A stretch of DNA of 64,000 bases from Klebsormidium nitens. Taxonomy: Eukaryota; Plantae; Klebsormidiophyceae. Both the position numbers and the translations under genes were made by a program. Of the stretch, positions 1 through 64,000 are shown one piece after another; the stretch's first letter is position 1; each line of letters starts with the position of its first letter. Under the pieces are notes generated by a model that did not search any database, was not told where the DNA came from, and worked only from the letters and a program-made list of their open reading frames with translations. The stretch spans positions 62,001 through 126,000 of the forward strand of contig DF237117.1 of assembly GCA_000708835.1 (NCBI GenBank), read 5' to 3'.

Positions 1-3000
1 TCGAGTTCGATCAGTTTGCTCTCGTCTTGGCAAGCCCGGCTTGTTAATTGAGAAGCAAAGAGCTCCATCAGCCGATCCAATTCAAGGCTTTCACACCCCT
101 TCTAGCGCCGTTGTGTGTTTTGCAGCATGGGTTCCGAAAAGAACTCTTACTGCGAAAAGAAAGACGTACCCTGACTCTTCGTATCCGTTTGCCCCTACTG
201 TCTCTTCGAAGTAGGGTTTGATCTTTTTTTAGATGATTCTCAAGAAGAGTTTTGAACGGATATCCAGGCTCTCCATAAGAAGCTTCTTTTTCAAGATGCT
301 TCTCTCAACTTTGAGCTTTCCGCCGTATTCACCGCTTTATGCTCTTGCTCCCTTCATCGCCCCTCATCACTCATCTCAATCAAAATTTTGTCTCGTGTCG
401 GGACAGGAAGCAAACCCTCCGTCAAACGGTCCCATTCGACCGGGGAAGTGAGGACGCCAGAATGAAGCTCTGAGGCAATCCACCGGGGAAGAAGCAGAAA
501 CGACGTCGAGGTCAGCAGATTCTCATACCAGGTCATAGCTTGCAGTCACCGGGATCCGATGGCTTTTCTACGCCAGGCGAGGACGTACAGGGGAAAAGCG
601 CACGAACAGTGCGAGATTAGCTACTCTTTTGCCGAGTCACAAAATCGGGCTCAGAAGAGCATGGGCGAGTCATTTTCACTTGGAGAACGTGCGGCCGCTT
701 TTCGATGCAACGAGCCCCCTTCAGTAACTTCGGTTCCTACGTTTCGTGGAGTCTCCTCTGTAACAGCCGAGCCTACAAGCAATAGTCCTGTCCAAATGCA
801 TCTTATAGTACAATAGACCGGTAGCTGTGAGCACTCACAACTTCAAGTCGCTCTACCGGGGGGTGGCCAAGCTGACGTCAGCTACGCCGAATCGCTGAGA
901 ATCTCTGGGCCCTGCTCGCGCGCGCTTTACAGGCTCGCGGCCAATTACCATCAGACAATTTCACACCTCGTAGTGCACCGCCTCCGGAACCCGAAGTGAC
1001 TCCACCTACAGGAAGGTGTAAACGTGCACCAGTGTGTCGTCTCTCTTCGCTGTTATGATATGCTCTCGATGTAACTTTCTTAGCTCGAACGCTTTGGTCG
1101 AGCATTACTGCAAAATGCGCTTTCAGTTGACGCTCTCCCAAAAATGCGAAGCGTATATTTGGCACCATCAGGCCTTTAGCTCGTCGAATGGAGACGAAAT
1201 GTCGAGCTTGCAGTCTGGCCCTGTAATCTGGTTGTTGCCTGACGTCACCTTGAATGAAACTAGTTGAAGAAGGTCATCAAATTGAGTCTGCCGGGCTTAT
1301 CAAAGTCTCTGGCTTCTCTGCTTACAAACTCACTCATCGCAAACTCTCATCAATAATTGCTCTGGCACCAATCTTTGAACCAAGCGAACAATGATGAACT
1401 AGACACAGAACCAATTTCGACAGCTGGCTTCTCACAACTACTGTAAGTATTGATATTCTTCGGAAACGAAAAGATTCGAGGCGACATCAGTTGCTGAATG
1501 GCCCACTCTGATTGTCAAATTTCCAACATACTGCTTTACGTCTTATGTGTGAATCTGACTGGGAATGGGCTGCAGGAGAGGAATAACGGCATCGCTTATG
1601 ACATTGACTCAGTGCAATTCTGATACTTCAATGGCCAGCCGCTGTATTGTGGCACAGGAGGCTTCTGTGTTGCATTTTAATAAAATGTGCTGATTCGTTT
1701 CACCTTTGCACCAGTGCACTGGGCGGTAGTGCTCGATGCCCTGTGATCGGCCCAGTGAAATATGCTCAGTGTGCTCATCAGTCTAGCCACTGTACCCTAG
1801 CTAGCTTAACAGCAGCCTGGCCCATGGGCCGACACTTACTTCGTGTAGCTAGCAAATATGATCAAAGAAGTCTTGAGTAGTGAAGATTAGCGACCTGGTG
1901 TTGATGGTGTTGCGCGTTGCATAAAGCAGTAGGAACCCAGCAGTATTCTTCTACAAGCCTTCAAAGGCTTGAAAGATTCAGACTTCCCTAGTGTAATTGG
2001 GCATCTACGTTGCAGACGTTGGAACGTCGTGGTCTTTCTTCGTGTGGCACAGCCAGCCTATTATTACTGTAGTTAGGCCGCTAGCTGGTGCGCCGGCGCC
2101 CGGGGGAGCCTCAAGGCTGGGCTGCTTGGGTAGCTCGCCGCCCGGGTTGTATTACGGTGCGTCTGACCACATGGATGATTGGCATCATCATTGCGGATAC
2201 GGAAAACAGATTCTCGGCCGCTGCTCGCTTCGGAAGGGAGGCTTCATGGACCATCTTCACCGTTCGCGGATGACCATCGACGGTTTCAAACCGCGGGCCT
2301 GCTGGGCACTTTGAAAAGCGCCCGATCACGTGGACCACATGGTAGAATCGGAAGTCGCCGGGACGCCGCATCTCAAGCTGAAGCTTTATTCTCGAAACCA
2401 GCCTGCCCAAATTTTAGACCAGTGGCAGAAGAATACGTGCCTCGGTCAGGCGGAAATTGGGGGCATCCCTAGCCCAGTTCTTGAGTATATTTTCTGTCTT
2501 TTCCTGCCCTTCTCGAACCTCAAAATCACGAGCTGTCCTAACGCGTTTCTAGATCTTCATGGCGGGCGTAGCACTGCAGAAGCGCCACCAAGACCGTGAC
2601 TGCATGGCTTCTGTAGTCCTAGGCCAAGTCAATGTTGCACGCCTGTTATTTCAGGAGATGGGGCCGCCCCCATGCAGCCTTCAAACTCCTAGATTCCTGG
2701 TGAAATATCTCCGACTCCTTGTGCAAGGGTTTCTCCGTCACGACGGGTGGAAGACGCCTGCAAATATTGGTTACACTTTGGTTGGCGCAATCCTGCGACA
2801 ACAGGAAATCCTCATTTCAGGGCCACCCATCCAAAGTTTGGGCGATCGGCCACTTGAAGAAGATGCAGAAGCTGATTGGGCTAAAACAAGAAGCAGCCTG
2901 GTGGTACTGATCTTATAGAGAAGCTCGCAGGATCCGCAGAATACTCTCAGGTCCAATGACACGATCTCCATATTGTATCATAGTTGGCCTCAGCAGCCGA

Positions 3001-4465
3001 AAGAAACAAAACAAAGCGTCAATTGTCACCTGAGAAACCTGTTCAGTCAGGTTTGCAGCAGCTCTAGAACCTTGTGATTGCGCCAGCTTTGAACGTGTTG
3101 GGATTGTTGTGCTGAAGCCCGGTGATTGAGTGTCCGTCATCTAAGTTGCCTTCTCAAATTAAGGCAGCTGTTTTCTGCGAAGTGGCAGCGCCCCTGGATC
3201 AAAGTGTGGTGGCAATACAGGGGGTTCGTACCCCTCCAACTTGGGAGCCACTCCGCCTGCCAGACTCAGTAATTGAGCTCGGGTGAGGTTCAGGTTTCAA
3301 ACCTATCAAACTCGATTAATCTGCTTACATTCATCAGATGCAATAAGCAGGTGCCCATCAAAATCTTAATATGCTCAAGGCCGCTGTTTCACCATGATGC
3401 TGACAATTCTGGGTCGCGCGCACAAGATAAGCACACTCTGGAATATTCTGTTCTAATCCGGAGTTGCCGTTTTACTTCAAAAGTCACATGGGCTCTGGTC
3501 TCACTTTTGCCTCTTCCTGTGGGGCCCCTTGAGAAGCTGACCGACAATTGAGGTTGCCCTGTGAAGAAATTTGGATTTATGTTTTGGATTGTCCTCTGGA
3601 TCAGCCTCCTCCAAAGTAAGGACCAAAAAAATCTGCATCTATCTTTTGGACTCTCTTTTGGAGCAAGCCTCCTCCAATGTGCCTCATTTTCACCACCTTT
3701 CTGAAAGCTAGGATGGAAATGCACTGCCATTTTACAAAACTCATAACTGATCTAATGCAGCACAAAATAAGCTTTCCAAATTCTGTCACCTGCTTTGACA
3801 TCTGAGGCAGTGACATTCGCAGCTGCGCCTGACACCAAAGGAGACAGTCAATTGCAGTAGGAGGCTGGGTCCTGGTCTGGACTTTTACCGGTCACCTTCT
3901 TTTGCCCCCTAGGCATTCTTAAGGTCAGTCTCACCCTCTCACACCCCTTTCCCCCTTGGATATAGACGAGCTACTTACATGTTATGTGGAGGAATCAAAG
4001 TAGTGAGCACCCAAGACTGGTGCCAGCACAATTAAAGCTTGGTGGCTTTCTTCGATCACACTGAGAATGATGAGATTGAAGAAGTATTCTCGTTTGTTGA
4101 TTGAAGTATGTGCCCCTTGCTGATGCGGGCAACTTTTACCTTGTCACTACCATGAGCCCCATTCAAAAGTGGCGCCAGTCGCAGCCACAATTGACCCCGA
4201 GTAACCGGCAGAAGTAGGAGACCCGATTCCAACCATATCCCCAGTCTACCGCTAATCCATCTTGTGTAGCTTTCTCCTAATTGGTGACAGCGTTATGCCA
4301 AGCGATGCGAAACGGCGCCGGTCACAGATGGATCTGGGCCCTTCGCTTATTACAACAAGGAAAGCAACACCTAGTATTTCTCAGAATTAGAAGACCGACA
4401 CGGAACGAGTACCTACCTCCCAGCTCATCACCAACCCAGCTTGTGCGCTTTTCTTCTTCTGATAG

Positions 4466-4958
4466 ATGACAGCTTTTGCCAAGCGGTTCACATTGGCGCC
4501 TGTCACGAACGGGAAAGTGGACCCGCCTCTGAACATCAACGAGAATAAAAGCTGACTTTTCGGAAGAAGAGAGAACCTGGTTCGAACAATTCCAACCCAC
4601 CACTACCCCATCTCGTGATTGTCTCTCTTAATAGGTCCAGCTAAGCAAGTTAAATTGCGCCGGCCAGAGACAGCCCTCCCATAGACTACAACGAGGACAT
4701 TAACAACTGAGTTCCCAGCGGAAGATAGAAACCGGTTTGAACACCTCCAACCCATCACTAACCCATCTCGAAGCTAGTTTTTCGATAGGTGAAAGCTAAG
4801 AAATGGCGCGCGCTGCGGACGAAGAAGTAGGCCCGCCTCTGAACTACAGCGAGGATAATAACACCGAGCATGTCCCAAAAAGAGGATCCCCGATCCGAAT
4901 GAATTCTCGTGTCCCAGCCCACCGGGAACCCATCTCAAACAGAATTTCCTCCTCACAG
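4466..4958 (+). repeat. Tandem echoes of ClC 5'UTR acceptor + first coding exon start (3 copies)
   Basis: Copies start after AG at 4466, 4635 and 4789; real exon start 4959. The 4789 copy encodes MARAADEEVGPPLNYSEDN vs real MAPAADEELGPPLNYNEDN. Confidence 0.75.
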
Positions 4959-4987
4959 GTGTCAGCTTTTGCTGAGCAGTATTCGAC

Positions 4988-7900
4988 ATGGCGCCTGCTG
5001 CCGACGAAGAATTGGGTCCTCCTCTGAACTACAACGAGGATAACGACACCGAGTATCCGGCGGACGCTGACGACATGGGCCGAACGGAACCGCTGCTGAA
5101 GCTCCACGGCACGCAGGAGCACCCACGCATGCTCTCGTCATGGCGGGACATGTTTGGGGAGTGAGTTTCATCAATATTCAAGTCGACAGTTCTGGATGTT
5201 CAGAGGCTTGTTGAAGACTTTGGAGTTGTAAGATACTAGTATCGAAGCCTAGGATTCTGGCCGCTGCTCTCATATTTAGGCCCCGCAAAACTACACCATC
5301 AATCTGTCTGATCGGCTGGCCGCAAGTTCTGCGGATGTGGCCCGTACTGGCGATTATATCTCTGGGTCCCGGAAATCTCAGGCATGAAAGTCAGCAGAAA
5401 CAGTGCTGACGACGTGATTGTCAAGACCCATATAAGTAAAGGGGCCAGTGGCCACTTGTAAACGGGCACAGATGAGTGCATCTCGAGCGGCATATAAAAC
5501 GGCTCATCCCTGTCTGACGGCGCTTCTTGACTGCTAGCAGAATTAGGCTAGCGAGAACGATGACATCATTTTAAGCCCGAACCTTCATTCTGTGGTATTC
5601 ACAAGTTTGACGTCGGTGCCTTAAAGGATTCATTCCTTTGCACAAAAACCACATTCGCTGTCCAAAAGCAGGAGCCGAGAAGAGATGCGAGAAACGAGTG
5701 GTCAACCCGAAATGAAGTGCAACCCACTCGACGTTAAAGTGATCAGCACGTTCCATGAACGTTCACGGACATAACCTCTTTTATCGAACGCAAGAAAGAT
5801 AGAGAAGCTAAGGGAATGAGTAAGGTAACCGCTCTAGGACGGGTAGGGTCGGTCTGGGGATCTGATAAAGGTGGAAAGGGGTGCGGAGCGGGCACATATT
5901 CTTAGTTTAGGGTTCCAGCGTCAGTTGCAGCTTAATCGTATCCTAGCTTGTTATTGCTTTCGTTGAGCCTCAAAACAACGTCCTTTTGCAGGGGCGACTC
6001 CCACACTTCCAAGGTTGCGGCGGGCATCGTGGTGGGCGCTGTGAACGCCATGGTGGCTACGCTGTTCTATTTCCTTCTGGAGGGATCCCTCTTCACCGTC
6101 TGGGAGTGGATCCCTGAGCACATATGGGCGCCTCTTGTTGGGGACCACTTTTGGTTGCGACACGCTTACACGGTCCTGGTGCCAACAGGTAAGTATCGAA
6201 TCGAACGAGTCAGGTTCAGCCAAAAGCTACACGCCAGACTCGCTTTTTCGACTTTTGACGTCCGGAACCACTGGAGGCATTCCCCTGTGGCTGGTTGATG
6301 ACCTGCCGAGAGGTTTCATAACCGCAAATCTTAACGTTGCAACAACACAGTATGCCCCAATGCTTTAGCGACTGGCTATGAGCCTACATTATACGATTGT
6401 TTATCCTTCACGCTGAGAACAGCCCTTACCAATTCAACTCTCACAAGTCACTCATGATCTCCTCTGCGAAAGTTTCGCGTTCTTTCTGATCACCAGTCGA
6501 ACTATGTCGTCTTTGTCCTGTTGGCATGCAATAGAAACCGGCTCGGATCGCTGAGAAGCTCTAGTTTCTAAGCTCTGAGATGCAAGCCTCCGACAAATTC
6601 TCGGGCACTTCCCGTTTTCTGCTTCGAAGACGTTCGAGCGCCGATTCGTCGTGTCAGTTCGCCGTCCCATCTCGACGTTCGCAAGAAAAAGCAGTCTTTC
6701 CCTTTTGGCTTCCTTCTCGCGCATTTTGGACACTTTGACCGGAGTCCGAGAGAAAAACGTTCACTCTGTATCTCGTGCAGTCCGCGATCTTGACGTGGGG
6801 CTCTCGCTGCTATATTCGCCGCGCCAATCCGTCGTAGCAGTCCGCCGTCGTTCGGTCAAACTCTCGCAAGAAAGCCATTTCCCCCTCTGCTCTTCCTATC
6901 GCACCAAGCAACTTCAACCAGATTAATCTCAAAGCAACCGTTTACTCTATTTCTTCCAGACCTGGGTCTCGGCGCGGGGCTCTATCTGCTATTCGTAGGC
7001 TATCCCTGTGCGTCAGTCCGCCGTCTTCCATTTATAGTCTCACCAGAACTCTAAATTTCTCTGCCCTTCCCTTCCAACCAAACTTTGAAAGCAAGTGACC
7101 ACTCCTGTGTATTTTACAGTCCTGGGTCTCGGCGTGGGGCTCTCGTTGCTTGACGTGGGCTGACCATCATAACAGCTCGCAGCTTTTTGCCATCCTTTAC
7201 TTCGAATTGCCAGAAAACAGATTCCTGTCTGCTCTCATGCCCTGGGCTGCCCTTCCCCCCCCCCTAAGGGAGGGAATGCAACTAAAGTTGAAAAAGAGCC
7301 CCAACCACTCCCTTGATTCCTGCAGTCCTCGGTTTGGGCGTGGGCCTCTCTTGGCTCAATTCGAAGCTCAAATCCTTCAGATCATTCTGCTCCGTCATCA
7401 CAATCTCGCAGAAACGGATCCTTTTCCCCTCTGCTCTTCTGTTCCACGACTTGCTCGTCCAGACTTCACACTGAGGTCGAACCCATGTTCTGTATTTTAC
7501 AGTTCTCGGTCTCGGCGTGGGGCTCTCTCTGCTTTACGTCGGCTATCCGGGCGACCTCCCGTTCATGGTCTACTGCGTGCATCACGGCGGGCAGATCCCC
7601 CTCAAGCACTTTGTCCCCATGCTAGTTTGCGCGAGCGTTTCGATCACCGGAGGGGGGAGCCTAGGGCCGGAAGCGCCTATTGTCCTCATGTGTGGCTGGT
7701 AAGCACACTGTATTTCCCTTCTTGCTGCCCAAAGTGATCCAATCAGATTCCAGTACAGCGGTGGCTTGATTTTATGATGGTCGAAAAGGGTGCGAAGAAA
7801 GGCCGGACCGTCGTGTTCTGAACGGATACATCCTTCTTCTTCGTTTTCTCGATCGGTGCACTCTTCATCACTCCCACAATATTTAATGTACAATCGAGTC

Positions 7901-10900
7901 ATGGCCGTTTGAGTTTCAAAAGTCAAATCCCGCTCTTAGGGTCTTCCAAGCTTCACGGTAGGTAGAGAACTGAAAAGTCGAGCAGTGGCTCGCCCCCGCT
8001 TTGGCCCGCATCTTGCTCGCCCTATTGGCAATGGAAGTGACGAGGCAAGTTAATAGAGCCAACAGCGTTCGCTCGAGGTCCGGGCACTGCGTAATCTCAT
8101 ATGATTTTGCAAGCATTGCAAAAGTTCTTGCGTACGTCCGTGTTCGCCTAGCTGGCCAAAGGCTGATGGCTTGCACCGTGGTACGGTCTTTGAAAAGGTC
8201 CGAGACCCTAGCCTTAGCAGGAAAGTTTTAAACATCTGAGAAATGCTTCCTCCCGTGCGACCATACACCTTCGCTCCACTTCCTTTTTCATTCTCAGCAA
8301 AAAGGGCTCGTGCAACACCTAGCGTGACGAGAACAGAAAACAGATAAAGAAGGACAAAAGGTAAGCAACTGTCAAAGTGACACCACCTCGCAGCTTAAGT
8401 TTGGGCAGTTTCGTCAGTCTCTGGGCGAGCCACAAGGGCACGGAATTTGCGCCATGACGCTCGTAGGCATCGCTTTTTGGGAATACGTACACGCTCAAAC
8501 GCCCACAAACAAAACATCTGAAGACCCCAAAAGTTCTAACCCCATCCTTGAATATGCAGCATGGGCCGTCTGGTAGGCCGGTGGCTGGGTCACGAGGGCA
8601 AGATGGTGCGCGCTGAAAGGCTGACGGCATACGCGTTCGAGAAAATCTGAAACCATGGATTTTCTGTTTCAACTTTTTGAAAGGATTGAAATGCTCCTCG
8701 CAGTGTGGGAGGCCTCGTTGGACAATGGCTCGGCCACAAGGACAAACCGATGCGCACTACCACGCTCATGAGATCTAGCGTTCGCCAAAACCTGAAACCT
8801 GAATTGAGAATCATGATTAATAACTAGCTAAGATGCTCCGCGCAGCAGGGGCGGTTTGGTAGGTCAGTGGCTCCGCCACAAAGGCAAGACGATGCGCACG
8901 ACTACGCTCATGGGCATACCTTTCGCAGAGTTGACAGCCCAACGTTTCAAAGAATAGAACTCTGAGATTGTTTGAACTGCTCCTTGCAGTGTGGGCGGTT
9001 TGGTGGGTCAGTGGCTGGGCCACAAAGGCAAAATGATGCGCACGACGACGCTCATGGGAATGGCGTGCGGTTTCGCGGCCTTCTTCGGGGCGCCGCTTGG
9101 GGGCTCCATGTTTGCGCTGGAGGTGCTTCACCGAGTCGGTATGGAGTACTTCGAGAGCGCGACATATGCTGTGCTCGCGGGAACGCTGTGCTGGTGAGCC
9201 GCCTGCCTTCATAAAGCCTAACAAGATGAAACAGCAAAAGGTAGACTCGTGCTGAGGAGTTGTGTCAGCACACGAGTCTGCTTGAGATTGCGGTTCGAGA
9301 GGTCCGTCCTGGTTTCCTGTCTTCGATCGTTAATCAAGAGAAGGTTGGGGACGTTATGTTCAGTCGGCGCTGGCAGGGGATATGACCAAAAAGGGTTGAT
9401 GCATCGATAAAGCTTTGAGCGCAAGAGTGGAAAGCTTCGAGCGATGATTGCTTCTTGCTTGAGCCGCTCGCGGGTATCAATGTTACGCGGCGTGCTTCAC
9501 ACGATCCGAACCAATAAGGAACGCAGAACGCGTGCGAAGAGACAAGTCTGTCGGAAGCTGCGATAGCTGTTTCGAAACTCTGGAACGCCCGCTCTCCTTC
9601 TAGTGCCGTAGGAACCCTGATCCTCTGAAGCTTCAAAGCCTCCCCTCTTCGGAAACCCTGACAGCTTCGGAGTTTCAGCATCTCAACGCCCAAAGTACTG
9701 AATCCGGATCTCCGACTCTTGAGCCCCGTCCCTGCAGTATCATGTACCATTGGACGGGCATGGCAATGGGCAAGACTTGGATACTCCCGACGGCTGTGGG
9801 CCAATCCAATGTGCAAAACCCTTTGACTTTATCGCGTCAAACCCCCAACTCCAAATTGCCAATCTGAATGTCTCGCAGCATTACGTACCACTTTTTGACG
9901 GGCATGTCAACGGGTATCATCTGAAACCACCCCACCGAGGGCACGAAATATGTTCGTACTTCCTGGACCCCTAAAGTTTGAGAACCTCAGAAGTTCCTTG
10001 GTTTTTTGCAGCATTATGTACCATTCACTGACGGGCATGGCAATGGGCAACATTTGGAACTTCCCGACGGATCTCGGTCAACCCAGCATCCACAACCTCA
10101 TGGTCGGAGTCGCGCTCGGCTTCGTTGGAGCCGCCACGTCATACGTCTTCCTCAAGGCACGTGCCTCTAATCAATGTTACCTAGCCTCGGTTAAGCATGG
10201 GTTAGGTTATTCGAATTGTAATGGATGGATTTCTGCCCTGTTCCTAGATGTCGGCAAGCTTGGGTTGACTCAATTCTGCAGATTAACAAAGATCGGGTGC
10301 ACGTTGATGAGCGTAATCAAGGGCAGTGCTGCTTTCGCTTCCCTTTGCGCCTCGGGATTCGAGACAAATCTTGGATCAGCGTGCTTGGTTTGCTGGAGAG
10401 ATTTCCCTTTCTTGCGTTGCACAAGTCCTGCCGTTGCTAAGTTTTCTTCTCCAAGCCATGCTTGCGTTCCCTTATACACGTCTACAATCTGCCGTCAAAG
10501 TCGTCTCTGTGTGAAACTACTTGAGAACCAATGATCTCATTGTCGCTCCAAAGAAGGCGACAATTGTTCTCCTGTTTCATGTTACTTTCCTTGTCCAAGT
10601 CCACACAGATCCACACGGTATATGGCCACGTACTCGTGGCGAGCAGTCCTTTTGGAAAGCTCCAACCTTTCGAAGTCTCTGAGGCGCTTCAATCGGGCTC
10701 CCCCTTACCAAGACTTTCTTCGTATTCTTTGTACTTAGAGAATACTCTTCTCCTATTCATGTGCTTCATCTTCGCAACCCCACATTCTTCTCGCCCTCAC
10801 TCCCTTCTCTTTCCGCCCATGTAAGCGGATCATTTCTTCCTGTCCCTAACTTTCTGACTCTGCGACCATTGCAGGTGCACAAAGTGCTGGGCCACGTGTT

Positions 10901-13818
10901 CGAGTCGCTAAGACTGAAGAAGCACCAACTGATCATGTCAACGGTGGCCGGTTTCTTGCTGGGAGTACTTGCGCTTGTCGTGCCGCACTCCTTCTTCTGG
11001 GGCGAGTTTGGTAAGGCTCCCGCGCTGCTAAACGGGCTTCAAATCAAGCTCACACTTGTGTGTTTACGCATCCAAAGTTCCCACCCACCATCTGCAAGAG
11101 CGGGGCTCTTAGAAATGAAAAGAGCCCGGAAAAGATATAAAAGCCCAAAGTTTTCCTCTCTTGATACAACTTCTCCAATCTATCAAATGGTAGGGTGAGT
11201 GCCTGACGCGATCTCCCGATTCTCGGATGGTCGGCTTGAAAATCATCGGTCTGATGCAGCCCTTTATAACGGTGAAGACATTCGTTCATCCAGCATTCGA
11301 TATTAAGCATGTCGATTGAATGAAACGGAAAACTAGGGTTTAAAACTCTGTTTTTCAGTCCACCAACCGTGCCTTGCCTACCAACTCTTCTCTTTGCTCT
11401 TATCTCGCTTCCCTTTCTGTTGACCTGCATCAACCTGGAACGCGAGCGTTTCCTTTCGGCCCGATTCCTTTGGTTTTCGTTGTCGTTTCCTTTCAGTCCC
11501 CCTTACCTCTCCTTCATGTAGGCTGAAGCCTTTCGTCCACGATTGCCCCTCTTCTGTAGTGTAACTCAGGATCCCTCTGACCCCGGTCCACTTTCGTTTG
11601 GGCCCCCCTTCCATCCAACGTGTTTCTTTCCCCCCTGCAGAGATCCAGTCAATCATCGATCGCGGCGGGGGGCTGCTTCCGCACATTTGGCCCAAGGACC
11701 AGGCCATAGCGTATGACCTGGGAAAGCCGGGGCCAAACCTTATGGTGGCGCTCGTGAAGATGGCTGCCATCTCGGTTACCATCCACGGCGGGTTTAGGGG
11801 CGGGTTTATCTTCCCGTTCTTCCTGACCGGCAGGTAAGAGTCCGCACTTGAAGACCACCGCTTTGCTTTTGAACCCTTTTTTTATCGGCTCAGTGTCATG
11901 GAATCCCTTTCCCAGGAAGAACGGATGTTAGATTTTAGCAAATTTTGCAGCGCTGTCGAGCGGGCCAGACTCGTGTGCGTTCAAGCCTGCACTCACTGAT
12001 TGGTCAACTGCTTGGTCTAAGAGTGCGCGTTACACCTCTGGAAACGAGTCTGGTCAACGTCTTCCAGCGCGCGCGGCCGCACCGGCCGTCCACCTACCCG
12101 ATTCGAGTCAACTTTTGCAACTCAGTTCGAATCAAAACATGCCTTCCAGACACTCTCACACGGTTACTCCCGAGCCGTGAACCCTATAAAGCAGGTGAAT
12201 TTTGCCAAAGGATTTCAGAACTTTAATGGGCTTCTCCTACTTTTCGCAGCGCGGTTGGTCAGGCAATCCCCAGCCTTCACCCGGACGTTGGTTAGCTCTT
12301 GCTTAAATGCCCTTTCCGACGGTCGTTACAAAGGTCAACAGCATAGCTGACATCAAAACCCGCCGTCAAAACCCCTCAATTGCAAGCTTACCGCTCTCAA
12401 GGCCCCCAAGACTTTGAGATCTATAAACCTAAAAGTAGAAGAAAGCCTGACTATTTCCCCCCCTCTTTTGCAGCGCGGTCGGTCAGGCAATCCACTTGGC
12501 GATCCCCAGCCTGCATCCCGTCGTTTGCATGATGGGGGTTGCCTCCGCTCTAGACGTCGCTATCACGCGAACCCCCTGGGCCAGCGCGCTCATCCTTGCC
12601 TGCCTCTCTGGTGAGCCACGTGGCACCATCGCCGACGTAGATTTGGTTGAAGACTTGTCCGTAAAAGTATCCTTGCCTGCCTCTCTGGGGGACGTCGCAC
12701 CGTCTTTGTGTCAAAGGTAGGTAGTACCAATCGACTTAGCCCATGCCATCTTCATGCCCGTTGGAGAATTCGGACGGTGCTTTTCATTGCTTTTATGGAT
12801 TCTAGCGTTGATTAACACAGAGTAGGTTGACCGGAACGTGTTCCTTCAACTCTTGCTTGCATCTGCGGTTAGCCACGTGGCACTATCCGCTGACGCAGAT
12901 TAGGTTGATCGGAGCTTGTGTCTTTCACGTGCTTCTCACTCAGCCCATTGTAGGACCTGGTTATGCACGCTGCCAAGAGGTTCGTGTTTTCTGGAAAGCC
13001 AACATGCGGATTGCCTTCCCAAATTGACTAGTCTCGAGCAGACCTGATTTGGCGGATGGCTTTGGATGGGCCGGTCGAATGTCTTCCGCATCTGGGCGAT
13101 ATAGAACGCACGTCATTGACCCACTTTGACAAAAGCCCAGAGCGTCAGATTTGCGATGTCGCAGTTCAAACGTCAGGGGGTTCGAGCACCGAGAACTGTT
13201 TTACAACTTGAAAGGATTCCAACCGGGAAAGGGTTTCTCAGGCCGCCGGGTTTTCGGTTGCGGCCCCAGAGCGACCGTTAACGACAAGTTTCGTAGACAT
13301 TGAGGGAACGACAATGTGGTAGTAGACCCACTTTGTCCAAACAAGACTCAACCTTTTGACTTGCTTCCAGGCTCTGCTTCTACATCAAAACGACATTTCA
13401 AAGGGTCGATATGTTCAGCTTGATTGGTTCCACTGGACGCCACGAAAATGGGTCCAACGAAAGTGACGTCGAAGCCTCGATGAGTTGACATTAGTCGAAT
13501 GCGGAGCGCGTTTAATGGGTTCGGACTTCCAGTGGACGGTTGTCGTTGCGCTTGCTTTTCATCGAACGGAAACATCTCTGAAGCCCGTGCGTAAACAAAT
13601 GCATGGGACGTATCGAGAACTATTTCCATATGTTGTTCCGTATACTCTATGCAGGCCAGCCGAACGTGCTCCAGCCCGCCGTCACGGCCGCGCTGACCAG
13701 CCTGGTGCTGACGTATTCGTCCAAGTTCCAGCTCATCAAGACGCAGCAGACGCGCCGGTTCTCGGAACCGGAGCCGGAGGACGAGTGGCCGCCGTACGAT
13801 CCGGCCCACGGGGAATAA
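4988..13818 (+). CDS. ClC-family (voltage-gated chloride channel/transporter-like) membrane protein, bacterial-like short form without CBS domains, ~514 aa, 9 coding exons
   Basis: Exons 4988-5160, 5992-6188, 7503-7698, 8990-9193, 10012-10156, 10875-11010, 11641-11833, 12474-12610, 13655-13818 join in phase (1545 nt) with AG acceptors and GT donors (one GC donor at 10157). ClC-type motifs: GSLGPEAP, GFAAFFGAPLGG..FALEV, GGFRGGFIFP, RTPWASAL. Many hydrophobic helices. Confidence 0.85.
6781..7502 (+). repeat. Echo array of ClC exon 3 acceptor + 5' end (4 copies)
   Basis: CAG|TCCTGGGTCTCGGCGTGGGGCTCTC-like units start at 6781, 6960, 7120 and 7326; real exon at 7503. Confidence 0.85.
8390..8989 (+). 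repeat. Echo array of ClC exon 4 5' end (3-4 copies, ~143-bp period)
   Basis: Units at 8560, 8704 and 8846 (weaker one ~8394) encode variants of VGGLVGQWLGHKGKMMRTTTLM; real exon at 8990. Confidence 0.85.
9738..10011 (+). repeat. Echo array of ClC exon 5 5' end (2 copies)
   Basis: Units at 9738 and 9879 resemble CATTATGTACCATTCACTGACGGGCATGGCAATGGGC; real exon at 10012. Confidence 0.8.
11948..12910 (+). repeat. Echoes on both sides of ClC exon 8
   Basis: Acceptor-side GCAG|CGCGGTTGGTCAGGCAATCC at ~12250, with weaker copies at ~11950 and ~12065. Donor-side ATCCTTGCCTGCCTCTCTGG at ~12669 and CTTGCTTGCATCTGCG|GTTAGCCACGTGGCAC at ~12853. Confidence 0.7.
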
Positions 13819-15619
13819 ATGAGCGGAACGAGCGGACTGAGGGGAACGAGAGGAATAAAGCGAGAGCAGATTGTACGTGGACTTCAAGGGAGACTGGGGA
13901 GCGAACCTGAGGGTAGCGGGGCTTGCCAGGAAGCGCTCAGCTAAGACGATGCCGTTAGGTGCCTATCCGAGGAGAGGTGCTTTTCACGGGATGACAAGCG
14001 CATTGCTGGGAGTAGCGGGTTCAAAATGGATGCAGACGCAACGAAGCGTTCCGCATGGCAGATTCCGTTTGCTTAGTTGAAAGGGCCTTAGCACGCGGAC
14101 TGGCGAGTGCTCTTGATCCATGTCGATAGTTCGAAAGCAAGTTGTAAAGAAGCACGGGGACTCCACTTCTAGCAAGGTGGTCGTTATTGGACGAACGAGT
14201 CCGATAAGCACTTCGCAAGCTAGCCTTCTCAGCCGAAATTCAAACTTCATAGGCGAGGCCGGTATGGAATCAGGCAGCAAGTGGCCGGTTTGCGGAAGGT
14301 TCAATTGGACGGTCGGATCCAGAAAGCCCATTATGTAAAGCTTATAATTGTATTTAGCTATAGATAATAGGAGAGTACGACGCCACTAGTGGGTGATTGT
14401 ACGTAAAACCTAGTCATGGGTTGCATCGGGTAAGATTCATAAGGCCCCGATTAGGTACGGTAATCAGATTATGATGTCGTAAGCTGACGATCGATCAGAG
14501 TAGATCCATATTTAAATTGGCCCAAGTAGCTCATCACCTTGATAGTACAGCATGCTGCAGACGTTGATAATAATAATAATCGAGACCATTAGCATACGAT
14601 AAAATTAATACCAGGTCTCAGGTTCAAGCGTATAAGCAGCCGACCTCTAGGATAGTGATTCGTTCAGATCGAACATCTACGTACAGCTATAGCTCAAGCC
14701 TGGTACCGTACGGTACCGTCGTCGAGCGATTGAAGAAAAGCTCCAGAGATGTTTGTTTCTTGCAGATCGCGTTTTACAAGGGAGAACTGCATGCGCATGG
14801 CGGTCACCACATCGCCGCTGCAGCAGATTTTATATTCGATCATAAAATCAAATTCATGAATCATAAATGCAAGTCAGTGTGCCAGCAACAGTGACTATCA
14901 AAGTAAACCGCGCGTACTGCGAGCTTGCCAGACATGCCATATCTGCGGGTAGGATCTCCGGTTGGCCCCGGTCGCCACAGCATGTGCGCAGATCATAACG
15001 ATCCTGGATATATTGAAATTAACCGCGCTCGATTGATATATACGCACATGCATGCATTCAATCAATATCGTAGTTCAATAAGAACTTTCTGGTATAGATC
15101 GAGGTATTTCAATCCTGAAGTGGGCCGGAACGTCAGTTCATTTGCACTGTCTGACTCGAGAGGCTTCCGGCCATACATTCTTGTCGGACCCGCGTACACC
15201 GATAAAATCTGTCGATGTTGATCCACTGTTGATCGTAGCATCACGCATATGCCAACATGGAAATCATATCATTGGACTCCACGATGCATGTCTCGTTATC
15301 CTTCTGCATTGTGCGATAGCTGAAGCTGCTTATTGATGCAAACGAACATGGTACACATATGACTTTGCTGAAATTGTTACCCTTTTCTTTCTGGAAGAAG
15401 CAAGCGCAGGGTGAAAGTGATTCAGTATGGGATCCAAACCGATAACATACAGTCACTGCCATCAAAATTGCCGCAAGTTTTCTACGTGTTCAGAACTCAA
15501 CCAACTACAATACAAGACCAGACACGCCTTTCAGGCAGCGCCTTATTTTTCAACCGCCAGTCTTGGTTGCTACAACCAACACTAGCCAGGCGGCCGTTCA
15601 ACCAACGGCTGGAAACGAC

Positions 15620-18600
15620 CTAACTCTCAACATAATGGTCAGTGGCTCTTGCGCCCCTACATTCGGACGCAGTTTCTCGGTGCCCTGCATCCAAAACTTG
15701 ATCTCGTTCAGCCCTGGCGCTTTGCACCGCACCGGGGGCCGCCGCCGTCCCCTCAACGCCCACCTTTCCTATTCCGCCCTTTATTCGTACAACCCCCCTT
15801 TTGCACCGCACTTTGTACACGTTGTAGTAATAACTCACGAGCTCCTTCAGCGGCCTTCCCGGCAGGCTCTCCCGGATCGCTTGGAAAAACCCCTCCCCAA
15901 AGAAATCCTCGCTCACGTCCTTCCCCCGCCTGATGGAGCTTGCCGCCGCCACAAACCGCTGCTCCTCTCCGCGGGACCATTTCCCGGCGACCCGTTCTCC
16001 CATCTCCGCCAGCCCGAGGTCGCCCCCCGCGTCACCGAGCGCGGCCTCTAGCGCGGACCGGGCGTCCGAAACGGGCTGCTTCCGGACAGCCGCACTGTCC
16101 GTCTGGCTGCTCGTTCGCCGCAAAACCGGCCGGGTTAACCGTGGGTCAGAAACCAGGTCCGGTTTGGCAACCGGCTCTTCCTTAATGGAAGCTGGTTCTT
16201 GGAGGGGGCGCCACACCGGCCAGCCGATCCACGTCGCCTCTGACGTCAGCATGACGTCACCTAGAGGCGTCGCAAGAGGACCACTCGGATGCCGCGTCGT
16301 TTGAGTCGCCGGTTTGGCGACGATACGTGGGCGCCACTCGGGAACTGACGCCTGGTACCTAGCCCCAATCCTGGGCTGCAAGTACTCCAACTCTTCCTCT
16401 ACTAGCTTTTTCCGGGTCCGCCGCCCTTCCTCGGCAACACTTCCTAACCGCACCACTAACCAACTCTCCCGGTGCCGTTGCAGCTGCTCCTGGAGGACGG
16501 TTAGCGTCGCGGTTAGCTGCGGCGAAACCGGGTCAGCGAAGGTGACCAGCGGCCGGTAGCCCCGCGGCCGTCGCAGGGGGTGGCCGGTCGCAACTTCTCG
16601 CCGCCGCTTCACTTCGGGGGTTTCGGGGCCCTGCCGGAACCCTGGGTCTTCGACCCCCCCGAACTGGGTCGCGCACAGCAATCCTGCCTTGCGCTTCTGG
16701 CCGCTCAGGCTGTGCATCCACTTGCTGGGCGACAGCGTCAAGTTTCGGGGGGAAGGATTCATCATCCGGGGGGAGAGGTGCATCTTCCGGGGGGATGGAT
16801 TTAGAATGAGTTTCAGGCGCTGGGGGGACAGCGTCTTGGGCTTGGCGGGCATCGGTTCAGACCTCTCCTCACCCCCCGGAATGGTCAAAGCTTTGCGCCG
16901 GTTTTCGCCGAGCCAGTGCTCCAGTTCGCTCGCGTCCTGTGGGCCCAAACCGTCCAGTCCGTGAAGGCTGACCGTAAGCGCTCGTAAGCCCCCAAACCCC
17001 CGGAAGGAGCTTTCGTCCCCAGGGAATCCTACCGGGCCCCCCTCTGCCACCTCTTTTCTCCAGTCGAAGACTCCCACCGCCTGCGCCGGATCGTCTTCCA
17101 GAAGGTTTGCGCCTCCGTCGTGGTCCCTAGCGGTTGGTACCGCTTCGCCCCCAGTTGGTACCGCCAATGGCTCCGCGTAGCGATGCCCACGCGCCCCTGC
17201 CACGTCAGCACTCCCGCTGACCTCAGAAACGCTCCCGCTGCCATACACCCCCGACTTCCGCACAGCAAGCGGCTCGCCGAAGCTTACCCCTCCAAAGATC
17301 TCGGACTCTGTCAGGCTCCGCTTTGCTCCGGCGGAACGAACTGAGGGGATGGCGTCGGTCAACAGACTGCCCTCGATGCTCGTCTCAGGGCCCAAGTCAA
17401 TGGTCACCCCCTCGCCTTTGGAAAGCGCCCCCGCCTCCAGCCCTTCTCGCAACCCTTTGGAAGCGTCCGCGCTCGTTCCCGCCAGACTCTCACGGGCCCC
17501 GTAGAAGCCTTGGGGGGCTTTCTCGTACCCCCCCCAACCCTCACCCTTCACCCTTTCGGAACCCACCTTCATCTTGCCCGACACCTCCTCTACCCCCCCA
17601 AAGCCCGCCTGGAATCCTCCAAAACTGTCTCGAAGCCCTCCCGAACTCTCCGGGCATCCACCGTACCCCTCCTTAGACCCGCCCGTAACCTCCTCCACTT
17701 TCAGGCTGCACGCTGAACTCGTCGCGTCCGTTTCCATGCACTCTTTACTCTCTGCGTGCTGGCCCAAGCTTCCCTCGCTGACCGCCCTCAGGCTCGGCAG
17801 CGTCGTCCTGACGTCATCCCCCCCCCCAGAGTGTTGCTCCCGCTCATCCTCGCCTCCAAAATGCCTCTCTCGCTCTCCCCCTCCTTGAGACACCGGCTCC
17901 CGCTCATCCCCCCTCCCGACATCCCTGTTGCTCTCCTTTAATCGGCCCCCGCCCCGCTCAGAAGTACAGGTGCTGCTGGAGCGCGTTTTCTGGGGGCCTT
18001 GTGGGGGGAGCGACGTCGCTTTGAGAGCTTGGGACGGGGGCGACAGGTCGCCCAACAGGGCCTCGAGGTCGAGGAGGTACTTGGCGTGCAGGAGTTTCAG
18101 GCAGGGGCCCGCCTCTAGTTTGAGGCCCATCTGAGCGGCGACCACGTTCCATTCCCGCCGCTTTGACACCTGGCAGCAAATGGAGACGGGGTTTTAGCAA
18201 CCAATCGGTGGTCATGCAAGTTTATATTATGGGAAATGGTGGTGTTTCCAAAAAGCGTGGTGTTGCTTGTAGCTCCCAAAGCGAGAGGACGCTGTATTAC
18301 TGACCAGGATCGTGAAAGTGTTTCCCTGGCGCTGAAGAAGAACAAGCCCAATAAATGCATCTAGTATCTCCTTTCAGGAACCAACATAAGAGAACTGAAG
18401 AAGCAAGGACAAGAAGAAAGCTACGATCCTCAACAATCGCTTTCAAGGCCGACCTTTACCCACAGTCCCTCAAGGATAGATTGATCCTGTTGTGATTTCC
18501 TCCCCTTCAGATCAAACCTTGGTCCAGCAGAAAGGCGTTCAAACTTCAGAGGATAGGATTGGCAATCTTCCTCTGTTGTTGCAGGAAGGCTTCAAGAAGA

Positions 18601-21250
18601 GTTTCTCCTGATTCTTTTAGGGATTCGAAAAGGCATTTGCAAGCAGTCAATTTCTTCACCCAAGAAAACCGCCAGCACAGGTGGAAATTTTCCATGCAGG
18701 GGTGGTCTATTCCAACTCATTATTGTCCAAACACCCCACACAGTAGTTCAAGGGACTCAAAACCTTGGCACAAACAGGTGACCAACGAGAAGGAAGAACA
18801 GCTCACTCACCTCGTTGTATCCCCCGTTGCATGCCACATGCTGATACAGCGACAGCAGGTTCACCGTCTGTCCGTCCACCATCGCCGGCAGTGGCCTAAT
18901 CTCCCCATCCAGTGCAAACAGCGTGCTCAGCCCCTCCTCAAACTCCGCCTCCTCTAGTTCCTCCTTGGTCAGGTTCCTCTCCTCCAACACTGGCTCTTTC
19001 TTCTGCCGCACTGGCCGCGGTTTCCCCCCCTTCTCTCGTTTGCTCTCGCCAGCACTGGGGTCCCCCCCCTTTCTGGGGGGCTTGGGATCGGGCGCGCGTC
19101 GCTCCTCGTAGACCGGGAGGGGGTCGTTGGAGTTGCTGCTGATGCGCTCGAGGCGGTAGGCCATCACTTGGCTGACGGGGTGGATGCTGCGGCGCACGAT
19201 CATGCCGTCCCCTACCCTGCGGTTCTCCACACACCTGTGGGGAAGAAGGATTGGCGACGTCAGGAACTGTTCTTCTCCACTGACAATCTTTGAAAACGTT
19301 TTTGACTAAGTCTTGCAGAACGTTGACAGTGTCTTGACTAAATCTGAAACCCTTTAGCACACCTCTGGTCAAGAAGGAAAGTTCCTCAAAGATTAGAACA
19401 GTTTCTCATAAAGTCTTCTACTCCCACTCTGCAGGCTCTCGGTACCTGTTGTAAAATAGGGTGGCTGCCCCGGGATAGTAACACCTAGGATTTTAGAGCT
19501 TTGCTACTCATCTGGAGTTTTCAACTTACATCACATCTGGCAAAGAAAGAAGCCCAGTTAGAGGTGCAGGCTACATAGTTCGGCCAACATTGTCAAGCTT
19601 TCTCCCCTGTCTGCTGTTGTATACAAACCTTTCAGCAGACACAAGTGATTGCTCAAGAAATAAACTTACCAGGTAAGCTCCTTAAGCAATCTGTCCAAGC
19701 TCAAAAGGTCTTTGAATTTTAGGACTACAGCAACAACACTCTTCAAGGCCTAGGAATTTACTTTGTGCAAGTAGAGTGCACAAGACTGGCAAGCACACGA
19801 TTGGCGTCTGGAATGCAACTCAAAAGCCAACCTTGGAATTCAGAGAGGGAAAATGCAATGGAATAGGTCAGAAGCGCGGACGCCTGAACTTCAGCTTGGA
19901 GCAAGGAGGGTTTGTTTCGTCTCTGGTGCCCCTTCTGGCTGAAGAAGAGTTAGTCCTTCAACAATCTCAAAAGAACCTTGTCGCCTTGCTTGTTTGTCTC
20001 AATTGCAACAAGGCTTCTAATGAGCGTTGTGCTTTAAAACCCACACAATTGACTGGTACCTCCAGTCAATGTGTGGAATTTCCAGAAATGTTTTTCTGGT
20101 TCACAAGCTAGAAAATTCCACCTCTGAGCAACAGAACAACAAACATTTTTGGATCATTGCAGGGTTTGAGGTGGTGATTGAAAGGTAGGACGCCTGTGCA
20201 GATTGGCTAAGAGCACCTTGTATAAATGTGATACTCTTCAAAGAGAGTTGACTGTTTATTTTGTCAATTAGCTCTCGCTGTCCGTGATTTTACCCCCTTC
20301 GAGAACAGGGTTGTCATGTTCACTAGGCTAGTAAATTGTCCAACATGCATGTCGTAATGGTCACAGAATCAGTAACTGGTAAAAATGGGTTTTGAAAGAC
20401 TGACATATCCTTTGGAATTCAAATTTCCCAGTTTGCAAATGTCACATTTCAAAATCACCTTCATTCCCAGGCAACATGACAAGAGAGCACGTAAAGGAGC
20501 ACTACATGCAGACATAATGTAACCTGACTTACTGACTGACTGCAAGTCATCCAGGACAGCACACAGCACAACGCAATTGGCCTTGATGATTGACTGAAAA
20601 AAAATCAGAGATAGATTTTATGCAAGATAGAGTCTGGTCATTTCTGAGGGCAAGGAAAAGCCCTGTATCTCTATATTACCGCCAGTATTTACCATCTTCA
20701 ACCCCTTCCCTAAGGTAAAAAGGAGCCCTTGGACTCCCAGACTCAACCCCCCCTTAACAATGCAAGACGTGTTCGGTCCTTGGAAAACCTCTAGGTTTAC
20801 CAACTCAAAACCAGACATTATTTCATTCCATTTTTCCACAATTCCAAGAAACAGACAGAAACCCCATACTATGGAAATCAACGACTTAAGGGAACCACCT
20901 CACCTCAAAGAGAAATTGAGCAACCCCGTATCTCCTACAGAGCTTCGTGACCGCTGCTTCAAGGTGACTCGTGACACCCAAGTCCCCTCCGGCTCCTTCA
21001 TCAGGTTCTCAATGATTGCTTCCATGCCTGCTTCGATCCGCCGCTCAGAGTACCTGCTATGCTTGATGCTGATGCTCTCACTGTTTGCCTCCTTCTGAAT
21101 TGGCCAAAAAGGTTTCACAAGCTTCGTCACCCTGCCGATCCTAGAACCAGCCCCCCCATGGCCCCTACCAGAAAAGGTAATGATTTCCTCCATGTTTGCA
21201 ACCTTGTCAAGTGTGCAGTTTTTCATGCAATGAGACCTTTTCTTTGTCAT
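15620..21250 (-). CDS. Chromatin protein with MMD1/DYAD(SWI1)-like winged-helix, ARID, ELM2 and SANT/Myb-like domains, ~1100 aa, 3 exons
   Basis: Exons 21250(or 21193)-20904, 19234-18811, 18169-15620 join in phase. Motifs: RYSERRIEAGMEAI..WVSRVTLKQRSRSSVGDTGLLNFSLRCVENRRVGDGMIVRR (MMD1/DYAD-like GDTGLLD motif); VDGQTVNLLSLYQHVACNGGYNEVSKRREWNVVA (ARID); PRIGARYQASVPEW (ELM2); KWSRGEEQRF..LKELVSYYYNVY (SANT). The start codon is uncertain. Confidence 0.75.
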
Positions 21251-22383
21251 GCAGGCAATAATTCTTCACGTTTTATACCCTTGAACTGCCACTGCTTGCT
21301 TCTCCTCCATTTTCTATCCCTTCTGATGGCCTCGTTGCTCAGAGCTCCAACTCGCAAGCGACAAAACACAGCCAAGATGGAGCAACATCTGAACATGTCG
21401 TCCAATTCTGCAAGGGGCTAGAATTGCCTCTAAGAACTCCTACCTAACGAGCTCAACGCCCCCCAAACAAATTACCAGCTTTTACCAAGCTTCAAAGGCA
21501 ATCTTAGTGCGTCCTAAGCAGGAGGGAAGCGGGTAATGGCCGCCCTTTTGTAGCGCTCCTCGCTGCTGGCTCCTCCTCTTTCCTCTGAGCACGCCTTTTC
21601 AAATCCAAATTTGAGCAGGGAACCGCTAGAAATCGAATCCATCTGCTCCGAACCGCGCTGACGTCGTCCAAGTGCCATAAGCCCTCAGATTCCGGACCAT
21701 GTGAGCCGTTCAGATTCGCCGCAGAATGTAACCGTCGCCAATTGACGGCGGAGATTGCATCTCACTTCTGACGATTCAAACCTCGACGGCCACGAAACGA
21801 GCGGGAAGAGATTCCGCAACAGCTTATGCGCGTGGGAAGTCTTGGTACCGCGAGCGGTACCGTACCGCATTTGTCCAACTGGAGTTCGGACGTTTGGACT
21901 GGTCGTATTGGGCGAAGACCATGCCCGACTCAGAAACTTTGCGAACAAGGACCAGCCTCAGGCTGCAAAACTGGCGAGCCCGTCCAACTTCAACTTCAAG
22001 TTCCCGGCTTTCTGCAGCTAGCTCAGCTTGAGCACCGACTCCGAGTACTCTGAGTCTGAGTCTGAGTCTGAGCAGGGCTTCTCTTGGAATCAGATGCAGA
22101 GCGCTAGGAGCTAGGTAGATGATGCAGAGGGGCACTTGCGGAAGACGACGTGTTCGTGAAGACTGGCAGAAAGGAAAGGAATGGAGGCAGGGCGCGAGAC
22201 GGCCAATACAGGAAAATTGAAGTTGCTTTGCTGATTGTGGAATCCCTGATCAAGCAAACATCATAGCTGAATGAGCGGGTACATGAGCGGACAACACTCA
22301 CAGCCACGCAGCTGTGTGTATCATCGGGCAGTTCAGGAGTTTGAGTAGTAGCTTCTGGCCTATGCGAGCCAGGGATCGCTAGA
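21251..22383. promoter_or_regulatory. Probable bidirectional promoter region between the WH-ARID gene and APC8
   Basis: Divergent genes about 1.1 kb apart. Contains a (GAGTCT)n run at ~22052-22075 and the imperfect palindrome GGTACCGCGAGCGGTACC at ~21844. Confidence 0.35.
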
Positions 22384-25300
22384 ATGGCGGCGGATGAGAT
22401 GCAGAAGCGAGCAGAACTAAGACGGGCGATTGGCGAACTGAGCGAAAGGGGCCTTGTGCAAGCCGCAAAATGGTGAGTGGGGCTCCTGGGCATGCTTCAA
22501 ATATAGCTTGTATCGTCAATGCACAGATGCGCTGATTGTCCGCTGTACCAATTGGGCCAATTGAAGGTCTGAGTTGCTGTAGCTCTTTTTGGTGGCATCA
22601 TTGAGAGATATGAGGAGTTCGACCCGCACCACCCTTCACTACTGCCTGGGCAGATGGGAGAAGAAGGATACTTTACGCTTTGATCACAGTACCCCTTGCA
22701 AGGGCTTCAATCTGCAGCGTGAGCGATGGAAAAAAATCGCTGGAAAAACGATCCCCCCTCCAGAAGACTGATATGTTTTCAAGCAGGAGCAGCATTGGGG
22801 AAGCATCTGAGTTTACTGCTTAAAATTGAAGGATAGTCGAAACAACTTTCATGGAAAAGTTTTCGAAAGTCCCCTGCTCTGTGAAAGTCCCCCTGCTTCT
22901 CCCACTGCCTCTCCATTTCTTACAACGGTAGAAGGAATGTCAGCCCTCCTTCAGAACTGGGGTTAATTTTCCTCAACACAATGCCTTTTATAAACACGCA
23001 TTATGATTTAAAACATCATGAGCGCTCTCCCATCAAACGACTTATCTGCCCGTCTTCGGAACCCATCCACATAACCTGACAGCGCTGTGTGGTTCCGAAA
23101 ACCACCGCCGAAGCTCACAATAAACTCCTTAAGGAGTCATCGTTAAAAGGTTTCACCACCTTTTGTAAACCGGGGCTGCCGAGCAACTTCCAAAAACCAC
23201 CGCCGAAGCTCACAAAAACTCCTTCAGGAGTCACCAATCAAAGTTGTTTCACCACCTTTTCTAACCCAGGGCTGCCGAGCAACTACCAAAGACCATCGCC
23301 GAAGCTCACAATAAACTCCTCCTGGAATCACCGTTAGAACTTTTCACCACCTTTTCTAACCCAGGGCTGCCGAGCAACTTCCAAAAACCACCGCCGAAGC
23401 TCACAATGAACTCCTTCAGGAGTCTCCTATCAAACTGAAAAGACAAGTACCACTGTGATTAGCAATGATGGAGGTAAATACTGTGGCTATAGCAATAGAG
23501 GACTAAGCGTATTTGACCACCTCTTCTGACCCAGGGCTGCCGAGCAACTGGTCGGCCTCTCGGACGCGGACGGCCCCTCCACGTCCGGTGGCGTGTCCGC
23601 AACTCCCTCCGTAACCACACGGAAGTCCCGCAAGAAAGAGCCCTCTGCTCTCAAAGGTTGCCTGTCGCTAGAAGAATCAGAGCAGACGAAATCGGAAGAG
23701 GACGTGCTTTTGCTGGGGAAAGTGCTGTTCGACTCGAAGGAGTACAGGCGAGCGGCGCATGCGTTGCGGGAGTGCACGAGCAAACGGGGGACGTTTCTGC
23801 GGTGTTACGCAACATACTTGGTGAGTTCTTTTTGTTGGATACATGAAGTTCTTTCAATTAGTTCACGTTTTCTTTCTTTGAGAGGAAAAACTCGAATGAA
23901 GGACTTCAGATTCGTCGATCCGCTTGTTAAAAGCGCTTTCATTAAACGCGTCAGACATCGAGTTTCAGACTTGATTCGCAACCGAACGGGAGCACTCCTA
24001 ACTTTCCAGAACCCTGGCAGACATAATGGAAAGTTGGATGCAAATAGATGAACTTTAGTGGTACCCTTGTTCTGGCATTTTCGTCTGTGTGTCAGATGCG
24101 GCTAAGCATGCCACCCTCTTGTTGTTTATGAGTGCGTTTTGGAAGTCAAAATGAACGAACGGTCGTCCGCAGGGCCTTGCTGTAATCTAGAAAGCTCCTG
24201 TTGATGTACCTGAGCATCTGAAGTACCTACGTCTACTGACCAAGCGACTTACATCCGAAGTAGAGCCCATGCCTAGAAGTTCAGTGCTTTGACCTCAAGC
24301 CCCTGCAGGGCTACTGGACACCGGTTGCAGGCGGGTAAGAAGCAACCAGGGCAAGGCATTGTGGTAATAGGAGGCCTGGAGAGACGGGTGCCATCCAAAC
24401 AAAGTCTGGATCGATCGTTTTGAGTCTGCTGGGCGCACGTGTCCGTTCCATAGCCTTGACACCATTCTGCAGGTTGCAGAGAGGCAACATGAGCGATATG
24501 TGGAGGCGACCGGTCGGCTGGAGAAACTGTGAAGTCGTCATCCAGACTTTCGGGTGTCAACTTTGCTCGAAAACTTAAGGCTTCTGATTCCGACACCATC
24601 TCGCAGGCTGGCGAGAAGCGGAAAGAGGAGGAGATCGTGGAGGTCGCAGGTCCGAAGAACGATGTTGTATATTGACTAAAAACCTTTTGAGTGTCATTGT
24701 TACTACCGGAATATGAGCCTCCTGAGGTTTGACACTATCTCGCAGGCTGGCGAGAAGCGGAAAGAGGAGGAGATCGTGGAGGTGGCGGGTCCGCTGGGGA
24801 AGAGTGACGTCATCAACCAAGACCTGGAGAGCCTCGAGGCGGAGCTGGGGGGGCGCTACTTGCAAGGGCAACTCGATGCTTTTTCCACGTACTTGTGAGT
24901 CTGGATATATACTTCACCTGAAAGACTTCAAAAGACTTCGAAAGACTTCGACAGATACATTTATCTGAGTGTGTGCCACTTCTCGACTTTACCGGCGACT
25001 CCCGTTTTTTGCATTTTCATTCAGACCTGAGCATAATATTAGAGACAAAACTAAGCTGCACGGAATCTACTCGCAGCTCAAAAGCTCGATCGTGTTGTCA
25101 CTCATAGTCTGAACCCCATAACTCTGATCTCTTGCTCCTTTCTTTCTGCCTTTTATCCTGGAAGACGAATGGAAGAAAGTCTGATTCTCCAGTCTATCCT
25201 TGCAGATACGGCGTCGTTTTGCATCAGCGGGAAAAAAAGGCGGAGGCACGGAAGGCCCTCGCCATCAGTGTGAATGCGTACCCCTGGAACTGGAGCGCCT

Positions 25301-28300
25301 GGCTCGAGCTGCAAGAGCTCTGCACCAAACTGGAGGACGTGAGTGTATTCCCACTTTGCCACTACAGCGAGTTTGCTGCCGCTGATTTCCTCCTGTCGGG
25401 CTGTATTCCCCCCTGTATTCCCTCCTGAGATATAGATGCGACACCGCGAATCGATGCCGATCTCGGCTTGCTTTCGAAGTATTTTGGAGTCACCTCGACC
25501 GATCGCCCATCCTTTCAAAGAGTTACCGACGTCAGTATCAGGTCACAATCTGGGACAGCCACGTGCAGCCGCTGGAAAGGAGATGTTACCGACGAAAGGT
25601 TGCGGAGAACAAACTGTCAAAATTTTCGTTTCTGCGTGTGGTGAGACACGAGTAAGCAATCGTACTTGGATCTGATTCGTGCCACCTTCTGACACATGAG
25701 TAGATGAAATATAATGCAGCTGCCAACGCTAGCGCTGGAGCCGCACTCGAAGCGCAAGTTTTTCCACGCGAGCCTGGCTCTCGAGAAAGCACAACAATAA
25801 AAGCTTCTTTCTTCTCCCTCGAATCTCTCGCTCAGATTCTTCTTTGCTTGCTACAATTACCGACGCTCGTGTTAGAACCGCCCCGAATGCGCAACTTTGT
25901 CTACGCAAGCCTTGCGCGCAGGGAGGAAAGACGAACTTGAATAATGTCTGGTGTTCCTCGGTACACTTTCTTGGCAAGGCATCGACTCCTTCGCTTGCTA
26001 CAGATACCGACGCTCGCGCTAGAGCCGCACTAAGTTCGTAACTTCTTGTACGCGAGCTTGGCGCTCAGGGGAACAACGACAAACTCAAACGGCTTTATTT
26101 TCTCCTCTCTCAGTTTCTCGCTAAGGCATTGACTTCGCTTGCCACAGTTGCCAACGCTCACGTTAGAACCGCCCCGAATGCGCCCCTTTTTCCATGCAAG
26201 CCTGGCGCTCAGGGGAGCAAAGACAAACCCAAACGGCTTTGTTTTTCTCTCTCACTTTTCGCTAAGGGACTAACTTCTTTACTTGCTACAGTTGCCGACG
26301 CTCGCCCTAGAACCCCATTGAATGCGCTACTTCTTTTACGCAAGCCTGGCGCTCAGGGGGACAAAGACAAACTCCAAAGGCTTTGTTTGCTCCTCTCTCA
26401 ATTCTCGCTGAAGAGTTATATGTTTTGCTTGCTACAGTTGCCAACGCTCGCGCTAGAGCCGCACTGGATGCGCGACTTTTTCCATGCGAGCCTCGCGCTA
26501 AAAGAGCAAAAGAACGAAGCATCAAAACATACTCAACTAACGAACTAACCAGCTAATCTCTCGCTAAGGCACTTTTTTAACTCTACCCAGTTGCCGACGC
26601 TCGCGCTAGAGCCGCATTGGATGCGCGACTTTTTCCACGCGAGCCTCGCGCTGAAGGAGCAGAAGAACGAGGAGGGCCTCCAGCAGTACCGCGCGCTCGC
26701 GGCCGCGTTTCCGCGCAGCGACTACGTCGTCGCGCAGACCGCCACCGCGCACTACAACCTCCGCCGTAAGCCTTGAAAGTCGATCATCATTCTTTGTCTT
26801 TGATGTCTTTTGTCCGTGTGAGGTCGATTCGCTTCCTTTCGTCTGCTCCTTTTGAGGCGATACTAAGTTCGCTTTGCTTTCCCGATTGCCGACGGATAAG
26901 ACTTCCGCTTCTTGTTTGTTCAGATGCAGACCGACTGCTCAACGTGTCCGGTTAAGCAGGGTTGTGAAAAACATCCTCAGAAAATACGTTATCTGCTTCA
27001 ATGTAGACGACAACCTGGAATGCAAACCGCCAGCGAAGTGCATTGTTCCTTGCAGACCTGGTGGCCATACATGGACACTTCACGTTGGCCGATCGTAGAA
27101 CATCGGCGGTAGCCTGTAGGGTGATACGGAGAGTGTGGGAGCACGACAAGAAGTTCTCCCACCCTTTGTTCTCAACCTCACCCTTTGTTCTCAACCTCAA
27201 TCCCTCGGAAAAGTCTGATCCTAGCAACGTAAAGTTACCGTTCGGAATCATTGCCCTTTTGAGAAACCCTAGAACCCTACGAGTCCATCAAACCCTACAG
27301 TCTTCTTTGTCTTTCTTTTGACAGAGTTTGACGAGGCTCAGGAGCTGTTCGAGCAGCTGCTTGACTCGGAATTTATGACGTTGTTGAAACGTCCGGTACC
27401 CGGCATCGAAAGTTTTCCATCTGGCGATCCTCCCGTTCTTACACAAACCCGGAATTTTACACTAACCCTAAACTAACTCTAGCTAACCCAGAATCTATCT
27501 TTGACAGAGTTCGACGAGGCTCAGGAGCTGTTCGAGCAGCTGCTCAAGTCGGACCCGTACCGCGTCGATGGGCTTGACATCTACTCCAACATTCTGTACG
27601 TCAAGGAGTGCTTCTCGGCGCTCAGCTACCTGGCGCACAAAGCGGTGCTGACCGACAAGTACCGGCCCGAAACCTGCTGTATCATAGGTGGGTAAGAGGA
27701 GCTTCCTCGCCTTTCTCCTTGACTTCTTAAACTTGTTCAACTTTCTCGTGGTCTTAGCTTGAAAAAGCATCAATACCGCATCTGATAGAGGTTGTTGGAG
27801 GAGTGCTTCTCTGCCCTCACTTATCTTGCGCACAAAGCGGTGCTGACCGACAAGTACCGCCCCGAAACATAGGTGGGTTTGAAGCTTGTGTCTTCTTTTT
27901 CCCCTCTTTTTTCGGATCAGATCTACGGGAAGAAAGAAGCAGAAACGTTGAGTTGTGCTTGTCCGCCCTCAGCTATTTGGCGCACAAAACGGTGCTGACC
28001 GACAAGTACCGGCCCGAAACTTGCTGTATCACAGGTAGCTAATTGTTGTTCCCCTCTTTGTGCCTCTGTCGTACCCACTCCTAGGATTATTTCGTTGTAA
28101 AGAAGCCAGAATCGATCTCTGACAGCCAGTATTTTTGCAAGATGCTTGCGTTTCTGCGCTTAGATACCTTGGCACAGGGCTGTGCTAAGATTCAAATTCG
28201 TGGGCCGGGGTCTCTTGCACCGTAGGTGGGTTTGTCATGGTTAAGGGTCTCTCTCTCTCCCGCTTTCGACATGGTAGAGACTTCGTTCTCTTTTCTTTCC

Positions 28301-31300
28301 CCCATGCAAGCTTTAGCCAAATTCGTTTCACCATTGCAGGAAACTACTACAGCCTAAAAGCGCAGCACGAACGGGCCGTGCTCTACTTCAAGCGGGCCCT
28401 AAAATTGAACAGGTGCGAGAGCTTTCGCTCTAGTTCTCGCTAGAAGCGCGCCGTCTCCTGCCGGCAAAGCTGCGCGACTGTCGCCCCTTCTCGCTCACAT
28501 ACTAATGCATAACTTTCTCACTGGATGTCTTTGATGCGTTTTTCCAGCACTACATCTGCCTTCTGCCTACTACCTTTCTGTTGTACTGTACAAACTTTTG
28601 GCCCCTCGCACCAGTTGTGTATGCTGGTCGCAAATTTCGCACGAGGAAGCAAAGCGCTGATCGAGCGGATTAGGATATCTTGATTTCTCAAGTATGTGTG
28701 TTAAGGCCTTCAGGTAGTAACTTTCAATCAGACGGGCCAGTGTGTCCGACTTGCTTTGATGATTTTGCAGGGTGCATTTTCATCTCAAGTTCAGAAAACT
28801 CTTTCGCTTTCGAAAGCAACATGCTAGATCTCGTGTCGTTGCATAGATACATTAGTTCTCACACTCCTTCTCCTAAACCAGTCAAGCCTTTCAGCATTGG
28901 GGTGACACTTGATATTCGCAAATTACTCGTGGGAGTTTGCGTACCAAAAACGGTGTCAATCTTCCCCTGCAGAAACTATCTTTCGGCGTGGACGCTTATG
29001 GGCCACGAGTTTGTCGAGATGAAGAACACACCCGCCGCCATCGATGCTTACCGAAGGGCCGTAGGTCAGATCTCTCCGCTTTTCCTCTCTTCGATCCAAA
29101 TCCAAGCTACTTTGATTACTTTCAGAGTTTCGTATCTCGTTTCTGCAAAGTGTGTTTCTTCTTCTTGCGTTGTTGTTCTCCGATTCACCCCCTGTGCAAG
29201 GACGATGCGTTCTGTGTTCTCTGTTCATCTTTAGCAGCAGGGGCTCTGTCGCTAAGCGACGCGATTTTGCGGAGTCCTTCTCGACGACAATGGTGCCGAG
29301 CCACCTATGCTTGCTTCGCTTGCATTCTTTCCACCTAAATCGGGTTCAGGGGGTCCGCTCTGTCTGTTCTCGTCTCCGTTCGTCCGGTTTGAACGTTCTT
29401 GAACCGAAAGGTTCAAGTCAAGATTCACGACTCTCGAATTCTTTGAGGGACGGTGTTTCCGCGAGATCCTCCGGAAACAAAAGCTGACGACCCTAAACCC
29501 TCAAAAGCTGGCCATTGCAGATATCGACCCTAAGGACTATCGAGCGTGGTACGGACTGGGCCAGACGTACGAGATCCTCGCGATGCCATACTACGCGCTG
29601 TACTACTATCGGAGAGCGACGCAGCTTAGGTAAGTCCTTTGTCGAACCACTGACGAAGAGCATCGCGGTTGCAGTATCTTTTAGACCGAAAAACTTTTCA
29701 AGCAAGGGGAGCAGCTTTTATACTTTGCTTTTTTTGAATTGGAAGAGCAGACTTCTCTTACAAAAGAAAGCGACAGTCTGAGGTGGTTCTGGTTTGAGGA
29801 CGTGCTTTGACGATTTTGCGGCGAGGCCTATACAAACATTTCAAGACATGCTTCCGGGAGTCAGCTACTACCAGAATCCACATTGCTTTGTTGAACGTAG
29901 GAACAGTCTGCACCCTTTGTTCTGAGCTCGGCTTCCACCCGGCGGCACGTTTGTTTCGATCTAGTTGACTTCAGCATTTGCCTTGCCCATGATCCAGATA
30001 TTGCCGACCGGACCGATGTGTGATGGGGCTAGTGGTACAAGAAAACCAGCTTGGCATGCAAAGCGTCCCTATTATGATTATGGAACCTTCTTCGGAACCC
30101 CCCGAAAGAATACGCTCAATGTTCTGATTGCCCAAACCCTATCGTTGACCCGGATTCGACAACGCCTCAAACTAGCACTCTTGCAGGCATGTGTGTGCAA
30201 TGGGCCAGTCTTACGAGAACGAGCAGCGGGGCATGCACGAGGCGGCCATTCGGATCCAAAACCCTCGCCCTGATCTCCACTGTTTGCATCCGTTGCATGG
30301 CCCAATCCCCGTCGTTGAATTTCTTAGCACTATTTTTGCGCAGGCCAAACGATCCGCGCATGTGGTGTGCGATGGTGCAGTGCTACGAGAACGAGCAGTT
30401 GGGGATGCAAGAGGCAGCCACTCGGCGTTACTCAACACACTATCCTATGCCGATGCTCAGGACAACGTTCTAGCGCTGTAAACCAAAGTAACTCTTGAAC
30501 CCATTTTCAGGCCCAATGACCCGCGCATGTGGTGCGCAATGGGTCAGTGGTACGAGAATGAGCAGTTGGGGATGCAAGAGGCGGCCACTCGGCGCTACTT
30601 AACACTCTATCATACGCCAATGTTCAGCATGATGCACGAGCGCTGTAAACCAAAGTACATCTGGATTCCATTTCCAGGCCGAACGACCCGCGCATGTGGT
30701 GTGCAATGGGCCAGTGCTACGAGAATGAGCAGCTGGGGATGCAAGAAGCCGCCATCCGCTTAACTAAAGCTCGTCCTAGATTCTGATTCCAACAACGTTG
30801 CCTAAAGCTTTTGTGGTGGCCGAAACCACATCGTTAACCCTGCGTTAAACCCTCTCATCCTTGCAGGCCGAACGACCCGCGCATGTGGTGTGCGATGGGC
30901 CAGTGTTACGAGAACGAGCAGTTGGGAATGCAAGAGGCCGCCATCCGTTGCTACTCGAAATTCTATCCTATGCCAATGCTCAGTATGATGCATAAGCGCT
31001 GTTAATAAAAGGAATTTTTGAACCCATTTTCAGGCCCAATGACCCGCGCATGTGGTGCGCAATGGGCCAGTGTTACGAGAACGAGCAGCTAGGGATGCAA
31101 GAAGCCGCTATCCGGTGCTACCGGCGCGCCGTGAGCTACGAGGACCGCGAGGGGATTGCGCTGCACAAGCTCGCGCGCCTGCATCAACAGCTAGAGCAGG
31201 TGCGGGGACTGTCGACTAGAATGCGAAATTCCGGGGATTTTGCGCCGGGTTTGAAGAGTCTCAAGCTCCTGGTCCGTTTCTGGGGCGGGAAGCTCAGATT

Positions 31301-33767
31301 TCAGGCATTTGGGGGTTTTAGCTGCTTTTGGGTTGAGGATGTTGACAATGGAGATTTTCGTGAGGCGTTCGTATTAAGGCCTGCGCATCTGATGAGGCAA
31401 GAGGCAATCTATTGCACAGCTATTGGATACTTGTCCCCATTCTAGGACGCACTTGAGATAAGGGCTTGGGGAATGACGTCACAGCAGATAAACACGGCGC
31501 AGCGATGGAGTGTCCTTATCAGAACAGTCAGTTGCTGACGTCACTTTCTGGTGCGTTCGTTGCCAGATGGACGAAGCGGCGCACTACTTCCGGAAGAACC
31601 TCGAGCGGATGGAACAAGACCAGGTGAGCCAACAGACGCCGACTCTTTCCTCCGATCTTTATGTTGCTTAATCCTCATCTCAAAGAAAGCTAACTGCTCC
31701 GCATTTTCTTTTGTGCGCCAGGACTTGTCGGACGGTCGATGCGGTTAAACAAGCGGTTCCTCTTGCCCGCCGTACGCTGCCCTCAAATCGCATACGGGGT
31801 CAATTGAGTATTTTCTGCTTTCCACGGTCTAATACGCCAACACTTGACAGGAGCTCTTCAATTTTACTTGCGCCCAAAAGGGGACACCTCGAACCAGCAC
31901 TGTCACAACGACAGAGACGTTGGCAGACCCTTTGACGGATTACCTTCTCGCAGTGGATTCTCTTCACCCGTTATGTGGTCTCTGCTTCTCGTTCCAAATT
32001 GGGAAGGCTCATAAAGACTGGTAGTTTACCATCTTCCAAAGTTGTTGCGATGAATTTCATAGCAGTCCAATAGGCGTTGCGTAGTAACGGCGCTGCTACT
32101 GGACCGCGATCCGGAAAAGATAAGAAAAAAGGAGCGCATCCAAGCAGAATCCTGTACAGGCCCTGATGTTCCTGGCAGCATACTGCAAGCCACTTGTGAC
32201 GACATTGACCTCAGCGGCTGACATCAGGCAGACTCCACATTCCCTTCAACCATCTTTTCCAACCCTGCATTTGCAGGCCGGCGGGCGCGGCGTGTCAGAG
32301 GCGCTTGTATTGTTCGCAGCGTACTGCAAAGACGACCAGCGAGTCTGTGACATGGGTTCTACTAATTGACGTTAGGCAGAGTTTTACGATCATTTCAACC
32401 AGCTTTCAAACCCTGGCTAACCAGCTCTAACCCTGGGTTTGCAGGCTGATGGGCACGACATAGTGGAGGCGCTGGTAATCCTGGCGGCAAGAACCGTGAA
32501 CGGCAAACTGTGACGTCGGCCTTACGTTAGGCAGAGTTCTACGATTAACCAACTGAAGTTTGAAAAAGTTCAAAACCCTGGCTAACCAGCTTTCAAACCC
32601 TGGGTTTCCAGGCGGACGGGCGCAATGTGGTGGAGGCGCTTGCATTCCTGGAGCGAAGTGTAAAGGCGATTAGCGAATCTATGACAACGGGTTCACCAAC
32701 TGACCTTAGACAGTCTTTTCCAATCCCTTTAACCAGCTTTCAGAACCTGGCTAACCAGCTTTCAAACCTTGGGTTTGCAGGCGGACGGGCGCGACGTGGT
32801 GGAGGCGCTGGTGTTCCTGGCCGCGTACTGCAAGAACCAGGGCCTATTACACGAGGCGGAGCAGTACTGCACCAAGCTCATGGACTATGGGGCCCCGGTT
32901 AGTAACTGCTCTTGTTTTGTTGCCTGGTTTCAAAGAGTCGTCCTTGTTACGCCTCTCTCGTTACTCGTGAAAGGTGGTTGCATTTTCGGTAAACAGGGCG
33001 TGCTGCATGAGGCTGAGCAGCACTGCACTCAGCTCTTGAGGACCCTTGCAAGTCGGACGTTCTCAAGAGCTTGATTCTGTCGTGGCTCTGGCCCTCCCTT
33101 ACGCCCTCTCCACATCTTGAGGTGTTCAACATTCGGAAAAAGTAGGCCGGTTGTTGCGCTTTGCGAAAACCTCAGTACAGGGGAGTTGAAGTTGGCCGCT
33201 TCTTTCCGAACCACTTTTCTTACTACGCACTTCGTTCTGCTCTTTTCGTTCTCCCTTGTGCGGAGCAAGGCGTCTTGTCAGAAGTAACTCTTACAAGCTT
33301 GTCTTCTCCTTCCTAGACCGCATACCAGTCGGTCGCTTCGTGCACTGAATGTCAAAAAGCTGTTATAATTGCTTCGCTGCCGATTTCGCTTCAGGCGTGA
33401 AGCCGGGCTGCCAAGGTAGAGCTCGATTCTGCCAAGCTGGAGGATTGGCTGCAAACCCACGTGCGCTTAGGTATTAGCTCAGAAAAGCTTGGCTCGTTTT
33501 GAGCGGCAACAAGCAGCGCTCAGTCTGACGCCGACTTCCGTACTCGGAATCCGACAGCGCTTGAGAAATCTTGTCATGCCCGACATGAGAATATGATTCA
33601 TAGCAAGCTCAAACACATCTCATCTTTCTTACCGATCTGACCCCTGATCCGAAACCCGTCTCTTGCAGGAGAAGGAGGAGGCCAAGGCAATCTTGCGAGA
33701 GATCCGGAGCGTCCAAGAGCACGGCGTTCTATCCCCACATATGGACCTCGAGAGTTATACGCCTTGA
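22384..33767 (+). CDS. APC8: Anaphase-promoting complex subunit 8 (CDC23), TPR protein, ~574 aa, 13 exons
   Basis: Exons 22384-22472, 23535-23820, 24746-24894, 25206-25338, 26591-26765, 27508-27687, 28340-28412, 28973-29064, 29521-29629, 31034-31199, 31567-31623, 32781-32897, 33669-33767 join in phase (1725 nt). Diagnostic peptides: [90 protein letters not shown]. Confidence 0.95.
23097..23534 (+). repeat. ~95-bp tandem repeat containing APC8 exon 2 acceptor + first ~15 exon nt (3 copies)
   Basis: CTAACCCAG|GGCTGCCGAGCAACT...CCACCGCCGAAGCTCACAA units with exon-like starts at 23174, 23270 and 23365; real exon at 23535. Confidence 0.9.
24331..24745 (+). repeat. Echo array of APC8 exon 3 5' end (3 copies, ~140-bp period)
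   Basis: Near-identical copy at 24607; progressively decayed copies at 24473 and 24331; real exon at 24746. Confidence 0.8.
25720..26590 (+). repeat. Echo array of APC8 exon 5 5' end (6 copies, 137-153-bp period)
   Basis: Starts at 25720, 25857, 26004, 26148, 26292 and 26438; real exon at 26591 ([21 protein letters not shown]). Confidence 0.95.
27324..28230 (+). repeat. Echoes flanking APC8 exon 6: one acceptor-side copy and three donor-side copies
   Basis: TTGACAG|AGTTTGACGAGGCTCAGGAGCTG at ~27325. Copies of [27 protein letters not shown]|GT at ~27799, ~27955 and (decayed) ~28140. Confidence 0.85.
30010..31033 (+). repeat. Echo array of APC8 exon 10 5' end (5-6 copies, mostly 167-bp period)
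   Basis: Starts at 30187, 30344, 30511, 30678 and 30867 (weaker ~30010); real exon at 31034 ([29 protein letters not shown]). Confidence 0.95.
32160..32780 (+). repeat. Echo array of APC8 exon 12 5' end (3-4 copies, 167-169-bp period)
   Basis: GGGTTTGCAG|GCGGACGGGCGC-like units start at 32277, 32445 and 32612; real exon at 32781. A downstream echo of the later part of the exon lies at ~32995. Confidence 0.85.
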
Positions 33768-35110
33768 CGGAGCTCCGGATGTTGACCTTAGGCGTGGCCT
33801 GTGGAACAGGTTGCGTGTCCAGCAGACTGGAGTGGTGCCCATATCATGCGTCAAATTCTTACATGGCAATGAGTCTCAGCATCTCATGTCAACTCTAAAG
33901 GACGCCGAGCTTCACAAATGTTAATCTGAACTCAATCACATCCTTGCTATGTATTTTGGACATAGAAGAAACGTCTTCCAAATCTCTCGTGTTTGAATTC
34001 TCTTCAGCCCGATCTTTGTTGAAACGGCAGCATATAATCAGACGGTCGGACTCACAACCACATATGTGTATGCCATGAAACGGGCACACGTGTGCGCTGC
34101 CTTGTTAATTGCGCATATGTGACTTGCAACACGCCAATTATCCCCGACGGCGACACAATTGCTCATCGAGTACTACCGCAACAGGGCCTGCACGCAGAGA
34201 GTCCACGTGACATCCGACAAGCTAAAGTGACCGTCTGTAATCAATTTGCACTTCGATACAAACGGTTGCTTCAGTTCTCATCAGTGCGTGGTCGGACTCT
34301 GCATCGACGAACGAAGCTTGGGATCCTATAAAATATACTATCGGATACACATATATGCATCGGCCTAGGCCGGTTCTTTGATTGCAGCTCTGGCGGGACG
34401 CTGCACATGCAAATAACGGCATGCGGCGCGCCAACGTACTCCTGAGCTGGCGCCGCGCACGAATTTGAGGGTTTGAATGAGTCTGGCGACTGCGCAACGT
34501 TGGCTGCTCAGACTTGAGCTTGGTCCCGGTCGCTCGCCCAAGCATAGCAAGCGTCCGCGCAAGGATCGGCTGTACTATCATTAAGGACTTAGCCGCATGT
34601 TCGATTATCAGTTGTATGTCCAAGCCCACGCACACATGGGCTATATAGCCGCGGGCGCACCAGCCGGGGTCTGGCATGAGATCGAGTGCACGCGGCCGCT
34701 ATATTGGCTACCGCCGCTATTGGCTACCGCTAAACCCTGCAGGGTTTGGTCGGAGTGCGGGGCGGCGCGGCCAGCGCGCGTGTCGGCTGCGGACCGCGGC
34801 CCGGCCGCCGCGCTCCCAGGCCGCAGATGCTAGAGATCATTGAACCTATGTAGCTCGCTCAGCTGCAACTTGTAAGAACTTCAAGCACGTTGCACAGCTG
34901 CTGCTGGGAACTTCCTTTGTCAAGAGTACTCCCCCGCTTCAGCCTCGCCCTGCATGGACGCTTTCAGCAACGTCATTCGCCTGAGCCCTAGGAGCACCTT
35001 GCGAATAGCCTACGGCCTAAGGGCTCTTCCCCAGAAACAAACAAGAATCATCTCGCGGCAGGAGAGTAGCGGCACCTTTGCCACCTTTCATCTTTGAAAA
35101 GAAGAGCAGG

Positions 35111-35911
35111 ATGGCCCTTTTCAGAAAATTTGTCTCTCACCTGAGCTTCTGCTTCTCGTTTGCGAGGCTGCAACCGATCCAAGTTCGTTATTGCAACGGT
35201 ATCCGAAATGACTATCTGGCCAGGGATGTCAAGGCAAACTTGGAGGTTGATACCCCAATAGCGGCTCTCTTCCGATTGGTGGACCTGGCTTTGGCGGGGC
35301 GGTTTCTCTCCTTACGAGATGAGGTCGAGTTTTTCTGGTGGCGTGCAGTTCCCACTGAAGTGCGCTGGGGCGATGCTGTCAAGAGCAAGGAGTATAACAT
35401 GCACTACGAGAAACACTTGGATGCTGACTGGCTCGTACACAACGTGCCCGATCCCCGGAGTCTGGCAAAGCTTCCACCTCCCTTTTGCGAGCCAGTATTC
35501 ATGCTCAAAGCGCCTACTTCTAAGGAGATCAACCAGTACAGGCAGCAGCACTCAAAGTACGCTAGCTTGTATGCAACTGAGGAGGGTTGCAGGCAGTTGC
35601 GGATTGTCATTGCTGCCGCATTCGCAGCTGAGCTTTGTGAGGCGTTCAACTGCCGTATCCAACATGGTTTGGCCAGGGGCAGGGCAGATGATGATGACCA
35701 CCTGACTTTTGGACTTGCAAACAAGGGAAGGCTGCAGCTCGAGACTCCTCCAGACTGGGAGAAGGAAGTGGGAAAGCAGCCGGTTGAGGAACTGGGGTGT
35801 CTGCGCTTTTTTGGAATGGGCCCTGAGGAAAGAAGAGTCGGACTGTGGGTACCAAAGCTCGGAGTCGGAGTTTTGAAGCACGGGGCATTGACTTCGAGGA
35901 GAAGTTCATAA
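35111..35911 (+). CDS. Orphan intronless ORF (266 aa from ATG 35111), unknown function, possibly transposon- or virus-derived or decaying
   Basis: Longest uninterrupted ORF outside the spliced genes, with coding-like composition. I recognise no domain. It may continue by frameshift to about 36030. Confidence 0.3.
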   Translation: MALFRKFVSHLSFCFSFARLQPIQVRYCNGIRNDYLARDVKANLEVDTPIAALFRLVDLALAGRFLSLRDEVEFFWWRAVPTEVRWGDAVKSKEYNMHYEKHLDADWLVHNVPDPRSLAKLPPPFCEPVFMLKAPTSKEINQYRQQHSKYASLYATEEGCRQLRIVIAAAFAAELCEAFNCRIQHGLARGRADDDDHLTFGLANKGRLQLETPPDWEKEVGKQPVEELGCLRFFGMGPEERRVGLWVPKLGVGVLKHGALTSRRSS

Positions 35912-37099
35912 ACTTTGCATGTAAGAACCAACTTGAGATCCCATCTGTAAACTGCCTAAGTGTCATCTGGGCCTTGATCAAAAGCTGCCAGTTGGGACCA
36001 ATCATGGTGTACTCCTTCCTCCTCCTGTAGATCCTGAGTTCCTTACAAGAGCAGCTTCTGTGGTAACAGCATGAAAAACTACTAGACCGAGGACCAGCAC
36101 AAATTGTTAGCAAGGCAGCTCCACAATTTTCTTTCAAATGGCTTCAAGCAGATTCAGCCTGTGAAGCCGTATCATGGAGGAAGGTCTTTATGGAACTCCA
36201 AAGTGACTTGGGAGTCTGTTGAGTGCTCTGAAATCGTTCCTGTTCTCCCAACTTTGAACCATAGTCCCCTTTCTGCTGGGCTTCTGTGTGTCTACTCTTA
36301 CAACAAGAAGCATGCCTTTTCCCTCTCATGTTCCGCATGCCTAAATCCTGGCGCAATGTTTGATCAAACTTGCGAGTGACTCGACGAGAAGCGCACTTAA
36401 CCTTGACAAAATGGTCTCCGAACTCATGCAGTGCTTCTTCACGATCTCCCGGAGTTTGCTTACTCTAGGTGTCTGTTTCATTGACAGGATCCACTCCGTC
36501 AGCAATCTTTCTTCTTGGCAAGCTGGATGCGTGGTAAGCCCAGCTCTTACGCCCATTCTTTGCCTGCTATCTCTCTAACCATAAATCCATTCATGAAGAC
36601 CAGAAAATGGATTGCGCCAACATGTTAGCGCAGGTCTTCGACGCCAAAGACCTGAAGCGGAGATGATCAAACTAGGAACTGAAGGAGTCTGGGTTGCAAT
36701 GCTTTTTGGCTTTCGAGGATCTTGTCAGAACTGCACTTTTCCATGATCATATGGTCCTTGGACCGCTTGGCCGCTGGGCCGTTTGGAGATCAGAGAGATA
36801 CTCGAAAGGGGTGGGCTTTGAGACAAGCCCGGTCTCATTTAGCTTTCCTGTAAGACCGCCCTGATCTCAAGGCGTGGTCTCAAATGGGGCTTTAGGGTTT
36901 GTTCTGACGGGTTTGCCACAACTAATATTTGAACCGCTCTTCAACTACTATTCTCGAAGAAGGAGGTGAGATCGAGAAGGGGTGGCAAGCCTGGTTTCTA
37001 TGGCCCCAGGGGGAGACTGACAGCCAGCCCCCAATCAGAGAAGGGCAGCAATGTCTATGACGCTTTCGAAGTACAACCTCCCGCTCGTTTGCCAGCACT

Positions 37100-38285
37100 T
37101 GAGCGAATGGCGATCTTTCGAGCAGCTATTGGAATTTGAGTAGTCTCTGTTCTATCACGCACTCCTTTTAAGGACACAACGAGAAGCTTGGAGAACGACG
37201 TTACGAGAAACGAAAACCACCATGTGACGAAGTGACTTCGTCGTACTATCCGTCCCTGACGTCACTCTTGTTGGTCCCTCGTCGCCAGATGGACGAACCG
37301 GCGCACTACTTCCGGAAGATTCTCGAGCGGATGGAACAAGAGGCGAGCCACCAGACCCGGCTCTTTCTTTCCGACCACTTGTTGCTTAGTACTCATCGGC
37401 AAGCGCGAAATTAGTTGCTTCCAATCTTGGATTGTGCGCAAAAATCTGTGCGACGGGCAATGCTGATCGGAACCGAGACTTCTTCTCATCCGCTTTAGTT
37501 CCGCGTACGTAGATCATCTTACTACAATTTGGTTTCTGCTTTTCGGACGCCAAAAGTATCTTGAAATCTGAGCCAGGGTCGTCCAACAGCGGCGCTCGAA
37601 AGGCGATATCTCGAAGCGGTAGTCAGTACGGAAGAGACGTCAGCAGACCCTTTGACGGTTTGCTTCTTCGCAGTGAACCTTTATATCACCCGCTATCTGT
37701 CCTGCTTCTCCGTCTGAAAGCGACAAAACTCCCAACGATCGTCGTTCATAAACTTGCAAGGTCATTGCGATGGAGATCGGCATAGCAGGCCGACGGGCCT
37801 GACGCAAATGAGGCGTACTACTGCAAAGTTGACCAGCGAATTTGTGACTACTTCTGCTTTCGCGGCTGACATCAGGCAGAATCCACGCTCACTTTGATAA
37901 TCACTTTTGAAATCTGGGTTTGCAGGCCGAATGGCGTGACGTGGTGGAGACGTTAGCAAAAATCGTGAATAGCAAACAATGACGTCGGATTTAGAATCCG
38001 AAGTTAGGCAGTGTTTAGGTTTTTAAGAATCATAATAACAATCCCAGACCCTGGTTAACTAGCTCTCAAACCCTGGGTTCAGGCTGACGGGCGCTGGCAT
38101 CTTTGGCGACGTGTTGCAGAACGGCCAATCTGTGACGTCCGCCTAACGAGCGGACGTTAGATAGACTTCACGTCCCCTTTAATCAGCTTCAAATACTAAG
38201 TTTGCAGGCGGATGGGCGCACTGGTGTTCCTCGCGGCTTACTGCAAGAACCAGGGGCTTCTGCATGAGGCGGAGCAGTATGTGGT
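37100..38285 (+). pseudogene. Decayed segmental duplicate of APC8 intron10-exon11-intron11-exon12 (source ~31400-32870)
   Basis: Exon 11 copy ATGGACGAACCGGCGCACTACTTCCGGAAG at 37289 with a damaged donor. Intron sequences align (e.g. GAGACGTCAGCAGACCCTTTGACGG at ~37635 vs ~31917). Exon 12 copy at 38208-38280 carries a 14-nt deletion. Confidence 0.85.
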
Positions 38286-39454
38286 CGTTGGTAGCACAGC
38301 CTGGCAGGCCGTCTCTAAAGCATCGTTCTTTGAGTCGTCACATGTGCGGTTTTGTCCACAAGGCCTTCGGAACCAGTTCAAGCAACTGGCATGCTTCGTT
38401 TGACCTATTCAATCATACATTTACTCTCTCATGCTCGAATTTGGAAAAATAAATACACCGGCCGTTACAAAAGAGAGCTGGCACACCTTTCATGATGTGC
38501 ACACACACACTCATACATGTATGCCATGAGAAGCCTATGGCCTATTTGGCTACGGCGAGAACGAAAAGAGACCATGTGCGGAACTACTGAGCGGCAAGAC
38601 TGTATGCACGCGTTGCATGTGCTCAAGCCGAGTGGCGGAGATCCGGGGCCCTGAAGTAACTCAATGAACATGCCATGATGCCATTCAAGGTATATATACG
38701 CGGCCGCCTATACCATATACAATGCAGCTAGCACTAGCAACACAACATATGAATGACAGCGCGTATACTGTTGTTAGTATAGTACTACATGTCATACTCC
38801 TATAAGCTTCCCAATGATCGCCGCATATACGTGCATGTGCACGCTATATATAGGTCCTATATACACGTGACTCAGTACAGCTTTTACTTAATTTAAGTCA
38901 ATCCAAAGCATGCTACTTCAGAATTGTTTATCTCAACGCTCAGTTGGACGAATTGGTCCGTCTCGCGTTCAAATGAACGGTCGATTGGCGGCCATCAGCT
39001 TTCTAGGAGCATGCAAGCAAGCGAGCGCGTGACTGAACGACATTCACTGTCGCACGCATATTGTCTAATATCAGGGCATGCGAACAATGTAGCGAGTAAG
39101 GACAAGCGTGACTGAAGCCTACTTTTTCTGCATATTTCTACGCCTAAATCATCGTGATCGAACTTGAACTTGAATTCGGTATGGACGGTGCATATCCGAT
39201 CTCTTCCACTTCCCTTGTGTGTGCCTTTATCGAGAATGGAACTCACTCTCAAACTTCACCACCTTGTCATCCATGTATTTCCAAAGCCGCGCCCAGCAAT
39301 TACGTACCTATATCCTCTGCTATCCGGATGTTACCATTCACGTTGCATCTGTCAATACAATGCGAGTATAAATGTCTATACCCTCGCCGAACTGGCTCAA
39401 CAACACGCCCCATCAGCAACTCACAACAACGTGCGTACAAAACGAAAAACGCGT

Positions 39455-42400
39455 CTACCAGTATTCCACCGTTACCGCTTTCGTGCGGAGATACTCATCA
39501 AGCGCCTCTTGTCCAAGATCCTTTCCAAACCCGGACTGTTTCCAACCGCCAAAGGGCGCGGCAACGTCCGTTTTATTGTACGTATTGACGTAAACCGTTC
39601 CCGCTTGCAACCCGTCAGCAACTTTTAGCGCCTTGTTAAGGTCCTTAGTGAAGACGCCTGACGCGAGGCCGTATTCGGTGGCGTTCGCCCGTTTCAACAC
39701 CTGGCACGACGAGAGAAAATTCAGGAAGTAACTAGACTGGGCAAGCATTCGTATCAAGCTCAGATTGAACCTCACGACTGGTCGGCCAACAGCAACCTCA
39801 CCAGTGATGGCAATCTTTGGACACGACAGACGTAATATTTGAAAGTTCCCGAAACTCCTGGAAGAGGACGATTGCGGAGGAATCACCCGTGATTTAGCGA
39901 TGACGTCTGTTACTGATGGCGTTCAGTTCTTGTCAGGAGCAGCGCTGCAAACTTGCTCGTAGCAGCCTCTACAATTGGCAGCACCGAACCTACGAACAGA
40001 GTACCCGCAATTCGGGATTGACTCATGACTTTGAGGGTCCAAACGTGCACTTCAACTCCACATAAAAATTCTCACCTTGTCAAATTACAGACAGAAGCTT
40101 CTCAACCTTGAGGTTTCGACGTCGAAGTCATCCGTCATCCACTTTCAAACAAGTGCAACAATGTTTCCTACGGGGTTACAAATGCACTTTAAAACGGTCC
40201 CCCGCCCCCCCCGGAATGTTGCCGGTGTCCGTAAGCCGAAAGATCCACCGTCCCTTGCTTTGATTGAAGCCTCACCTTACCCGTCCTCCGTTTATTAAAG
40301 AATTGCAGTAGTGTTTTCCGGGGGGGGTAAAATGCAGATTGAAAGGTTCCCCCTGCGGAAACGTTGCCGGTGTCCGTAAACCAGAAGACCCACCGTCCCA
40401 TGCTTGGTTAAAGCCTCACCTCATCGAGAGTCTCAAACTTCGAGATCAGCATAATCGGCCCGAACGACTCCTCAGTCGCTGCAACCGTGCCGTCTTCCAC
40501 TCCGGTTATGACCGTAGGCTCCAGGAAGAAGCCCCGCGTGCCAACACGTTTACCGCCGTAGACTACGGTTGCCCCCTCTTTCACCGCCGTCTGCACAGAG
40601 GAGTCCTTGGGTGTAACTTGGGAAGCACTTTTGAAGGGTTTACAGGAAGTTGGTTACGGATACTTGCGCCCAATCGGAACAACCGAATTGGCAGCGCCAC
40701 ACTGCAGGGGTGCTGTGGCGGCGCTCCAATCGTCTGCTACTTTTCCGAGCCACACGTGACTGTTCTTTAGTGCGTTGAGGTGGAGCCGGTAGCGAGTCTG
40801 ATGGAAGCGAATGACCGTAGCGAATGGGGGTTGGGGACAGGTTCAGTGCGTTTCCCCCCGAGGAGAAGATGGACACATGCCGACACGCTTGCGCTTCAGC
40901 CTAAGGTGGCCCATTTGCATTTGTAGCTAGAGTACACAATACAGTCCTCGTCTAGAAACAGACTCTTTGCCACTCCTGTTTAAACAGGGACAGATCGATA
41001 GTCTGATGTTGAGACTGTAACGAAGATGAACGTCTCCTACTCATCTTCCTCCTGTAGAATCCATAGGAGGGGACGATAAGCGATGCTTACCTCAATATAC
41101 GCCACCAGCTTGTCGAAGTGCGCCTTATGGTTCTGCGGCCCGTGCACGGTCGTGCGGTCCAGCGGGTCCCCGATCTTCATCTTCCGGACGTCCGAAACGA
41201 CAGCTTCTACAAACTTGTCGTGTACGGAGGATTCCACAAACACGCGTCCGGCGGCGATGCAATTCTCGCCCTTGTTGAAGAAGACGGCCTGGCCGGCTTG
41301 TCGAACGGCCCGGTCGAAATCGGCATCCGCAAAGACGATGAGCGGGGATTTACCGCCAAGCTCCAACGAGACCTGGGATAAGTTGAAGAAAGAACTTCAA
41401 TCTAGACATCGTTTACGGTTTCGAGATTTCAGGGGTTTGAAGAGAAGCTCTACAATCGAAGAAGACGGCTTGACCAGCTTGCCGAACGGCGCGATCGAAG
41501 TCGCCGTCTGCGAAGACAATCAGCAAAGACTTGCCCCCGAGCTCCAATGAGACCTGCGATGTTTTGAACAAAGAAAGTCAAGCTAGACCATCGTTTGTTG
41601 TTTCGACTTTTCAGGGATGTAAAGAGAAGCTCCAAAATCGAGGGAGACGGCTTGACCCGCTTGTCGAACGGCGCGGTCGAAGGGCGTCTGCGAAGACGAT
41701 GAGCGGGGACTCGCCACCTAACTCTAAAGAGACCTACAAAGAAAATTGGGACTTTCAAAATCAGTCAAAAGTACCAGTATTAATCTCCATTTTTGAGGGC
41801 CTGACCCGCTTCCCGAACGGCACGGTCGAAGTCGGCGTCTGCGAAAAGATAATCATCGTGGACTTGCCGCCCAGTTCCAGCGAGACCTGCGAAGCGTGAA
41901 CGTAGAGCGTTGGGGTTTGGGAGGTGAAGACTCTCAAGTTGACTGATGTTTGAAGGCCTTCAAATGGCGCGGTCGCTTGCGAGGACGATCAGCAGAAAAC
42001 GGCAGTTATCGATTTGTTGAAGTCAAACAAAATCGTGCACCATAAATGCTAGGCTCAAGCTATTTAGTTTCTGAACTGGTAAGTCTTGTGAAAGTTGCGG
42101 GCTGACCACGCGGCACGTTTAAAGTCGGCGGCTGGGGCGATAAAGAGGGAAGCGTTGCACTTAGATGCATTCGGCTCGAAAAGACGGACGGATGCGCACA
42201 GTCCTAGAGACACCGGATTTCTGTTGGACCTCGAAAACATGAGAGAGCAGACTCAAGCACCCAAGCGAAACGCTCAGAGGAAGTAGACATGTTCGGAGCA
42301 GATTCAAGCAATGTGGCTCAGTGTGCTTCAGATTCAAGGATAGAAGCCAAGGGTTTCCACGTTTTTCAAGCCACGTGCCTTACTGCAAAAAAATCAGGTC

Positions 42401-45400
42401 CGAGCATGCTATCGTCGGGGTAAAAACGTTCCTGAGAGCCAGACAATTGATTTGTTTTCTGCCCGAACTACAAGAGGTTGCGGTGTGGCTCTTGCAGTCA
42501 GTCCGTTCTGCATTCGATCTGCACCCCTCACCTTCTTGAGGGTCTTCGCAGCGCCCCCCATGATCATCTTTCCGACGGGCGTCGACCCGGTGAAGCCGAC
42601 TTTCCGGATCGAAGGGTGGTCGGTAATCGCATTCCCGACCACACTCCCCGCGCCAAGAACCACGTTCACAACACCGGGGGGAAACCCCGCCTTGAGCGTC
42701 AGCTCCGCGAACTTGAGCGCCGTCAGCGGAGTCACCTGGGCAGGAGAGGAGCTGACGTCAGCGGTGCCTATGCTGGCGATATTATTTTCGTCGTGGTCAG
42801 CATGAGTGGAAAGTCAACAACGTTCACGACCCCGGCATGGAACCCCGCCTCGGGCGTCAGCTCCGCGAACTTGAGCTCCGTCAGCGGAGTCACCTGGGCA
42901 GGCCAGGTGCTGACGTCAGCGGTGCACATGCTGACGACAATTTGCATTTTGGCGACATCGGGAGAGGACGTCATGGCTGCTAATGCTGATGTTGGGCGCT
43001 GCCTATGCTGGTAAGTAAGGGTGGTGCTAAGAATGCTTATGGTCTTAATCACCTCCAGATCAGCTCCAAAATAGCTTTGCCGTCTGGCATATGTTTGTGA
43101 CAGAACCAGGGGCGGGAAGACGTAATTGGAAGTGTTGGCCGGCGGAAAAACACAAGCCAGCCTTATAATACCAGGACAACAAAGGCTGATAGCGTAGCAA
43201 ACAGCTCTGTACAGTCATTGTGATCAAGACCTTAGACAAAGTGCTCCTACTCTCAGTCACACGCGTCCCTCGCAACATCAGTCAGAAGGGTCTTTCATGT
43301 TACGTTCCTGGGCGCTTCTTAAATCCTCGCTTATGCGACATTTTACCAATCATTTCACCGGAAATTCGCATTCGACTGCCAGATTTTGCACCAGAGGCAG
43401 ACAAGGAAGGGGCAACGTTGAAGCCACTCCTTTCTTCTTCTCCATATTGTCAGCAATTCGGGTTCTGTAACTTCGCTGAGTCACAAAGCCCACCTTTATA
43501 CGCAGAAAGAAAGTGTTGATTTTCGCTCACCTCCGCTGGTTTCAACACGAGCGTATTCCCCGCCGCCAGGCACGCAGCCGCCTTCCACGCCACCATCATG
43601 AGGGGGTAATTCCAGGGCACAATCAACCCCACCACGCCGATGGGCTCTCGTCGCGTGAAGCAGAGGTTTTTGCTCGGGCGGGAATCGTTGATGGGGATCG
43701 TGCGGCCCTCGATCTTGTCCGCGAGGCCGGCGAAATAGCGGAACGTGTCGACGGACATGCCCACGTGGGTCTTGACCGCGAGCGTATAAACAGCGCCTGA
43801 ACAGAAACGTAATGCAGAAGTATTGGGGTTTCGTTCTTGAAGTGTTGTGTTTGAGTATGCTTGTAAAGTCAGACCGGCGAAGTAGCGGAGCGTGTCGATG
43901 GACATGCCCACGTGGGTCTTGACGGCGAGCGTATATACAGCACCTGACAAAAAACGCAATGCGGAGGTTTCAGGTTTTCGATGTTTGTAAGCGGATATGG
44001 GAGCTTTTAGTTGTGACAAGACCGGCAAAGTGGCGGAGTGTGTCGACGAATATGCCCACGTGGGCCTTGACGGCGAGCGTATAACAGCGCCTGGAAGGAA
44101 GTACACGCTTGACATATCTTAGGTTGGGTATTTTAGGTCAGTAAACAGGTTTTGTTTGTGTGGCGGGGCTGGCAACGAAGCGGAATGCGTCGACGGACAT
44201 GCGCACGTGGGTTTTGACAGCGAGCGTGTACACAGCGCCTGCAAAGTCACACGCGTGTTCTCAAGCTTGGTGCGGACTTTTATTTTTGTGGTACAGGGAG
44301 ACTGGCTGAATGTCGAAATAGATTCACGGCAAGTCTCGACAGCAAGTTACAGCACCTGATAGATCGATAAAGGCACAGCCTTTGAAATTATCTGAAGTTT
44401 CGGGTATCTTTTCAAACTTGATTTCAGACTGGTTGGGTTGACGAGGCTGGGGGAAAACCGGAATACCTTCATGGACGTGCCTGCACAACTTTTGCCAGTG
44501 AGCACGTACACTTCACCTAGACACACACTTCCAAGATCCGAGATTGTGCGGCTGGTAGGCGTAAATCAGAGTTTGCTTGCGAGACTGGCGGGGTGGCAAA
44601 ACATGCTCAAAAAATGCTCTTCAAGTCAATGAACCAACAGCTACAAGAGCTGTCTGCTCATCCCCGCGCTGAACCTGGGCAAGACACGTCATAGTGGCTG
44701 ATAGGCTCTCGCCTCCGTACCTGAGTCCAAGCTCTCGATCGTTGCCAGCTCCTCCTTGTTCTGCTCCATCAGATCGGCCAGCTTCATCAGCAACTTGCCC
44801 CGGTCGCGTGCGCTGATTTTCCGCCACTCGCCGTTCTCGAACGCATCCTGAGATAAACGGAAAAGTCCTTCTTCGTGCCACTTTCGGTACTACTTCAATC
44901 ATGTCTCTTCTCAACTTCCTCTGTAGAATGCTTTGTTGTGGTCCCGCGCAAGAAGAAACTGCAGGACTCACTCGGCAAGAATGTCGAACACATTTCGAAC
45001 ACGCGTTTAAGTGGGAAGCCTCTGACCCGGATGCCATTACAAGGAGGGTTTGACTGGCACAGACGTCAACGGCTGGGATGGGTCGCAAGTATCTTGTTCC
45101 ATATTGACCACCTAACGACAGAGTTTCTACTTTTGGGGCACTCTAAAACACTTGCATGCAACCTGACCGTTTCTCCAGTCTTGCTAACCCGGTCGATGAT
45201 GCGATCGAACAAAGCTAAGGGCGATCCGCTCACCTTTGCTGACGTCACAGCTCCGTCGACGTCCGCCGCGCTCCCGTCCGCCACGTCAACAATCACCTCC
45301 TCTGTCGCAGGGTTTATCGTGGGCCGGGTTTTCCCCTCTGACCCGTCCACAAACCTCCCCCCGATAAAGTGCTGCACTGGCAAACTGAGCTCTAACCCGT

Positions 45401-48400
45401 TCGCCCTAACCTTAACCGTCTTATACTCTGCCGCGCTGGATTTCGTTTTCAGAACCGTTTTGACGAAGTCGCCGTATGTGGGTGCCCGGTAGATGTCCTC
45501 TGGGTCAATTACTAGGCCTACGCTAGACTGCAGGTTTTCTACTAGGCGGGTTGCGTCGAGGGAACCAGCGCCTTGGGCGAAGAAGTCGGTGTCCGAGGAA
45601 ACCTGCGGGAACGGGGGTTGCATGTTAGGAAATGTGAAGTCAAGCAATTTGCAACATTCCCTACGATGGAAGGTTTTTGAACGCATGTTGTCAAACGGAC
45701 CGACTTCTTGTGCAAATCATCAGTTTCTGGAGGTATCGCTGCACAAGAATTGGTAACATTCTCAATTCCGATGGAGCGAAGATTCAACGCTAGCCCTCAA
45801 GGGCTAGGCTCGACTGAGATTCACCAATATGAGCTTTGCTTTGACGGCACAAGGTACAACAACAGGCGGTCTCCGTGCGCGATCGACGATCCAAGGAAAA
45901 GTAAGGTCGGGGCTGGTATAGCTACTTCAACGGCTTGGGATAGGGATGGGTGCGGAGCAGACAATCACGGCCTCAATCACGGTTTTTAGCATTGGAAACG
46001 CTTCGTTGCCAGATTGAGAGGTACCTTGAGGAGGCGTATGCCACGTTCAGGGCAAGGTAAAGTCCGACGCCGAAACTACAAAAAGCAACCCCCTCCGCCT
46101 CACCGTTTCCACCCCCAATATGTCCTTCCACACCGCCTCAATCGCCGCCCGCGCCGCCGCTTCGTCCACTTTCGGGGCCTCCTTTTTCCCGCCCCCCTCG
46201 TTGCTACTCTCCCCAAGAAGGTCTGCGGCCGGCAAGCTTTTCCCGCCCACTTTCACTGACGTCACCAACAGTTTCTCGCCGTCAGAGCCGGTCAGCACAA
46301 GGCCCTGCCCGGTGACAAACCCCGGGTGCTTGCTCCCCTCGATTTCCACGGGCTTTCCATCGGTGGGAATGCCCCCCGACGGCGTTCGAGTGGAGCCGTA
46401 AAGCGTGGTTTCCTACCATTTGCGAGAGGAGAAGATTGAGTTGCTGATTATCTTGCCTTCGGAAAAGTTAACGACGTATGCACCTTCCCGGTTTCTTGTC
46501 TTGCAAGCTTCATAATTCGGTTGGAAAGAGCTGCGCAAGCTGGTGCTAGAAGTGGCGCGTCGTGCTGTGCTTTCAGCGCTAAAGGCAACAAGAACTCGTC
46601 ACACCACGGCGGCTCGATCGGAAAGGATATTGCAGGGTCTTCATGCAGAAAAACTCCGTGTTTCTCTAAACCAGAAATTGAAAGTCAGCGCAAGTATGGA
46701 AGTGAACTACACGTTGGTTAGGTTCAACCAAACTAACCAAGTTGGGCAGACTCCCATTGCTCTCGATTGTTTGTAGGGCCGACTTTTAACACTAAGCACC
46801 CGGGGGACGGGTGTGGTTACTTTGGGGGTTAGGGTGGGTGCGGGTGCGGAGCGCGAACTATCTCGACTTAATGTTTTTGATTGAGATGCCCGGGGCTTAT
46901 GTATCCAAGAACTATCTCCTGTTGATACAATCTTGAGTAACCATTATGTTGGGCATCGGTCCAAAGCGTTGCGTTAGTCTGCCGTTAGACGAATACCTGG
47001 GAAAATCTCCGTTGGATATCTGGTCTGTATCGAACATTATCATAAGACCCCTTCAGATTCAACATTCAGGTCTGGTTTTGTGCGGATTAAGTTTGCACTT
47101 TATCTGGTCGTTAATCAAGGGCCGCTCTGTTTCTCACACGTGTTGGCTCCAGCTTTTCGAGACCTCTGTAACACGTTCGTTTACCTCAACTCGGTTCGTG
47201 CGAAAAAGCTTGCGGATTGCCTGGCCGTTAACCACGGCCCACGTCCCGGGCACTCTGTTGTTGCCCCAGGCAAAGTCGCGGGTCTCCTTTTAAACCCAAC
47301 TAACCGCGCATTCAAACATATGTGGAATCGTGCGGGTTAAAACTTCAACTCACCTGGCCGTTGACTACGGCCCACGCCCCGGGCACTCTGTCGTTCCCCC
47401 GGATGAAGTCGTGGATCTGCTGACCGGTCTTGTCGAAATCAATGCGGGCCTTAACGGGGTCCTGCAAAGATGGGTAATACCAGGTTGAGACTAAACTACA
47501 CTCGCTGAGGAGTCAACAAGCATCCTACTCAGATTTATAAGTCGATTGCTGTCGGTTGGAGGTCCGAAGTTGTGACGATTTCGCTGGGTCAGCATTTCAG
47601 AGCTTGTGACAGCTGGTGAACGGAACTAACAGTCGATCTCAACAGGAGCTTCAGAGCTGCAACTTGGGGGTTGCACCGAACGCAACCGAAAGAAAGGACC
47701 GGAAAATTCATGACGTCTTCACAACAACTCCTCGAGGGCTCAGCCATCGTGACTGTAGCCTAAAGCAAATGGTCAAGTGCGAAGCTCCCCAGCCGAAGCG
47801 CGACTCTGCAATCAGTAAGCACTGAGAGATCCCTCATCTCGCAGAAAGTAAGGATGTTGGAGAGAAGAAGGAGGTATCTCTGACCTTCCAAAGCGGATCG
47901 TAGGTCGCCCCTTCCGTCGGCTGGACGATACGGGGGGCTTCACCGGCTGCTATGAGGTCGACCGCATCCCCGACCGCTTTCACGCCCTCAGGGAATAGGA
48001 ACCGCTTATCTGTTGGCGGAATGGATATGATATAAGCGATAGCATAGGTTATGAGCGGCTACGGCGTTTCCAAGCTGCTATCAGGTCGACCGCATCTCCG
48101 ACCGCCTTGGCCCCTCCGGAACAAGAAAACGCTCATCTGCAGGGGAAAGGGGAATGCATATAAGCAGATGCAAGGCTATGGAAAGTGCGTGCGAGAACCC
48201 AGCTGCTATCAGGTCGACCACATTCCCTCGGGGAAGATGCCCATCTGCGGGGCAGGATGGGTAAGCTTAAATGAATCGCATAAGCCAGGTGCGGATGCGA
48301 CATTGTCCAGTCGATAGTATGATCCGACCACCTTGACCCCGTTGGGAACACGAACCGCTAATCTACAGGAGAGGGGAACCAATCCATTAAAGACCGCGAA

Positions 48401-51400
48401 AAATTTCGGATTTAAGCAAGAGCAGCTGAAGGCAAGAGCGGGCAGATACTTGAGCTTGAGAACGAAGCAATTGGAGGAAGGACTTCCAAAACCAGAAAGG
48501 GTCGACGGTGTTGGCCGCACGGAACATCTGGCATTCGAATGCGTAAGTTTGACATCTTAAAACGGTTGTCGTTTCGTTCCCAAAGTCGTATCCCCAACGC
48601 ATAACGAACCAGCAACTCTTTTTGATCTCCGTTCAATGAGCGATTCGAAGGCGTCGACCGAGCTGACGTCTGTGCTGCGATATATCTGTTTCGTGTACGG
48701 AGTACTGCAAGTAGTGAAGCTGCGACACCTTGATCTGGAACTTTTGGGACTTGAAACCCTTCACATTACAGAGATTAAGGCAATTGTCGTTCACCACAAC
48801 GTCCGTGTCGCACTGCAAACCAGCAGTGTGTTTCAAGAAGTTTATATCTCAAGTTCAAGAAGCTTGGTTACTCGAAAATAAACAAACATCCAGAGGTCTG
48901 ACACTCACAGAGCGAGTTCACTGTGTCGTCCGGCTCAACGTCCGTCTCGCGCGTCAACAAAATCGGTCCGGTGTCAAGTCCGTCGTCCGCCCAAAACACA
49001 GTCAGCCCCGCCTTCTTATCGCCTTCCATGAGCGTCCAGTTGATAGCTGACGCGCCACGATGGCGGGGCAGAATGCTGGGGTGGTAGATGATGCCGCCAT
49101 ACTTGTTGCTGTCAAGGAGCTGCAAAAGAGAAGCGATCCCCGTTTCATTGTGAGCATTTCCGATAGTGAATGCGTTACGGTGCTGCGGGGGTGATGCTCG
49201 GGTCGTAAACAATGCCGCCATACATGTTGCTGTCAAGCAACTGCAGAGGTGAGTTCCAGACTCCTTGAATCGAAGCTCTGAAACCTCGATCTTCGATCAA
49301 CCAAGGCGATTAGTGTGCATTCTCTCACGGGAGATTCGGATTGAGAAAGGATGCTCGGGCGGTGAACGTGCCGTCATACTTTCGCCTCGAGCAACTTTTA
49401 TAGGAGAGGATGATTCCTGGGAAAATTCTGAATTCAAATGCTTTCTTTCATGTACCTCATTTCCTAAAGGTGTATTGTGCCGCGAGGCCTGAATTCCATG
49501 CAGGTATGAATCTGGTCCGTTCATTGGCTACGTAAAGGCACTGATCTAAGTTTCACTACCAGGCAGGGCCTTTTCTTAGGGCCAAACCCCTTTCGAAGTT
49601 ACCTTGCTTTTACACAAATCTTTAGGAATCAGAACGGCAGCTTGTGGCCTTACTCCTACGTTGACAGAGATTGACGACCTCTACAAACTTTGGGTGGCGA
49701 CCAGGCAAGCCATCACCAAGACAATGTAAAAGGAACCAGCCAAGACTCCATCTCTGACAACTGCAGTCACCGTTTGCGGTGCCAAGAGAACAGAGCAATT
49801 TCCTCTTCAATTATGCGGACTGCCACGCGGTTGCACATGTTAAAAAGCCGAACAAAAGTTGACGGCGCACTGCTTACATCGACAGGGATGAACTGCGTGA
49901 CGAACGCCAGCACGCTGAGGTCAGCGCCTACCGACTTGAACTGCTGCTCCACCTCAGGGAGCGTGTGGCCACCGTCCTGAGAAAAATGGTCTGAGCTTGG
50001 TTATCTCCTGATTAGCTACAAATTAGCTCGTGGTTAGCTAGAGGTTAGCTCCAGGTTAGCAAGAGGTCAGCGACATCCCAAGGGAAAGTGGTAGAAGTCA
50101 GCAAACGGGTAGCAGAGCAGATAAGTGAAGGTTAGACGGACAGGCCAATTCAAAGGCTTCTCCACTCAACTTCGCAAAATAGGTCAGAAACAGAAGTTTA
50201 CAGAGGGTTAGCAAAGAAGACACTCAACACAGAGAGGGGTTGGCAGCAAGGGTAACCAGGCAAGATGACCCACGCAGACCAGCCAAGCTGTCCCAAGCAC
50301 ATCGCTGGCCATCTATGCCACTTTCTGAAGACATTCTGCATCCCCTCTATCCCAGATACTACCCTCTCAACCACCTGAATTTCAAAACGCGATGATCGTT
50401 ATGCCCTTGCGTTGCCTTCCAATGAGCAGAATGGGTGTCGCAAAGCGAGAAATCTGGCCAGTCTAGTGGGAATCAACTCCACTTACCAGGAACTATTTGA
50501 AAGCACGCATATTAAGAGATTTGTCATATTGCAGATGACCAACCTCATTTCAGCTGTCTGCATTGGTTCTTACGGCAGCCATCAATGCTTTGAAAGCATG
50601 AAACAGATTTGCAAAGGTACCAACGCTTCAAGAGCATGCAACATTCTTGCAGATGTATCTGGACTGGTGTTGCAGTCGAAAGAGTGGCTCGAGTAAGGTC
50701 GGCTGTTCATGAATGTCAATGATTGGGCGCTCTGATTAAGAAGACGCCGTGGAATAATATGGTTTGGTACTATGCATCTAACACAACTTTTGCCAGCCTC
50801 CAATCTTAGCAACGACCAGTCTTTTGTGGTAAACCTTGCAGTATTCATTTTGCCACAAAGTATGCACAAACTGCAGCTTTCTCAGCTATCCAGGATTTTC
50901 ACCACCAACTATCACCAACAGCATAAGTCTATGAAGCATCTGAATTTCATTTTCAGGATTCTAGAACCAACAGCATTGAAACTTATCAAAAAGAAAGACA
51001 GGAAGATGCTGCTGGGGCCAGATGTCATCCAGGAAAGCTTTCCAATCAATTGAAGAACAATCAGATAAAGAACTGCAGAACGCGACCAGCGAATGAGACA
51101 CCTATCTCTGCAGATAGTCATACGAAGACAGATTGGTCGCTATGCAGCGGCCAATGACCACAATTGAGCAGGCAAAGAAGAAAGTAATAGAACGTCAATA
51201 GCTCACCTTCTTCAGAGCCTTCCAGCGCGGAAACTTGAACACCTGCAGGTTGTCTGCCTTTGCTGCGGTGGCAAGCGGGTCCTCCCTTCCCTTTGCGTCA
51301 GGGACCGTGAAGACTCCCACAATCTCATGGCCTCTCTTCTTCAATTCGTTAAAAACCTCGGCACCGAAAGCAGACTGACCAATGACGGCGACCTTGAGGC

Positions 51401-51404
51401 CCAT
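39455..51404 (-). CDS. ALDH1L: 10-formyltetrahydrofolate dehydrogenase, ALDH1L type (formyltransferase/hydrolase + acyl-carrier-like + aldehyde dehydrogenase), ~904 aa, 13 exons
   Basis: Exons 51404-51207, 49976-49878, 49119-48909, 48009-47885, 47461-47354, 46412-46104, 45602-45234, 44847-44721, 43796-43531, 42735-42532, 41372-41091, 40590-40420, 39700-39455 join in phase (2715 nt). Motifs: [11 protein letters not shown]; [19 protein letters not shown]; DDGLDTGP; [15 protein letters not shown] (phosphopantetheine Ser); PWNYPLMM; ELGGKSP; [13 protein letters not shown] (catalytic Cys); [24 protein letters not shown]. An alternative in-frame ATG lies at 51437. Confidence 0.95.
40200..40419 (-). 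repeat. Donor-side duplication after ALDH1L exon 12 (~140 bp)
   Basis: TTGCCGGTGTCCGTAA...CCACCGTCCC..GCTT..AAGCCTCACC occurs at ~40217-40277 and ~40362-40420. Confidence 0.75.
41373..41990 (-). repeat. Echo array of ALDH1L exon 11 5' end (3 clear copies)
   Basis: Minus-strand starts at 41553, 41733 and 41886; real exon at 41372 ([32 protein letters not shown]). Confidence 0.95.
42736..42893 (-). repeat. Echo of ALDH1L exon 10 5' end
   Basis: CCCAG|GTGACTCCGCTGACG unit at 42893 vs real exon at 42735 (158 bp apart). Confidence 0.9.
43797..44520 (-). repeat. Echo array of ALDH1L exon 9 5' end (3 clear + 2 decayed copies, ~147-bp period)
   Basis: Starts at 43943, 44090 and 44238 (weaker ~44355, ~44517); real exon at 43796 ([25 protein letters not shown]). 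Confidence 0.9.
47100..47353 (-). repeat. Donor-side echoes of ALDH1L exon 5 3' end
   Basis: Copy of AACGACAGAGTGCCCGGGGCGTGGGCCGTAGTCAACGGCCAG at ~47221-47280; weaker copy at ~47100-47135. Confidence 0.75.
48010..48545 (-). repeat. Echo array of ALDH1L exon 4 5' end (3-4 copies, 108-127-bp period)
   Basis: Starts at 48136, 48244 and 48362; real exon at 48009 ([22 protein letters not shown]). Confidence 0.8.
49120..49400 (-). repeat. Echoes of ALDH1L exon 3 5' end
   Basis: CTGCAG|TTGCTTGACAGCAACATGTATGGCGG at ~49240 vs real CAG|CTCCTTGACAGCAACAAGTATGGCGG; a decayed copy lies at ~49395. Confidence 0.7.
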
Positions 51405-52910
51405 CTCGACTACCTTGCCAACACGCGGAGCAAACATGAAAAACAATGCGCCCTTCGCGAGTGGCTGGTTGCTTCCTCCACGCTCACTTTGCAGATTGCA
51501 AGCTTGAGCTCCAGCTCTGGAGAAAAAGTGCTCCAGCCAGGGGGAAAAAGTGGATTCCTCATGATTGGCTGTGGGCAAAAATCTTGAGATACGTCTGCAT
51601 TCATTGCACGCAGACCACGTGGGCTTGTCCACGTGGGCCAGGATGTAACCGATTTATGCACGTGTCGTGCTACAGTAGATTCACGATTATAAATTGAACA
51701 CAACATGAACTTCAACTAAGCATTGAATGATGAAGTAAGCAAGCACGAGTCTTAGCGTTGCAGATTCGCATTGCACTTCTCGGCCTCTCTGTGAACCCTG
51801 GGCCTCACAGTGTGCTCAGGCAATCACATAAAGGGAATTGTCGGGGAATTTTCATAGGTATTAAGTAATCTCGTGACCATCTCCGACCCGTTGCACCATT
51901 GGAAACAAACACTAGAGACCTTGTACTTTGCTACTAGCACGCAAGTTGCAAAAGGTAGAAGGAACTTAAGCTACGGCATGCGGGTGGCACAGTAAAACCG
52001 CCTAGTGTCTTCTGTTTGCGGGTTGTTTCACCCACGTTCTCATCTTTTGAATGTGTTTAGACAGACAGTACGTCCCCCTCTCCATACGCCTTTCTTTCTA
52101 TGGCGACGTCTATGTACACTTTCACACTCAAAAGCTCTGTATGTCAAGCTGACGATAGTCCAATCAAATACATTTGTTCCAACCTGCTGATGGCCCGCTT
52201 GGCACTCACCCCGGTGTCGTTAGATCAATTCGCTTTGCCTTACAGGCATGAGACGTCAATCCCACTGGGATTTGTGTCTAGCACCTCTATCCAATTAAGC
52301 CTTCCTTCACCAAATGTCACAATGTCTGCCCCGCCTGCAGGATTGGCCTCTCCCTTTATACTCGGGTACAATTTTAAGGTGCCCTCGGCAACTTCAGAGA
52401 TGTTTTTCTGTTCTGCATAATAAGGCTCGTCAATCCCCTTACATATGTTTCCCGTCTAAGAGCTTTTTGTCCAATGTCAAAGAGGACCCTTTCAACTCAG
52501 TCTTGAAGCGGTGACAGTCGGGCGAGTGAGCTCCTCCTCGGGAAGGACGCAAGGGTGTCCTACCATAAACAAGCCTTTCCTGCTGTTCCGACCTGCAGTA
52601 TGCCTCGGCTCGCACAACACTTGACTAAACCCTTTCCGTCCGCTTCAAGCAGGCTTGCTTGCTCATGACATCCCGTCGGACGCATTCCCTTGCTGTTCTA
52701 ATCTCCCTCATTACAATGTGTTGCTTGCTTGTGAGGCAGAGTGTCTCCGCACTTGCTCGAGTCCGCATATCGTGCTCAATCGGATTCGTCTGCTCAAAGC
52801 AGCGAGAGCTTTCGTGCCGTTCCGCCTCCCTGCTGCTTGATGACCGGTCGCTCCTTGGTTCCATCCTTTTGCAAGTGTTGTGAAGGAGTTTATTTGTGTT
52901 CGCTGACTGG

Positions 52911-55900
52911 TCAGAAGCCGCTCCTTTCATTCCGCTGGTCTGCTGGACCGGCCTCCTCCGAATATCCAAAGGTAGCCATGTCCTGCGAAGCAGCCGAACA
53001 ATGAGTGTAAGAGCAAAGCTTTGCTTGTGCTCTCGAGGGCAAACGGCCAGAATGAAAGCCCACGCTTCGTTGATGGGCCTGGGCTTGAAGCTCCGAGGAT
53101 CATTAAAAGCAGCTGTTCTTGAACGGCGAACCTTTGGAAATCAAAGAGTGCTAGTGACGCTTACGACGACGGCTCTGTTCCTGTCAAAATATTGCTTTCC
53201 AAGCAACCGGTGCCAAAGACCAGGACAGCTTCGACAGAAAGCTCAAGATTTTAGCAATGGTCTTAGTACAGATTGCAGCCTCGGTCGTTTGTAAGGCTTT
53301 TTGACCTCATACGAGGACTCGAAGTGCTTCGCCTTTGAGAATGCATGTGGGGCAGTCTGATGAGAAAGGATCTTCGAGCGCGGGAAATGCAGTAAAACCT
53401 GCAACGGAAACGGAAGAAGATGCGGAAAGCGGAAAGCGGAAAACGGAAAACGGAAAGCGGAAAGCGGAAAGCGGAAAGCGCGAAGCCGACAGCCTACCTT
53501 TGTGATGATGTTAAGCTGCACGAGTGCTGTGCCGGTCGATCGTACTCGCGTTACTGCGTACAGCGGAAAAAGAAGCGGAGTCAACAAGCGCCTTCCGCTA
53601 TGTCGTCTAATGGATGGAACTTGTTTCCAGTTTGAATGGCAAAGCTGCTGCTTGGGAAGGGCATGCAGCTTAGGAGTTCTAAGAAGGCAGTACCCCGGAT
53701 CCGGATTCCAGAAAGCACAAAACCGCTTTGCTCCACTGAACGCGGCTTCGCCTCGGAAAGTCACGCTACTTGATCAGGATAGATGACCGTTTGCGAAGCC
53801 AAAGTTCGCAACCACTTGAAAACAATAGGTAGCCGTTTCTATGAAAGATTGAATGCTCTCACATCCTCACCGTTGTTTCTAGCATTTACCTCGTTTCTTT
53901 CCGAAGGCGCTTAGAGTAGAGGAGACGATGGACGAGTACTTTGCAATCTTTTGTCAAAAGAGGAAGCTTTCACGCGATTTCCGTTCGTCCCAACCCCAGC
54001 TTTTGAGTCGCTACATACCTTCTCGCCCTTCCCCGGAAGCCGGAAACTTGGGGTCCGAAAACTCGGCGGGCATGCCCGCGATCCAGGACGTGAACTGCTG
54101 CATGAGAGAGGAGGAGAGCGGCCGGAAGAGCCGGACCTTTCGGACGTACCTGCAACAGATCAACGGACAATTTGCTTCGTACGGACCAGCAAGAATAGCA
54201 CAGCTTCATGTGAAGCGATGAAGTAGCCGGGGCAGGTTGACTTTTTCGAGGCCACTGAGAAGGCAGGACAGGTCGTTCGAGACCCCTGAAGCAAGTGCAC
54301 CGTATGCGTTTGTCGAACCCAACGCGACTAGTGCCTACAGAAAAAATTGAAGATCGTAACACAGATGGTCAGGATGAGCAGTAAAGAGACCGACGAGGCA
54401 GGAGGCGATGCCAAGGTCGTGCGATCCCCCGATCCCACCAGGGAGGAGACAAAAGAAAGGATTGCGAGGTTACCGGAAATAGGAAGATCTGTAAGCGGTA
54501 GAATCAGATGACTGTACTTACCTCCCGGCAGCTGTCGGAAGATGGACACACCCGTACCCTTTGATGACGTCACGGCCGAGGGCATCGACCTCGAAGATGC
54601 TGAGAATAAGCTGCGAGGAAGCGGGAACAAGAATTAGTCTCTGAAGCAGGCTTGTCTGCCCCCGAAACAATTTCCAAGACAGTAAAAAGCAACTTCTCAG
54701 AGCAAGCACTTGCCGATTACGAGGTTCTTAAGGAAAATGCAGTATCATAGCCAGACACATTAAGGTCATGGCCTAACATAGACTGTGATAGCCTCACATG
54801 TGCCTTCTTTGTCTTTGCAATCTCCTAGCAAGAAGCTTATATCTAGCTATCAACAACTACTCTTGCGAAGGATTCCAACCTGTGCAGCTTCGAAGCGTCA
54901 CTAGTTGCTGGTTCCGGAACACTTTACCCTTTGTTTTCTCCTCATCTCTGGTTCCTGAACTTGTGTGTGTCCTACCACTCGGCTGAAGGCTCCGACGCTA
55001 CCAAACGCACCAATCAACGACAATCTCGGGCATCCACTAGCAGATTGGCTATCTTATATTCTGCATATTGGCTCTTTGTTGGTGGAAGGATGCTCACCTG
55101 AGGCCAGCCAAAAGCATTGGTGCTCTTGTAAGTAACGTCAATGGGGAAATTCCACACAAGCTGCGCGTTTGGGCCAGACGACTTTCTCGTGATCTGAGTG
55201 ATACCATCCTCCACGCCCTGTTAGTACAATCAATTTAATAATTCAGTGTGGTTTTAATTGCTTGTCACATTCAAAACATCTACATTGTATTGTGAATTTC
55301 AAATCTCAGATGTCCCAGGTTGCTGGGGATGGTCCCTTGCCTGCCCCCAGCACAAAGCTTGCCTCAGCTTCTTTCATTGGCATTCCCTTCTGCTGGAGGA
55401 ATTGCTTGCAAGTTTGCTGCTAATCTTTTGGACAATTCGTGATCAGCAATGAATTGCTTTTTCAGATAGTGGGCCTTGGAACATTTCAAGCAGTGAAAGC
55501 CGTTCGAGACCGACAAGAATCAGCAGATTTACGCAAAGAAAGGTCGGGTCTGCATTTGCGAGAGGCGTGATGGCTTTTCTGGCGCGCTTAGAAGGTCTTT
55601 GTAAAATGTGTTGGCACCTTCCCTTCTTTGAGAAATCAGAAAATGTAAGTTCTAGAACTTACATCAAGCACGTGCCAATCATCACCGTGCACGAGCATGA
55701 ACTTGCAGTAGGCGTTGTTGCAATCAGGGATCTGCAAGGAATGCATGAAGTCAGCATTGACCTCGTACACAAGCTGGTGGGATTGAAGCTGTCAAGTTGT
55801 AAACACCGTTTTGTCTGGCTACGGGAAGTTTGATCTTATTAAACATTGCCACCGTCCATTAGTGGATGCCTGTATGAAAAGAGCCATCTTGAAGTAAAGC

Positions 55901-56356
55901 ACCACCTTTTTACCACCATTTTCTTTGTCAATGGTGCGCTCACGTTTCCCCTTTGTTTATGTTGTTCTTAGCCTCCTGCAAATGGCCACTGAATGGGCAG
56001 TGACATTCTCCAGATTGTCCGCATGAGCATGTGCACAAAATGGGTGCTTTGCAGCAGCTCGCAGACTATGTTGGCACTCTGCTTATCGCAACTTTATCCT
56101 GCAAAGCGGGCAACACGTCTATCCAACCAATTGCACTTAGCAGCTTGGAAGGTAAGCAAAGCTTCTTGCCCCAGGTAAAAGTTGCGAAAGCATATCAGAA
56201 CAATTCAGGGCACACCGCATGATCATTGAAATCGAGAACCAAAGCTACCACCAGCTGCCACCAGCTTAATGTATTTGGAGAGTTATGACTCACGTCCGCG
56301 CACTCTAGTTGCCCGGTAGCCATCACCATGAAGAACGTCGCCGAGTCCGCTGCCAT
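52911..56356 (-). CDS. B9D1: B9 domain-containing protein 1 (ciliary transition zone, MKS module), 199 aa, 7 exons
   Basis: Exons 56356-56294, 55731-55663, 55217-55098, 54610-54522, 54149-54019, 53553-53498, 52982-52911 join in phase (600 nt). Peptides: [61 protein letters not shown]. Confidence 0.9.
53422..53481. repeat. (GCGGAAA)n heptanucleotide microsatellite in the last B9D1 intron
   Basis: About 8 tandem GCGGAAA/ACGGAAA units read directly from the sequence. Confidence 0.9.
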
Positions 56357-57336
56357 TGCTCCAGCTTTCCTGCTTGCGGAGCTACCGGAAAGCTCAACTT
56401 TATGCTTCCTTCTCAGCTTTCGTCAAATACTCCGCAGCTCGCTACCCAGCTAAGCATCCTAAGGAATACCCCCTCTCACGCTTTCACACTCCCCTCCCCT
56501 CAGGCTACTGCCTCGCTTCCTGAGCACACGATTTTATCAATTGTTTCAGACAGTGGAAAGGCCCCAAATGGCAAGAGGAGCGATTGATTGAGCGGGGCCT
56601 GCGCAGGAAGAGAAGCGCTGAGCATGAAATCCAGGGACAGAGGCAGAGAAATTGCATGTGCGGGCTTGCATGAAAGTCAGCTCGGACTAGAAAACTCACC
56701 ATTGTGTACTCCTGGGACCAGTGTTTACAAGACAGTTACATGGAGCAGAACACGAGCCGTCGATGGGCTGTCCTCGTTGGGGTGGCGTATTAGCGCCAGC
56801 TCCATCGGACGGTTGGAAAGCTCTCCAAAAAAAGGCACAATTGTACACAGCCTAGAGGCATAATTTAGGTGTTGCCTCTACAGTCCACAGAGTATGTAAT
56901 CCGCATTGCCCGTCTTTTCAGAGCTCTTCCGACTCCGGCCAGAGATGACATTGAAAGCTCGGAGCTGCATTGATGTTCTCATTTCCGTAGACTGGATACC
57001 TAGTGGACGGCTTTGGCTGCAAATCCCATCTCTACCTGTTGCGGGCCTGTTGCTTGATTTGTGGATCTCAAATTTGGGGCAGCCTGGAAGTGATCCAGAA
57101 GTGGGGCTTTTCAATTATGGTCTTTCCGCTGACAAGCAGGGGCTTTCTTTCTGTTGCAAAGATGGAGGACAAAAAGTCGATTTGGAGCTAGGTATTTGCC
57201 CTTGGTGGCCGGGGCATCTGGACCTTTGCTAGAGGGGGCTGAAGCGCCAAGCACAATTGCAACAGCTCATGGTGGTAAATATTGCGCAGTTAGACGCTGG
57301 ACTGTAGACTCCTGAGCTCGAACAGGGAGGGCCACG
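56357..57336. promoter_or_regulatory. Probable bidirectional promoter/5'UTR region shared by B9D1 and CFAP43
   Basis: About 1 kb between divergent start codons. A telo-box-like TAAACCCTAAT lies just downstream at ~57366. Inferred from gene geometry only. Confidence 0.4.
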
Positions 57337-60300
57337 ATGGCAGGAGTGATGGTGGAGTGAGTCGCTAAACCCTAATCTTCAAACTTTACTCATAGTTACT
57401 CAGAGCTAGGCCTCACATCAGCTGCTCGTCATTTCTTCACCCTTGCTGAGAGCTAGGGCTCATATTCTCATCCGTGTCCTCTGCTAAGTGGTAATTAGAC
57501 ATGTCAAGAAGCTCAAATCACTGGGAAATTAACTGCCACTTCACAAAAGGGGCCTGTGCTTCTTCTGGTTGCTCTGCCTCAACAGGCTAAGCACCGCAGA
57601 GGTCCTTGCAATGAAAACGTTTCAGAAGCATATTGCTGCAGCTTGTCCTCCTTCGCAAGCGCGCTGTTGGCTGGTGCCATTGAAGCGAGACTAAAATGTA
57701 TATGGACATTGTAACAATACGAGATTATTGGCTTGGCAGAGCAGTGTCAGAGAAGCGTCAGAGCAGCCCTACGACGTTACCATCTTACGTTGGTCCTATC
57801 AAATGCATACCACCACTGAATATCCCTAATAAGTATTGCTTGCCCATGCAAGAACCACCCAGAAGGTGTTCCATGATTACAAAGATGGCTATCAACAAAT
57901 GGGGCCTATCAATTCTTAGGAGCACTCCTTACGTTGGTGTCAACTATATCCTTTTAGCCTTAAAAAATCAGGGCAACCTTCAGCCTGCCCCTTCCAATGT
58001 GGTAGTACTAATTTCTCCTGCATGAGAAGAACGAGTATCTCTACTCCAAAGCATATTCTTGCTTCATCAGCCTGTGTAACAGGATTCCAAGTAATCTTTA
58101 GTGTTGGTATGAATATCCTCTGAATGCAGGTATGCCCTGGGCCAGAGCAGCCCGGAGGTTCAGTTCCTCGACTCCACCACTGTGGTCACTATCTGTGGGA
58201 ATGCCCTCAGATTTCAGCAGCTGTCTGGTGGGACTCAGGTAGGCCTCTGCATACCTTTCCGGGGGCCCTGCCATATAACCAAATTCATGTAGACTCAGGC
58301 GGTGGCAACACATCTGCAGTGTTCGCCGCTCGTACAATGAGTCGGGGGTGATCACTGACAAATCGCGTTGGGGATTTTGTGCATACTATTTTCTTGCTTC
58401 CCACGTTGACATAACACATCCTTGGTCCCAAATCCTGCTTTCCTGTCACCGTTTCAAATAGTAGCCTGGAAAGCCTCCACTGGTGCGACTGTAGAGTTTC
58501 TGCTCTATGCCCATAGCAAACCTGAGATCGACTCCATAAGTGTTAGCCAAACCTGACTCCTGTGAATGCAGGACACCCGCTTTCTGTGGGGGGCTGGCCG
58601 TGGCATCTCCGCTTTCACGGTCAACACTCGGAAAGGCCTCGTGGCGTACGCAGAAAAGGGCCTGAACCCGTGTATCTTCGTGCACGACAGCCAGAGCTTG
58701 GACTTGCTCACCAAGCTCTCAGGCAAGAACCGTGTTACTACGCCGCCTTTCCTGTAGGATCTGACTTACTTCAGACTCTACCGGTCTGATCGTAGTTCTC
58801 CAGTTCTTAAAAAGGGTTCTGCGCAGTCCCGGTGTAAAGCTGGTCTTTCAAGCACTGTTTCGGTCCCCTGATTGATGCTACGAGTCGGCTCGTCACAATC
58901 TGGAGTGGGTGCAAGCTTCCTTCAAGTTTGCAAGTGGATACTTTCGCTTGCCCCCCTCTGCAGAACACAAATGATAAGTCCCCAATCTGCTTTCCACTTG
59001 ACCCCCGTTCCTTTCCCCTCATTTCTGCCCACCCCTTTTGACTTTCCAGACATCGCCGAGCTTGAGATCGTCCGGCTCGCCTTCTTTGCGGACGGGGCTC
59101 GCCTCCTGGCCGCGTCCGGCGTGCCCGACTTCGAGCTGACCGTGCATGACGTCAGCACGGCGGCGCAGCAGGCCCGGACGAAGCTCGGCGCCCCGCTCGA
59201 TGACGTCAGCTTCAACCCGAGGAACGATATGCAGTTCTGCTCGCGCTCCGGAGGGGTGCTGACGCTGTGGACCTTGGAGCGGAGCTACGAGGTGAGGCGT
59301 GACGTCACTTTGCGCTGGTGACGTCACTTATTCGAGAGGCAGATAGACTGTCACCATGTGCGTCGGTCGTTCGGCAAAAGTGGAAAAGAGGCCGGTGATT
59401 CTGGTTCGGGACTGCCTCAACACAAAGAGGCACAAGGGTTCCGGCTTTCTGCCGAACGTCGACGATTCCACTGTCTGCTAGCGACCTTCCCATTCAAACG
59501 AGTTCCGTCTAATCTCTGGGGGCTCCGCATCAGCTGCGGGACATCCTTTTCATTTCCCGAGATGCATACACGCCTTTGACGAAGATTGGCCTCTTTAGTA
59601 GGGACCCATCAAGGTCGGTCACATCTGAATAAGATTCAAATTCTTATGCTAACAAGCCATATGAATAATAAGGTCACGTGCGGGGGACGGGTAGGTTAGT
59701 CTGGTGGTTGGGGTGGGCTCTGATAAGGGGCCGGTGTTGCTCAAGTCAGGGTCTTTTGTTTGCTTTTGCCCGCTAATTCAACCTTGTCATTCATGCGGCT
59801 TATTAACCTTAGAATCAAGAACTATCACCTCTGGTGCCGGATACATTCGAGCCCAAGAATGGCTCAATTTCAGTAAGCACCTTTTAGTGATGGTCAGGAC
59901 TCTCGTGTCGGCAGCTCAACTCAATTCGTCCCCATTTCTGTTCGCAGACGCACTACCTGACGTCAAAGGCGCTCCCAACCGACCGCTTCCACGTCACCTC
60001 CCACGCGTGGGCGCAGAACGGGGCCCTGTTGGCGGGGTGTTCCACAGGGGAGCTCTTGCTGATCGACTCAGAGACGGGCCGCGTGAGAGGGCCTCAATTT
60101 CTGGAGCAACTCGACCGAAAAAACGCGGACGCACAGAACGCGATTGCTATGAAAGATCCTGCGGTTTCCGGGGCGGGGGTTGGTGACTCGCAGACCGGAA
60201 TCCGGAAACTGGGCCCGAGCGCCACGGAAAAGGGGAACAAGATTCCGCTCGGGCCGGTTCTACCGGGTGTGAATACGCTCCCCGGGAAGCTCGGGGGAGT

Positions 60301-63300
60301 CGGCGCGAAGTCAATAAAACCGGGCGGAAGGACTGTGAAAACGGCCGGCGCAGCGGCCAAAGGGATCCCCGAAGTTCTGCCCGGTGATAACGAACCGGTC
60401 GTGCACAGCCCCTCGGGGGAACCGTTAACCCTGCTCGCGGTTAATGAGACGCACGTAATCTACGGCGGTTCAAGGCGGGGTTTGGAGGTGAAAGAGCTGA
60501 GAGCGTTTGCGGGTCCCTTGCAGCCGGCAAGCATGGAGCTAAGCCCGGTTAAGAGTTTCAAACGGCAGAGCGGGTTAGTGGTTCAGGTGTCCGGGAGGCA
60601 GAGCCCAGATACGGTTAAGGGCTTAACCAAGGGTTTCGAGCCTTTGGTAGACGAGGAACGCTTCATCGACCTGGACGGTTTGGCGCCGGTTAGCCTAATT
60701 CAGAACCCGAGCCAAGCCCAACAGATGCTCGTGGTGACGTCAGACGGGACCGTGCACACGTGTGACGTCTCTTCACCTGACTCCAAGTCGCAGTCTGCTG
60801 ACGTGTCCCGCTTCCAGCGCACTGATTCTCGATCCAGCAACTTGTCTCTCCAAAGCTCGAGTATCGATGAGAACGCGGTCCCCAGAAAAAAGGAGATCGC
60901 GGGTGCGACCGTGCATCCGCAGTCAAGCTTCCACTTCGGGGGGTTGAGCGGCCTAGCAGTTCTGACCCCCCTGAAGCTGCTCGTGACTGCCGGGGGGAAG
61001 GACAAGGCGCTGAGTTTCTGGGGGATGGAGAGGGGGAACTTTGTCGCGAGAAAGGGGCTCACCGCTAAGGTCACGTGCCTCCAGGCTTGCGAATCAAAGG
61101 TAAGTGCACGTTTGTGGATTAGTAATTTAACTCCTGATTGGATTATATGATTGAAGGAAGTCGAGGGTCTGGCTTGACTTCCAAAGACCCGTCGATAGAT
61201 GAGCCGGCGGCTGCTTTAGAAGTATGAATGAAGCAGAAGGAAGAGCAATTCGATGCAGAAGAGATGGAAAGGACAGAGCGTAACGGCAACGCTTACACTG
61301 CCAGAGCGGCGAAAGTTGAGGCCACACCAATTCGTCAAGAAAGCTGTGTCGTCCTGCCATACACAGGGACCCTTGAATCTTGACGGTCAGAAATCGTTCG
61401 GGTGGAACTTTTCCGTGGCTTTTTCCAAGTAGCACGCTGCTGGTCGCGAGGCGCGCAGTGAAAGGTAGATTTGTATGTGCGAAGCATTGCACGAAGAAGC
61501 AAAGCGACATGATAAGTCCCAAACCCAGCGTTGTCTCTCTTATCCCAAAGGGAGCGTTGTTTCTCCTGTCCCTCCAGAATCTTCTCGCGTGGGGGAGCGA
61601 TTGCGGCGTTGTCCGAATCCTGCACGTCGACGCAACAACCGAATTCGTCACCACCTTCCGTCAGAGGCTCCACGTGGCACCCGTCCATAGGCTGCGCTTC
61701 AGCGCGAGCGGCGCGTTCCTCGCGTCGCAGAGCGCCGACGGGCGTATCGTCTTCTCTTACTCCGGACACGGCTGGGACTTAAACCCAATCGGTTACTTTA
61801 ACCTAACCGAAGATGTTCTAGACTTCCGGTGGTCTCCAAGGGAGTCCACCGAGGGCACGCTTTTCCTCTCGCTCGTTACCGGGGAAATCGTACGGCTAGA
61901 GGTCCCCGAGACTGCTTCACCCTCTGGCGAACGTTTGTTCGGAAACGCAGACCTGAAACGCGCGAGCTTCAACGTGGACGAACCCGTGCTGAGCTTCGAG
62001 ATCGTTCCGGCGAACAAAACGGCGGGAGTTAACGAGGCCCTGTTGGTTGGCATGACGGCCGACAAGAGCATACGGCACTACACTCTCCCGGATGGAACCG
62101 GGGACTGGACGGGGCCCGGGGGAAGGCCGAGGGCCCCGGTGTTTGAGCGGTCGGCGCACGCCAAGCCCGGGGGGGCGCTAGGTTAGCGCTCGTTCTTTGC
62201 TAACCCAAAGTATCCGGTGTTAAGAATTTCGTCTCCTTCTCCTCTACCTTCTTCTCCTTCATGGACATACCTGAGTCTCGACTGTGCGGACTTTTCCTTC
62301 TTGTCTTCTCCAATCAGCCGGGCATCCTGAAGCGTGACATGTTCTGTTCTGAATGCTACCTGATTCAAGAATCTTTTGTCAACAGCTTCCTTACAATGAG
62401 ATGAACGCTGTTAGAGCTACAGGCTGTCCCGCCGAGTTTGTTTGCACGTCGTTCCGCTGACGCAATGTGACCACCATGAGAGCCGCGGACCGCGCCTTGC
62501 AGTTTCGGACGAGTTACGAAACGTTCTGTCCCTTGACCTAGACCTTTTGTAAGACCCATCGATCCCAGCACGTAAACACAGTTTAATGTTTTGAATCTGC
62601 ACGCCTTTCCGCCGGAAAAAAAGTGACGCTCCCTGAAGCAGCGACCGGCGCCCTGCAGTTCTGCTCGACAGTACATGTCAAATCTGTTGCTTTTATCTCG
62701 TTGATCAGTGAGCAGTTCTCTGGATCTGAGTGTAGAACTTTGATTCCGATCACAGGTCTTTCTGCCGACGGAAAAGTGACGGTCACCGGCGCCGCGGACG
62801 GCGCCCTGCAGCTCCGCCCGACGTTGCGCGACATTCCGTCGCAGGACGCCGGCGAGCTGCAGCTGCACGACGCCTATTCCGGCGGAATCCGCCACGTTGC
62901 AGTCTCGTCCGGAAGAGTGTTCACCGCTGGCGCGGACGGAGTGGTGAGTATCCCTATGGCGGAATAGCCTGGGAAACGCAAGGACTCCGCAAATGAGTTG
63001 ACATTCGGTCCAACGACTGTTGAGTTTGGGGGCTGGCATAAGTTTGTTTCATTCCTCATCTCTTTCTTCCTTTACGTGCATGGTGCATATCCTTCGAACG
63101 TGGTTCATTGCTTTACCATTTTCTTGAAGCTGGATCAGGAAGCTTATTCCGAAAGCCAATAAAAGCTGTCCAAGTAGTGCATTGCACGCTGAATGTTTCT
63201 GCTGGCATCTCGTTTCCATTTCTTGCTGCGTCTTTCGCCATTTGCTCGCTACTTACTTCGGTTGATCTGAAAGCTCCTCTATTGCTTCTTCATGATGATT

Positions 63301-63812
63301 GAAACGAACATGATGATTGAAACGAAACGCATTTATATCTTAGAAAAAAGCAAAAGGAACTCTTAGGCTCTAATGAGAGTTCGGTTCGTGCTCTGTCGGG
63401 TCTGAGATTGTACGAGATCCGAATGATCTCCCTTCTGATGATCTTTCGCCGCGATTCGTCGGCAGGTGTTTGTTTGCGACGCCGTGGACGCCGGAATCGT
63501 CCGAACGGACGGCCGGAAGGAGCGGCGGAGCACCCGAAACCGGAACCCTCCCAACCCCGGGGAGCTGGCAGACGTCAACGCGCCCGACAGCCCGACGGAA
63601 CCGGACTTTGCCGCGGCCGGAACGGAACCAGAACTGCCTCTGACGCCGAAAATGGTGGAGGTGAAAAAAGTAGCGAACGAACCGGTTGAGGAAAGTGAGT
63701 GTGATTACAGCGAAGGGGATGCGGTCAGGAGGAAAGTAGACGAGCTCCGGAGGCGGTTCCGGGAGTGCGAGGAGCGGAACGAGAACGCACCGGAAGAGGA
63801 ACAGCTGCCACG
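57337..63812 (+). CDS. CFAP43: Cilia- and flagella-associated WD40 protein, CFAP43/FAP43-like (5' part; gene continues beyond the window)
   Basis: Exons 57337-57356 (tentative), 58130-58238, 58572-58722 (GC donor), 59050-59291, 59948-61099, 61578-62181, 62756-62943, 63466-63812 are phase-consistent. Peptides VAYAEKGLNPCIFVH, LLAASGVPDFELTVHD, VSFNPRNDMQFC and LWTLERS resemble the CFAP43 N-terminus as I recall it. WD-like repeats follow. Confidence 0.7.
62425..62755 (+). repeat. Echoes of CFAP43 exon 7 5' end (2 copies)
   Basis: CTTTCCGCCGGAAAAAAAGTGACG..GGCGCCCTGCAG at ~62603 and a decayed copy at ~62425-62505, vs real GTCTTTCTGCCGACGGAAAAGTGACG..GGCGCCCTGCAG at 62756. Confidence 0.7.
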
Positions 63813-64000
63813 GTAGGCTCCATTCAGATTGGAATGCCCCACCCGATGCCAGACATACGTATCCTACCTGAGCAGCACTGTTTCAGGCATCCAAATTTTG
63901 CCTTGAAAGATGCAGTGAGGAAATTATCACAGCAACCTAAAATCTCACTCATTTATTGAAAGACACAATGGGTTTACGGTTGTTAAAGTCTGCAATGCGG

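Follow-up and report, generated by a model that had tools for sequence, protein, structure and literature searches.

Silent-only divergence between ALDH1L exon 11 and its intronic copies in Klebsormidium nitens is too strong for junk copies and was possibly inherited from other functional versions of the exon

In this study, we found that the copies of the start of exon 11 in intron 10 of the Klebsormidium nitens gene ALDH1L differ from the live exon mainly at silent sites, and the alignments support the conclusion that this divergence passed a filter that is aware of the genetic code. The copies are now dead and decay neutrally, and they are not spliced into the present-day main message. The silent-only pattern is genuine and exceeds what junk copies would show, and several readings of its cause compete. 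With low confidence, our best reading is that the silent differences came by inheritance from other functional exon versions, and translation in the past has almost the same likelihood. One would expect exon-edge copies in introns to be junk from the outset; a subset of those studied here bears the mark that usually distinguishes translated functional sequence, yet no normal protein can be made from these marked copies, and the main message lacks them.

The window, that is, the whole stretch of K. nitens DNA that was analysed, is 64,000 nucleotides (64 kb) long, and ALDH1L is encoded on its minus strand (Table 1). The best PDB match of exon 11 was ALDH1L1/10-formyl-THF dehydrogenase (E 1e-39); its acceptor is cccag/GTCTCG at 41372, and its donor is GAG/GTAAGC after 41091. 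RNA contigs from four runs covered 41091..41370 and were spliced onto exon 10, and the sole junction in them was a GT..AG skip of 1159-1160 nt on the minus strand, leading from exon 10 to the live acceptor. The RNA depth was 170 on the exons versus 2.8 on an unspliced fragment spanning the copies, which is 1.7% of the exon depth. A junction from exon 10 to a copy acceptor was not found in the RNA contigs of the four runs, and such contigs can miss rare isoforms.

Table 1. Features of the ALDH1L exon-11 array and related elements, in positions of the window.
Feature	Position	Strand	Basis and remarks
Live exon 11 of ALDH1L	41372..41091	-	94 codons, 282 nt; translation and PDB match
Copied part of live exon 11	41277..41372	-	First 32 codons (...AVFF); alignments with the copies
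Intron 10	41373..42532	-	1160 nt; excised whole
Spacer i1	41373..41457	-	Final 85 nt of intron 10, ends in the live acceptor
Copy e1	41458..41553	-	96 nt, no indel, AG kept; differences at codon positions 1, 2 and 3: 1, 2, 18
Spacer i2	41554..41639	-	Alignment with i1
Copy e2	41640..41733	-	2-nt deletion (frameshift), AG kept; differences 3, 1, 14
Spacer i3	41734..41794	-	Shortened; alignable only partly to i1 and i2
Copy e3	41795..41886	-	2-nt insertion (frameshift), AG kept, last two codons gone; differences 6, 0, 13
Spacer i4 and strongly decayed fourth copy (~41990..41940)	41887..41995	-	Weak local alignment, score 24
Exon 10	42533..42735	-	Donor AAG/GTGAGG
Acceptor-side copy of exon 10, single	42893..42816	-	Third:other 5:5, consistent with the dead-copy model
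APC8 exon-10 array	30187..31121	+	Five copies of the first 29 codons and the live exon

Intron 10 contains three clear tandem copies, each comprising the intron end, an AG and the first 32 codons of exon 11, and a decayed fourth. The copies start at 41553, 41733 and 41886 with the AG immediately before each, and each unit, about 181 bp long, joins ~85 nt of intron end and the AG to 96 nt of exon start. TRF reported a period of 181 with 2.4 copies, and the unit starts are 181, 180 and 153 nt apart. The alignment of spacers i1 and i2 shows 79% identity (18 mismatches in 85). Decay grows with distance from the live junction: differences at codon positions 1 and 2 amount to 3/64, 4/62 and 6/60 in copies 1-3, and copies 2 and 3 carry the indels. 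The splice dinucleotide AG is retained in copies 1-3 yet unused by splicing. A complete exon copy with both splice sites was not found here: only the first 32 of the 94 codons are homologous, the copies are not followed by a GT, and the spacer consists of the 3' end of intron 10 itself. The array fits the splice-junction echo type of K. nitens, which is head-to-tail, centred on its own junction and within a period range of 130-190 bp, and the best explanation of the copies is that they are ordinary members of these tandem arrays.

Over 32 codons without an indel, live exon 11 and the copy starting at 41553 have 12 identical codons, 18 synonymous differences and 2 non-synonymous ones (Pro to Leu and Ala to Gly), exactly the count given by the first-pass annotation. 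Its spellings of the first two Leu codons (TTG/CTT in the live exon; TTG/CTC, TTA/TTA and CTG/CTG in the copies) were confirmed in the alignment, and the indels that it had called small are indeed the two 2-nt changes of copies 2 and 3, both frameshifting. Third positions account for 18/21 (0.86), 14/18 and 13/19 of the differences between the live exon and copies 1-3, against a share of 0.43-0.53 expected under the dead-copy model. For a dead copy facing a selected exon, the probability of at least 18 third-position and at most 3 other differences was <= 2.5e-6; this is the highest value obtained with three mutation models and divergence times of 0.05-0.8, at 400,000 replicates per setting. 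The earlier claim of near-saturation at third positions was also borne out: random synonymous respelling with the codon usage of the gene is expected to give 18.6 third-position mismatches per 32 codons, and 18 were observed.

Several mutational accounts of this pattern were tried and rejected. Positional mutation bias, whether from GC- and CpG-rich third positions or from strand asymmetry, was excluded by three results. Across the 44 copies in the window, third-position differences at 4-fold sites were 61 transitions to 83 transversions and those at 2-fold sites 60 to 14 (P=3e-8), CpG decay struck the third-position member 33 times and its partner 15 times, and, in a hand count of the aligned sites, G/C changed about 3.5-fold more often at position 3 than at the other two codon positions. 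Directional GC3 decay in the copies was rejected by near-symmetric differences (56 vs 41) and a GC3 of 0.76 in copies vs 0.80 in live exons. Hypermutation local to the junctions was rejected because between-species third-position divergence is flat with distance from the exon ends (0.42-0.45 from edge to centre, with no overall rise in copied segments). Synonymous sites that are fast everywhere were rejected by arrays such as that of ALDH1L exon 10, which shows decay at positions 1 and 2 yet low third-position divergence (0.10 vs 0.19).

The changes private to one unit tell a different story from the pairwise divergence. In the ALDH1L exon-11 array, single copies carry 4 third-position and 11 other private changes, and the live exon 6 and 0, its private third-position changes being nearly all GC to AT. 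The first-pass annotation concluded that each copy diverged under protein-level selection. That stands for the pairwise divergence, which is code-aware and goes beyond the null; it does not hold for the copies' private changes, which are neutral-like, nor does it agree with the two frameshifted copies and with RNA contigs in which no copy acceptor is used. In-frame use of the copies was looked for by inspection through cryptic donor/acceptor pairs, GA-AG and GC-AG introns, 102-nt TPR-sized exons and recursive splicing, and the frame was lost in every combination.

Strongly synonymous divergence in the window was restricted to the ALDH1L exon-11 array and all five APC8 arrays, with a third:other ratio of 44:7; the five APC8 arrays alone gave 26:4 (P=7e-5). 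The eight remaining arrays gave 38:44, consistent with the dead-copy model. For the copies of ClC exon 4, an earlier count of 10 synonymous vs 2 non-synonymous differences was not reproduced, as the nearest copy gave 5:2 and the second 10:5. The contrast between the two groups is strong (Fisher P=3e-6), and the effect is limited to adjacent arrays at 24.4-41.9 kb, a regional clustering based on one 64-kb window. In the APC8 exon-10 copies the peptide is kept, with 0-4 differences outside third positions and 7-13 of 27-30 third positions differing. Strict copy singletons in the APC8 arrays are neutral-like (27:38), and in APC8 exon 10 a hand count of the aligned units gave about 11 single-copy states at third positions versus 1 elsewhere. 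Most RNA-seq assemblies contain the region of the APC8 exon-10 array, with 0.8-0.9 of its words found, and not the ALDH1L copies, for which the figure is 0.23. Of the suggested cryptic use in transcripts, no present case was seen for ALDH1L in the RNA contigs of the four runs, and in APC8 such use may still occur. The same stretch also holds a decayed partial APC8 duplicate, in which one exon copy again differs only synonymously.

Third-position divergence between copy and live exon is about 0.3 in the 44 copies, however far positions 1 and 2 have decayed (intercept 0.29+-0.03, slope 0.2+-0.2). Where such decay is absent, copies already show differences at 12-30% of their third positions and 28-33% of their spacer sites, so they look as if they were born different. 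In ALDH1L exon 11 and APC8 exon 10, the variable third positions are mostly common to several units in conflicting block-wise patterns, several of them show 3-4 states among units, and inter-unit distances are non-additive along the array and reticulate. Blocks of 32, 24 and 17 nt in APC8 are identical between the live exon and different copies, and the only such block in the ALDH1L exon-11 array is one of 17 nt in copy e2. Neighbouring units in the window all differ by about 8% or more, which fits past episodes better than a running process.

With the live exon of a related alga as outgroup, 16/32 differences were counted to the ALDH1L live exon 11 and 15-18 to the copies, and 12/29 to the APC8 live exon 10 and 10-13 to the copies. 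These outgroup tests reject an acceleration of the live exon at synonymous sites, and they contradict the proposal that it was hypermutated synonymously. The relative's own arrays at the orthologous ALDH1L and APC8 loci have a third-position share of 0.47 in both and fit the dead-copy model. Orthology of the arrays between the two algae was rejected, as the spacers have no similarity (z<2) and the APC8 exon-10 array is missing in the relative save one decayed copy. A donor sequence was not found in the sole close relative available, JGI metagenome 3300060284. This relative can itself be dismissed as the donor, since its spacers cannot be aligned with those of K. nitens and its live exons lie no nearer to the copies than to the live exon. 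The protein search returned one close relative per exon only, and in a metagenome scan for more relatives none of the matches listed, which were to conserved ALDH motifs, exceeded 71% identity. A literature search found no paper on such arrays in Klebsormidium.

We tentatively believe that the silent differences were inherited from other functional exon versions brought in by recombination, which is possible at a chance below even. The ancestors of the copies and of the present live exon would be distinct functional versions of one exon, and the source versions may have been diverged alleles, homeologues or a since-lost paralogous copy. These versions would already have drifted at synonymous sites under protein-level selection before juxtaposition, and homology-anchored recombination or template switching would have set them adjacent within one region of about 18 kb that runs from APC8 as far as the 3' part of ALDH1L. 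The silent difference would then be neither gained in place as junk nor made by hypermutation of the live exon. We infer the existence and nature of the donor versions as well as the recombination step. The shared, conflicting blocks of third positions are as in recombinants of a few diverged spellings, and capture from diverged functional homologues, which the first-pass annotation had listed among its candidates, fits best, although its donor was not found. Other results speak against such inheritance. The 3-4 states at several third positions need more than two sources or repeated events, and the divergence of just 21% between i1 and i2, set against saturated third positions between the live exon and copy 1, requires that i1 arrived with the unit of copy 1 and not with the live exon. 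A tree-wise reading of the array reduces the excess to a 2-3-fold deficit of position-1/2 changes on the copy lineages (P ~0.002, hand count). In addition, K. nitens is regarded as haploid, and to our knowledge sex has not been observed in it.

The differences might instead have arisen by selection in place that is now over, which we regard as somewhat doubtful. The copied acceptor would once have been used and exon 10 read in frame into the copy, giving a truncated isoform; the copy would have served as an alternative or terminal exon with its 32 codons under purifying selection, a state that ended in ALDH1L and may persist in APC8. The broader claim, that donor-less intronic exon copies absent from the main message were long under protein-level purifying selection, formerly in ALDH1L and perhaps still in all five APC8 arrays, is doubtful to a similar degree. 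Constraint that starts exactly at the copied AG and stops where homology to the live exon stops, the AG kept in 30/33 copies and the third-position excess of single-copy states in APC8 exon 10 agree with past selection in place. The two arrays checked also fit a rule of protected copies in RNA (APC8) and decaying copies not in RNA (ALDH1L), and the figures are coherent if spacers are partly constrained (spacer 0.3, third positions 0.25, others 0). On the other hand, copies without a donor cannot join the exon remainder in frame and could only make truncated proteins with junk tails, no benefit is evident for two unrelated housekeeping genes, and neither the junctions nor the copy depth in the four runs point to use. 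The strict singletons are neutral-like even in APC8, most variable sites are shared where long independent selection on each unit predicts private differences, and the relative's APC8 and ALDH1L copies are unprotected. It is unlikely that exon 11 (282 nt) was once fully doubled, alternately used and selected, with the upstream copy later cut to 96 nt and its dead remnant amplified three-fold. Tandem exon duplication with alternative use is common, the three copies end at one identical 3' point, all three carry GCA at codon 15 and GGT at codon 27, states derived relative to both live exons, and their private decay is nearly equal (8, 8 and 9 changes, hand count on the alignment). Yet the missing 186 nt and the donor leave no trace, and 282 nt is divisible by 3, so that both copies together stay in frame and alternate use is not forced. 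Such a history leaves APC8 exon 10 unexplained, where units truncated at a common point differ synonymously among themselves; a two-fold position-1/2 deficit on the copy lineages persists after the presumed truncation, and the genome normally has partial copies of such a size centred on junctions, which makes a special origin unparsimonious.

The remaining readings are less probable still. The copies are hardly likely to be successive snapshots of a live exon whose synonymous sites were sped up by escape from repeat effects or by local hypermutation. The live exon's private changes, all six at third positions and nearly all GC to AT as in-place mutation predicts, and the climb of position-1/2 decay with distance (3, 4, 6) would suit this. 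It is opposed by the outgroup, which is no farther from the live exon than from the copies, and by the flat between-species divergence, not raised in copied segments; the non-additive, reticulate distances also overturn the earlier proposal of a time ladder of versions. Selection for divergence should also have used the free sites of the copies, which are unchanged, and no single rate ratio fits, as ALDH1L exon 10 indicates. Just as little probability goes to ordinary dead copies, with the pair as a chance outlier picked as the extreme among thousands of copy-exon pairs and helped by mutational heterogeneity. Only 32 codons were compared, the pair was chosen as the most extreme case, and the private copy changes are neutral-like. 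The annotation had named a match to neutral simulation as the result that would make the pair an outlier, and most window arrays and all of the relative's arrays do match; the five neighbouring APC8 arrays, independently biased, behave like the pair, so it is not a lone outlier, and its P value together with the 2-fold/4-fold contrast and the CpG partner counts weighs against chance and positional bias. It is very improbable that recombination or gene conversion with the live exon exposes changes in the copies to selection and so keeps them as honest spare parts. The identical blocks in ALDH1L copy 2 and in different APC8 copies, and a constraint that weakens with distance from the live exon, are in its favour. 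By population-genetic inference, however, exchange frequent enough for selection would erase the near-saturated synonymous differences. Where deletion products are never fixed, an intact and a mutated copy burden the parent haplotype equally and no selection acts on the copy. Exchange removes third-position differences at least as fast as the others, which predicts the opposite bias.

If selection on the copies were true, ribosomes would read the echoes, for example as terminal exons used alternatively in truncated isoforms, or some other check against the genetic code would act on them. The choice is between hidden use, as translated decoy or terminal exons, and scars of recombination between strongly diverged functional gene versions in a supposedly haploid, asexual alga, and either would alter the understanding of the genome-wide echo arrays. 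A low dN/dS between a fragment and its parent gene does not on its own count as evidence that the fragment functions.

The array shares with the splice-junction echo arrays of K. nitens the head-to-tail, junction-centred units, the kept dinucleotide, copies ignored by splicing and an occurrence also in related algae. In contrast to plain echo relics, as in the eight other arrays of the window, the ALDH1L exon-11 and APC8 arrays have a code-aware, synonymous-only divergence. Tandemly duplicated, mutually exclusive alternative exons were reportedly described by Kondrashov and Koonin in 2001 and by Letunic, Copley and Bork in 2002. Like these, the ALDH1L copies are tandem exon copies in the neighbouring intron with intact acceptors and mainly synonymous differences from the used exon; unlike them, they comprise only the first 96 of 282 nt, have no donor and no isoform in the RNA contigs, and two are frameshifted. 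A duplicate or pseudogene that is dead on arrival has a pairwise dN/dS near 0.5 against its selected parent. The position-blind private changes (4:11) and the disabling indels of the ALDH1L copies are of this kind, whereas the third-position share of the pair is far above that expectation. The chicken immunoglobulin pseudo-V segments are arrays of pseudogene donors kept for gene conversion, and they too are unexpressed partial copies beside a functional segment with patches of identity. Here, however, synonymous sites are near-saturated, so exchange between copy and live exon must be rare; the frequent exchange of a donor array is not seen in third positions at the random level and a single identical block, and housekeeping genes have no call for diversification. 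The 37-bp minisatellite in intron 7 of human F7 begins with a unit that straddles the boundary between exon 7 and intron 7 and contains pseudo splice sites that stay unused (PMC1557585). It resembles the ALDH1L array as a tandem repeat that begins at a live junction and multiplies a splice site ignored by the spliceosome, and it differs in lying on the donor side, with short units and almost no coding part, so that codon conservation does not come into question there.

The minus-strand ALDH1L gene of the window encodes a three-domain 10-formyl-tetrahydrofolate dehydrogenase of the animal type (formyl transferase, carrier and ALDH). Because a related alga has this gene with a shared exon structure, it is neither a contaminant nor a recent transfer into the K. 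nitens strain. The 3' half of its intron 10 is a tandem array of period 181 (TRF). In each unit, the final ~85 nt of intron 10 and the AG are followed by 96 nt (32 codons) from the start of exon 11. The working exon is called the live exon here, and its partial copies are numbered e1 to e3 outward from it.

Window coordinates of ALDH1L, APC8 and ClC features
Feature	Position	Strand	Remarks
ALDH1L	39455-51404	minus	
ALDH1L exon 11 (live)	41372..41091	minus	94 codons; best solved-structure match ALDH1L1, E 1e-39
ALDH1L intron 10	41373..42532	minus	exon 10 ends at 42533
Exon-11 copy e1	start 41553	minus	
Exon-11 copy e2	start 41733	minus	2-nt deletion
Exon-11 copy e3	start 41886	minus	2-nt insertion
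Fourth exon-11 copy	near 41990	minus	scarcely recognisable
Five APC8 arrays	24607-24793, 25721-26670, 27601-28186, 30187-31121, 32158-32830		
APC8 exon-5 array, superstructure	25717-26670		two-unit; TRF periods 144 and 288
APC8 exon-10 array, RNA-covered region	30150-31250		mostly intronic
Decayed partial APC8 duplicate	37186-38279		parent 31464-32866, 64-84% identity; own exon-12 echo array
ClC exon 4 array	8402-9061		

Alignment reproduced the tally in the first-pass annotation, in which the 32 codons of e1 show 18 synonymous and 2 non-synonymous differences from the live exon and 12 identities. At codon positions 1, 2 and 3, the differences from the live exon were 1, 2 and 18 in e1, 3, 1 and 14 in e2, and 6, 0 and 13 in e3; the three copy-copy comparisons gave 4, 3, 10; 6, 2, 10; and 8, 0, 11. 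The pair of e1 and live exon is saturated at third positions, because random synonymous respelling with ALDH1L codon usage is expected to give 18.6 mismatches there. The dead-copy null, in which a copy evolves neutrally next to a selected exon (omega 0.05), was simulated under three mutation models, which included 10-fold CpG and 2-fold GC mutability, at divergence times of 0.05-0.8. The simulated third-position share was 0.43-0.53, and outcomes with 18 or more third-position differences and no more than 3 elsewhere had a probability of 2.5e-6 or less. The comparison covers only 32 codons, and counts from pairs in one array depend on each other. Taken as a tree, the exon-11 array yields, in place of the 6:1 of the raw pair, 2-3-fold fewer position-1/2 changes than expected on the copy lineages (P about 0.002 by our own count). 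States private to one copy were neutral (4 third : 11 other), and those private to the live exon were 6:0. The excess consists of third positions at which subsets of units share a state, with conflicting groupings from position to position, or at which 3-4 states occur.

The nearest copy of each array was used for comparison between arrays. ALDH1L exon 11 and the five arrays of the neighbouring gene APC8 (24.4-32.8 kb) together had 44 third-position differences to 7 others, whereas eight other arrays (four in ClC, one in a WD-repeat gene and those of the ALDH1L exons at 47.4, 43.8 and 42.7 kb) had 38:44, which is exactly the dead-copy null (Fisher P=3e-6 between the groups). The APC8 arrays alone gave 26:4 (P=7e-5; 2:0, 6:0, 6:1, 9:1 and 3:2). 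Silent-only divergence is thus not general among the arrays of this one 64-kb window, from which the regional pattern is known. In the APC8 exon-10 array, the pattern of exon 11 recurs in stronger form: a 29-residue peptide is identical or nearly so in five copies with 5-13 pairwise differences at 27-30 third positions, and the live exon equals one copy for the first 32 nt, another for the next 24 and a third for the next 17. At APC8 exon 5, the nearest copy alone was protected and the five more distant copies looked neutral. Two of these, the third and fifth, are closely related and differ in a neutral manner (4/22 at third positions, 7/45 elsewhere), which indicates dead-to-dead duplication within arrays. 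The ClC exon 4 array (nearest copy 5:2, second 10:5) was overall consistent with the dead-copy model.

A census of 14 arrays and 44 copies within the window, with reading frames verified by translation, was used to analyze the mutations. Third-position differences comprised 61 transitions and 83 transversions at 4-fold sites vs 60 and 14 at 2-fold sites (P=3e-8), where transversions alter the amino acid; in copies with little position-1/2 decay, the 2-fold sites gave 34:4. Where a CpG of the live exon was lost by transition, the third-position member had changed 33 times and its partner 15 times. The GC/AT direction of differences was almost symmetric, and copies kept a coding GC3 of 0.76 vs 0.80 in live exons. 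The 2-fold/4-fold contrast, the CpG-member inequality and the GC symmetry rule out a bias from position or base composition alone. These results show that the filter behind copy-exon divergence is the genetic code. Third-position divergence from the live exon was ~0.3 at any level of position-1/2 decay (intercept 0.29+-0.03, slope 0.2+-0.2, 44 copies), and in copies without such decay third-position differences already amounted to 12-30% and spacer differences to about 30%. In the window as a whole, with about 18 arrays and 60 units, neighbours were all at least about 8% diverged, and identity reached 85-88% in the closest pairs; copying seems to have been recently inactive or to have come in bursts.

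The ALDH1L exon-11 copies are unused at present. In Logan contigs of four RNA runs, which may miss rare isoforms, position 42533 was joined straight to 41372, the sole junction found, and no splicing to copy acceptors was seen; the cryptic transcript use proposed earlier was therefore not observed for ALDH1L. Contig depth was 170 on the exons vs 2.8 on a single unspliced fragment across the copies, the majority of RNA runs contained just the exon's fraction of words at the locus (0.23), and two of the three clear copies (e2 and e3) are frameshifted. At the APC8 exon-10 array, 0.8-0.9 of the words occurred in many independent RNA-seq assemblies, one of them from a run with only the exons of ALDH1L. 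Intron retention, copy-acceptor use or intronic polyadenylation is possible; exact-ORF look-ups found no RNA contig with the APC8 copies. The spacers of this array contain TGTAA and AATAAA-like motifs.

Two explanations respect a code-aware filter, and we rank the inheritance of silent differences from different functional exon versions slightly above past selection in place. We tentatively put forward the former, with less than even confidence. On this reading, today's live exon and its copies would stem from different functional versions that recombination or template switching united in this region, with neutral decay of the copies thereafter. It agrees with the intercept, as if the copies were born different, the neutral private changes, the equal outgroup distances, the polymorphism shared in blocks, the confinement to a single lineage and contiguous stretch, the lack of a young unit, and another synonymous-only exon copy in the decayed APC8 duplicate nearby. 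The exon-12 copy of that duplicate encodes the same 21 residues, with 11 of the 67 aligned nt different; in its exon-11 copy, 3/19 residues are changed. Capture from diverged functional versions, as first proposed, agrees with all tests, but the donor sequence was not found; several source versions are required, which fits poorly with a supposedly haploid, asexual alga. It is rather doubtful that the copies were once read in frame through their own acceptors and selected in place for a time: the sharply bounded constraint, the retained AGs and the RNA signal across the APC8 array agree with this, but no functional product is offered and such reading of the copies was not observed in ALDH1L.

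Models that place the changes on the live lineage predict a live exon farther from the outgroup than the copies. Measured to the related alga as outgroup, which is nearly saturated at third positions, distances were 16/32 for the live exon vs 15-18 for the copies in ALDH1L exon 11, and 12/29 vs 10-13 in APC8 exon 10; the live exon was not the farther one, which contradicts the suggested synonymous hypermutation of the live exon. Third-position divergence between the species was flat along exons, with no overall rise in copied segments. We consider a fast live exon improbable, and chance no less so; a former whole-exon duplicate is unlikely, and the spare-part model has very little probability. 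Successive snapshots of the exon, another early proposal, conflict with distances that are star-like or reticulate, not additive, and with a third-position excess above the predicted maximum (1.7-fold). Copy-exon exchange was rejected by reasoning: conversion or unequal crossing-over at rates that let selection act effectively on amino-acid changes of the copies would also wipe near-saturated synonymous differences, third-position differences are removed no more slowly than others, and, should deletion products never reach fixation, their load is equal for an intact and a mutated copy. The leftover probability is assigned to some explanation not thought of.

The related alga, represented by two contigs of JGI metagenome 3300060284 (Ga0590114_0000702, 133 kb, with ALDH1L; Ga0590114_0004101, 46 kb, with APC8), is a Klebsormidium-like alga from a soil or other metagenome. 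Downstream of its APC8, a 544-residue ORF with a reverse-transcriptase domain (PF00078; Ga0590114_0004101, 18120-19754) is probably a retroelement. Its ALDH1L and APC8 are orthologues with the exon structure of K. nitens, and its ALDH1L exon 11 has 93% amino-acid identity. Third-position divergence between the species was 0.42, or 76% of saturation, and introns and spacers had no alignable similarity. Several junctions with arrays in K. nitens also bear echo arrays in the related alga (exon-11 period 179). Its copies match the dead-copy null: third positions account for 0.47 of the differences in ALDH1L and in APC8 alike. The bias was thus not made by the pipeline; the silent-only anomaly is confined to a single stretch in the genome of K. 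nitens, and the contigs of the related alga provide a useful outgroup for the echo arrays as a whole.
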